Positions 1 through 64,000 of a stretch of 64,000 bases of DNA are shown here, piece after piece. Position 1 is the first letter of the stretch, and each line of letters starts with the position of its first letter. The stretch is from Anaeramoeba ignava BMAN (taxonomy: Eukaryota > Protista > Anaeramoebae), in contig JAPDFW010000066.1 of assembly GCA_028826165.1 (NCBI GenBank), positions 186,001 to 250,000 of the forward strand. Reading direction: 5' to 3'. Below the pieces are notes generated by a model. It saw only the letters and a program-made list of their open reading frames with translations, searched no databases and was not told the origin of the DNA. Made by a program: the position numbers and the translations under genes.

Positions 1-1856
1 ATTTTATTTATAATTTTATTTATTATTTTATTTATATTTTTATTTATAATTTTATTTATAATTTAATTTATAATTTAATTTATAAATTTAATTTATAATT
101 TTATTTATATTTTTATTTATAATTTTATTAATTTTATTTATAATTTTATTTATAATTTTATTTATATTTATATTTATATTTTTATTTATAATTTTATTTA
201 TAATTTTATTTATATTTTTATTTATAATTTAATTTATAATTTTATTTATAATTTAATTTATAATTTTATTTATATTTTAATTTATAATTTTATTTATAAT
301 TTAATTTATAATTTTATTAATAATTTTATTTATAATTTTATTTATAATTTTATTTATAAATTTAATTTATATTTTATTTATAAATTTTTATTTATAATTT
401 TATTTATTATTTTATTTATTATTTAATTTATAATTTTATTTATAATTTAATTTATAATTTTATTTATAATTTAATTTATAATTTTATTTATTTATAATTT
501 ATATTTATAATTTTATTTATAATTTTATTTATAATTTTATTTTATTTTTATTTTATTTTAAATTTTATTTATAATTTAATTTTATTTAATTTTTAATTTA
601 TATTTTTAATTTATAATTTTATTTATAATTTTATTTATTATTTTATTTATATTTTTTTTTTATAATTTTATTTATAATTTTTATTTATTATTTTATTTTA
701 TTTTTTATTTTAATTTTTATTTTATAATTTTAATTTATAATTTAATTTATAATTTTATTTTTTTTATAATTTAATTTATAATTTTATTTATAATTTTATT
801 TATAATTTTTTTATAATTTTATTTATAATTTTATTTTTATTTTATTTTATAATTTTTTATTTATAATTTTATTTATAATTTTATTTTATAATTTTATTTA
901 TAATTTTTATTTATAATTTTATTTATAATTTTATTTATAATTTTATTTATAATTTTATTTATAATTTTATTTACAATTTTATTTATATTTTATTTTATAA
1001 TTTTATTTTTAATTTATATTTTATAATTTTATTTATAATTTTATTTATAATTTTATTTATAATTTTATTTATAATTTTATTTATAATTAGTATTTTATAA
1101 TTTATTTATATTTTTAATTTTATTATATTTATATTTTATTTTATAATTTTATTTATATTTTTATTTATAATTTTATTTATAATTTTATTTATAATTTTAT
1201 TTTATAATTTTATTTATAATTTTATTTATATTTTTTATTTATAATTTTATTTATATTTTTATTTATAATTTTATTTATAATTTTATTTTAATTTTATTTA
1301 TAATTTTATTTATAATTTTAATTTATAATTTTTATTTTATTTATAATTTTATTTATAATTTTATTTATAATTTAATTTATAATTTAATTTTAATTTATAA
1401 TTTTATTTTTAATTTAATTTATAATTTTATTTATAATTTATTTTATTATTTTATTTTTATTTTTAATTTTATAATTTAATTTATAATTTAATTTATAATT
1501 TTATTTATAATTTTATTTATAATTTTATTTATAATTTTTATTTATATTTTAATTTATAATTTTATTTTAATTTTATTTTATTTTTAATTTATATTTTAAT
1601 TTATAATTTAATTTATAATTTTATTTATAATTTAATTTATAATTTTAATTTATAATTTTATTTATAATTTTATTTATAATTTTATTTATAATTTTATTTA
1701 TAATTTTATTTATAATTTTATTTATAATTTTATTTATAATTTAATTTATAATTTTATTTATAATTTTATTTATAATTTAATTTATTATTTATTTATAATT
1801 TAATTTATAATTTTATTTATAATTTAATTTATAATTTAATTTATAATTTAATTTAC
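1..1856. repeat. Degenerate A/T-only tandem repeat (~12-nt TTTATTTATAAT unit), probably an intron of the lectin gene
   Basis: Almost no G or C over 1.85 kb. It begins at a minus-strand GT donor (GAT|GTAAAT, 1856). Confidence 0.85.
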
Positions 1857-2072
1857 ATCTTTTGCCCAAATTGAACCTATAGGTTCTTTATTTCTAGTTA
1901 AAATAATTTTGTCTGGTTGTGTGAATATATTTTGACTTTCCCAAGTTTGCATTATATTACTAAATGAAGGAGGGATAAGAGAAAGTTTTGGATTTAAAAC
2001 TGGTGGTATTTTTGTTTGATTTGAAAATAGAATTTGAAAAAAAACAAAAAAGAAAAGAAACAAAATTTTCAT
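1857..2072 (-). CDS. First exon of a secreted L-type (legume-like) lectin, VIP36/ERGIC-53 family; gene continues beyond the left edge of the window
   Basis: Signal peptide MKILFLFFFVFFQILFS followed by SLIPP...W...IILT...GSIW, which resembles the N-terminus of the lectin_leg-like domain. Ends at a GT donor. Confidence 0.55.
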
Positions 2073-2166
2073 TTTGAAAAAAGAAAAAAATGAAAAAAAC
2101 AAAAAACAAAAAAATTATTTTATTTTTTTTTTTCATTTTTTAGTTTCATTTAAAAAAATTACAAAA

Positions 2167-4072
2167 ATGAATTATTATAAAGATAATTTTAAAAATAAAC
2201 GAGTTTATGTTATTGGACATTTAAATCCTGATGTTGATTCAATTATTTCAACTATTCTCCTTGATCACTTATTAAAATGGTTGGGAATTGATGCAAAAGG
2301 AGGTTTGAAAACATAAAAAGAATAAAAAAGAACAAAACAAAAAAAAACAAATGCTTAAAAAAATTTTTTTTTTCTCAATTTAATTTGAATAAATGAAATA
2401 AAATTAATAAATAAATTAATAGTTAAATTAATGCCTTGCGATGAAATAACAAAAAAGGTTTGTTCAAAACCAAAAAAAATCAATCATAATTTTTTCTCAA
2501 TTAATTTTTTTTCAATTATATTTTTTCAATTAATTTTAGGTAACTAAAGAAATAAAATGTCCAGAAGTTCCATTAATTAAATTAGAAGAATTAAAAAATC
2601 AAAATGTTTTTTTGGTTGATCATACATATAAAGTTAATTCTTTAGGAGAACATTTCCCTGCAAACAGTAAATTAAAATTAAAATTAAAATCAAAATTAAA
2701 ATTAAAATTAAAATTAAAATTCATTTATAAAATTATAATTATAATTAAAATTAAAATTAAAATTCAAATTAAAATTAAATTTAAAATCAAAATCAAAATT
2801 AAAATTAAATTTAAAATTCATTTATAAAATTAAAATTAAAATTAAATTTAAAATTAAAATTAAAATTAAAATTAAAAAAAATAAAATTAAAATTAAAAAT
2901 TAAAATTAAAATTAAAAATCAAAATTAAAATTAAAATTAAAATTAAAATTAAAATTCAATCTAAAATTAAAATTAAAATTAAAATTAAAATTAAATTTAA
3001 AATTAAAATTAAAATTAAAATTAAATTTAAAATTAAAATTAAAATTAAAATTAAAATTAAAATTAAAATTAAAATTCATTTATAAAATTAAAATTATAAT
3101 TAGATTTAAAATTAAAATTATAATTAAAAAATTTAATTTAAAAATTAAAATTAAAATTAAAATTAAAATTAAAATTAAAATTAAAATTAAAATTAAAATT
3201 AAATTTAAAATTAAAATTAAAAATTAAAATCAAAATCAAAATTAAAATTAAAATTAAAATTAAATTTAAAATTAAAATTAAAATTAAATTTAAAATTAAA
3301 ATTAAAATTAAATTTAAAATTAAAATTAAAATTAAATTTAAAATTAAAATTAAAATTAAATTTAAAATTAAAATTAAAATTAAAATTAATATTAAATTTA
3401 AAATTAAAATTGATTTATAAATTTAATCAAAAAAATAGTTGTCGGAATTATTGGACATAATACAAGAAATGGAACTGAAGCAGCACCTTTTATTAGAAAT
3501 GAAAATGTTGGATGTGCAGCAAGAATTGTTCTTGACTTAATGGAGAAAGAGAAATATCCAGTAAGTGATGAAGAATATTTATGGACTTTGTATGCATTAG
3601 GAGTAGATTCATGTTGCTTATTAAAAACAAACACAACAAAAGAAGATATTGAACTAGCAAATAAATGGGAAAAAAAACTTGGAATTTCTCATCAATTTTT
3701 AAAAGAAAAACTTTATTTGAATGCAATTTTAATGATAAAGTTGAAAAGTTATCAAAACATGGTTTTAAAAATCATTTATTTAGTGAAAAATATCATGGAT
3801 TTTCTTCTTATGTTGAAATACTTCATGTTAATGATCAAAAAATGAAGAAAATTGAGGAAATTCAAAATTATATTCGAAATCATAATGGAATTGATCTTTG
3901 GGTTTTTTTTGTTTATAATTATGAAGATGCAACAACTACTGTTTGTTATTCAGGTCCTTTAGCAAAACATTTCTCAACAACAACTCATGATTCTATTATT
4001 TCTCGAGGTGCTACAGTTATTCCTGAAATTAGAAAAAAAATAGCAAATTTAATTGAATCAAAACAAATTTAA
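2167..4072 (+). CDS. DHH-family phosphoesterase, family II Mn-dependent pyrophosphatase (PpaC)-like, copy 1; 4 exons (2167-2302, 2423-2457, 2540-2666, 3439-4072); 1-nt frameshift at ~3710
   Basis: Motifs VYVIGHLNPDVDSI, VFLVDH, NVGCAA, GVDSCCL and C-terminal SRG..VIP. GT-AG introns keep the frame. One A is missing in an A-run relative to the paralogues. Confidence 0.8.
2667..3438. repeat. (AAAATT)n microsatellite filling intron 3 of DHH copy 1
   Basis: Hexamer repeat between donor GTAAATT and acceptor AATAG. Confidence 0.9.
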
Positions 4073-4391
4073 TTTTCTTTTAATTATTTCAATTCTAATT
4101 CCAATTCTAATTCTAATTCCAATTTTTCTTTTCATTTTTATTTTATTTTTTTGAAGCAATTATTTAGCTAATTTTACATTTGTTTTTCTTTTTCTTTTTC
4201 TTTTTCTTTTATAGAAAATAAAATTCTCAAAAAATAAAAATTTAGATCAAAAATAATTCTTTTTCTCTTTTCTTCTTATTTTCCAATTTTTTAATAATTA
4301 AATAAATTTAATAAAGAAAATACAAACAAAATTATTTTTTCGTTTTTTTCAATTTCATTTTTTTTAGTTTCATTTAAAAAAAATTACAAAA

Positions 4392-5539
4392 ATGGATTAT
4401 TATAAAAATAATTTTAAAAATAAAAGAGTTTATGTTACTGGACATTTAAATCCTGATGTTGATTCAATTATTTCAACTATTTTAATGGAAAAGTTATTGA
4501 AATGGTTGGAAATTGATGCAAAAGGAGGTTTGAAAACATAAAAAAAATAAAGTCAAAAACAATTTTTTTTGATGTTAAATTGAATTAACAAATTTAATAC
4601 TTAAAATAAATTAATAGTTAAATTAATGCCTTGCGATGAAATAACAACCAATGTTTGTTTTGAAAATAATTTGGATTTTTATTTTATTTTATTATATTTA
4701 TTAAATTTTTAGGTAACTAAAGAATTAAAATGTCCAGAAGTTCCATTAATTAAATTAGAAGAATTAAAAAATCAAGATATTTTTTTGGTTGATCATACAC
4801 ATCCAATTAGTTCTATAGGCGAAAATTTTCCTGCAAACAGTTAAAAAATTTTAATATAAAAATTAACCCAAAAATTTAATATAAAAATCTAATCAAAAAA
4901 ATAGTTGTTGGAATTATTGGACATAATCCGTTAAATGAAGTCGCAAAAGCACCTTTTATTATAAATGGAAATGTTGGATGTGCAGCAAGACTTATTATTG
5001 ACTTAATGGAGAAAGAGAAATATCCAGTAAGTAATCAAGAATATTTATGGGCTTTATATGCTTTAGCAATAGATTCATGTTGCTTATTAAAAACAAGTGT
5101 AACAAAAGAAGATATTGAATTAGCAAATAAATGGGAAAAAAAACTTGAAATTTCTCATCAATTTTTAAAAGAAAAAACTTTATTTGAATGTGATTTTAAT
5201 GATAAAATTGAAAATTTAGCAAGAAATGGTTTTAAAAATCATTTATTTAGTGGAAAATATCGAGGATTTTCTTCTTATATTGAAATGATTAATGTTAATG
5301 ATCAAAAAATGAAGAAAATTGAAGAAATCCAAAATTATATTGAAAAAAATAATGAAGTAGATCTTTGGATTTTTTTTGTTTATAATTTTGCAGATCCAAC
5401 AACTACTATTTATTATTACGGTCCTTTAGCAAAACATTTCTCAACAAAAACTTATAATTCTGTTGTTTCTCGAGGAATTACAGTTATTCCTGAAATTAGA
5501 AAACAAATAACAAATTTAGTTGAATCAAAACAAATTTAA
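4392..5539 (+). CDS. DHH-family PpaC-like phosphoesterase, copy 2 (4 exons, intact)
   Basis: Same motifs and intron positions as copy 1; the ORF 5006-5539 is the C-terminal half. Confidence 0.8.
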
Positions 5540-5566
5540 TTTTCTTATTCTTTTAATTTCTTTTCC

Positions 5567-5817
5567 AAAATCAAAATGAAAATCAAAATCAAAATCAAAA
5601 TCAAAATCAAAATCAATATCAAAATCAAAATCAAAATCAAAATCAATATCAATATCAAATTCAAATTCAAAATCAAAATCAAATTCAAAATCAAAATCAA
5701 ATTCAAAATCAATATCAAAATCAAAATCAAAATCAAAATCAAAATCAAAATCAAAATCAAAATCAAAATCAAAATTCAAAATCAAAAATCAAAATCAAAA
5801 TCAAATCACTCAAAAAT
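5567..5817. repeat. (AAAATC)n microsatellite
   Basis: Direct hexamer repeat between the end of copy 2 and the transposon left end. Confidence 0.9.
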
Positions 5818-5885
5818 CACTTGTTCATAAGATTTTTTTTAATGATTTTTTTCTTTTAGATTTTGTTTTTTTTTGGCCGATTCAA

Positions 5886-5985
5886 TCCAGTTTGTTCACA
5901 GAACGGTTTTTGTTCACAGAACAGTTTTTTGTTCACAGAACGATATTTGTTCACTGAACAAACTAGGTTCACTGAACAAACTGGA
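5886..5985. repeat. Subterminal array of five GTTCAC(A/T)GAAC palindromic motifs
   Basis: Motifs start at 5894, 5912, 5931, 5949 and 5967. The block is bounded by the inverted repeat TCCAGTTTGTTCA / TGAACAAACTGGA. Confidence 0.85.
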
Positions 5986-6141
5986 AGGATTCAACAAGAA
6001 AAAATAAAGAAAAAAAAATAAGAAAGTTTGTTGGTTTAGAAAAAAGAGACTTTGAAAAAAGAAAAGAAAAGAAAAAAATTGAAAAAAAAATTGAAAAAGA
6101 ATTCCAAAAAGAATTCCAAAAAGAATTCCAAAAAGAAATGA

Positions 6142-8690
6142 TTAAATTTTTTGATCTTTTAATTGATTAATCAAATTTTGGATGTTATCTTGAGAAAGCA
6201 TTCTCATATCCACTTTCGATGTTTTTTCATCTTCTGTTTTTTTTAGAACAGAATTATTTTCCACCTTTTTCAAATTTGGAGAGGAATATTCTGATTTGTT
6301 TTGATTTGAATTCTTCATCTTTTCATAAAGTAATATCGATGCATTGTTTGTGAGATATTTTATTGGATTGCGGACAAAAAAAACTTTGGAATCATCGAAT
6401 ACATACCACTTACCATTTTCCTTATTCCTCCATAACGCAATGTAATGCCCTCCTTCAATGAAATCCCCAAATGAAGAATCGCACCTCTTAAAGAATATTC
6501 TTTGTTATCTTTATTGATTGATTTATTGGTTTCATTTAATAAATCTTTTTCTTTTAAATTATTAGATTGATTTGTTTCAATAGATTCAATTCTTTCATCA
6601 ATTTGATTTGATTGAGAAGATTTTGATGAGAAAACTAATGGAGATAAATAAAGTGATTGATTGTTTTCATTTAATAAATCTTTTTCTTTTAAATTATTAG
6701 ATTGATTTGTTTCAATAGATTCAATTCTTTCATCAATTTGATTTGTTTCAATAGATTCGATTCTTTCATCAATTTGATTTGTTTCAATAGATTCAATACT
6801 TTCATCAATTTGATTTGATTGAGAAGATTTTGATGAGAAAACTAATGGAGATAAATAAAGTGATTGATTGTTTTCATTTAATAAATCTTTTTCTTTTAAA
6901 TTATTAGATTGATTTGTTTCAATAGATTCAATTCTTTCATCAATTTGATTTGTTTCAATAGATTCAATTCTTTCATCAATTTGATTTGATTGAGAAGATT
7001 TTGATGAGAAAATTAATGAAGATGAATAAAGTGATTGATTGTTTTCATTTAATAAATCTTTTTCTTTTAAATTATTAGATTGATTTGTTTCAATAGATTC
7101 AATTCTTTCATCAATTTGATTTGTTTCAATAGATTCAATTCTTTCATCAATTTGATTTGTTTCAATAGATTCAATTCTTTCATCAATTTGATTTGATTGA
7201 GAAGATTTTGATGAGAAAACTAATGAAGATGAATAAAGTGATTGATTGTTTTCATTTAATAAATCTTTTTCTTTTAAATTATTAGATTGATTTGTTTCAA
7301 TAGATTCGATTCTTTCATCAATTTGATTTGTTTCAATAGATTCAATTCTTTCATCAATTTGATTTGATTGAGAAGATTTTGATGAGAAAACTAATGAAGA
7401 TGAATAAAGTGATTGATTGTTTTCATTTAATAAATCTTTTTCTTTTAAATTATTAGATTGATTTGTTTCAATAGATTCAATTCTTTCATCAACTTCATTC
7501 AATGGAGAGGATTGATTTGAAAGAATGCAAGGAGGTGTTGAAATATCTTGAATATTATGAGGAATCCAATTTTCTTCTCCATATTTCTGTAAATCAATTT
7601 TGTCGGGAATCACCACAGGCCAATTTTTCTTTCCAGTGCTTCCATCTTTTTTCCACCAAAATCTTTCTAAATGAATCCAAAAAAAATGAGGAAAATCTGA
7701 AATGAAGAATTGTTGAGATTGGGATTTTGGGGTAATCTCTTCTTTTTTTGGAATATCTTTCGGTGATGTAACTTCATGAGTTTTCGATTGGTGCTTTCTT
7801 CCTTTTCTTCTTCTTTTTGTTTTTTGTGATAGTTTTTCCGTCTTCTCAGGAGTTAAAGAAATTTCTTTTTTGGTTGAGGATGTGCTTTTTTCGTTAGAGT
7901 TCTTTTTTTTTTGTTTTTTACATTCTTCACAAATCATCAAATTGTCTTTGTCAGGATGAATCAAAGAGAAATAAGAATCAATTAAATCAAGAAGATGAAT
8001 TGGAGTATTTGCAACTGGAGGATGTAAGAAGATATTCAAGCTGTAAAATTCTGTTTCAGTTTCAGACCAATGACCACATGCTCCATAAAAAATCTTCTTC
8101 TTTTCCAATCCACAATGTGCTCTAATCAAACTCAGATTTTCTCTTATCGGAATTTGAATTTTTTTGTTAAGTGTATTATTGTAAAGTAATAACGAGTCAA
8201 TCCGGAGATTATCTAACAAAAAATCCAGAAAATCATGAGCATCTTTTTGAGAGGGATTTGGACCATACATTTTTTTAATTCCCTTCAAATCGTTTTGTAA
8301 GGATACGAGATATGAATATGGAACAGTCTCTTTTTCGGTTTTCATCTGTTGGGAGATGGACAAAATTTTTTCAACTAAAGATCCTTGAGGATTGAAAAAT
8401 TCTCCATTTGTTCTCAGGAAGAGTTGAAGAACAGAAATCATGAAACAAGAGTTGCAAGGATTTTCTATTCCCTTTAAAGATAGATTACTTTTTTGAGAAG
8501 GACCATCACTTTTCAAATCAGAGAAAAAATTGAGTGCAGGTTTTTTGGGAGAATTACTTTGAGAGAGAGGATTAGAAGGAGGTTCCACAATCATTTTTCG
8601 TTTCTTTGATTGTTTTGGAGAGTTTTCCTTTGATGATCTATCTGATTTTGGAGAGTCTTGAATGAGTTCAAACTGATCATCTTCGTTCAT
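6142..8690 (-). CDS. Transposon-borne ubiquitin-specific protease (peptidase C19/USP) with internal tandem-repeat insert; 1-nt frameshift at ~6449
   Basis: Cys box GIENPCNSCFMISVLQ, QKDAHDFLDFLLD, zinc ligands ACGH/CEEC, WIHLERF. The His box YSLRGAILHLG...GHYIALWR...WYVFDDSKV...ASILLYEK is completed in the -1 frame, ending at TAA 6142-6144. Confidence 0.85.
6530..7490 (-). repeat. Coding tandem repeat of 36-nt (QIDERIESIETN) and 99-nt (QSNNLKEKDLLNENNQSLYSSSLVFSSKSSQSN) units
   Basis: About 12 short units and 5 full plus 1 partial long units, nearly identical at DNA level. Confidence 0.9.
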
Positions 8691-9796
8691 TTGAAAGAAG
8701 TTGGGTTTGTTGCATTTAGATTTTTTTTTTCGGGGGTTGTAGTTCTTAAAGGAGTTAGTTGAATTTTTAGATTTGTGAGTGCGGAACAAATTACAAATAA
8801 TAATCGGAAATCGGTCATATTTCCTCTGAATTTAAACATCATGATGTTGAATTTTTTAAGGCGTCCATAGTAGTTTTCCACAAGAACTCTATCTGAAGAG
8901 AGTTTGATATTATTGTGGATTTTTTCTTGAGTAAGGCCGGCTGAAGTTTTTTTAGATGGTAATACAGCCTTACATTGTTTTTGAATGCCTTGAAATCCAG
9001 AGTCAGCAAGAATCTGATATCTTTTTTTCTTTTTTTTCCCATTTTTATCACGAACTATCTCCTCACATTTATCAGACCAATCCGTAATATCCCATACAAT
9101 CTTGTCATGGTTTTTTCCCGTTACTCCTGGCACACAATCCATCATGAGACCATTTGGGGAGTGGATTGTTAAACTTTTGAAGCAATACTTCTTGTGCTTT
9201 CCTGAGTATGTCAGTGTTCTTTTCGTTTTATTTTTTGGTCGTTGTATTTCTTGAACAGTGGCATCCACTACAGCCATCGCTTTTGGATAATTTGGAAAAC
9301 CGATATTATTCTTTTTTTGCTCTTTCTTTGATATCCAATGTATTTGATTTTTGAGCTCATTATGAATCGGAACTAAAAATTTTTTGAATAAGCTATTCAT
9401 ACTTGCTCGAGGAATTCCAAAAAAAACTTCCATTGAAGAAAACGGGCAATAGGAATAAAAGTAAGTAAGGAAAGCTAACCAAATATCTTCGGGAGATAAA
9501 ATTCTTTTTGGTGCTCGTTGATTAAAAGGAGAAATGATATCCTTCACATATTGAAAGCAATCCAAAAAACCTTCCAAAGTATATCCAGTCAGTACTTTCA
9601 ATAACAGAGGATAAGTTGAGGCTAATTTCCAATTGATTCGAATTCCATAAGGATTTTGAGGATCAATAATTACTTTATCCTCTTCTAAAATATCATCGTG
9701 CCCAAATTCATAGACTCTAGATCTTATAATCTTGCGATTCGTTTTAAAATGCTGAATCATTTCAAAAATTTTTTTGTCAATTTGAAATGGTTTCAT
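8687..9796 (-). CDS. DDE transposase, DDE_Tnp_4 (IS5/ISL2EU/Harbinger) family with N-terminal HTH
   Basis: HTH region LSPEDIWLAFLTYF...FFGIPRAS. Catalytic core VVDAT..IQRP, YSGKHKKY, G.NHD, ILADSGFQG, P.KK, RVLVENYYGRLK. Confidence 0.9.
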   Translation of the reverse strand: MKPFQIDKKIFEMIQHFKTNRKIIRSRVYEFGHDDILEEDKVIIDPQNPYGIRINWKLASTYPLLLKVLTGYTLEGFLDCFQYVKDIISPFNQRAPKRILSPEDIWLAFLTYFYSYCPFSSMEVFFGIPRASMNSLFKKFLVPIHNELKNQIHWISKKEQKKNNIGFPNYPKAMAVVDATVQEIQRPKNKTKRTLTYSGKHKKYCFKSLTIHSPNGLMMDCVPGVTGKNHDKIVWDITDWSDKCEEIVRDKNGKKKKKRYQILADSGFQGIQKQCKAVLPSKKTSAGLTQEKIHNNIKLSSDRVLVENYYGRLKKFNIMMFKFRGNMTDFRLLFVICSALTNLKIQLTPLRTTTPEKKNLNATNPTSFK

Positions 9797-10201
9797 GCAA
9801 AAAATAAGAAAAAAAACAAATTAAGAAAAAAAATTAAGAAAAAAAATAAAGAATTAGGGAATAAAATTTTTATTTTTTTTTTCAAATAAAATAGATTGGA
9901 AAAAAGAGATAGATGATTGAAAAAAAGAGATAGAAGAATTAGAAATAGAGATAGAAGAATTAAAAATAGAGATGAAAATTCTCAAAAAAAAAAGCTATGA
10001 ACAGGATTCGTTCTCTGAAAGGAATTGAACTAGCGAATTTTGAATTGTCTGTAATTCAAAATTACAATGGAAAAAAAAAAAAAAATTTTATGAACAAGTC
10101 TAATAATTAAATAAATTTAATAAAGAAAATAAAAACAAAATTATTTTTTCGTTTTTTTCATTTTCATTTTTTTTAGTTTCATTTAAAAAAAATTATAAAA
10201 A

Positions 10202-11354
10202 ATGGATTATTATAAAAATAATTTTAAAAATAAAAGAGTTTATGTTACTGGACATTTAAATCCTGATGTTGATTCAATTATTTCAACTATTTTAATGGAA
10301 AAGTTATTAAAATGGTTGGGAATTGATGCAAAAGGAGGTTTGAAAACATAAAAAAAATAAAAAAATTCAAAACAATTTTTTTTGATGTTAAATTGAATTA
10401 ACAAATTTAATACTTAAAATAAATTAATAGTTAAATTAATGCCTTGCGATGAAATAACAACCAACGTTTGTTTTGAAAATAATTTGGATATTTATTTTAT
10501 TTTATTATATTTATTAAATTTTTAGGTAACTAAAGAAATAAGATGTCCAGAAGTTCCATTAATTAAATTAGAAGAATTAAAAAATCAAGATATTTTTTTG
10601 GTTGATCATACACATCCAATTAGTTCTATAGGCGAAAATTTTCCTGCAAACAGTTAAAAAATTTAATCCAAAAATTTAATATAAAAAATTTAATCAAAAA
10701 ATTTAATCCAAAAAAATAGTTGTTGGAATTATTGGACATAGCCCAGCATATCAAGCCGCAAAAGCACCTTTTGTTATAAATGGAAATGTTGGATGTGCAG
10801 CAAGACTTATTATTGACTTAATGGAGAAAGAGAAATATCCAGTAACTAATCAAGAATATTTATGGGCTTTATATGCTTTAGCAGTAGATACATGTTGCTT
10901 ATTAAAAATAAGTGTAACAAAAGAAGATATTGAATTAGCAAATAAATGGGAAAAAAAACTTGAAATTTCTCATCAATTTTTAAAAGAAAAAACTTTATTT
11001 GAATTCAATTCTAATGATAAAATTGAAAATTTAGCAAGAAATGGTTTTAAAAACTATTCATTTAGTGGAAAATATCGAGGATTTTCTTCTTATATTGAAA
11101 TGATTAATGTTAATGAAGAAAAAATGAAGAAAATTGAAGAAATCCAAAATTATATTGAAAAAAATAATGAAAGTGATCTTTGGGTTTTGATTGTTTATAA
11201 TTTTGCAGATCCAACAACTACTATTTATTATTACGGTCCTTTAGCAAAACATTTCTCAACAAAAACTTATAATTCTGTTGCTGATCGAGGAACTACAATT
11301 ATGCCTGAAATTAGAAAAAAAATAACAAATTTAGTTGAATCAAAACAAATTTAA
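10202..11354 (+). CDS. DHH-family PpaC-like phosphoesterase, copy 3 (4 exons, intact)
   Basis: Closely similar to copy 2, including introns and ~100 nt of upstream sequence. Confidence 0.8.
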
Positions 11355-11773
11355 TTTTCTTATTACAAAAAAGGAAAAATAAAAAAGATCTAAATCAAAA
11401 TTATTTTTTTTTTTTAATCAATTTTTTTTTTTTAATTTTTAATTTCCTTTTTCTTATTTCTGTTAAATCCCCCAGAATAAAAATAAATCTTTTATTAAAA
11501 ATTTAAAATAAATAAATAATAAAATAATTTTAATTAAATTTTTTAATTAAAAAAAAAAAACGTCTTTTTATTTAAAATAATAAAAAAAAAAATTTTTTTT
11601 GTTTTAATTCAAAAAGCAAAAAAAAAAATGAAAAAGAAAATTTACTTCATTTTTTTCTTTTATTAATTATCTTAATGTAATAATAAATTCCAACTAAAAT
11701 AATTAATAATTATTATTTATTATTCATTTTTTTATTTTTAATAATAATAATAATAACAATAATAGAATAAGAG

Positions 11774-14700
11774 ATGGAAAAATCAAAGCTTGATTTTACA
11801 ATTTCAATTGAGACATTAATGAGTCTCAATTCGATTGGAGAGAAAAGGGAAGAAAAAGAAGAGCCAAAAGAAGGAGAAGAAAAAAAAGAACTAACTGAAG
11901 AAGAAAAGAAAGAACAAGCACAAAAACAACAATTAGCGTTATCAAAACTAAAAGAAATTGGAGGAGTAGAAAAGCTTGCGGAAAAATTGCACTCAAATTT
12001 GGAGGTAGGACTTCCGCAATGGGAGATCAAAGAAGGCTTCATCGACAGACAAGCTAAATACGGTTGCAACAGGTTTGCAGAGCCTCCACACAGCACATTT
12101 TTTGGGCTGTTCTTCGGCACTTTTAAGGATACAACTCTGATTATCCTTATGGTTTCTGCCGTTTTGTCACTGGTTCTTGGTCTTACACTTGGTGATCGTT
12201 CTTCAGACTGGATTGATGGTACTGCTATTTTGATTGCTGTCCTTATTGTCTCAAATGTAACTGCTATAAATGATTTCCAAAAAGAAAAACAATTCCGCAA
12301 GTTGAATAAAGTTAAAGAAGATATTCAAGTCAAAGTTATCCGTGAAGATCCTGAGCATTCTGGTGCTGGTGCTGAGCAAACCATTTCCTTCTTTGATATC
12401 AATGTTGGAGATATTATTGTTCTTTCAGTTGGTGATAAAGTTCCTGCTGATGGAATTTTGTTTTCAGCAAATGGTATTATTTATATTTATATTTGAAACC
12501 AAAAATATAAAAAAAATATAAAAAAATATAAAAAAATATAAAAAAATATAAAAAAAATTTGAATTTACATGAAATTTGGAATGAAATATAAAAAAAATTT
12601 GAATTTACATGAAATTCTCGTTTTCTTTCTTGTAAATAGAATTGGTCGTAAATGAATCAGAAATGACTGGTGAAGCTGATGATGTTCATAAAAGTGTTAA
12701 TCTCAAACCCCAAATGCTTTGCGGAACACAAGTAGTAGAAGGAGAAGGAAAAATGGTTGTAACAGGAATTGGTATTCATTCACAATGGGGAGATGCAAAG
12801 AAAAACTTCGAAAAACCACCTGATCCAACACCACTCCAAAACAAACTTGACAAAATGGCAGTTTTTATTGGAAAAGTTGGTCTTTATTCAGCCATTTTAA
12901 CATTTGTTGCTTTGTTTATCGGATGGATTGTTTGGGCAAGTAAGTTTTCTTTTTAATTGTTAAAAATCAAATCTCTTTTTTTTCTCTTAATAATTATTTA
13001 ATCTAAAAGTTCAACACAAAAGTTCGTTCTCACGAGATCGTTGGGAATTATTGGTCGAATATTTCATTATTGGTGTAACAATTGTTGTTGTTGCTGTTCC
13101 TGAAGGTCTTCCACTTGCTGTTACAATTTCACTTGCATATTCAATGAAAAAGATGATGAAAGATATGAATCTTGTGAGACATCTTTCATCATGTGAAACA
13201 ATGGGAAATGCAACAAGTAAATAATCAAAAAAAAAATAAATAATAATAATAATATTAATATTATTTATATTTATTATTTTTTTTCCAAAAATTAGACATT
13301 TGCTCAGATAAAACTGGAACATTAACTCAAAACTTGATGATTGCTAGTGAAGTTTATCTTCTTAATCACCATTACAAAGACGAATTCCCAAAACTGGATG
13401 ATCTCAACCCTGAATTTGTGCATTTACTGAATGAAGGAATTGCTGTTAATTCAAAAGCATTCTTCGAAAAAACAGATAAAGGAATCGAAAGAAACAGGAT
13501 CAAGAACAGAAATTGCACTTATGAAATTTGTTAGAGAATACGACTGCGATTATCAAGCAATCCGAAAAAGATATGAAAACAAACGACCCAAAATCTACAC
13601 ATTTTCAAGTGACAAAAAACGCTCAGGAGTAGTTATCGAAACAAATAATGGCTATCGACTTTATCTTAGTGGAGCAGGTGAAATTGTGTTGGGACTCTGC
13701 TCTTCTACTCTTGATGAAAACGGAAAAGTTGTGGAAATTGATGATGCAGAAAGAAAGAACTTGAATGATATTTTGGATGCAATGGCCTCAAATGGACTTC
13801 GAGCAATCACTTTAGCTTATCGAGACTTTGATGAACCTCAAGGAGATTGGTCGAATGAACACGATGTCCAATCAAATTTAACCTGTAAAAATAAAAAATT
13901 TCTTCAAAAAACAAAAGCATGAAAATGAAAAATCAAAAAAAATATTGGAAAAATTTTCCAAAAACATGAAAATTGAAAATTAATAATAATTTCTTTTTAG
14001 GTTATTGCATTATCGGAATCAAAGATCCAGTTCGACCAGAAGTTCCATATGCAGTTGATGAATGCCAAAAGGCAGGAATCTTTGTCAGAATGGTTACAGG
14101 AGATAACATTCTCACAGCAAAACACATTGCAAAAGAATGCGGAATCTTAAAAGACGACGGAGTAGCAATTGAAGGATATCAATGGCGAGACATGAGCGAA
14201 GAAGAGCAAATAGCACTTCTTCCAAAACTTCAAGTGCTTGCAAGATCATCACCCAAAGATAAATTAACACTTGTTAGCTTGCTAAGACAAAAAGGAGAAA
14301 TTGTAGGTGTAACTGGAGATGGAACAAACGATGCCCCCGCATTGAAGGAGGCAGATGTTGGACTTGCAATGGGAATCACTGGAACAGATGTTGCAAAAGA
14401 AGCAAGTGACATCATCATTTTGGATGACAATTTCAAGAGTATTGTGAACTCTGTGATGTGGGGAAGAAGCGTGTACGATAACATCAGAAAATTCCTTCAA
14501 TTCCAACTGACTGTCAACGTTGCTGCTCTTGTTGTTGCCTTCATCGGTGCACTTTCACAAAAGGGAACACCACTGAAAGCTATTCAACTTTTGTGGGTCA
14601 ACTTGATTATGGACACAATGGCTGCACTTGCCCTTGGTACTGAGCCTCCCACAAGAGAACTACTCAAGAGAAGACCCTATTCACGATACGAGAGCTTACT

Positions 14701-15358
14701 TTCAAATATCATGAAAAGAAATATTCTCGGTCAATCACTCTATCAACTAACTGTCTTGTTCGTGATTCTTTATGCAGGAGGAAAAATTTTTGGATACAAT
14801 ACTAAGAATGAAGACGAACAGACTCATCTTTACACCATTTTGTTCAATGCTTTTGTCTGGTGTCAAGTTTTTAACGAAATCAATTGCAGAAAAATCGCAG
14901 ATGAAAACAACGTGTTCAAACGAATGTTCAAAAATCCAATGTTCATCTTCATTGTTTCGATTACAATTGTTCTTCAAACTTTGATTGTCGAATTTGGTGG
15001 TGCATTTTTCTCAACAAAGAAATTGACTTGGGCTGAATGGCTTGTTTGCATTATCATTGGATCACTTTCAATTCCTGTTGGATTCTTGATTCGATTGATT
15101 CATGTTCCTCCTGATAAAGTTAAAATTCCTGCTAAAAAAGGTAAAGAAAAAGACACTGATAAAGAAAAACTTCTTGATTCAAAAAACGAAATTGATATCA
15201 ATAAAGATGATGATAAAGATATTGAATTGAATGACTTAAAGAAGGAAAAAGATAAAACTAGTGATTCTCAACAATTTGTTACTGAACCTTCTGATACTGC
15301 AAACACTGATGATTTTGTTACTGAAAACACAGACACAGAAAATAAGAAAACCAATTAA
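11774..15358 (+). CDS. P-type IIB (PMCA-type) calcium-transporting ATPase, 5 exons; 1-nt frameshift at ~13490
   Basis: [64 protein letters not shown] motifs. Introns at ~12474-12639, 12940-13009, 13217-13295 and ~13885-13999. Confidence 0.95.
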
Positions 15359-15807
15359 TTCAATTTCAATTTCAATTCATTTCAAATTTCAAATTTCAAA
15401 TTTCAAATTTCAAATTTAATTCTATTTTTTTTTTTAGTAACTCAAACTTTTTTTTTTCTTTTCTTTCTTTCTTTCTTTCCAAAAAAAAAGGAATTCAAAA
15501 TTCTTTAAAGGAAAGATTCCAATTTTTTTTATCTTTTCTTTTCTTTCTTTTTTTTGCTTTTTTTTTTCCTTTTTTTAATAACAATAATAATCAAATAATA
15601 ATAAAAAGTTTTGAGTTAAAAAAAAACAAAAATTTTTTTTAAATTTAATTTTTTCATTTTTTTCTTTTTTTTTCCTTTTAATTAAATTAATTAAAAAGTA
15701 AAAATTTTTTTAATTCTTTACTTTTCCTTTTTTTAAATTAAGAAAAAATCTAAAATAAAAAAAAAAAATAAAAATCTAAAATCATTTAAAACTAAATTTA
15801 GTTAAAA

Positions 15808-18800
15808 ATGGCAGATAAAATTATGAGAGAAAGTTCCAAAGATGATCTTTTTAGTTTAACAACAACACTTAAAGAAAAAGAAACTGATACAAAAACAAAA
15901 ATTGATAAGAAATCATTTTCTGGAAGAATTTTTCAATTAATGAACAATGCTGCTTATTCCTTTTTGCTTGTTTGTGCTTATGGTGAATTGTTTCCTGAAA
16001 GAGATCTTGTTGTTGCTCATTCTTTTGGAGACGGTTATTTTTGTCATGATTATGATGAAAGTTTTGCAATTACTCAAGAAATGATTGATAAATTAAAAGC
16101 AAAAATGAAGGAATTTATTGATTCTGATGATGAATTAGAATGTAATTTTTTTTTTTTAAAATCCAATTCAATTTAAAATCTAAATTAAAATTAAATTTAA
16201 AATTCAATTTAAAATCTAAATTCAATTTAAAATCTAAATTCAATTTAAAATCTAAATTAAATTTAAAATCTAAATTAAATTCAATTTAAAATCTAAATTA
16301 AATTCAATTTAAAATCTAAATTAAATTCAATTTAAAATCTAAATTAAATTCAATTTAAAATCTAAATTAAATTCAATTTAAAATCTAAATTAAATTCAAT
16401 TTAAAATCTAAAATTAAATTCAATTTAAAAATCTAAATTAAATTCAATTTAAAATCTAAATTAAATTCAATTTAAAATCTAAATTAAATTCAATTTAAAA
16501 TCTAAATTAAATTTAAAATCTAAATTCAATTTAAAATCTAAATAAAATTCAATTTAAAATCTAAATTCAATTTAAAATTCAATTTAAAATCTAAATTCAA
16601 TTTAAAATCTAAATAAAATTCAAATTAAAATCTAAATTCAATTTAAAATTCAATTTAAAAATTAAAATTAAAATCTAAATTAAAATCTAAATTAAAATCT
16701 AAATTAAAATCTAAATTAAAATTAAAATCTAAATTCAATTTAAAATCTAAATTAAAATCTAAATCTAAATTCAATTTAAAATCTAAATAAAATTCAATTT
16801 AAAATCTAAATAAAATTCAATTTAAAATCTAAATTAAATTTAAAATCTAAATTAAAATTCAATTTAAAATCTAAATTAAATTTAAAATCTAAATTAAAAT
16901 TCAATTTAAAATCTAAAATTAAATTTAAAATCTAAATTAAAATTCAAATTTAAAATCTAAATTAAATTTAAAATCTAAATTAAAATTCAATTTAAAATCT
17001 AAATTAAATTTAAAATCTAAATTAAAATTCAATTTAAAATCTAAATTAAATTTAAAATCTAAATTAAAATTCAATTTAAAATCTAAATTAAATTTAAAAT
17101 CTAAATTAAAATTCAATTTAAAATCTAAATTAAATTTAAAAACAGGTTCAAGTATGGAAAGAGAAACTTTAGTTAAATATTTCCAAAAAAAAAATTTTGA
17201 AGAAAAAATTCAAATTCTTAAAGCTTGGAGAGTAGATAATGTTCCAATAATCAAATTTAGAAATTTTATTGATTATCGAATAGAAAAAATCCAAAATGAT
17301 AAGAAGTATTTGCAAGTTTTTGACTTGGTAAATTAAAATTAAAATTTAAATTATTATTAAAATTAAAATTAAAATTTAAATTATTATTAAAATTAAAATT
17401 AAAATTAAAATTATTATTAAAATTAAAATTAAAATTAAAATTAAAAATTAAAATTAAAATTATTATTAAAATTAAAATTAAAATTAAAAATTAAAATTAA
17501 AATTAAAATCAAAATTAAAATTAAAATTAAAATAAAAATTATTAAAATTAAAATTAAAATTTCAAAAAAAAAAGTTAAAATTCCATTACGGTGTTTTATT
17601 AAGATTTCCAACCTTAACAAATCCAGATGAACTATTGGAGTTCCGAGATCGACCAATAATGTGGGAATTAATTCAAGAACACAAATCATGGGGATCTATT
17701 ATAAATTGTAGTTATATTGGAGATATAAACAAAATGATTTTCACGAAAGAAATTGAAAGTTTAAAATGGGTTGCTGAAGGATTACACGACAAAAAAATCG
17801 GGTTTATCGCAGATGAGCTTATCAAGGGATTCCCACAGAAGAGAATAGTAACGATAGCTGGGCCTTCAAGCAGCGGGAAGACTACATTTGCGAAACGTCT
17901 TGCGATCCACATTCGAGTGAATGGATACACAACAAAAGTTATTTCAATGGATGACTATTTTTTGGATCGGGAAGAAATGATCGAAGACGAAAACGGAGTC
18001 AAGGACTTTGAATCCATTCTTGCATTAAACTTGAAGCTTTTAGTCGAGCGTCTTGGAAAGCTTGTTAAAGGCGAAAAAGTACCAGAAAGAAAATTCAATT
18101 TTCATCTTGGAAAAGGAGAAGATAATTTCAGTAAGCAAATCCAATTGAATCCAAGAGACTTTATTATTCTGGAGGGAATTCATGGGCTCAATCCCGCTTT
18201 TACTGAGATGGTTGGGTTAGATAAGATATCTCGTATTTATGTCAGTGCATTAACACAATTGAATGTTGACCGTCACCATCGTATTTCCACTTCTGACAAC
18301 AGACTTCTCAGGAGAATGATTAGAGATTATCAATACAGAGGATGGTCTCCTACTGATACCACCGCAATGTGGTCAAAAGTCCGTGAGGGAGAGGAAAAAT
18401 ATATCTTCCCTTTCCAGGAAATGAGTGATTATATGTTTAATTCTGCTTTGATTTATGAATTGCCTGTTCTTGCTACTTATTTAAAACCTTTGTTGGCTGA
18501 AATTGGTGGTGAAAGGGATATTGAGGAAGAAGCTGGAAGGTTGTTAAGATTTTTATCTTTTTTCTATCATTTTCCTGGTGATCGTGTTCCTGGAGTTTCA
18601 ATTATTCGGTAATTTGAAATAAATATAAAATATCAAATATAAATATAAATATTAAATATTAAATAATAAATAATAAATATAAATATTTAATATTAAATAA
18701 TAAATATCAAATATAAAAATAATAAATAAATAATAAATAATAAAAATTAAATTAAATAAATATAAATATAAATAAATAAATATATAAATATAAATATTAA

Positions 18801-19257
18801 ATATAAATATAAAAATATCAAAAATAAAAAAAAATATTAAATAAATAACAAAAATAATATCAAAATCAAATCAAATATAAAATATCAAAATATAAATATA
18901 AATATCAAATATTAAATATAAAAATATAATAAATATTAAATAATAAATATTAAATAATAAATATAAATATAAATATATTAAATATTCAAATATATTAAAA
19001 TCAAAATATTAAATATTAAATATCAAATAATAAATATTAAATATAAATATTAAATATCAAATATTAAATATTAAATATTAAATATTAAATATTAAATATT
19101 AAATATAAATATAAATATCAAATATTAAATATAAATATTAAATATAAATAATAAATATAAATATAAATATTAAATATAAAATATTAAATATTAATTTTTT
19201 ACTTCTTCTTCTTATTTTATTAGGGAATTTATCGGAAATAGTGATTTCAGATACTAA
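15808..19257 (+). CDS. Uridine kinase/phosphoribulokinase-family protein with ThrRS-like N-terminal region (bacterial-type nucleoside kinase), 4 exons
   Basis: ELFP...VVAHSFGDGYFC, Walker A IAGPSSSGKTT, ISMDDYF, LEGIHGLNP, DNRLLRRMIRD, GEEKYIFPFQE. Terminal exon REFIGNSDFRY* at 19224-19257. Confidence 0.85.
16142..17145. repeat. Intron composed of AAAATCTAAATT/AAATTCAATTT tandem repeats
   Basis: ~1 kb degenerate repeat between a GT donor and ACAG acceptor. Confidence 0.85.
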
Positions 19258-19437
19258 TTCTTTTAATCAAAAAAAAATCACAAAAAAAAATCACTTTTCC
19301 CTTTTTTTTTTCTTTTTTATAAAATTGATTTTTCTTCTTTCTTTTTTGAATCAATGAAATCCCAAAAAAAAAATAATAATTTTTTCTTAATTTTAATTTT
19401 CATTTTTTTTCATTTTTTTTTTTAAATCCTTTTTGAA

Positions 19438-22400
19438 ATGAATTCAACAAAAAAAATTAAATCAATTCTTGATAATAAAAAAATTGTAATAATTCATTGG
19501 ATTAATGAAATATTAAATGAAAATATAACGGAAAAAGAATTTGCAAATCAATTAAGAAATGGAGTTATTTTATGTGAATTACTTAAAAAAGTTAATTCAA
19601 AAATATGTTTAAATTTTCATCTTTCACCAAGAACAGAGTTTTTTTATTTAGAAAACATCACTTTTTTTATTAAAGGATATTTTAATCTTGTTTCAAAAAA
19701 ATCAGATGCTTTCGAACCAACAGATCTTTATGAACAAAAAAATTTAAATAGAGTTATTGAAACTCTTTATGATTTATTTCTTTATTGGATAAAAAATGGT
19801 GGAGTTTTATTAAAAAATCCCTTTTTAAAATCACATAAAAACTCACTTCAAGAAAAGTAAGAAATTTTATAATAAAAGAAAAAAAAACATTTTAATTAAT
19901 TTTTTCTTTTATTTTTTTTAGGATTAATTGGAAAAAAATTAAAGGTTATTTTTAAAATTATTTAATCTATTTTTAAAATTATTTAATCTATTTCTAAAAT
20001 TATTTAATCTATTTTTTAAAATTATTTAATCTATTTTTAAATTATTTAATTTATTTTTTAAAATTATTTAATCTATTTTAAAATTATTTAATCTATTTTT
20101 AAAATTATTTAATCTATTTCTAAAATTATTTAATCTATTTTTAAAATTATTTAATCTATTTTTAAAATTATTTAATCTATTTTAAAATTATTTAAATTTT
20201 TAAAAATTATTTTCTAAAATTAAATTATTTAAATTTCTTAAATTTTTAAAAATTATTTAATCTATATTTTTAAAATTATTTAATCTATTTTTAAATTATT
20301 TAATCTATTTATTTAATCTATTTTTAAAAATTTTTAATCTATTTTTAAAATTATTTAATCTATTTTTTAAAATTATTTAATCTATTTTTAAAATTAGGAA
20401 TTATTTGGATTAAACAAGGAAATAATTGGGAACAAAGCAAAATTAAGTAAATAAAATTAAAAATAATATTCAATAAAATAAATATTCAATTAAAAAATAA
20501 ATCAAATCATTTATATAAAAAGTATATTGAGAGGAAAATTAAAAGTAGTCATTTTAAATAAGAACGAAGATTACAAACTCGATCCAAAAACTTCATTAAA
20601 AGAAATTTCAACAGAATATAGGTTTTGTTGTTTATGTGAAACAAATGATCAAAAAAAGAAACTTATTTTTTCTGTTCCTTCAAGAAAATTATTACATAAA
20701 TGGATTTATTATATCAGAAGTTCTCAACACTCAGAAATTTTATATAAACTTAAAGATTCTTTATTGAATTTCCCCAAAATTGAAAAAAAATATGATATTT
20801 GTGAATATATTTTACTTGAAACTCAGGAAAATCAAGTAAATGAGGATATTTTAAAACAATAACAAAAACAATATTTTATTCAAAAAAAAATCATTAAAAC
20901 AACTTTATTTTTTTTTTGGGGTTTAGATTACTGAATTTGTTCCAAGGTTAATATTACTGCAAAATGATGTTATTTTCTTTTATTCTGAAAAAGATGAATT
21001 GAAAGACCAAATAAAAATACAAAAATCTACTCAAATTGATATTCTTGAAAATAACTTTTTAGCATTTAAAATTACTATTGAAACTGGAACTAGTTTTTGT
21101 ATTGTTACTACATCTTTATCATCAAAAATTCAATGGATTTGCAAAATTTTAAAATTAATTGATGGAGAAAAATATCTTGAAAAAATGGCCAAAAAATATC
21201 CAAATTTTTATCAAATAATGAAAAGAGTTATAGCTTTAAATCAAGAAAAAAACAAGGATTCAGTTTATTTTAAACATTTACAACACTATAGAAAGGATCT
21301 AATTATATCATCTGATGAATTAATTTGGGGATTTAATTTTTCAACTACTTTACAGCAAGATTTGCAGGGAATTAATCAAAATATTACTGAAATTATTGAT
21401 GACGAACAACAATATTATCAAGATCATTCAAATACAGAAGATCAATCATCATTTACAGATGAGAGAAAGCAAGGAAATTCAAATATTTATGATTCAGAAC
21501 TTTTTGGATTTGAAGAAGTATCGAATAAAGGAATTGATTTATTTTCAGAGACTTTCAGTGATAATATTGAAGATTTAGAAAGTTATTCAAATATAAATCT
21601 TTTTGAGGATAAAACTGACAATTTGATTTTTGATAAAAATCGAAAAGAAAATCAAACAGAAAATCAAATAGAAATAAATCAAACAGAAAATAAAATACAA
21701 GAAGAAAATAAAATAGAAATAAAAGAAGAAATAAAAGAAGAAATAAAAGAAGAAATAAAAGAAGAAATAAAAGAAGAAATAAAAGAAGAAATAAAAGAAG
21801 AAAATCAAACAGAAAATCAAATAGGAATAAATCAAACAGAAATAAATAAAATAGAAAATCAAACAGAAATAAATCAAATAGAAAATCAAACAGAAAATCA
21901 AATAGAAAATAAAACAGAAAATCAAAAGAAATAAAAAAGAAATAAATCAAACAGAAAATCAAATAGAAAATCAAATAGAAAATCAAACAGAAATAAATCA
22001 AATAGAAAATCAAATAGAAAATCAAACAGAAAATCAAACAGAAAATCAAACAGAAATAAATCAAACAGAAAATCAAACAGAAAATAAAAAAGAAAATCAA
22101 AAAGAAAATCAAATAGAAAATCAAATAGAAATAAATCAAACAGAAAATAAAACAGAAAATCAAATAGAAATAAATCAAACAGAAAATAAAACAGAAAATC
22201 AAACAGAAAATCAAACAGAAAATCAAACAGAAATAAATCAAACAGGAATAAAAGAAGAAAATCAAATAGAAAATCAAGAAGAAAATAAAATAGAAAATCA
22301 AATAGAAATAAATCAAACAGAAATAAATCAAATAGAAAATCAAATAGAAAATCAAATAGAAAAATCAAACAGAAAATCAAATAGAAAATCAAATAGAAAA

Positions 22401-24793
22401 TCAAACAGAAAATAAAACAGAAAATAAAACAGAAAATAAAACAGAAAATAAAACAGAAAATAAAACAGAAAATCAAAAAATAAATGGTTTTTTATCAGAT
22501 GAATTTAGTCAAGAAGAAAATGAAAATAAAATAGGAAATGAAATTGTTTTTGAAAAACATAAATTCTTTCCATCAGATGGAATTGATGAAAATCAAAGCG
22601 AAAATGAAATTGATGAAAAAAGTGGTTTTTTATCAGATGAATTTAGTCAAGAAGATGAAAATAATAAAAATAAAAATCAAATTCAAGATAAAATTGAAAT
22701 TCACAATAATGATTTATTTTCATCAAATGAATTAAAAGATGAATTAAAAGATGAATTAAAAGATGAATTAAAAAATGAATTAAAAGATGAATTAAAAGAT
22801 GAATTAAAAGATGAATTAAAAGATGAATCAGAAGATGAATATGTATATGAATATGAATATGTAAATGAAAATGAATTAAAAAATGAATTAGAAAATAAAA
22901 CAAAAGATGAATATATAAATGAAGATGAATTAAAAAATGAATTAAAAAATGAATTAAAAGATGAATCAGAAGATGAATATGTATATGAATATGAATATAT
23001 AAATGAAAATGAATTAAAAAATGAATCAATAGATGAAACAAAAAATAAATCAGAAGATGAATATGTATATGAATATGAATATATAAATGAAAATGAATTA
23101 AAAAATGAATTAGAAAATAAAACAGAAGATAAATATATAAATGAAAATGAATCAAAAAATAAATCAGAAGATGAATATGTATATGAAGATGAAAATGAAA
23201 ATGAAAATGAAAATGATAATGATAATGATAATGATAATGATAATGATAATGATAATGATAATGATGAATATGTATATGAAGATGAATTAAAAAATAAATC
23301 AGAAGATGAATATGTATATGAATATGAATATGAAAATGAAAATGAAAATGAAAATGAAAATGAAAATGAAAATGATAATGATAATGATAATGATAATGAT
23401 TATGAATCACAAATACTTGAAATTGTAAACCTCACAAAAACAGATTCACAAATCAATTATGATTCAAAAAGTGGAATAGAAATAAAAATTGATTCAAATA
23501 ACAAAAAAATAAATTCAAAAGAAGAAAATCAATATACAGATGAATCTGTAATTGAAGAAGAATCAGATGATGAAAGTTCTTTTGATATTTTTTCATCACC
23601 TGAAGAACAAGAAAGCGAAAAAATTTATCATAGTGATAATTCTGTAGTTATTTTATCAGAAGAAGTGGATGAACAAAAAGAGACAGACTTGCAAATGAAT
23701 AATTTCTTTGAGCAAACTAAGGATTGCAATATTTTTGGAGGCAAAATGACAGAGCAACAAGAACAAGAAGAATCACTTGATAATTTCGGAAAACTTTTCC
23801 AAAAAATGGAAAAACAAAAAGAAGAAGAAGAATTTCTTCGCAAAAATGTTTTCAATCGTATTTCAAAACGTGATTCTGAGGAGGATCTTCTATTAATGAA
23901 ATCTCGAAGTCAAGAAAATACAAGAAATGAACTTGATGAAGAAATAGTTGAAAAATTGAGTCAAATGTCAACACTCTCACAATCTCAATCAGTAACTTTT
24001 AAGACCCTTCACTCCACAATTTCAAGCTTAGATTTTTCTGAAGAGAAGGTTCTTAAGGAAGAGAATCAAACACTTTCTGATGAATTACAAGAACAGAAAA
24101 TTTTGATTGATAGTCTTCAAAGAACAAGTGAAAATTTACAATTAAGATTAAATGGTATTTAATTTTAATTTCAAAATGAATTTTAATTTTAATTTTAATT
24201 TTAATTTTAATTTAAATTTATCAGAAAAATTACCAGAACCAGATTTACAAATTGAAAACGAAGAAGAAATTAATCTTCGTAAGTTTTTCTTTCTTAGAAA
24301 TACAAATATAAGAATGATGAATGAATTGTTTATTAAAGATCGTGTTTTTGAAGAGATTTCTTTTGAATATAAAAGATTAAAGAAAAAAATTCAAGAAGTT
24401 AAAATTCCAAATTGGGAAAATATAATTGAGAATTTTGACAAGAAAGTTGATAAAATCATTTCAGAAAAAGAAGAAAAAATTAGCAATTCAAAATTACAAG
24501 AATTATCAAATAAAAATAATATTTTGCATAATAAATTGAGTAGAACTGTTGATGATCAAATGAAGAGATTTGAAGCTGCAGAATTTCTTTTTTCTTCAAA
24601 ACTTTCCATTCTAAAAGAACAACATAAATTTTCTGAACAAATTGCTCAACATCAATTAGAAATTCAAAATTCTAAAATTAATCAAGATGAATTAATAATT
24701 AATCAATTAAACCAAAAAATAAATGAACTTGAATTGGAATTTAAAGAAAAAGTGAAAAATTCAGATCTTTTGGATTCAGTTTCTCTTAATTAA
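19438..24793 (+). CDS. Calponin-homology + PH-domain protein with long acidic low-complexity region and C-terminal coiled coil (multi-exon; frameshifts at ~21930 and ~22362)
   Basis: CH motif WINEIL...LRNGVILCELL...ENITFFI...FEPTDLYEQKNLNRVIETL. PH-like C-terminal helices KWIYYI and QWICKI. E/N/Q/K repeats at 21650-23400. Confidence 0.7.
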
Positions 24794-24920
24794 ATGAATT
24801 AATTAATAAAAAGAAAATAAAAAGAAAAAAAAAAGATTATCATTGTTTTTGTTTGTTTTTGTTTTGTTTGTTTTTTTTTGTTTAATCATTTCATTAATTA
24901 ATTCATTCAAGTAAACATTT

Positions 24921-27900
24921 TTAAAAATGGATTTCCATTCCAAAATGAATCTCAAAAGCTTTTTTAGAATATACTTGAATTTCTTCAGAAAAACGAATAA
25001 CTTCATCCAATTTTGTTGATTCTTCTACAATATTCCAATCTTGGTCTTCATCTAAATATCCCATTTGAAGATTTTGATCAGAAAAAGCTTGTGGGAAAAG
25101 TTTAAGAAGATGACTCTTCAAATCAAGAACAGACAATATTTTTATTTTCGATAAATCAATTCTTGTGTCAAAATTTTTCACAATTTCCACGTGGCGTTCC
25201 ACTTTTTGAGAATTTTCATTTTGTAAAGAAGAAGCAAGAAGATCGAAGAAAGAGACTTTAAGAAATCGTCTGAGATGGTGGTTTCTGAAGGAAAGATTGG
25301 GGTCGAGAATCTCAGGTTCTGTATAAACAGAAAGTTGCGGGGAAGAAGTTGTGCGATCGCAGACTCTTTTCATTCTCTTTCTGAGTTGGGGATCAGCAAG
25401 AGAAAGAGGGGTTTTTTTGCGGAGATTTGGGGTTTCAGTGTCTGCGCCTAGTTTAATCAAGAGAAGGGCAGTGTGAATGTTGTTGCGGATGATTGCGAGA
25501 TGAAGCGGAGTGTTTCCGTCGAGATCCTGAGCATTTATATCGATGCCGCTTTGGAGAAGATCCGGGAGCAGTTGGAAATGTGCGTTTTTGGCAACAAGAT
25601 GAAGACAAGTTTTGCCGTCTCTTCGGATGACATTGGGTCTTCCCGAAGATGCGATCAATAACTTAAATGCCTGCAAACTTCCTTTTTTGCACGCAATATG
25701 GATTGCAGTGTTTCCTTTAGGCGTCAAATCCTGGAAGTTTATGTCTGCGCCACTTGAAATTAGTTGCTCAACAGCACTATCAAATCCAATTCCGCAAGCG
25801 AGATGAAGAACAGTCTTGCTTTTCTTCATCATAGCATCCACATTTGCGCCTTGTTGAATTAGCGCCTTTACTGCGCTGATACTTTTCTGGAGAACTGCAG
25901 TGTGGATCGCAAGTTTTCCGTTTTGATTTGAGAGTTCTAGTTCTGGATCTGCTTGCAAAATAAGCTTGAAAAGCTCGTATTTGCGCTGAATAAGCGCTGC
26001 ATGAAGAGCAGTGTTTCCGTTGTTATCTTTCAAATCGAGGTTGATTCCATTTTTGATAAACAACCAGAAAAATTTTTCGAAAACTTCGAAATCTGTTTTT
26101 AATTCTGAAGGCGGGATGCCAAACTTTTCCTCGGATTCCTGTTCATCGTTTTTGAATTCGAGTGATGGCAAGGATTCATCGAAAGGATATCTCTCGATAA
26201 GCAAGTGAAGCAGGGTTTGTTTCTTGATATTTTTGTGGTTGATATTGACGCCCAATTTGAGCAAGTATTCCATCATTTCCACATTTAGTTGTTTCAACGA
26301 AATATGGAGAATATTCTCTCCAGCAGCGTTTTGCACATGCACATTTGTGCGAACGCGTGACTGAAGGAGAAGCCTGATGATTGACACAGACTGGGTTTCA
26401 ACAGCCAAAAGTAGAAGAGAATTTCCTTTTGAATCTTGGGAATTGACGTCAACTCCTTTTCTGAATAAATAAAGAAAAATAGATTCGCGAAGGGAGGAAT
26501 CTTTGTATTGGGTGTGGAACGCGATATGAAGGGCAGAAAGACCTGCGTTGTTCTTGATATTAATGTCTGCTCCTTTCTCGACAAGTTTCTCCACAAATTT
26601 CAAATTGCCGAGTTCGATAGCTTGCAAAAACGCAGTCATTCCCTTTGAATCGCGCACATCAAGTCCTATTCGTTTATTGTTCACAAGAAAATCAAATACT
26701 TCCTGATTCCCTTCGTTTACTGCAAGATGCAATATTGTTTGTCCTTCCTTGTTTTGTGAGTTTGCGTTGCATCCTGTTGATATTAAAAGATCCAAAATTT
26801 GTGTTGAAACTTCCTTTGAATACGAATAAAATAATATGTGCGAAAATAACGCTTCTTCTTTTGACTGGTTATTTCCAATTGCTCCATCTCGAATTAAAAT
26901 GCTTTTATTTTCTTCGTATGAAAACACAACTTTAATTGCATTCATTTTGTTTTTTTCCAAAAGAAATCTTAGATATTCCACATTTTGCTCGTCAATTGGC
27001 CGAGAAATACTGTTCATTTCAAGAAAATTCACAATATTTATATCTCGACTCACATTCCCATTTTCCATTAATTCGTGGAATACTGATTCAATAAATTTAT
27101 TGAGTAAATCCACACCAATTTTTTTGTACTGATTTTGCGTTTTCTGTAGTTTTCTTTCCATTACAGAAAGCTTGCTCTTTTCTTCCTCTCTTTGCTTTTT
27201 TTGCTCTTCATTCATCAAAAATTTGTTGAGATATTTGGGGAATCTGGGCATAATAATCAACGGAAATTTCTTGATTAATTTCATTACTATTTGATGAAAA
27301 TCCAGAATCTTTTTTTTTAATTCCCACGAAGATCCAAGAAATAAAACATTCAATTCATATGATTTTTTCAGTACAATATCTTTTAATTTGGCTCCTATTG
27401 AATTGTCTTGTTTTTTATTATTCATGCTATATGAAACCTCGCATTCATATCCCTTTTGTTTAGGATCATAATGTTCAATGTAGATTGTATGTTTATTCCC
27501 TTCTTTGCTTCTTAAATATTGCGAAATGTGGAAAATATTCACGAATTTTATCATTTCTTCTTGATTTTCTGATTTCATTTCAATTATCCGATTTTCAACT
27601 TGCAATCTTATTTTTAATTGCTTTTCTTCTGTGTCTGATGAAATGAATGTCAAACCTAAAGAGACAATCGGAAATGAATGTTGAATATTATATTTAACTA
27701 ATCGAGAGATGATTTCTTGGTAATTTTTCTTTTGCATTAATTGTTTCATTTCAGGAATATTGATTTTCTCATCCAATTTATAGAAATGAATAAATTGATT
27801 CGTAAATCCAATAATTTTGTTTTGTGATCCTTTTTTGGATATTTGTTGTGTATCAAATATCCCCATAAAAATTAAATCCCCCAGATATTGAATATTTTCT

Positions 27901-29560
27901 AAGTTATTTTATAACAAGCAAATATAGAAATAAATTTGATGTTAAAAATCATTTTGTTTTGTTTTGTTTTTTTTTGGAATTAAATTATTTCTCATTCTAA
28001 AGTTAATACTTTGATTAGATTCTTTTATTCCAGTTGCTGAAACAAAACTTGAATATCCAAATTTAATTTCAAAGTTTTCATAAATCAATTCAATTATTGT
28101 TTTTTCACAAACAAAATTAATGTATTTTAATTCTTGTATTAGATTTTCTTGTTTGATACTTCTTTCATTTGAAATTGTTTTCTTTGCAATTTGATCATAA
28201 TATTCAAGTAATTTCTCTAAAGTTTCAACATTTTGTTTTATTCCTAATTCTGTTGCAGTTTTTGGCTAAACAAAAAATTTTTGAGATTAATTTTAATATG
28301 AAAATGTGAATAAGAATAAAATGCAATTAACTTACAACAACAACATTAATATATTGATTAATTAAATCTTGTAAGATTGATTGGAGTCTAGCTATATATT
28401 TAAATGTTATTGTATCTTTTTCTTTCATTTCCTAATTTTATAAATTTTATAAATTTTATAAATAAATTTGATAAGTTTTATAAATAAATTTGATAAGTTT
28501 TATAAATAATTTTATATTTAACATTTTGAATTGTTTCTAAAATAGATCGGTTTTTTTCTAAATTTTCAATTTCTAAATTATTGAAATCAAATCCTTTAGT
28601 TGATAAATATTGTTTATTTCCTTCTGATATAATATCAAGAATTTGGAAAATAAATTCATTTAAACTTGTTGTTTTAGGAATTTGTGCTTGACATTTTTGA
28701 AAAAATTCTTCCATTCCCTTTAAAAATTATTGAATAAAAAAAAAAGGAAGAGAAATTCATTAATTTTAAAGAAAAGTAAAAAAATCTTTTTTTTAAATAA
28801 ATCAATAAATCACTTTAATTGTTTCTTTTGTTTGAAATAAACACCAAAATGTATATTCTTCATATTCATTTCCCCAATTTTTAATTAAATCCATTATTTT
28901 TGTATCTTTAGTTAATATAACTAAATCTAAATATTTTTAAATATTTTTAAATTTATTTTTGAATTTATTTTTGAATTTATTTTTAAATTTACTTTGATTT
29001 TGATAACTTGTTGCAATATTTGTTTTTGATACATCTTCAATATTTTGATTTTTTGCAAAACTTTCTAATGCATCATTAATTGTTGCATTTTCATTAAGAG
29101 AAATTCTAATAGGATCTTTTTCACCTTTAAGGAAAATCTTTAAAACAATCTTATTTTTTAAAAAAAAATAATAATAAATAAAAATTTTAAAAAATTTTAA
29201 ACTAAATAAAAAATAATTTACTTGATCAAAATCACCAAATTTTAAATGCAAAGTTGATTTAGGATTTTTTGTAGTAAGAGTTTTACTTAAAGTTAAAGGA
29301 GTTTCTGTTTCTTGATAATATCTTTCTATTTTTGAAATTAAATAAAAAAAAATATAATTTGAATTTTAAATAAATTTTAATTATAAAATCTTCTTCAAAC
29401 CAAATGAAGGAGCAACTAAATAAAGTTTATGTTGTGCTGCATTTTCTACATTTTTTAATTTACGAATTGCAGCTCTTGATAATTTTGCTGCATCTGTATT
29501 TAATGGATTTGCCATTGGTTTTGATGAACCATCTGGAAAAAAAACTTTAAAAAGAACCAT
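24921..29560 (-). CDS. Multidomain protein: N-terminal ubiquitin-like/RA domains, PH-like and PX-like regions, ankyrin repeats, C-terminal PB1 (multi-exon)
   Basis: Start MVLFKVFFPDGSSK at 29560. PX-like DFHQIVMKLIKKFPLIIMPRFPK, many GxTxLHxA ankyrin repeats, PB1 OPCA-like motif MGYLDEDQDW. Confidence 0.7.
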
Positions 29561-29660
29561 AATTTTAAATTTTAAATTTTAAATTTAATAAAAAAGAAAA
29601 AAATGAAAAAAAAATTAAAATTAAAATTTTTTTCATTTTTTTCATTTTTATTTTTTTAAA

Positions 29661-30387
29661 ATGAATCAAAAAATTAATTTTAATCCTTATAATAAAAAAC
29701 AAATTGTTGAAACTTTAAATGAAACAATTCAAAAAGCAAGTTTAATTCAATATAAAACAAATTTAAACAAAAATTTACAAAAAAAATTTACAAAAAAATT
29801 TTTTCTTATTTTTCTTTTTTAATAAATCAATATAATTTTAGTCTGCAATTAATTATGGATATTCTGAAGATAAAAAATGGACATATCTTTATAATACATT
29901 ATCAATTCTAGGAATTATTAGTATTTTATTTGCACAATTTAATTATGATTCTTGGCAGAAAAAGAAAAATAAAACATTTTTATTAGTTATCATTTTTTTT
30001 ATATTTTGGATTGCAACAACTTTTATTGAAAATTTAATTGAAGGAAAATTGATATTTTTTTCTTTACCAAAAAAATTTCAAATCAAAAAAAGAAAAAATG
30101 AAAAAATTGAATATCAATTAGCAATTCAAATAACAACTGATTTAAAATCAAAAGAAGGAATATTTGAAGTTAAAATATTTGAAAGAACTTCTTCAAATAA
30201 GTTTTGGTTTCAATACATTTGGTCTTGTATCAAAAATTTCAGTTTCAAATCAAATGCTTTTCTACTTTCTTCTTATTCTTTTCAACTCGAAGATATTTTC
30301 CATTCAAATGGTGATTTTTTACAATCAAAAGTTAATAATCAAATGAAAATTCTTCTTGATAATTCTTTTAGAAAGAAATTTCAATAA
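29661..30387 (+). CDS. SPCS2: Signal peptidase complex subunit 2 (SPC25 family); exons 29661-29735 and 29842-30387
   Basis: N-terminal INFNPYNKKQIVETLNETI, GYSED, two TM helices ending in IEGK.IF, C-terminal EDIFHSNG. The frame requires a GC donor. Confidence 0.65.
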
Positions 30388-30543
30388 ATTTTTTTTGAAT
30401 CAAAAAAATCAAAGAAATCCAAAAAATCAAAAAAAGAAGAATAAGAAGAATTTTTAAATAAAAATAAAAGCAAAATTTAAAAATGAAAAATTTTCAATTT
30501 AAAAAAAAAAAGAATGAAATTAAATTTTAATAATTTTCAAGTT

Positions 30544-33148
30544 TCATTTCAATCCTCGATTAACTTTTATTTGATCAATTTGTTTCTCTAATTCATCAAA
30601 TTTTTTCCCCAACTTTTTTAAAAAACAAAAACATAAATTAATTTTTAAAAAAAAATAATTTTAAAAATTTTTAAATTTTACATTTCGATAAAAATCAATA
30701 TGAGAAAATAATAATTGTTTGCAAATTGATTGAAATTCTATTGAACGTTGAATTCTAAAGTTTTCAAATTCTGCTAATGTAATACTAGATTGAGCTGCAA
30801 ATTTTCTTTTTTTTTCTTGAAATTGTTTTTCTTTTTTTTCTGCTTTTTTATTTTTCTTTCTTGTTTTTTGGATTGAATTTAATTTAGACATAAAATCAGA
30901 ATAAGAAGTCTCAAAAGTACGAAAAACCTCACAAAATTTAGTAGAAGTAGTTGAATAATCTAAGAGATCTGAAATAATTTGAGATTCTTGTTCAAGCTTT
31001 AAAATTTATATTTATAATTTAATAATTAAATAATTTATATTTATAATTTAATAATTTATATTTAAATTCCACAAACTTTATTCTGTATCAATATAATTCG
31101 ATCTTCAAATAATTTTTGAAGAGAAATGATAATATTTTTTAATTGTTGAGAATCTTCAGGAATTTGTTGTTCATCTCTCCAATCAAAACCTATATTGCTT
31201 GATTGATTTAAAACTTCAAATAAATTTTCACTATTTTTTGAAAATTGATTCATTGAAGAAATCATTTTTTGGAATTTTTCTTGAACATTTAAAATTGCTT
31301 GTCCAAATTTTTCGACATGATTTTGAAACTTGTCAGAATGATCCTTAAAAAATTTTGCGCGTGAAGTTTCATCTTGAAGAATAGAAACATCAACATCAAC
31401 CTTTTCCCAAAAAGGTCGAGAAGTTTTCTCGATAATTTTTTGATTTGAATACCAATTATTTTCCTTATCATTCTGGATAAAATCAAGAAACAAAGAAGTT
31501 TGTGATAAAATTGGATGAGATAAAATTTGCTTGAGAAACCTTTCAAGCATTTTGCGTCGATTTTCAAGAAAGGTTTCTTTGAATTTTCCAGTAACTTTTT
31601 TTTCAGGTAATATTGGAAATGGAATATTAGGAAAAAGTCTTTTTAGTTGTGTTTGAAGCCATAAAAAATCTGAATATCGATGATAAACCTTGTAATTTCC
31701 TGGTTGAGTTTCAATTACATAAGTTGAGTATTTTTTAAACTTCCCTCGCTTTTCTGTTCCTGTTATTGAAATTGTTGCTTCTGATTTTTCTTGGTTTTCC
31801 CAAAGAAAATTCTTATTGATTTGAAATTTTTTGTTTATAAGATCTTGGAATTTTGAATCTTGTTGAATTTCTGATGTTTGATGAATAGATTCTTCACTTG
31901 ATCTTTCTAAATCTATTGAATTTCTTGGTGTTGTTTGACTTTCTTTACTGGATATGCTTGATCTTGTTGTTTTTTGATTTGTGTTTGGATTCACTTCGCT
32001 TGAATCACTTGAATCAATTATTTCACTTGAATCATTAGCAAATGATTTTCTTTCTTGTGAATCATTTGTTTTATTTTCATTTTCAAAATCAACTGAATTT
32101 GAATGTTTTGATTTATGGTTGATTTTTTCTTTTTCTTTTTTAATTTCTTTTTGAATTTCTTTTTGAATTTCTTTTTGTTCTTCAATTTCAATTTGTTTTT
32201 CATTTTCTTTTTCTTCATTATTTTGTTGTTCTATTTTTTTAACATAACTAATTTATTAAATGAATTTGAATTTGAATTTTGAATTTTGAATTTTGATTTT
32301 TGAATTTTGATTTTGAATTTAATTTTTACTTATATGGAAAAATTCCAATATTTTTTGGATTACTCTTTATATAACCACTCCACCATCCTTTTATTTCAAC
32401 AAAAAATAATTAAATTAAATAGAAAAAGTTTGTATCTTTTGAAAAAGTTTGTATCTTTTAATATTTCATTTGATTTTTAATTTTAATTTGATTTGATTTT
32501 ATTTTGATTTTGATTTTGAATTTGATTTTGATTTGATTTTTATTTTGAAATTGATTTTGATTTTGAATTTGAATTTTATTTTGAATTTGAATTTGAATTT
32601 GATTTTAATTTTGATTTTTGAATTTTGATTTTGAATTTAAAATTGATTTTGAATTTTATTTTGATTTTGATTTTGATTTTGAATTTTAATTTTGATTTTG
32701 ATTTTGATTTTGATTTTTAATTTGATTTTGAATTTGATTTTGAATTTGAATTTGATTTTGATTTTTGAATTTTATTTTTAATTTGATTTATAATTTGAAT
32801 TTGAATTTGAAATTGAATTTTAATTTTAAATTTGAATTTTGAATTTGATTTTGATTTTGATTTTAAATTTGAATTTTGAATTTGATTTTTATTTTGAATT
32901 TGATTTTGAATTTGATATTAAATTTGGATTTGAATTTGAATTTGATTATTTTGAATTTGATTTTGATTTTGAATTTGATTTTGAATTTGAATTTGAATTT
33001 GATTTTGAATTTGATTTTGAAAATTTAAATTATTACCTCCTTGATTACTTAAAACACAAATTTCATCATTTTTATGAATTGAAAGTTCTTCTGATTCTTG
33101 TGCTTCATAAGTATATAATGCAATTACTGAAAATAAAGGTTTCGACAT
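30544..33148 (-). CDS. SH3-PX-BAR sorting nexin (SNX9/18/33-like), multi-exon
   Basis: SH3 ALYTYEAQESEELS...GWLY...GIFP..YV. PX VYHRYSDFLWL...PILPEK...ENRRKMLERFL. Helical BAR-like C-terminus. Confidence 0.85.
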
Positions 33149-33285
33149 TTAAATTTTATAAAAAATTGAAAAGAAGAAAAAATGAAAAAAAAAATTAAGA
33201 AAAAAAAAATAATTTTATTCATTTCAGAAAAAAAGAGAAAAAAAGAAGAAGGAAAAAGGAATGTTTTCAAAAAAACAGAACAAGA

Positions 33286-33770
33286 CTAAAAAAAAAGAAT
33301 AAGAAAAATTTTTTCATTCCAAATTAAATTTGAATTTGAAATTGATTTTGAATTTGAATTTGAATTTGAATTTGATTTTGAATTTGAAATTGAAATTGAA
33401 TTTGAATTTGAATTTGAATTTGATTTTGATTTTGAATTTGATTTTGATTTTAAATTTGAATTTGAATTTGAATTTGAATTTGAATTTGAATTTGAATTTG
33501 AATTTGATTTTGATTTTAATTTGAATTTGAATTTGAATTTGAATTTGAATTTGATTTTGAATTTTGAATTTTGAATTTGAATTTTGAATTTGAATTTGAA
33601 TTTGAATTTGATTTTGAATTTTGAATTTTGAATTTGAATTTTGAATTTGAAATTGAAATTGAAATTGATTTTGAATTTGAATTTGAATTTGAATTTGATT
33701 TTCAAATTGATTTTGATTTATTTTGAAATTTTATAAATGGTTTTGATTTTGATTTTGGATTTTGATTTAT
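33286..33770. repeat. Intergenic (TTTGAA/TTTTGA)n microsatellite
   Basis: Hexamer repeat downstream of the BEACH gene. Confidence 0.85.
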
Positions 33771-33779
33771 TTTGAAATT

Positions 33780-36700
33780 TTATAAATGATTTTGATTTTC
33801 ATCTTGATTTTCATCTTCATTAGAAAAATTTTCTAATTTGCAATTATCACAAATTCGAACAGGATGAAAGAAATGCTGATCAATCAAAGGAGTACGAAAC
33901 AAACTACAAGAATCACAAACAACTTTACCACATTTCCTACAATGATGCTTTCTCAAAATAAGAGAAAAAGGTTTTCCACAAATAGAACATTTATGAATGG
34001 AAGAACTAGGAGTCCAATGGCTTTTATCACCTTGTTCAAGAAAACCTAATTGCAAAACATCTCCTGAAGAATTTCCAATATAAACGGAAATATTTGAATC
34101 ATTGAAAATACAAGTTATCGGAGAATCAACTGTTTGAATCACTTGAATTTCATTAAGTGTTCTTACTAACTTTTTAGAAACATCCATATTTTTATCAACT
34201 TCACTTGATTTCGAAATTTCAACCATTTGTGATTGAACTGAGAAAAATCTAATCATTCCATCGCGATGACCACTGATGTATAAATGTCTTGGATCCCAAT
34301 TCGGAAAATGAGTCATTGACAAACTGAAAATATCATCATTTTTGTTCTTGGAAATTGATTTTTCACACCATAAATGCCCGTTAATTGTACAGATACGAAT
34401 TGTTGATTTTGAACATGTAACAATTTCTCCAGAGAAATCATTGATTGAAATATTTCGCACTTTGTGTTGAAAAGTCGGTAATTGACGTGTATATCGAAAT
34501 CTATTTAAATCCCAAATGATACATGTTCCATCTTTTGATCCACTCGCAACAATATTAAATGCAACAGAAATTGCTAAGCATGCTACTGCTTTTGAATGTC
34601 CATAAAGTTTTTGAATTAATTGGAAATGAGGCTTGATTATTTTCTGTTGGTTATTTTGTGGATTAAGGTTATCGATGCATTTGGGAATTTTGGATGATAT
34701 TTTTTGAAGTTGTGGATCCTTTGTTTCAAATCCAAATTCCTTGTTAAATAAAAGCAAGTTTTGGAGATATGTGAATGGTTTGTCTTCCTGATCCTCATTC
34801 TCTATCACTAATTTTCGTGTTTTCTTGTTTATATTTTCTGTTAATGATTGTATTTTTATAACTTTCTTTTGAATTTTCCAAATGCTTATGATTGAATCTT
34901 TTCCTCCTGTGATTAAGATATGATTGCCATCTATATAACAAACTGATGTTATTTCTGTCAGATGAAGTTTTTCTTGAAATCTTATTGTTTTGTTGTTTTC
35001 AGAATTGATTATTTTGAGTGAATTATCACTATTTTTAAATGATATTTGATTTTGTGGGTTTTCACGAATAATTCTTTTATATTTCCCAACAACAAAAAGT
35101 TTTCCGTTTGAGATATAAATATCTCCTATTGGTTCTTTAATTTTTTTAATTGTATTCAATTTTAATAAATGTGGATAAATAATTGGAATAAATTTTGAAT
35201 TTGGATTGAATGGTGCAATAACTGATTTATTTTGAAGTTTTTGATAATTTGTTCCTTTTGTAGTTCTATTTTTGTTTTTTTGTTGGATTTGATTATGTAT
35301 TTTTGAATTTTTCGAAGGATTATCACTATCATCATTTTCATTTTCATTTTCATTTTCATTTTCATTTTCATTTTCATTTTCATTTTGATTTTCATTTTCA
35401 TTTTCAAATTGATTTTGATTTTGATTTTCATTTTGATTTTGATTTTGATTTTCATTTTGATTTTCATTTTGATTTTGATTTTGATTTTGATTTTGATTTT
35501 GATTTTGATTTTGATTTTGATTTTGATTTTGATTTTTGATTTTTATTTTCATTTTCATTTTGATTTTGATTTTGATTTTGATTTTGATTTTGATTTTGAT
35601 TTTCATTTTCATTTTGATTTTGATTTTCATTTTGATTTTGATTTTGATTTTGATTTTCATTTTCATTTTGATTTTCATTTTGATTTTCATTTTGATTTTT
35701 ATTTTGATTTTGATTTTGATTTTGATTTTGATTTTGATTTTGATTTTGATTTTGATTTTGATTTTGATTTTGATTTTCAAATTGATTTTGATTTTGATTT
35801 TCATTATTTTCAAATTGATTTTGATTTTGATTTTGATTTTGATTTTCATTTTCATTTTCATTTTCAAATTGATTTTGATTTTCATTTTCATTTTCAAATT
35901 GATTTTGATTTTCATTTTCATTTTCAAATTGATTTTGATTTTCATTTTCATTTTCAAATTGATTTTGATTTTCATTTTCATTTTGATTTTCATTTTGATT
36001 TTGATTTTGATTTTTATTTTTATTTTGATTTTGATTTTTATTTTCATTTTCAAATTGATTTTGATTTTGATTTTGATTTTCTTTTTTCGGATATGAAATG
36101 TAAAAGAAGGTATAATTTTATCAACACTTTGAAAAAATCTAGATTTAATATGTTTTTCAGATTCTTTTTTTGGAATTCTATCAATATAATTATTATATTC
36201 TTGAAAAATATTATTTTTTTTAATATTTGAAATTTCTTGAGAATTTGTTATTGAATTTTGATTTTGATTTTTGGAATAATATTCAGTCAATGGATTAGAT
36301 TCGTTTTTGGAAAATGAAGACAAACGAAAGCACCTTCTTGAAGAATGTGGTTTAGTAAATAATTGTTTTGGTGTTTGACCGAAATTATTGATTTGAGAAA
36401 TCTTTGAAATGAGTTCAGTTTGGTCTTGAATTTTATTAAGTTTAACAGATCCTCCATAAGTAAGATAATAAAAAACATTCATAGCTCTTTCAGCATATTT
36501 CCCGCGTTGTTTGAATCCAAATATCAAATCAATCCAATGATGCAAATTCCTGGAGACATAATCACTTTCCAAAGCTCGTCTTTGTTGAATGATAAACTCA
36601 TAAGGATCATCTTTAGCCCAAGGAGGTAAATGAACATGATTAACAGGAACATCTTCTTGGGAATTGATACCGAAATCAAAGTTGTTTGAATTGATCAAAA

Positions 36701-39700
36701 ACTCAGGAAGAGTGTAAAATTCTGGGATCAATTCCCTTACATCAGCAGTATTTTCTTTACTAGCCGAGCGATATGCATTACTAATTGAGGAAAAAATCCG
36801 ATTTGGATTATCAAATGAACCTCCTTGCAAACGCACATGTTGCCGAGAAAAAGGCTCCATTCGAATAAGATAGTGGCTGACTATTGCAGCAGAAGAGTAA
36901 TGTGTTCCATAATGGAAAGAACTATTTTTTTGATTTGGATCGCATGATTCTTGGAAATGCATTTTGTAATATTCAGCTCTTTTTGGATCAAGTGCTCCCA
37001 TCGGTTTGGAAAGATCTCGATACATTTCTGGATTTTCGAGATCAAGCTCTTGGCTTTGGTAGTCTGAAATAACCCAAGGGAAAACAGGGTATTGAGTCAA
37101 ATCATTATAACTTCTTCCAGCAACTGTGTTTAAATAAGTTAGATATTGAAAATTTGAAATTTCTCCGTTGTGCCATTTCTCCTTTTCTAAATCACCAAAA
37201 AGTAGTCTTGTTGATAACACGGTTGTTTTACTTTCCTTTGTAAGCTTAGATCCTGTGATCTTATCAATTTCGTTTGTGATTTTCGGTGATATCGAAGTAA
37301 TAGAGTTACAGACTCGATTTCTTTGTTGTTGCGAATTGAAGAAAAGTAAGAAAGTGTATCCGTTATTCAGGAAAAACTCAAGTCCAATTGGTTGAAGTGA
37401 AAATGTCCGATCAAAAATATGGTCAATAATTGATATTCTCCATTTCTTTATGTTCTGTCCAAAATTGTATTGTTTTTTGTTTTGTTTTTTGGTTTGTGAC
37501 TCTTCACATAAACTTTTTTGGATTGCAAAAAGCATACGAAGACTACGATGATTCTCAAGTTCGTTTTGCTGTTCAGCATTGATTTCGCTGAATGCTGTCA
37601 TTTTTCCATCAGGAGTAAGAAAGTGGTTTTTGATAAAATATAAATTTCGCGAAGATATAACAAGAACTCCAATTTTTGCATTATTTTCTGTTACTTTTCC
37701 ACAATTAACTTTATTATGGATAGTTTCATAAGGTTCAAATTTTTGATATATTGGATAATTCTTGGTGATTTCTTGAATCTTGTTTTGCATTGTATGTAGA
37801 TTTGTTTCTGGAATAGGACTAAGTAGCGATTCGTTTATAGAAGTTGATTTTTTGTTATTCATTTTTTCAAGTGATGAATTTTTTGTTTCTTGAATGACTT
37901 TTTCGGAATCATCAGAAAAATCTGCATTTTGTTCTTGCATTGTATTCCCGATATTATCATTGATATTAATATTATTATCTTTTTCAATATTATTTGCTTT
38001 TTTTTGTTGTGATTTCAATCTTTTTTCTTCATAACTCATATGTTTTTGAAATTTGTAATTCCTTCTCAATTTTGTTCTCATTCTATAAGGTCCTTCTGTC
38101 AAATCACATTTCCATTTTGGATCAGGATCTTGATCATTTCCCCAAACTGCTCTTTCGCGAACAAGATCTCTTCGTAATTTTTTCCAGTTATTGCGTGAAA
38201 AACTTGGTTGTGAATAAATCAATCGACTTAGCTCAGCTATTATAACTTCATCCTCCTTAGATTGAAAAAACGCACTTGAATTCTTTTCTCTTATATTATT
38301 AACTTCTTGTTTTTCTTGAGCCTTACGCTTTGCAATTTTACTTTGCAATAATTTTCTCTCGGAAATTTCGTTTTCTCTCAATTTGATAGAAATTTCATTG
38401 AAATTTTCATGGTTTTTGGGGATATGAGATTCAATTATTTTATGGATCCGATCTTCATTTTCTCTCAAAAATTTCATAAATCGTTTTTTGGTTGATTCTT
38501 CGAAAAAATGCATAATTCCTTGATGGAAGAGGGTTTTTTGTTTCCCTGATTTGGTACGATATGATAGTAATGTCTGGATATAACTAGGCTTTTTAATAAG
38601 TGAATCCCTCAATATATTTTCAGCCACAGAAACAATTTCTTGGTTTTTCAATCGAATGTATTTGAATATTCGTGAATAAAATGGTGACAAAAAAGAATAT
38701 GAGCTGTTGAACGAATTCAAAAAAAGCTTCTTGTTATTATTTATAATTGTGAGAATATAAACGATTCTGTTTTGAGTGTTTTTGTCGGTTTTGTCTTCAT
38801 TTTGGTGGGATATTGGCGACAAAATATGCAAAGCAATCTGATCCAAATCCATATACAATGGGAAAATCATTGAATTGGGATACTTTTCCTTGATTTTATC
38901 CTTCTTCATATTTGATAATTGGCATTGTATTTTCTCTTTGAGTGTTGCCAATAAGGATATGTAAAAGGAGACAATCTTTTTTTGTTCTTTCCAAGTGAAA
39001 ATTTTTTGGAAAAGTTTGTTTTTCAGTTCAAAAGAAAATTGTATCAAATTTTTATCATACGCTGAATCAGGAATAAGAATTGAAAACAAAGGCAATTCCT
39101 TAATAACACCCTCAATTTTCATCATTATTCGGAGAAGAATGACTTTTTGAAGATAATAAATAGATCTCGAATAAAGACTACGAGGCACTGAGATAAATAT
39201 TTCTCGTTCAACATTATTAAACATCTTTGATGTTCTCAAGTTCTTGAAACAAATATCAACCAGAAAAAGAAGCAACTTCGATGTTATTGGATTGAAAAAC
39301 AGAATTTGTGTGAAATTACGAATAACAGCATCTTGTTCAGTTTGCGAAAACTTGTGTTTATTTAAAGCTGTAATATTATCGCTACTGAATGATTGATTTG
39401 GCATTTTCGATGTCTTTTTATTCGGATTATCTGAGTTTTTTGAGTTCTCATCATTTTCCAATTTAAATGAGCTATCTTTTGATAAAACAGGAACATCAGG
39501 ACTTGCTATTCTTGGTATATTTTCTTCGAAACTAAGATCATGTTTTAAATATTTGCTTTCTGATATTTTTTCATTTCCATTTTCATTTCCAAAGTGAAAA
39601 TTTTTAGTAATATTTAAAGCATTTGATTCCAAAAAATTTGTTCTTTGAGGAATTTTGTTGCTATTTTCCGTATTGGATTTATTATCAAATATCCAATAGA

Positions 39701-42700
39701 CATCCGGAACAAAAAACTTAAAAAGCTCGAGAAAATTTACAGGAAATATCACAGAGAGAATGCCTTCAATAAATGTTGAAGAGCTAAAAAACGGTTGATA
39801 TTCTTCAAAACCTGAAAACAAAGGGAAAATTAAATCTAAAATTTGGTGTATTATATCAAATAACCAAGAAAAAGGGTCTTGATTTGATTTTTGATTTAAA
39901 TGAGATTTCCTTTCTTTTTGTAAACGAATACGTAAATCATTTACAGAAACCGAAAATTCGTGGAATTGAGTATTATTGTTATTATTGTGAGTTTTCAAGT
40001 TTGTTGTTTTTTCAATTTCAGATTTGAAATAATGATCGAAATAATGCTTTTGGAAATTGTGGAAGATAGAAAACAATAATGAAATGGCCTCAAAAGAATA
40101 AATTCCTGATTTATTGTGTTGGAAATAATCAATTGCTTTTTTTGTACTTTCAACAACAAGTTGAGAATAATTGGTTATCTTCCCGAAAACTAAGTTGATT
40201 AAAATTGTGTAAATATGTTCGTTTTTGTACATTTTTGGAAGTGATTTAGACAAGAAAATAAAGCCTGAACGCTGTGAGAATTTTTGATAAAACGAAGGTT
40301 GCAAAATAATCAAGTTTGAAATGATAAGAAAAGCAAGAGAAACTGTTGATGGATGAGATTCCCTTGATAAAAAAACTAATAAATAATGAGGATCAAATAT
40401 ATCGAACAAGACCTGAAGTATCTTATCATTTGCTTTGTTTTTCAAAACAAGAATATGGATGATATGGAGTAGATTGTTTGTCTTGAATATTGGAAGCAGT
40501 AATTTTGTTGAAGGATGAAGCCAATAAGTAAGATTTTTTGAGCGAAAAACCTTGAGATTATTAATAGAATTTGATATCTGGAAAGTTGCCCAAAGGAAAT
40601 TTGCAAGGAATTTGAGTGAGTGCTGAATTGGATCAGCATGGAAAAGCCAGATAAGGAGTTTGGAAATAACGAAAATGGTCTCTGCTTCGATTTGCTTATT
40701 ACGAATGAAGTAAATTGCGAATTGAACAACTCCAATTTCCCTTAAACGCATTGAATTAAACATTATGTGGTTATTATTTTTCAAGAAAAGCTTGATTGTT
40801 GAAAAGACTTTTCTCTGAATACTCCCACTAACTTGGCTCCATACTAAGTTGCGTATAAAAATCTTGTTGATGGAACAGAGACTTGTTACGACAGATTTTT
40901 CTGGAGAGTTGATGTTTAAACCGGAAAAAGTGAAAAGTAATTCAACCGTTTTTTCATCAATCAAAGATTTTTTTTCCTGTAAAAAGTATCGGATCAAATT
41001 AAATCCATTAATTCTCGTCATGTCTGCTTTCATAGTCGATGAATTTGTGATGACGAGATTGATCAAATGCAAAACATTGTTGAAATCTTTTGTTTCTTTA
41101 ACAGATTCCAAAAATATAAAAAAAACTTGTGGTCCGCATAACTTTGCAAATTGATAGAGAATTCCTTTGTTGCTAAATATGCTTGTTTTTCCTGTGAGAA
41201 TCCCAAAGGGTGTGCCATTAGCTGAGGCGATATTAAACAGAGCTTTTGTCTCCATGAGTTTTTCTTGATTATCTATTTTTACGGTTGTTATATTTGCAGA
41301 TTTTTTGATTGTATGATTTGGTGAAAATGCAAATATGATTTTGCTTTTTTTCAAGGCTATTGTTTTGTGTTGGATGTCTAGAATGCGATATTGCTCCTCT
41401 GAAGACTCTTTTGATAAACGAGATAGGTTTTCTGAAGAGAAATTTGTGTCTTTGTGATAAAGAGAAATAGGACCTTCAAGAGAACTATCAAAATTAGGTC
41501 CCAGCAAAAACAAACTGAATACATCTTCTTGTGTCAAAGAAGTTGAAAAAAGATAAATAGAGAAAAGCTCCCATTTCATGTGCGGGGATTTGCTAATGGA
41601 TTTGATACTTATTAGGTTTCCAATTTCCATTTCGATTTTATCAACCTCTGAAATTTGATGTGGAAAATGTATTTTTTCACTTTTAAAAAGTTGACCATCA
41701 ATAAATATTTTTGCACGACTTGAAGACATTAATGAATTTTTATGAACAAACACAATATGAAGAAGTTGATTTTCTTGGAGATTTTCTATCTCGAATTTGA
41801 AAGAATTTTCGGATATTTGGATGATTATAAACTTTTCTTGAAGGATTATTGCCATGTTTGTTTTATTGTCTTTCTTGTTTTTTATATGAAAAAGAATAGC
41901 AGATGAAGGAATTTCTTGGTTATTAATTGTGTCTATTCTGATCCATATTGATATCGAGTATTCTGAAGGAGGCCATTTGAAATTCTTAGGAAAATTACAA
42001 ATGGTTATTTTTTCAGTATTTTTTTCGTTTTTGTATTTTTTGAATAATAGCTTTATTGTTTCATTTTGTGATTTGGTATCTTCCAAGTAAGAAGAGTAAT
42101 CGAAAATAATTGAACAATAACTTTCTTTTTGGAATATTTTTATGAGTATATCGATAAGTAAATGAGGGAAAGTATTCAATTTTCGGAAATGTTGGAATAA
42201 TTGTCTGAGTTCTCCAGCACCAAAACTGTCTTTTCCAAAAAGAACTAGATAATCAACTAAGCTTTCGAATAAAGGTGATACATCTTTGGCTTGATTTTGG
42301 AATATAATATTTTGATATTTATTAATTATTAACCCACAAGTACTATATTTATACAAAATTTTGCGATTTACAGGTTCTTTTTCACATAAATAGATAATTC
42401 TTTTGATAAATTTTGATTGTTTTAGTAAAGGAATTTTTGAGATATTATCGATTAAGAATGGGATAATTTTTGGATATGAAAATTTAAGGGAATAATATTT
42501 TGGATGATCAATAATATCATTTTGAATATTTTCATTATCTTTTTCAATATCATTTTGGATATCTTTTTGGATATCTTTTTGAATATTTTCATTATCTTTT
42601 TGAATATCTTTTTGAATATTTTCATTATCTTTATTTTCATTATTTTCATTATCTTTTTGAATATTTTCATTATTTTCATTATCTTTTTCAATATTTTTTT

Positions 42701-45492
42701 GGATATCTTTTTGAATATTTTCATTATTTTTATTTTCATTATCTTCAATATCTTTTTCATTATTTTCATTATTTTCAATATCTTCTTTTTGATTATTTTC
42801 ATTATCTTCAATATCTTTTTGAATATTTTCATTATTTTCATTATTTTCATTATCTTTTTGAATATTTTCATTATTTTCATTTTCAATATTATTTTCATTA
42901 TTTTCTTTTTCAATATCTTTTTGAATATTTTCATTATTTTCATTTTCAATATTATTTTCATTATTTTCATTATTTTCATCTCTAAAACAAATAAATTCGA
43001 AATTCCAAAGAAATCGCCATTCAAGACTTAAATCTAAAAGTAAACTCATAATAACTAAAGCAGAATCTTCTGTAGAAAGAAGTCCTGAATTTTCCATAAT
43101 TTTTTCTAAATTGGACATATATTTTTCTTCAAAAATTATTTTATTTTGTGGACAATTTAAAATAGAATCAATTAAACATTGAAATATAGATGATAATAAA
43201 GTAGAAAGTTCAAATTTCCAACAACCAAATTGGGAAAAATTATTAAATAATTTCAACAGAGATTTTTCTAAACCTTGTTTTTCATAAAATAAAAATTTTA
43301 AATTGGCATTTTTAATAAAAAGTCTTGAAAATAAATTGAGAATATCAATATAAAGATTTGATTTTGTTGGTTGTATTTCTTCAAAAAGATCAAATAGAAT
43401 TTCAAAAAGTTTTTCTGTTTGTGATTTTGTTTCTAAAATTATTTTCTCCACTAAAATCAGTGTTTTTTGGTTAAGTTGAGCATAATTCAAAAAGGAAATT
43501 AGTTTTTCAAATCCTCCAATTTGAAGAAAATCTGCTAAATTATTTGAGCACTCTTCAATAAGATTTAAAGTTAGTTCCACTAATAACTCAAGTCGAATAA
43601 CATCTTTTTGTTGGATTGATTGATTTTCATCTTGAGGTAAATTTTGGATAAGTTTATTCAAATGTTCGCAAATGTATTTGAAAATATCAAGTTTTCCAAT
43701 TTTGTTTTTTAATTGTTTTTGAGTACTAATAATTCTGTTTATTGATTCAAGGAAAATTTTCATCACAAAATGAGAAATATTTTTTGATATCAAAGACATA
43801 AAAATTTCCAAGAGTTTTGTTGAATCAGGAAGTTTGATAATAAATTCTTCGAACAAACCAAGAATGTTTTTCTAAAAAATAATAATTAAAAATAATAATT
43901 AAAATTAAAATTAAAATTAAAATTAAAATTAAAATTAAAAATTAAAATTAAAATTAAAATTAAAATTAATTTTGTACTTGAATCTTTTCAGGAAATGTTT
44001 CCATTTGATCAATAAACATTTGCAAAATATCTATTTGATCGTCTGGAGAGTTTTTCAAAATATTAACAGAAATCAATCTTAAAATTTCATTTGAAATTGA
44101 ATCAGGAATTTCTTTGTGTTTAATAGAATGAAAGAAAATATTTTGGAGCATTTGAAGAGCTTTCAAATTGAACTTGCTTTGATGAGAAAAATTCCTTTTT
44201 TTATCGTTGTCATTTGGATTAATCATATCAATTTGAGCAAGATTGGATAAGATCTTTAAATAATCAGATAGAGAATCGGAATATTGGCTGGATTCTAGTA
44301 ATTGGAGTGTAGATGATTCCAAAATTTGATATCCTGAAACTTCATTAAAATGAGTAAGAATTTTTGGTGTTCGAAATTTAAAGTATTTCAAAATTGAATG
44401 CAAAAGAATATTTGCAAAATATATAAATAAATCAGGTTCTTTTTCAGGCATTTCCTTCATTGATAATAAAAGATACTTCACAATAAATTGATCTTCAATA
44501 AATTTACTCATTATATCATTTTGAGACGATTCAAAAACAGTTTGTAAAATATATGCAAGTGTGTGAGAAAAATATTTTCCTGTTTCTGTTTTTGTTGTTG
44601 ATTTTTGTAAGCATTGAATTAATAAAAGGAATTTTCCATTTTTGATAAATATTGCCAAAGTTTTTTCCTGAATAAAGAACTTGAGAATAAAAGTTGCGAA
44701 ATATCCAAAAATTTTTTTGATTTGGTGAATTTCTTTTCGAAGAAAATAATGAAATAAAAATTAAAAATTAAAAATAAAAAAAAGATTATTTAATTTAAGA
44801 TACTTTTTTGTTTGATGATTTTGGTTCCTAATTGATTAAAACTAATAAATATATCAACAATTAAATTTGGAAGTTGAGTTTGAGAAATTTTAATGATATT
44901 TCTTTTTGTGTTTTGAAGGAAATAATTTAAACAGATTAATTTTTGATAAGCAATAGTTTCAAAATTTTTTCCCATAAAAATCTTTATTAATTTGTATTGA
45001 TTTTCTTGAGAATATTTATTTTGTGTAATTTGATGAATAAAAGAGTTTGCAATTTCAAAAGTGAGTTCTTGTTCTTCATTAATTCTAATTTTTTATTTAT
45101 CATTTTAATTTTAATTTATTATTTTTAATTTTTAATTTTTAATTTACAAAATTTGTATTTTTTGATCTCTTGAAAAATGTTCATAAAGAATTGTAACTAT
45201 TTCATTAATTAAATTTTCTTTTTCAGAGGAATTTGATTTTTTATAATTTTCCCATTTTTCATCTAAAATTGGAAGTAAATTTAAATTTAAAATTTGATTT
45301 TGATTTTGATTTTGATTTTGATTTTGATTTTGATTTTGATTTTGATTTTGATTTTGATTTTGATTTTGATTTTGATTTGAATTTGAATTTTGAATTTTGA
45401 TTTAAATTTGAATTTAAATTTAATTTTGAATTTGAATTTGAATTTGAATTTAATTTTGATTTTTTTCCAAAAAAATTAAAAAAAGAAGTCAT
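33780..45492 (-). CDS. BEACH-domain protein with ConA-like, PH, BEACH, WD40 and C-terminal FYVE domains (WDFY3/Alfy/LvsA-like), multi-exon
   Basis: EGPYRMR, ISNFQYLTYLNTVAGRSYNDLTQYPVFPW, HYGTHYS, ELIPEFY, WIDLIFG, FGQTPKQLF, WD40 repeats, FYVE RKHHCRKCGKVVC. Confidence 0.92.
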
Positions 45493-45598
45493 TTGAAAAA
45501 AAAAAATTAAAGAAAGGAAAGAAAATGAAAAAAATGAAAATGAAAAAAATTGAAAAAAAAAAATAAATAAAATAAAATAAAAAAAAAAAGTTTTGGAT

Positions 45599-48500
45599 TT
45601 AATTAAAATTGGATTGAACTTTTCGAAGTTTTTCCTTTAAATTTTGTGATAAGAATTGATATCTTTCATTTTTCAAACCAGATCTAAAAAGGGAAGATTT
45701 TTGGAATTCATCATAAGCTTCTTGAAGAACAGAATAAGTTTCATTTAAAGCATTTTGGAATATTTCTTGATTTGGATGATTTTGAGAAGAATCAAGAGAA
45801 AAAAAGGTTTCATTTCTGGTTAAATCAGTGAGTAAAATTTGTTCATCTGATTCTTCATCAATGAATCTTTTGATGATAAATTTTGCTTGAGAAAGAGCTT
45901 CATTTGGATCGAGTTGATGAAGATAGTTGAGAACTTCCTCATAAAATTCAAGAGACAAACCGACATCATCCTCGTAGTTTTGCTCTATAAATGTGCCGAA
46001 ATCATTGAGTAATTTTTTATCTGAAAAAATGGTTTCAAATGGAGGAAGAGATTTTGATTTTTCCGATTCTGAGTTTTGGTCAGTTAAATCCTCAGTATTG
46101 ATAAATTTATCAATTTCTGAATTGAAACTATCAGAAGTGGTTTTATCTAACGGTAATTTTGGATCATCGTCGCTTTCGAGTTCGCTAAACATATCTGCAT
46201 CGAGCGTCTCTGTGTCAAGTGTCTCTGTTCCTTCTGTTTTATTTCCTGATGATTTTTCCTCGTTGTCACTAACATAATCATTAACATATTCAATATCAAG
46301 TTCTTTTTCGATTTGTTCGAGTGAAGTTGATTCGCTAAATGGGTTTATTGATTGAAATAGTTTTGAATGCTGCTGGGAAAATGATGAGAACATGCTTCGT
46401 TTTGATTGCAATCCATTTTTGGAAAGTAAATTTGTGTTTGATGGAGAAAGACTTGTTTTTTGCAGTAAATTTTCCTGGTTCATCCCACTTTCCATGTTCG
46501 CTAATGATGATTTTGTCTTGAGACCGAATTGGTCCTCGATTTTTATTGTGTTGAATTCGTTTCCTGCCTTTCTTTGTTCTTCAGCAAGTTTGGCAATAAA
46601 ACTTTCTTCTTGATTGAATGCTTTTCTTTCAAGAAATGAAATTGTCGAGAAGTTTTCGAATTTGGATTCAGGAGAAATTGCAGGCGTTCTGAAAATCATT
46701 TGGAATGATTCGATATTATCCTTCATCGTGTCGTATTTGGGGATTTTGAGTGAAGAGTGTCTGAGCGATTTGATCTGATCCTTTTTGGAATACATCTCGT
46801 TAATTGAGAGAATTCTTGGCATTTTTTCCTGTTGGTTTTTGTTTTCTTGAGATTGCCTTGTTTTCTTTGGAGAATCTATTTCTAATTCAATTTCACGATC
46901 TTTTTTGGATGATTCAAGTGCAAGTTCTTTTGTGTTTACAAGATGAATTTTTGACATGATTTGAGTAAGAGAATCTTTGCAATCGTTGGAAGTGTAGGTC
47001 CATCTTTCCACATGCTTGTATTTCAGAGGATTCACTTCCGCTCTTTTTCGGATGTGATCTTTTCTCAATAGAGAGAATTTGATGGGCGTGTCGAGTATTT
47101 TGGTGCAATGGCGATGGTGCAGAGTGTCAATATGATCGACTGCTATTTGGAAAATTACGTTGAATTTTTCTTGATATGATTTTGTGTTCGATTTGTTCAG
47201 CAAATGGAAAGCAAGTTCAAAGAGACCCGATAAATATTCGGATTCAAAACTCATCAGAAACGAGAGGAAATCAGCTGCATTTTTGGCGAATTTGGGGAAA
47301 TAATCCGATGCTAATTGTTTGCAAATTTGGGCGAAATGAGGATGAATATCAAATTGCTCCTGATCCAAACTGGAAGAAAATTCGCTAAAAATGGAGGAAA
47401 GTTGAATGTTTTTGGATAAAAACGTTTGCGAGATTTTTTTTAGTATTCTTTGGATGTGCAAACGCGTCTCTTGTTGTTCCTTTTTTTCCCATTTGGGGAA
47501 TTGAGACGAAATGTAATGCATTTTTACAAGCAGAATAATAATTGAAGTCAGATATCTTGTTTCTGATTGGTCAACCAATCTGTCGCAAGACGATAAGTTG
47601 AGGAAAGAAAGAATATCAAATACACTTTTTCGTGTTGCATTGAACATCAGTCCTTTGATTAGCAAAGGCTGCAATCCAGTGAAGGGTTTTTCCCAGTTTT
47701 CTGTGAATTTGAAGAAGAAAGAATATAATGATTGTTTATTTTTATTTTTGTTATTGTTATTGTTATTGTTATTATTATTGTTATTGTTATTGCTATTTTC
47801 GTTCTCTTTTGATTCATCGTTTTTCAGTTTGTCTTCTTCAAGAATTTTCCTGAAAAAATCATCTTTGAAAATGCGTTCGATGAGAAATATTGCTTTTTGG
47901 TAGATTTTTGTTGCTGCTGCGTTTTGTAGATGAAGAAATCCAACAACAACCCAAAAAATTTCAATGTAAAATTGTTCAAAATTTCCGAAAGCATGAATAT
48001 TTTCCAAAAGATAAAAAATAAAATCAAGGAAAATGGAGATTTGATCGAGTGGTTTGACTTCCACATCTTTCTGCTGTTGTTGCAATAGCAAGAAGCGTGA
48101 GCTTGGTTTTTGGGAAATTGTGGAATATTCCGATAGAAACCGCGAAGTGCGAGTTTTTTTGAGAGTGGCAGAAATTTTGAGGTAGTTATCCAGATTAAAC
48201 AGTGAGAAATCAACAAATTTTTCGTAAATTATGTTATTGAAGGGAGAGTTGAACGAGTTGTAAATAGAGATTGAAATGAAGGAATAGAAAGAGTCGACGC
48301 AATACAATCCCCATTTGAGAGCATACTGTCCGCATTTTTCTGTTATTTCTGGGATTGCGCAAACAAGACAATCCTTGATGACTGAATAGAAATGGGAAAT
48401 GCTTATTAAGGAGCCTGTTTTTTCCAACGGAAGTTTATAAAGAAGACTAAATAGTTGATCATTTTGGCTGTTCTTTTCATTACAAAGAGAACAGTTTTTA

Positions 48501-51500
48501 GGATGGAAATTAAATTGGGCTGCGTTATTATTATTATTTTTGTTATTATTATTGTTTTTGTTATTGTGAGTATTTTTGGATTTGGTCTTTTTGTCTTTGT
48601 CTTTTTCTAATGCGGGGAAATAAAACGATGAGTGAGAATTAATAACTTCCGAAATGAATTTTGTTGCGAATTGGGCTTTTTGGATAAAATCCTCGTTAGC
48701 GTTTGGGAAGGAGTAAAGCAAAAGAGAGGAGATGATGTTTGTGAGGAGATTGAGAATGGTTTCCAATTTCAAGGGATAGTAAAAAATGGAGTGGATAGCG
48801 ACTCTGAGCAGACAGTGGTGGATGATAATGTGCAAGTAAGGAAGAAGGGGTTTGATGTCAAAAAGAATAAGATCATTTACAACAAGAAGAATGCAGTCGA
48901 TTTCGGAGTTTGTGTATTCGGATAATTTTCTGAAGTTTTTTTGAATATATTGCACTTGTGAGTTTGACAAATTGGATGTTAAAATGTTGAGATCGTAAAT
49001 CCAATCGTCTTCATCGACATCATCAAATTGTTTTGGGAAGCTGATTTGCTTCCAGTCGTTCCAGTACTTGAGCATTAAGGGATAGATTAAAGGGATAATT
49101 GTGAGAGAGGAGAAGGATTTGTACAAACGAAGAATTGCTTTTTTGGGGAGTGAGTTATGAGGTCTTTGGTGGATGAGGAAATAGATGACAGTAAATGTAT
49201 TTTTTTTGGTGATTAATTGAGTTTCAATATTTGCACTTTGTGATTTTGACAATTTTTTTGAGTTATTATTATTGTTGTTATTATTATCATTGTTATTATT
49301 TTCAATGATATTCAAAACAGTGTTATCGGGAATTTTTTCAATCCCAATATTATCAATATCAAGCTGAGCATTCTCAGAATCTGCAATTGCCAAACTGTAC
49401 CAAAGATCGACACTATCTTGGAAATTGTCTTCCTTGATGAACAATTGCTCTTTGAGTGTTATGCTGAAAAGATCGTTAAGAAAGGATTGTGTTGTGTAAA
49501 AAGTAGATTTTGTTCTTTTTTTACCGACAAAGAACAAATCCTCGTTTTCGAACTGAACAATTTCGCACCAAGGAATAAGTAATTTTTTGATGAGAGAAAT
49601 GTAATTTGAGCCAATCTTTTTGGAATTGATTCTGTATATTGATTCCTTAAATATAAACTCTGCAAAATCAGAACAAGATCTCGAGATGAGACGATTGATT
49701 TTTGCGGGGATGTCTTCGACGTCTCTAAAATCTGTATTGTATACATAGGGTCTTTCCAAATCAAGAAGTTGCTGGATATCGAACCGCTGATTTTGTAAAG
49801 AAAATGACTGGGGATCAATGGATAAAGTGGGGAGAATTTTCCAGAGAAACTCAAAACTCAATTCGCGAGTTCTTTGACCTATGTCGTATAGATATAGCAG
49901 ACCCAGCAAGATAAGAGAGCCTTTTTGATCGAGAATTGTTTGTATAAATGATATTTGCTTTGGATCCTCGATGGTGATAGCTGTTGTGTTTGTGTCTTGG
50001 GAGTTTTGATTTGAAATTGCGTTCAAATGCTCTGAACCGATAAACTGGTTGCAAATTGCGCGGAAATAAAGATAGTATCTCTCGTTTGGAGAAAAAGAAA
50101 AGGTGATGAATTTTTCCAGGAGATCGGATAAATGGAAAGAGAGAAGCCATCTAAGATTATCATAGCCCATTTCTTCTGAAAAAAGAAACCAATCCATTTT
50201 TTCATTGAAATCATTTTGATTGAATAATTTGCCTAGTTTGATGATATTCTCTGTAGCCAAGTGGCTTGACAATTTCAAGCGACTTCTTTTCCAATTGAAT
50301 TTGGAGCTGATGGTATTGATTTTGTTTTGGTCTTTGATTTTGGATTTTAGTTTGTCAAGATGATCGGATTGTGCAGCAAAAAACACTTCGGATTCCTGAC
50401 CAGCGCCTGACCAAAGTCGGAAGAATCTAAATGTTTTATATCTATCCTCGCGTTTCCAGTTTTTTGTGATGAATTTCGAGGAACGGAAACTTTTGTGAAT
50501 AACTCCGAATGTGGAGAGATTTGGGTGAGTAATTACGCACTTTAAAAAATTGTAAACGAATAAAGAGTAGTTGATTGAGTATTCGAAAGGATGTATTTGA
50601 AAGAGATGTGAAGAGAGGATTTTCTTTGGGGTTTGTTTCTTTTCGGTTGAATTGAGTGATTGTTTGCTTTCGATGATTTCTTGGTTCTTTTCGCAAAAGG
50701 AAATGATCTTCTTCAGTAGATTTGAATCAGATCCAAGAACAGAACATATGGTGCTCTGTGAAAAGAACATCCTCATGATTGAAGAGATGCAGTTGTGGAA
50801 CTGATTGTCTATTTCTGGTGATTTTTCGCGCAAGGAATTTGTGTGGAATAACTGCTGGATAAAAGTGAAAGCAGCAGGAAAAAGCCACGAATTCGAGCAA
50901 TATCCTGTAGTAAACGAGATGTATTTCTTGAGTAAGTTCTTTTCTGAAAAAAGCGATTCGAACCAACTGGGGAAAAGTTGTGATGCATTTTCAGCAAGCT
51001 TGTTCAATTTTTTCATTCTTTCTTGATGGGTGTTTGTAGACAGAATTTCTTGCTGTTTCTGTTCGGGCAAAGAAACCAAACTGAAAATGAAGCCGTGAAG
51101 ATTGATCCATTGATAGAATACTTCCATCGGCATTTGGGAAGGTGTGTTTGAAAAGGATGAGTTGAGTTTTTTGATGTAGCGGATGATGATTTGGTGAATC
51201 AAGTTAATATCGTTGAAGCTCTTTTTCTGAGCAATTAATTTTCCAATTTGAGAAAGATATAGAAGCCATAAAGTTGGATGACAAGAATAGGCTGCGTCTT
51301 TGAGGGAAATTGCTGGATAGTGGTTTGTGATATAAAGTTTGTTGTTTAATCCAAGAAGCAATTCAGAAGCGAATAAGCCTGTTACATTTTGAGTGATGAG
51401 ATTTTCATTTTCATCCAAAATATCCATCAATAAAATGGGGTTATTATCGTTATTATCGTTATTATTATTATTATCATTATTATCATTATCATTATTCACT

Positions 51501-54500
51501 TTTTGGCAAAATGAAATTATTCTTTTGATTCTTTTTGCAACTGAAAGACATTTCTTTCGAATATCCGGCATCTGTGAATAAAGAAAAGTGGAAGAAATGA
51601 TATCTATGTTTGTGAACCATGATTGAGTGATTAAATTTGGGATTGAGAAGAAATTGAAGTCTTGCTGGGAATCGTCAAAGAACTCGTCTTCATATTCAAA
51701 AACAATATCGTTTTCAAAAATTTCCAAGTCCGAATCGGATGTCAATGTGATTGTAATGTTTTCCTCCTTAGTATCCTCGTCTGTTTTGATTTTTTTCATT
51801 GAAAGCTTCCTAAGATTCATTTTGAGTTGGTTTTGGGTATTTATTTGGTGCTCTTGCTTTATCAAAACTTCATATAATTTCAAAAAGCCGAGCAACTGGC
51901 AAAAAATTGAATAGATTGCTTCTTCGCGATAATTTTGCGCTGATGTCAATAGCGTGACTATATCTGTAAGAATCATTTTTCTTGATTGTGGATATGTGAT
52001 GAACATTTGCTGGTAAGAATGAGAGCAAATTGTAGCGAATTCCTTATTTGGATGGAGAATATTTTGGCCAAGAAAATTCTGATGGCCAATTTTCGGGTAC
52101 ATTTGATCAAATTCCATGACCGGGAAGATGCGGAATAATTGTTTGTATAATTCAATCCAGAGCAAATCTTGCTGTTTTTCTGATGATTTTTTGGATTGCG
52201 ATTGAGAGGGTGGTGATGACGATGATGTGAAAACAACCAATTTTGAGATGTTTGTGGGCTGTGGTGTGTTAAGCATAAATTTAGGAGCAAAAACGGAATT
52301 GGAAAGATTGCTCCATTCTTGGATTGCCTTGTGTATTTCTTGGTTGATTTCGTTTTTTCTCAATTGGGAGTCGTTGAATTTTTTCATTTTTGGAATTGGA
52401 TTGATTTTTCTTGAGTTTTCATAAGATTTCAAAATGGAATGATAATAAGATTTGAGTATTGTCAAATAATGACTAAATTTTGAATATCTTTCGCTAAAGA
52501 ATTTGATTTGGTCTTCCAATTTAGATTCCTCAAAAAGACCGAAATCGGGATCAATAAATTGAGTGAAAAGAAGAATATTTTGATTTGAGTCGTTTTCATT
52601 GACTCCTGCATGCGCTTGACATTGTTCGATAAGATATGGAATCGACTGATAAAACAATTTTGCCAAATCTTGGAATAATCCAGGATGTTTTTCTTTTTGT
52701 CCAGAAATAAAAACCCTAATTTCGGGTCGATGGATGATAGTGAATGCTCTTGCAGCAATTAAATAGTATTCAATCGGTTGATTTTTTTTGAAGAAAGGAA
52801 GAAAAATTTTGTTGTAAGCGAGATCGAGATTGTTGATAGCGAGTAAAGCGACAATATCAGATACTAAAGGAATAACATTTTCGAAATTGTATTGATTTTT
52901 AGAGAAGAAGAGAGCATCAATCAAAGTATCAAGGGTTGTTATATCTTGGGAGTTTTGGAGGATATCAACCTTGAAAAATTCTAAATTTAAAATTTTAAAA
53001 TTTTAAAATTTTAATTAAAATTATTATTAAATATAATTTATCTACCAGATGGTCTATAAATTGAAAATGGGTTTTTTTTTCTGAAATATCGATTAAAACG
53101 GAGATTTGGATAAGAAGGATAATTAATCAAGAACTGAGTAGGACCTCTTAGTATTCTAATAGCAAGTTCCAACGCTTCCCTTTTTTTCTTTTCATTTGAA
53201 AGATTTGGGGAAAATTTTTTCTTAAAGAAATCAGTAAGATATTTTTTTCTAAGTTCTTGAGAGCCATGAATAACATAAGATGTTTGGAATTTCAATTTGG
53301 AAAATTTAAGAGCTTTTGATTTAAGGGGTCTTCTGTGATGAAGTTTAAGAATTGTTGCGTGTAAATTTTTAATAAATTTCCATTTAGGATCGTCAGGTGA
53401 AAATTTTATTTGAGTGACTAAGTTTTCTAATACTTTTATATAAACATCAAGTATTTGTGTTTTTTTGTATTCCTTGATTAATGAAATGTGTGAATTAACA
53501 AGATTTTCAAGAGTTTGTTGATCACAATTCCGGAAATCAATGAATTGAATTCCTTTCAAATATGAGATGATTTGAAGTGATGAATTTTTCTTTTTGGGAG
53601 AAAGGATTTTGAAAACTCTTTGGCAAACTTTTTCAATTCTATAAAAAGAGATTAAACGGAGGGAATTTGACCAAATTTCTATTATAAGGTTTGAATAATA
53701 ATTTGACAAAGCAGGTTGGAGTTTTCTTTTTGAAACAAAAATATTAATTTTAATATTAATTTTATAAATTTTAATAATATTAATATTAATTTTATAAATT
53801 TTAATATTAATATTAATTTTAATTTTATAAATATTAATATTAATTTTATAAATGAATTTATTTTAATTTTTAAATGAATTTTATTTTAATTTTAATATTA
53901 ATATTAATTTTAATTTAAATTGAATTTTATAAATGAATTTATTTTAATTTAATTTTAATATTAATTTTTATATAAATGAATTTTATAAATGAATTTTAAT
54001 TTTATAAATGAATTTTATAAATGAATTAATTTTAATTTTATAAATGAATTTATTTTAATTTTATAAATGAATTTTAATTTTAATTTTGTAAATGAATTTA
54101 TTTTAATTTTGTAAATGAATTTATTTTAATTTTATAAATGAATTTAATTTAATTTTATAAATGAATTTTATAAATTGAATTTTAATTTTATAAATTTAAT
54201 TTATTTTAATTTTATAAATGAATTTATTTTAATTTTATAAATGAATTTATTTTAATTTTATAAATTTTAATTTTAATTTTATAAATGAATTTATTTTAAT
54301 TTTGTAAATGAATTTATTTTAATTTTGTAAATGAATTTTATAGATGAAATTTTAATTTTAATTTTATTTTAATTTTATAAATATTAATTTTAAAATGAAT
54401 TTAATTTTATAAATGAATTTTATAAATTTTAATGAATTAATTTTAATTTTGTAAATTTTAATATAAATTTTAATATTAATTTTATAAATGAATTTATTTT

Positions 54501-55132
54501 AATTTTATAAATAAATTTTATAAATGAATTTATTTTAATTTTGTAAATGAATTTTGTAAATGAATTTTTTACTTCGATGAAACAACTTCAAAAGAAGAAA
54601 TTGAAAATTCTTGAACAAGATTTTGAGTTTCATCAGATAATAATTTAGAATTATTTTGACAATACAACAAAATATTAACAACAAAATCACCAACAACAAT
54701 CTTAGCAATACTTGATAAAATATCAAAATGTTTAGAATGAATTTCAAACCCAGGAATATTTTGAACAAAACCATCGAAATTAAAAGGTTTAATAAAATTT
54801 GAATTATTATTAGAATAATGACTAGATTTTTCATTTGCAATTCGATAAATTAAAGAAATTTGAGGTAAAAATTTCAAAATTAATTGAATTCCTTCTTCAG
54901 GAAAATCATGTGCAACTTGTGTGTATTTTTGAAGAAAACTTGAATAAAAAGGATAATCTCTTGGAAATCCTGTCCAATTTTTTAAATCTTCTTCTTGTTC
55001 TTCTTCACTTTTTCTTTTTTTATTTAAAACAACTTTTTTGAATTTTGTTGTGCAAATTTTTGCTAATTTTTTTTGGAAATTAACTATAATAGTTGCAAGA
55101 ATATCAAGACAATTAATTTTTTTTAAACTCAT
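45599..55132 (-). CDS. Furry/MOR2/Tao3-like scaffold protein with a C-terminal RGS domain (3 exons: ~55132-54573, ~53727-53045, ~52980-45599)
   Basis: Long helical protein with LLIPW, ALKWG and FTGLQPLLIKGL (MOR2-PAG1-like). The last ~130 aa match the RGS pattern F..F.....SLEFYEEV..Y...A..II..FI......I...IF..A....Y..L...Y..F.KS. Confidence 0.65.
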
Positions 55133-55436
55133 TAAAGAAAGAAAAAAATGAAAATGAAAAAAAATGAAAAAAAAAATTTATAAATCAAAAAGAGATGGTT
55201 AATTAAATTTTTTAATTAAATTTTTTTGTTTACGTTGATTTTGTGGAAAAATAAAATTCTAATTAAAATTGAAATTGAAATTAAAATTAAAATTAAAAAT
55301 GAAATTGAAATTAAAATTCTAATTAAAATTGAAATTAAAATTAAAATTAAAATTAAAATTGAAATTAAAATTCTAAATAAAATTGAAATTAAAATTGAAA
55401 TTAAAATTAAAATTAAAATTGAAATTGAAAAATTTT

Positions 55437-57064
55437 TTAATTTGAATTTTCTTGAGCAAAAACTTCCATAACTTGAATTTTCCAATCTTTTTCAACTCCA
55501 GCAAAAAAACTTCTTGTTTTCCTGTGATTTTGAGATAAACCACTCAAAAGAGTAAATTTAGTAACTCCAAAATCTCCATAAGAAGAATAAAAAGTATCAA
55601 AAGGTTTTGAAGGATCTTTAGAAGATGAAACAACAATATCAGTTCCAAATTGTGGACCACAATTAGGGGCATAAAAAATAGCAAAATCTGAACGAGTATT
55701 AATAATTGGGGCAACATTTATGTGATTTGAGAAGTCAAAAGGACCAGTTTTAAGGGAAAAAATGAGGGAATTTGGATCTGAAATCCAATAACTTTGATTT
55801 TCTTTTTTTTTATCTTTTTGTTCTTCTTTTTTTTTATCTTTTTTTTTATCTTTTTTTTTATCTTTTTTTTCATCTTTTTTCATCTTTTTTTTTCATCTTT
55901 TTGTTCTTCTTTTTGTTCTTCTTTTTTTTTCCAACCAACAGAACTAAAACCTCCAAAAATAATCTCATTTTGTGTTTTGAAAAGAACTAAACAAGGTCCT
56001 TTATTATCGCATTTGAGATGAAATTCTTTAGGAGTAAACCCATCTTTAAGTGATGAATAAATCAAACTGCATGAATTAATAAAATCAAATGTTGGTATTG
56101 ATTCTTGTAATTTATGAAGTAGATAATGTTCTCGTGAAAAAGATCTAATGATATTGCTTCCTTTTGGAGTGCTGATTTTTGGAACAAATATTTGGAAGTT
56201 CTTGAAATCATTGCGAAATTTGAAGCGCAAAAATTCAGCAAGTTTTTCATTACTTTTTTTAAGAAAAATATTGAGATTGTTGATGTTAGTGTATATTTGC
56301 TCAGAAATCAAACCAATTGAAGAGTAAGGGAAAATATCCAAAGGGGAAATTTCGCAGAAATGGATCTTGTGAATAAACGGAGAAATTTTGTTTCGAATTG
56401 CCTCAATTTGATTTTTGGAAAAAGAAGTCAATTCGTTAGTTGAAAGAGGTAATTCTAGTTTAGATTGAGCCCAAAGGATCAAAGAGCGAAGTTTTTGGAT
56501 TTCTTTTTCAAGAAATGTTTGATTGGTGTCAAGAATAATGTGTATTTCTTGTTCAGTCAATGAATTGAAAATTCCTTTTTTTTGTAATTCTTTGATATTT
56601 TTTTGGATAAAAGAAGAACAAAAAGTGGAAAGATTTTCTATATTAAAAGAATAAGATAAAACAAAGGCATCCATAGCATTTTCAATATTGATATTTTGTT
56701 GGATAAAAGAGATCAAAGTGTTGACGAAGTTTTCATCTGTGATCATTAATTTCTGAGTTGCTAAAAGTAATTCAAATGCATTTTCAGGTGAATATTCAAT
56801 TGTTCCTGAATAAAGGAAATTGAGAATTTTTTCCATTGTTTGGTCTGTTATTCCTGAAATTTCTACTTTTCCTTCTTGAGATTCTTTCATTTGTGATCTA
56901 AACAATCCTTGAAAATAAGAAGATCTTGCAAATAGAACAAATTTATGACAATTAAAAATTGTATTTGTATTCTCATTTATAATTTGAAAATCGGAAAATA
57001 TTTTAGTTTCTAAAAAAGTTGAGAAATCATTTGCTAATTTTGATTGATTTTTATAAAATTGCAT
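55437..57064 (-). CDS. BTB/POZ-BACK-TLDc protein; ORF broken by a frameshift at ~55880
   Basis: BTB FSDFQI...CHKFVLFARSSYF...LYSG. TLDc IYSSLKDGF...FHLKCDNKGP...IFGGF...SDPNSLIFSL...GPQFG.DI...MEVF. Confidence 0.88.
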
Positions 57065-57503
57065 TATTAAAATTAAATTTAAATTTAAATTTAAAAAAAT
57101 GAGAAAATTAAAAAATAAAATTAAAATTTTTTTTTTCTTTTTTTAACATAATAATTATTAATAAATAATAAAAATTAATAATTTTGCTTTATCATCATTA
57201 TTATAAATTTTTAATAATTATTAATAATTATTATGTAATTGATATAAAAGAAAAATTTTTTTTTATTTTTTTTTATTTTTTTTTTCCATTTTTTTTTATA
57301 TTTTTTTGATCTTTTCTTTTCTTTTTTTTGTGTTTTCTTTTTCAAACACACAAACAAACAACAAACAAACACTTTTTACACAAAAACCCATCTTTTAAAA
57401 CCTTTAATTTTTTATTAAATTTCTTAAAGCTTTTTTTTTGAAAAGTTTTTTAAAGGAAAAAAACAAAAAACAAAAAAACAGAGTTTAATACAAAAAGCTT
57501 TTT

Positions 57504-59205
57504 ATGCTCCAATTGACTAAACAATCACCAACGTAACTTAATTTAATTAAAAAAAAAAAAAAATTAAAAAAAGATTAAAATATTTATTTTTCTCCTTTTT
57601 TTTTTTCCTATTTATTATTTTTTTTTTTAATTTATATTATAATTTAGTTCGCAAATTCTTTTCTCTTTTTGTTCTAATACTCCAACTAAAAAAGCAAATA
57701 CACCAGTTTCAATTGATATTACAAATGTTTTAACAAACCTTGGATTTACTTCATCATTAACAAATCAAAAACAACAACAACCAACTCCTTTATCAACAAT
57801 ATCAGATCCAAATTTAGTTAAATCTCAACAATTAGAAGTTTTAATAAATTCTCAACAATCTCAGTCTCCAAAAACTATAACCAAGACAACATCTTTATCA
57901 AAGATTTCCGAAGCAATAGATTCAAAACCAACAAAAGGAGTTACTGAAACTAAATTAAATGAAAAATTGAATCAAATTCAAAATTTAAATCAAAATTTAA
58001 ATGAAATTCAAAATGAAATTCAAAATCAAAATGAAAATCAAATTCAAAATTTAAATGAAATTCAAAATTTAAATGAAATTCAAAATTTAAATGAAAATCA
58101 AAATTTAAATCAAAATCAAAATCAAATTTTAGAAAATGAAAGATTTATCATTTTCAACAATTTTAAATCAACACTTGTTGATTATCAACTCACAAAAATC
58201 AATGATCAACCACAGATCAATTTCCGTTCCATCGGAAGTCAAAACGTAACAAACTTTGAAAAAAATATGGGAGACACAAAAATCCAATTTTCATTAAGTC
58301 AAGAATTAGCCGATTATTCATTTATGCTTATTGATGTGATTGATGCATCAGGATTTTTTTTGAATAGATGGAATGGAGCATTAAATTTGAGAAACCGAGA
58401 ATTTAATGTATTAATGTCGAGAAATCCAGCAAACAAGTATGAAAAACAAAACTCGAAATTCATTGTGAAACGAAATGTTTCTGTTGCAGTTTCTGTTCCG
58501 GAGCAAGTACAATCTACAAAAACAACAAAGAAACAGGAAAAGAAGAAAACAGACAAGAAGAAAACAGACAAAAAGAAAAAGATTCCGAAGTTGAAATCGC
58601 AACGAAAAAAGGCTTTTGCAAGATCTTTTAATCACAAAGAAAAAGAATCTTCAAGCCCGCATTTAGTCTCTTTAAATCTAGTAAAGAAGAAGAAAGGCAA
58701 GAAAGGGAAAAAGAAAAGAAAGAGCAAGAATGAAAAAAAGAAGTCAAAAATTAACGCTTTAAGAATCCAACAACAAAGAGCGCTTAATTTGAAAGAATTG
58801 GAATTGCAAACTTTGAATCTTGATGGAGATTCTGGTCGTGAAAAATCTCAAAAGGAAATAAAATCTTCTGAAACTTTCCAAAAAAGCGTTGATCACAGCA
58901 AACCAATTGAAAACAAAACGCAGAATAAACAATCCGGTTTAATTTCCAAAAATATCAAACAAGAAAATACCTTTTTTGTCAGTCGCAAGTCTCTTTTTGA
59001 ATTACTTCAGATTGCGAAATCATTGAATTCTGCAATTCTTTCTCTTTCAATTCCTATTGAATATTTCAAAACTCCAACACAAATGGAAATGATTATTCGT
59101 CAATTTTCTTTTTTAGGTTTCAAACAAGTTGTTTCAACTCCAACAAAAGCAAAGAATTTTCTGACTCTCACTTATTCCTTTAAAAAGCCAATTTTAAAGA
59201 AGTGA
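57504..59205 (+). CDS. Ornithine decarboxylase antizyme-like protein (~528 aa); exons 57504-57532 and 57648-59205
   Basis: C-terminus SRKSLFELLQIAK...IIRQFSFLGFKQV...FLTLTY resembles the antizyme core (SKxSF..LLE.AE...LLRTFSFLGFE.V...FM.Y). The spliced ORF is continuous. Confidence 0.6.
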
Positions 59206-60215
59206 AATTTACCTTACCAAATGAATTTTTTCTTTCTTCTTTCTTGAATGAGTTGTTTTTAAAACTTTTTTTTACAATCTTTTCAATCATTTTTTTTGAC
59301 AATTTTTTTTTACAACTTTTTTTTTTTTACAAATAATTTGTTTTTTGACAACTTTTTAAAAAATTTTTGAAAAATAAAAGTTAACAACTCAATTTATAAT
59401 TTTGAATTTTTAATTAATAATAAAAAATATAAAATAAATCAATTTAATAATAAAAAGTGGAATAAAAATATAAATTAATAATAAAAAATAAATTAAATTA
59501 ATAATAATAAAAAGTGGAATAAAAATATAAATTAATAATAAACTTATTAATAATAAAAAGTGGAACAAAAATATAAATTAATAATAAATTAAATTTAAAT
59601 AATTTGTTAATAAACTTATTAATAATAAAAAGTGGAATAAAAATAAAAATTAATAATAAATTAAATTTAAATAATTTGTTAATAAACTTATTAATAATAA
59701 AAGTGGAACAAAAATATAAATTAATAATAAATTAAATTTAAATAATTTGTTAATAAACTTATTAATAAGTGGAATAAAAAATAAATAAATTAATAATAAA
59801 TTAAATTTAAATAATTTGTTAATAAATTTATTAATAATAAAAAGTGGAATAAAAATATAAATTAATAATAAATTAAATTTAAATAATTTGTTAATAAATT
59901 TATTATTAATAAAAAGTGGAATAAAAATATAAATTAATAATAAATTAAATGTAAATAATTTGTTAATAAACTTATCAATAATAAAAAGTGGAATAAAAAT
60001 ATAAATTAATAATAAATTAAATTTAAATAATTTGTTAATAAATTTATTAATAATAAAAAGTGGAATAAAAATATAAATTAATAATAAATTAAATTTAAAT
60101 AATTTATTAATAAATTTATTATTAAATAAAAATAAAATAAAAAATTTTTAAAATATTAATATAAATAAATAAAATTTTCAAAAAAAAATTAATTAAATTA
60201 AAATTAAAATAAAAA

Positions 60216-60328
60216 GGCGCGATGGCCGAGTGGTTAAGGCGATAGACTTGAAAAAATTAATTAAAAATTAATAATTTCTAGAAATCTATTTCCCTCTGGG
60301 AGCACAGGTTCGAATCCTGTTCGCGTCG
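60216..60328 (+). tRNA. tRNA-Ser(UGA) with 31-nt intron (60253-60283)
   Basis: Acceptor stem GGCGCGA/TCGCGTC+G73, D arm GCCGAGTGGTTAAGGC, anticodon stem ATAGA/TCTAT, long variable arm TCCC-TCT-GGGA, T arm ACAGG-TTCGAAT-CCTGT, followed by an oligo-T terminator. Confidence 0.93.
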
Positions 60329-61855
60329 TTTTTTTTTTTATTAAATTTTTTTTTTTAAATTTATTTTAAATTAAAGAAATAAAAACATAAAATAAATTAA
60401 TAATAAAAAAGTGGAATATTTCTTTTATTTATTTTTTTTGATTTATTTCTAATTAAATTTATCTGTTTTAATATAAATAAATTATTAATAAAAATATAAA
60501 ATAAATTAATAATAAAAAAGTGGAATATTTCTTGTTTCTTTTTTTGATTTATTTCTAATTAAATTTATTAAATTTAATCTAAATAAATTATTAATAAAAA
60601 TATAAAATAAATTTATAATAAAAAAGTGGAATAAAAAGTGGAATAAATATATAAATTAAATTATTAATAAAAATATAAAATAAATTAATAATAAAAAGTG
60701 GAATATTTCTTGTTTCTTTTTTTTGATTTATTTCTATTAAATTTATTAAATTTAATATAAATAAATTATTAATAAAAATATAAAATAAATTAATAATAAA
60801 AAGTGGAATAAAAAGTGGAATAAAAAGTGGAATAAAAAGTGGAATAAATATATAAATTAAATTATTAATAAAAACATAAAATAAATTAATAATAAAAAGT
60901 GGAATATTTCTTTTGTTTATTTTTTTTGATTTATTTCTAATTAAATTTATTTGATTTAATATAAATAAATTATTAATAAAAATATAAAATAAATTAATAA
61001 TAAAAAGTGGAATATCTCTTTTGTTTATTTTTTTTTGATTTATTTCTAATTAAATTTATTTATTTTAATTTAAATAAATTAATAATAAAAATATAAAATA
61101 AATTAATAATAAAAAGTGGAATAAAAATATAAATTAATAATAAAATAAATTTAAATAATTTGTTAATAAATTTATTATTAATAAAAAGTGGAATAAAAAT
61201 ATAAATTAATAATAAATTAAATTTAAATAATTTGTTAATAAATTTATTAATAATAATAAGTGGAATAAAAATATAAAATAATAATAAATTAAATTTAAAT
61301 AATTTGTTAATAAATTTATTAATAATAAAAGTGGAATAAAAATATAAATTAATAATAAATTAAATTTAAATAATTTGTTAATAAATTAATAATAATAATA
61401 AGTGGAATAAAAATATAAATTAATAATAAATTAAATTTAAATAATTTGTTAATAAATTTATTATTAATAATAAGTGGAATAAAAATATAAATTAATAATA
61501 AAAATAAATTTAAATAATTTGTTAATAAATTTATTATTAATAAAAAGTGGAATAAAAATATAAATTAATAATAAATTAAATTTAAATAATTTGTTAATAA
61601 ATTTATTAATAATAATAAGTGGAATAAAAATATAAAATAATAATAAATTAAATTTAAATAATTTGTTAATAAATTTATTATTAATAAAAAGTGGAATAAA
61701 AATATAAATTAATAATAAATTAAATTTAAATAATTTGTAAATAAATTTATTAATAATTAAAAATAATAAAATAAAATAAAAAATAAATAAAATATTAATA
61801 TAAATAAATAAAATTTTCAAAAAAAAAATTAATTAAATTAAAATTAAAATAAAAA

Positions 61856-61968
61856 GGCGCGATGGCCGAGTGGTTAAGGCGATAGACTTGAAAAAATTAA
61901 TTAAAAATTAATAATTTCTAGAAATCTATTTCCCTCTGGGAGCACAGGTTCGAATCCTGTTCGCGTCG
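61856..61968 (+). tRNA. tRNA-Ser(UGA) with 31-nt intron (61893-61923), identical second copy
   Basis: Sequence identical to 60216-60328. Confidence 0.93.
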
Positions 61969-62907
61969 TTTTTTTTTTATTAATTTTTTTTTTAAATTTA
62001 TTTTAAATTAAAGAAATAAAAATATAAAATAAATTATTAATAATAAAAAAGTGGAATATTTCTTTTATTTCTTTTTTTTTGATTTATTTCTAATTAATTT
62101 TATTTATTTGTTTTAATATAAATAAATTATTAATAAAAACATAAAATAAATTAATAATAAAAAAGTGGAATATTTCTTTTGTTTATTTTTTTTTGATTTA
62201 TTTCTAATTAAATTTATCTGTTTTAATATAAATAAATTATTAATAAAAATATAAAATAAATTAATAAGGAATAAAAAGTGGAATAAATATATAAATTAAA
62301 TTAATAATAAAAATATATAATAAATTATTAATAAAAAAGTGGAATATTTCTTTTATTTCTTTTTTTTTGATTTATTTCTAATTAAGTTTATTTATCTGTT
62401 TTAATATAAATAAATTAATAATAAAAATATAAAATAAATTTATAATAAAAAGTGGAATAAAAAGTGGAATAAATATATAAATTAAATTAATAATAAAAAG
62501 TGGAATATTTCTTTTGTTTCTTTTTTGATTTATTTCTAATTAAATTTATTTGATTTAATATAAATAAATTAATAATAAAAATATAAAATAAATTAATAAT
62601 AAAAAAGTGGAATAAAAAGTGGAATATATATATAAATAAATTATTAACAAAAATATAAAATAAATTATTAATAAAAAAGTGGAATATTTCTTTTGTTTAT
62701 TTTTTTTTGATTTATTTCTAATTAAATTTAATTGTTTTAATATAAATAAATTATTAATAAAAATATAAATTAAATTAATAATAAAAAGTGGAATAAAAAG
62801 TGGAATAAATATATAAATAAATTAATTATAAAAATATAAAATAAATTAATAATAAAAAAGTGGAATATCTCTTTTGTTTATTTTTTTTGATTTATTTCTA
62901 ATTAAGT

Positions 62908-63714
62908 TTATTTATCTGTTTTAATATAAAAAAGAATATAAGCGTTTGGATCAACAATTTCTTTTTCTGAAACTTCTGAAATTGAAGTATCATCTATATG
63001 AACCCAATTACCAGTCCATTTTAAAGCAGAACAAGTATAATGTCCTTCAATCGGTGATTGACCAATATGATAAATAACAGAAACCAAATTATAAATGTGT
63101 TCTTTTTTTCCTTTTTTATGTAATTCAGAACTTATTATTTTTTTTGGAATAGTTAATTTTGTTGGAAAATTAATTGCTTTATGAACTTTAAATGCTCCAG
63201 TTTTTTCTGAAAATCTAAATCTTTTTAAATGGAGAATAAGAATAACTGGTAATTGATGAATTTTTGTTTTTTTTTGGGCTCCAATCTAATTTTGATTTTG
63301 ATTTTGATTTTGATTTTAATTTTGATTTTGATTTTGATTTTGATTTTGATTTTGATTTTGAATTTGATTTTGATTTTGATTTTGATTTTGATTTTGATTT
63401 TGATTTTGAATTTGATTTTGATTTTGATTTTGAATTTAATTTTGAATTTGATTTTAATTTTTAATTTTGAATTTGATTTAAATTTTAAAAAAAACATTTT
63501 GTTTTGTTGTTTCATCAGTATAATCTCTTAAATTTTCTGGGTCAGAAAAATCAATTAAAGCATCCTCAATTGAAGAAATATGAAATCCATTAATATTAAT
63601 AGGTAAAATCATAAAAGGTTCAAAAGATATTAAAGGTTTCATTCCATTTGGTACAATTTTACTTTTTAAAGTTCCTCCAAAAATATCTCTAATAATGGTT
63701 TTTTTGGGGATGAT
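62908..63714 (-). CDS. 3' exons of a host ubiquitin-specific protease, USP10/Ubp3-like (exons 63714-63496, 63285-62908); 5' part lies outside the window
   Basis: TIIRDIFGGTLKS...FEPF..L.I.I...SIEDAL, LPVILILHLKRF, SVIYHIG...EGHY...WVHIDD...AYILFY. Not present in the ORF track; read manually. Confidence 0.85.
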
Positions 63715-64000
63715 CTATTAATTTTGATTTTTAATTTTAATTTGAATTTGAATTTGAATTTGAATTTGAATTTTAATTTGAATTTGAATTTGATATTGAT
63801 TTTTATTTTGATTTTGAATTTGAATTTTGAATTTAATATTGATTTTGATTTTGATTTTGATTTTGATTTTAATTTTAATTTAAATTTAATTTTGAATTTT
63901 AATTTTGATTTTGATTTTAATTTGATTTTGATTTTAATTTTGATTTTAATTTTAATTTTGATTTTGATTTTGATTTTGATTTTGATTTTGATTTAATTTT

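Follow-up and report, generated by a model that had tools for sequence, protein, structure and literature searches.

An IS5/ISL2-like transposon of Anaeramoeba ignava that most likely encodes a transposase fused to a predicted deubiquitinase domain

The window analysed here is a 64,000-nucleotide stretch of the genome of the anaerobic amoeba Anaeramoeba ignava, and it carries a preserved transposable element on its reverse strand (5812..10101 (-)). Identity with a second copy in the same assembly, designated C91, starts at 5812 and stops at 10100/10101, and the flanks beyond these points differ. The transposase part, of the DDE_Tnp_4 type, occupies 8731..9796 (-) and includes D178 (9265), D265 (9004) and E307 (8878), where residue numbers refer to the C91 protein. 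It is followed by a USP/C19 domain with a short tail (6142..8480 (-)), which contains Asn446 as the oxyanion residue, Cys451 (8447), a QKDA box with D519 as the QxDA-box aspartate, His914 (6447) and Asp931 (6396), and which ends in a stop codon at 6142-6144. A sequence-only reading had proposed an IS5/PHIS-type transposon with terminal inverted repeats (TIRs) that bears a USP with its catalytic residues, and this proposal is borne out. Both of the coding sequences recognized in the window, 8687-9796(-) for DDE_Tnp_4 and 6142-8789(-) for USP/UCH, are confirmed by Pfam, with PF13359 matching the former (E 5.8e-27) and PF00443 scoring above the cut-off in the intact copy (E 6.9e-25). Neither the ORF list nor Pfam revealed any further ORF or domain inside the element.

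The assembly holds the element at two sites, the window and C91, and the ends seen in the window also bound this second insertion despite its different flanks. A third candidate, C21, was rejected as a separate insertion: its junctions are the same as those of C91 and it overlaps the start of C91 by 6.3 kb, and it is the C91 locus assembled twice or an allele of it. The TIRs are 15-16 bp long. The TIR at the 5ˊ (promoter) end is intact in the window (10086..10101 (-)), matches the opposite C91 end at 14/15 bases and places the right end at 10100 or 10101. The window copy lacks the outer 11-12 bp of its left (3ˊ) end. The element had been read as bounded by TIRs at 5819-10099, and a 12-bp word at 5819-5830 does recur inverted at 10088-10099, although such a pair is weak by itself (1.1 expected by chance with one mismatch allowed). 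However, the left motif (5819..5832 (+)) lies inside the element as a second copy of the TIR motif and does not form the terminus, since the complete TIR in C91 and C21 starts 18 bases earlier. Nearby are subterminal 18-bp repeats that look like the core of the TIR (5891..5978 (+)), which differ in number among copies and are probable transposase binding sites. The truncated left end adjoins a host AAAATC microsatellite (5565..5811 (+)). Because the microsatellite and the subterminal bases of the element share AAAATC, the left end was likely lost through a microhomology deletion. Exact TIR matches at C4 and C111 (two) were considered as non-autonomous copies and dismissed as chance, as no element sequence is present there.

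At the right junction, a 5-bp target-site copy, TAATA (10101..10105 (+)), matches a paralogous empty site at window position 4292; with the element end placed one base farther on, the copy is AAT at 10102-10104. The sequences flanking C91, together with ten empty satellite units, likewise indicate a duplication of TATTA or ATT, not TWA, which contradicts the Harbinger membership suggested by the sequence-only reading. All three junction sets read TANTA and are compatible with both a 3-bp and a 5-bp duplication. The empty sites thus define a TANTA target with a duplication of odd length, either 3-bp ANT or 5 bp, and they rule out a 2-bp TA duplication. The presence of TIRs and a short duplication at an AT-rich target agrees with the PHIS group, for which duplications of 0-4 bp are given (PMC10045372), a range that a 5-bp duplication would exceed. 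The PHIS core, D(19-29)K(29)D(18-40)D(11-19)P(18-28)R(3)E (PMC4122938), is also found in the C91 protein as D178, lysines 200-207, D231, D265, P280, R303 and E307. Among the aligned fusion proteins, D265 and E307 are present in 23/23 and D178 in 22/22. The element is a low-copy IS5/ISL2-like (PHIS) TIR transposon of A. ignava that was mobile in recent times and is of the cut-and-paste type.

The near-identical copy at C91 is a single frame of 1022 codons. Its annotated protein (KAJ5071180.1, 1014 aa) contains PF13359 and PF00443 together. The sequence-only reading had described two ORFs, with the USP as a second, cargo gene in the position held elsewhere by a Myb/SANT or YqaJ protein. This two-gene layout is rejected on the strength of the single C91 frame and of a transcript-derived ORF that crosses the junction. 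Instead, the transposase carries the USP as its C-terminal domain, and the element most likely has a single gene. In word-based searches, the 1014-aa protein matched nothing except itself, and relatives of the fusion were found by a HMMER scan and a profile. Retention of the USP in other copies is seen in C91 and in C134, a diverged relative (41% transposase identity) that is likewise a fusion and is flanked on the right by TATTA. C91 and C134 share 32% identity in the USP, in which the catalytic residues are kept. Closely related transposases that stand alone, with no protease, are known, among them C42 in the same genome, and transposition in general therefore does not depend on the USP. Other related transposases in this genome bear a SENP/Ulp1-like domain in place of the USP.

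In the window copy, the frame is interrupted twice. Break 1 (8721..8730 (-)) lies in a run of 10 T that has 11 in C91, and it splits the fusion into apparently separate ORFs. Break 2 (6448..6450 (-)) lies in a run of 3 C that immediately precedes the codon for the catalytic histidine, where C91 and C21 have one extra base and are in frame. Consequently, the His box and FDD motif, previously assigned to the 809-aa USP ORF, are located outside it in another frame beyond this break. Both breaks could be real, in which case the window copy would either have been inactivated recently or use slippery A-run frameshifting to make free transposase in addition to the fusion. The left terminus has also been lost from this copy, on the coding strand break 1 falls among consecutive A residues, and frameshifting is known from some bacterial IS5-family elements. 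However, the C91 frame is intact, a real break 2 would remove the catalytic histidine, and all single-base differences between the window and C91 (3/3) are homopolymer losses in the window, a pattern that fits errors in this nanopore-based assembly. Moreover, an ORF from the EukProt transcriptome (P0002, residues 319-669) runs through the junction in frame and carries the window-type residues N371 and I507. P0002 also has two residues (F and Y) that are absent from both the window and C91 at those positions, and it may be a chimeric transcript assembly. Because a transcript ORF with window-diagnostic residues spans the junction in frame, we infer that both breaks are probably nanopore assembly errors, and genuine breaks are unlikely. 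The NCBI gene model of the window copy has apparent false introns over both breaks and loses the His box, an annotation that the fused reading corrects.

Structurally, the modelled domain has the USP fold. The AlphaFold model has a pTM of 0.64, its Foldseek match to USP2 has an E-value of 1.9e-16, and the best matches are USP2, USP4, Ubp8 and USP36. Coding tandem repeats with 36- and 135-bp spacings lie within the domain (6567..7500 (-)); those in the window are 612 bp longer than those of C91 with the frame kept, and they form a low-confidence loop in the model. In an alignment of C91 with 22 metagenomic relatives, the catalytic positions are conserved (Cys 23/23, His 21/21, Asp/Asn 21/21). 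The domain is predicted with considerable confidence to be an active deubiquitinase.

The transposase-USP layout is not new in kind. The sequence-only reading knew of no described family with a USP, but two reports precede it: UCH domains in Helentrons (PMC11417382) and the Trichomonas vaginalis protein XP_001314237.1, which combines a pfam01609 transposase with Peptidase C19 (Bao et al. 2010, PMC2836005, citing Gladyshev and Arkhipova 2009). The latter, compared by description only, resembles the present element in joining an IS5-like transposase and a USP/C19 domain in one protein of a metamonad. The literature searched contains no description of a T. vaginalis-type fusion family with ends and target site. 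Helentrons with UCH, OTU or VTD domains (PMC11417382, PMC9741609) are also transposons that carry deubiquitinases, including the UCH/USP class and VTDs shown to be active, but they are rolling-circle elements with RepHel rather than a DDE transposase. Pangu, a PHIS element, and bacterial IS5 likewise have DDE_Tnp_4-type transposases. Pangu has an ANT duplication and TIRs that start with AG or GG; our element, with its ends read as A...T, fits this with ANT and an AG start, although the 5-bp reading also fits the junctions. Pangu has two ORFs, the second without a known motif, and no protease (Han et al. 2015, PMC4482050), whereas our element has a single fused ORF with one. PIF/Harbinger and ISL2EU elements share the superfamily transposase signature, short TIRs and an AT-rich target. 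However, the TWA duplication of PIF/Harbinger is excluded by the empty sites and its Myb/SANT ORF is absent, while ISL2EU has a 2-bp AT duplication and GG ends in place of an odd-length duplication and GA or AG ends. Neither a THAP domain nor YqaJ was found in the element by Pfam, though NCBI names the window gene model 'thap domain protein'. Spy makes no duplication and targets AAATTT, whereas our element does have a duplication. Ginger1, with an OTU/Ulp1 tail, also has a C-terminal protease on its transposase, and some Mutator elements carry Ulp1, but these transposases are unrelated and the proteases are OTU or C48, not C19.

Some 20 further metagenomic fusions have a matching layout and keep the catalytic Cys, His and Asp, although they are only ~20% identical to C91. 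Their hosts are probably parabasalids, and no TIRs were definable on their short contigs. Trees were computed under LG+G4 from 77 and 46 transposases and from 36 USP domains, 16 of them from host proteins; they have long branches, omit short fragments and many redundant hits, and exclude repeat and low-complexity inserts, with the C134 USP pieces joined by X. In the tree of either domain, the parabasalid-like fusions fall into a clade of their own. An AU test rejects a single clade of Anaeramoeba and metagenomic fused transposases (p 0.0007), and one clade of USP domains is weakly rejected (p 0.045 and 0.015). The trees favour capture of the USP in Anaeramoeba separately from the parabasalid-type fusions. 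Its source seems to be an Anaeramoeba host USP subfamily, and it seems related to the USP on Sola2-like transposons of the same genome (support for grouping IS5-USP with Sola-USP, 93/89). Taken together, we tentatively propose at least two USP captures, possibly three and once in the opposite order, by IS5/ISL2-like transposases of anaerobic protists, with one host-derived USP lineage of Anaeramoeba passed between the unrelated PHIS and Sola2-like superfamilies and with sister elements that use a Ulp1-like domain.

Our main reading, to which we assign a probability of roughly 0.5, is that the element is an autonomous PHIS-group cut-and-paste transposon making one transposase-USP protein whose USP protects the transposition machinery. 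Since USP and transposase are covalently joined, the USP would most likely act in cis, at the element ends and target. There it might remove ubiquitin that would mark the transposase or transpososome for degradation, such that the complex lasts long enough to complete the jump. Deubiquitinases borne by Helitrons cleave K48, K63 and K11 chains and have been suggested to keep transposition proteins from being lost to the proteasome (PMC9741609). Our preference for such self-protection, rather than a function in repair or at chromatin, is by inference only. A close alternative, though a distinctly less probable one, is that the same fusion acts on host proteins at DNA breaks, such as ubiquitinated histones, PCNA or repair factors, and would steer donor-site repair or dampen damage signalling. 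Repair is governed by both SUMO and ubiquitin, and the SENP/Ulp1-like domain of the related transposases in this genome would suit this role. Bao et al. (2010, PMC2836005) proposed it for transposon-borne Ulp1, OTU and C19 domains, but sequence cannot separate it from self-protection. That the USP clears repressive ubiquitin marks in trans on element copies seems improbable. Some USPs, such as those of the SAGA Ubp8 type, have histones as substrates, Ubp8 is among the PDB matches, and Piwi-domain genes indicate that the host has RNA-based silencing machinery. However, the USP is fused to the transposase rather than encoded by a separate gene, a RAWUL (PRC1) domain was not found in the genome by a search run without a positive control, and a family at two sites gives no sign of escape from control. 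The same low copy number could indicate that the USP is a passenger, picked up by accident and doing nothing for the element. Outside the repeats, the two young copies differ by five coding substitutions, of which four are non-synonymous, a number too small to demonstrate selection. A passenger USP is the least probable explanation, given the catalytic residues kept between C91 and C134 and in the metagenomic fusions, and the apparent origin of the layout more than once.

The presence of ubiquitin or SUMO proteases on many DNA transposons has been a puzzle since at least 2006-2010, and the literature searched contains no direct test of a protease's role on a cut-and-paste element. With a single gene, defined ends and target and an intact copy, this compact element would allow one Cys mutation to separate protease from transposase. 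The apparently separate origin of the pairing suggests that such transposons may repeatedly gain from ubiquitin control at cut sites, and repeated capture, if confirmed, would amount to selection for the transposase-USP pairing. Independent captures together with the passage of a USP lineage between superfamilies would, if true, imply that hosts specifically use ubiquitin to defend themselves against transposases and that transposons respond with swappable counter-defence modules.

The observation of a ubiquitin-specific protease (USP) in the transposon at window positions 5812..10101 (-) (G000:C67:186001-250000, assembly of 42.8 Mb) is real, and is reinterpreted here as a single transposase-USP fusion of a known, little-studied kind. 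A near-identical sister copy on contig C91, which looks intact, carries both domains in a single reading frame, 1022 codons long and free of stops, contradicting the sequence-only reading of two genes with the USP as separate cargo. Its protein, annotated as Anaeramoeba ignava, has an NCBI entry of 1014 amino acids with PF13359, PF01609, and PF00443. The window copy has a 369-amino-acid ORF at 8687-9796(-) with a DDE_Tnp_4 match (E 5.8e-27) and a second ORF, ending at 6360, whose match to Pfam UCH covers only the initial three quarters. Another frame, from 6453 downwards, holds the His box and the FDD motif. The USP domain previously described with Cys box, QxDA, His box, and FDD is present, but the second ORF as assembled therefore lacks its catalytic His.

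Relative to C91, the window copy has three single-base indels (5907, 6448, and 8721), all homopolymer-run losses in the window, and five substitutions in its coding sequence, not counting the repeats, whose lengths also differ with the frame kept. Homopolymers within repeats remain poorly corrected, and both breaks in the window frame (8721-8730, a T run, and 6448-6450, before the catalytic His codon) are quite probably assembly errors. The assembly was built on R9 nanopore data and then polished with Illumina reads (10.1101/2023.03.03.530753). The NCBI model of the window copy (1169 amino acids) places apparent introns across both breaks and loses the His box. An A. ignava transcriptome ORF from EukProt (P0002), covering residues 319-669, continues through the transposase-USP junction without a change of frame, which proves expression of the in-frame junction, though not of the full mRNA. 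P0002 carries N371 and I507, as in the window rather than C91, together with two residues absent from the window and an unrelated tail, and may be chimeric.

A DNA search of the genome located the element on C67 (the window contig), C91, and C21. The C21 copy was rejected as a third insertion because it has both junctions in common with C91, with a 6.3 kb overlap at the contig ends, leaving two insertion sites, both recent. No MITEs of the element were found in the genome. At its left end the window copy is missing the outermost 11-12 bases and borders directly on an AAAATC microsatellite; the left TIR previously placed at 5819 is an inner repeat, and this copy, as assembled, is probably incapable of further movement.

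The TIRs of the C91 copy are 15 bp long and differ at one position, and this copy is inserted in a satellite of ~143 bp. TATTA occurs once in ten empty satellite units and on both sides at the filled C91 site, a comparison that excludes a 2-bp duplication and TWA. Because the inner A and T could equally be the outer bases of the element, the target duplication is 5 bp, 3 bp (ATT, ANT type), or 1 bp. The window right flank, TAATA, equals the paralogous empty site at 4292 within a tandem host duplication.

The USP retains Asn446, Cys451, a QKDA box, His914, and Asp931 (C91 numbering). Modelled with AlphaFold (pTM 0.64, repeat insert at low confidence), residues 436-975 have USP2, USP4, Ubp8, and USP36 as their best structural matches. 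We infer that the element encodes an active protease.

A second, diverged transposase-USP on contig C134 (41% identity in the transposase, 32% in the USP) is, as assembled, interrupted within a low-complexity repeat, and its apparent end lies just before TATTA. Approximately 20 further distinct proteins with PF13359 and PF00443, mostly of 536-707 amino acids, were recovered by HMMER scan and profile search from short ENA and Logan contigs, whose names point to rumen samples for at least some. In a 23-row alignment, the Cys is present throughout (23/23), as are the His and the Asp/Asn (21/21 each) among rows reaching those columns. Two metagenomic fusions have TCATTTT, which we take to be a trichomonad initiator, directly upstream of the ATG, and a Pox_A32 neighbour, presumably Maverick-related, is also seen; these features suggest parabasalid hosts. 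The order is reversed in the metagenomic P0017/P0165 (L063:568-3651), where an ankyrin-like N-terminus and USP precede a DDE_Tnp_4 transposase; there are four near-identical records of the P0017 type.

Transposase trees recover an Anaeramoeba USP-bearing group (100/99) and a metagenomic group (100/100) with stand-alone transposases between them, and an AU test rejects uniting the two in a single clade (p 0.0007). The USP tree places the Anaeramoeba fusion USPs in a group (97/97) that also holds four presumed host USPs and the USPs of a Sola2-like repeat family from the same genome; the element USPs are sister to Sola-type USPs (93/89). Uniting the element USPs with the metagenomic ones is rejected only weakly (p 0.045; 0.015 when Sola-type USPs are included). 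Together, the two rejections favour separate capture of the USP in the Anaeramoeba and metagenomic fusions, as judged from trees that were built under LG+G4, have long branches, and sample part of the host USPs.

The Sola2-like USP is the nearest neighbour of the element's USP. This unrelated repeat family has at least nine copies (L053, L054, L056-L061, and L095, on C48, C96, C59, C80, C128, C1, C105, and C24) with Sola2-like transposase motifs, an apparent short predicted intron, and a USP exon of 302-306 amino acids. At L025 (G000:C61:369827-373501; P0004), a fragment of the element transposase's nearest relative runs into Sola2-like sequence and adjoins a tyrosine recombinase, which NCBI merges with it into one 744-amino-acid model; these are possibly nested or recombined elements. 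Three other PHIS lineages (C35/C98, C74, and C117; L032, L033, L036, and L037) form a separate DDE_Tnp_4 clade with long tails. Their tails are SENP/Ulp1-like (SENP2 profile match, E 3.7e-7) and keep His, Gln, and Cys, with Asn where Asp is usual. Long-tailed members of this clade also occur on C137 and C126 and as a second element on C134 (L043, L044, and L046), their tails read in part, and a PHIS transposase on C42 has no tail. The genome has 140 matches to UCH, many of them within very long open frames, and its USP repertoire is large for a size of 43 Mb. Host Piwi-domain genes are present, and a genome search for the RAWUL domain, run with no positive control, was blank.

The element lies among three related host genes arranged in tandem (3400-5540 and 10100-11360), and one end is ~100 bp upstream of the third gene's start codon. 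The first exon of this gene has a weak, below-cut-off DHH family match (E 1.3e-5), and it possibly encodes a family II pyrophosphatase. Very long host ORFs encode a BEACH-WD40-FYVE protein (33780-43856, 3358 amino acids) and a MOR2/PAG1 (Furry-like) protein (45599-52924, 2441 amino acids). An ORF at 17635-18612 has a phosphoribulokinase/uridine kinase domain. Ordinary host genes encode a P-type ATPase (from 11774) and ankyrin (24921-27866), PX (31062-31994), and BTB-TLDc (55880-57064) proteins. A partial UCH-matching gene with stops or introns (62926-63837) has no adjoining transposase match and is presumably a host USP.

In a TIR transposon with one transposase-USP frame, conserved catalytic residues, and two recent insertion sites, the tethered protease would act at the element's ends and target. 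We rank first, at a probability of about 0.5, that the USP would shield the transposase from ubiquitin-dependent removal, by analogy with the Helitron VTDs, which cleave K48, K63, and K11 chains (PMC9741609). A role at DNA breaks in editing repair or chromatin marks, as previously proposed (PMC2836005), ranks second and appears distinctly less likely than such self-protection. Anti-silencing in trans would be a doubtful third, and a passenger role ranks last.

The element has the PHIS transposase signature but differs from Harbinger, ISL2EU, and Spy in target duplication or second ORF; under the 3-bp reading of the duplication it resembles Pangu and IS5. The earlier view that a USP in this position lacked precedent fails, because Bao et al. 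2010 (PMC2836005) named a T. vaginalis protein in which a pfam01609 transposase is combined with a Peptidase C19 domain, and UCH domains occur in Helentrons (PMC11417382). The literature searched yielded no account that treats these elements as a family. What is new is the definition of the ends and target site, the evidence of expression, the wide range of related fusions, and the signs that capture occurred more than once.
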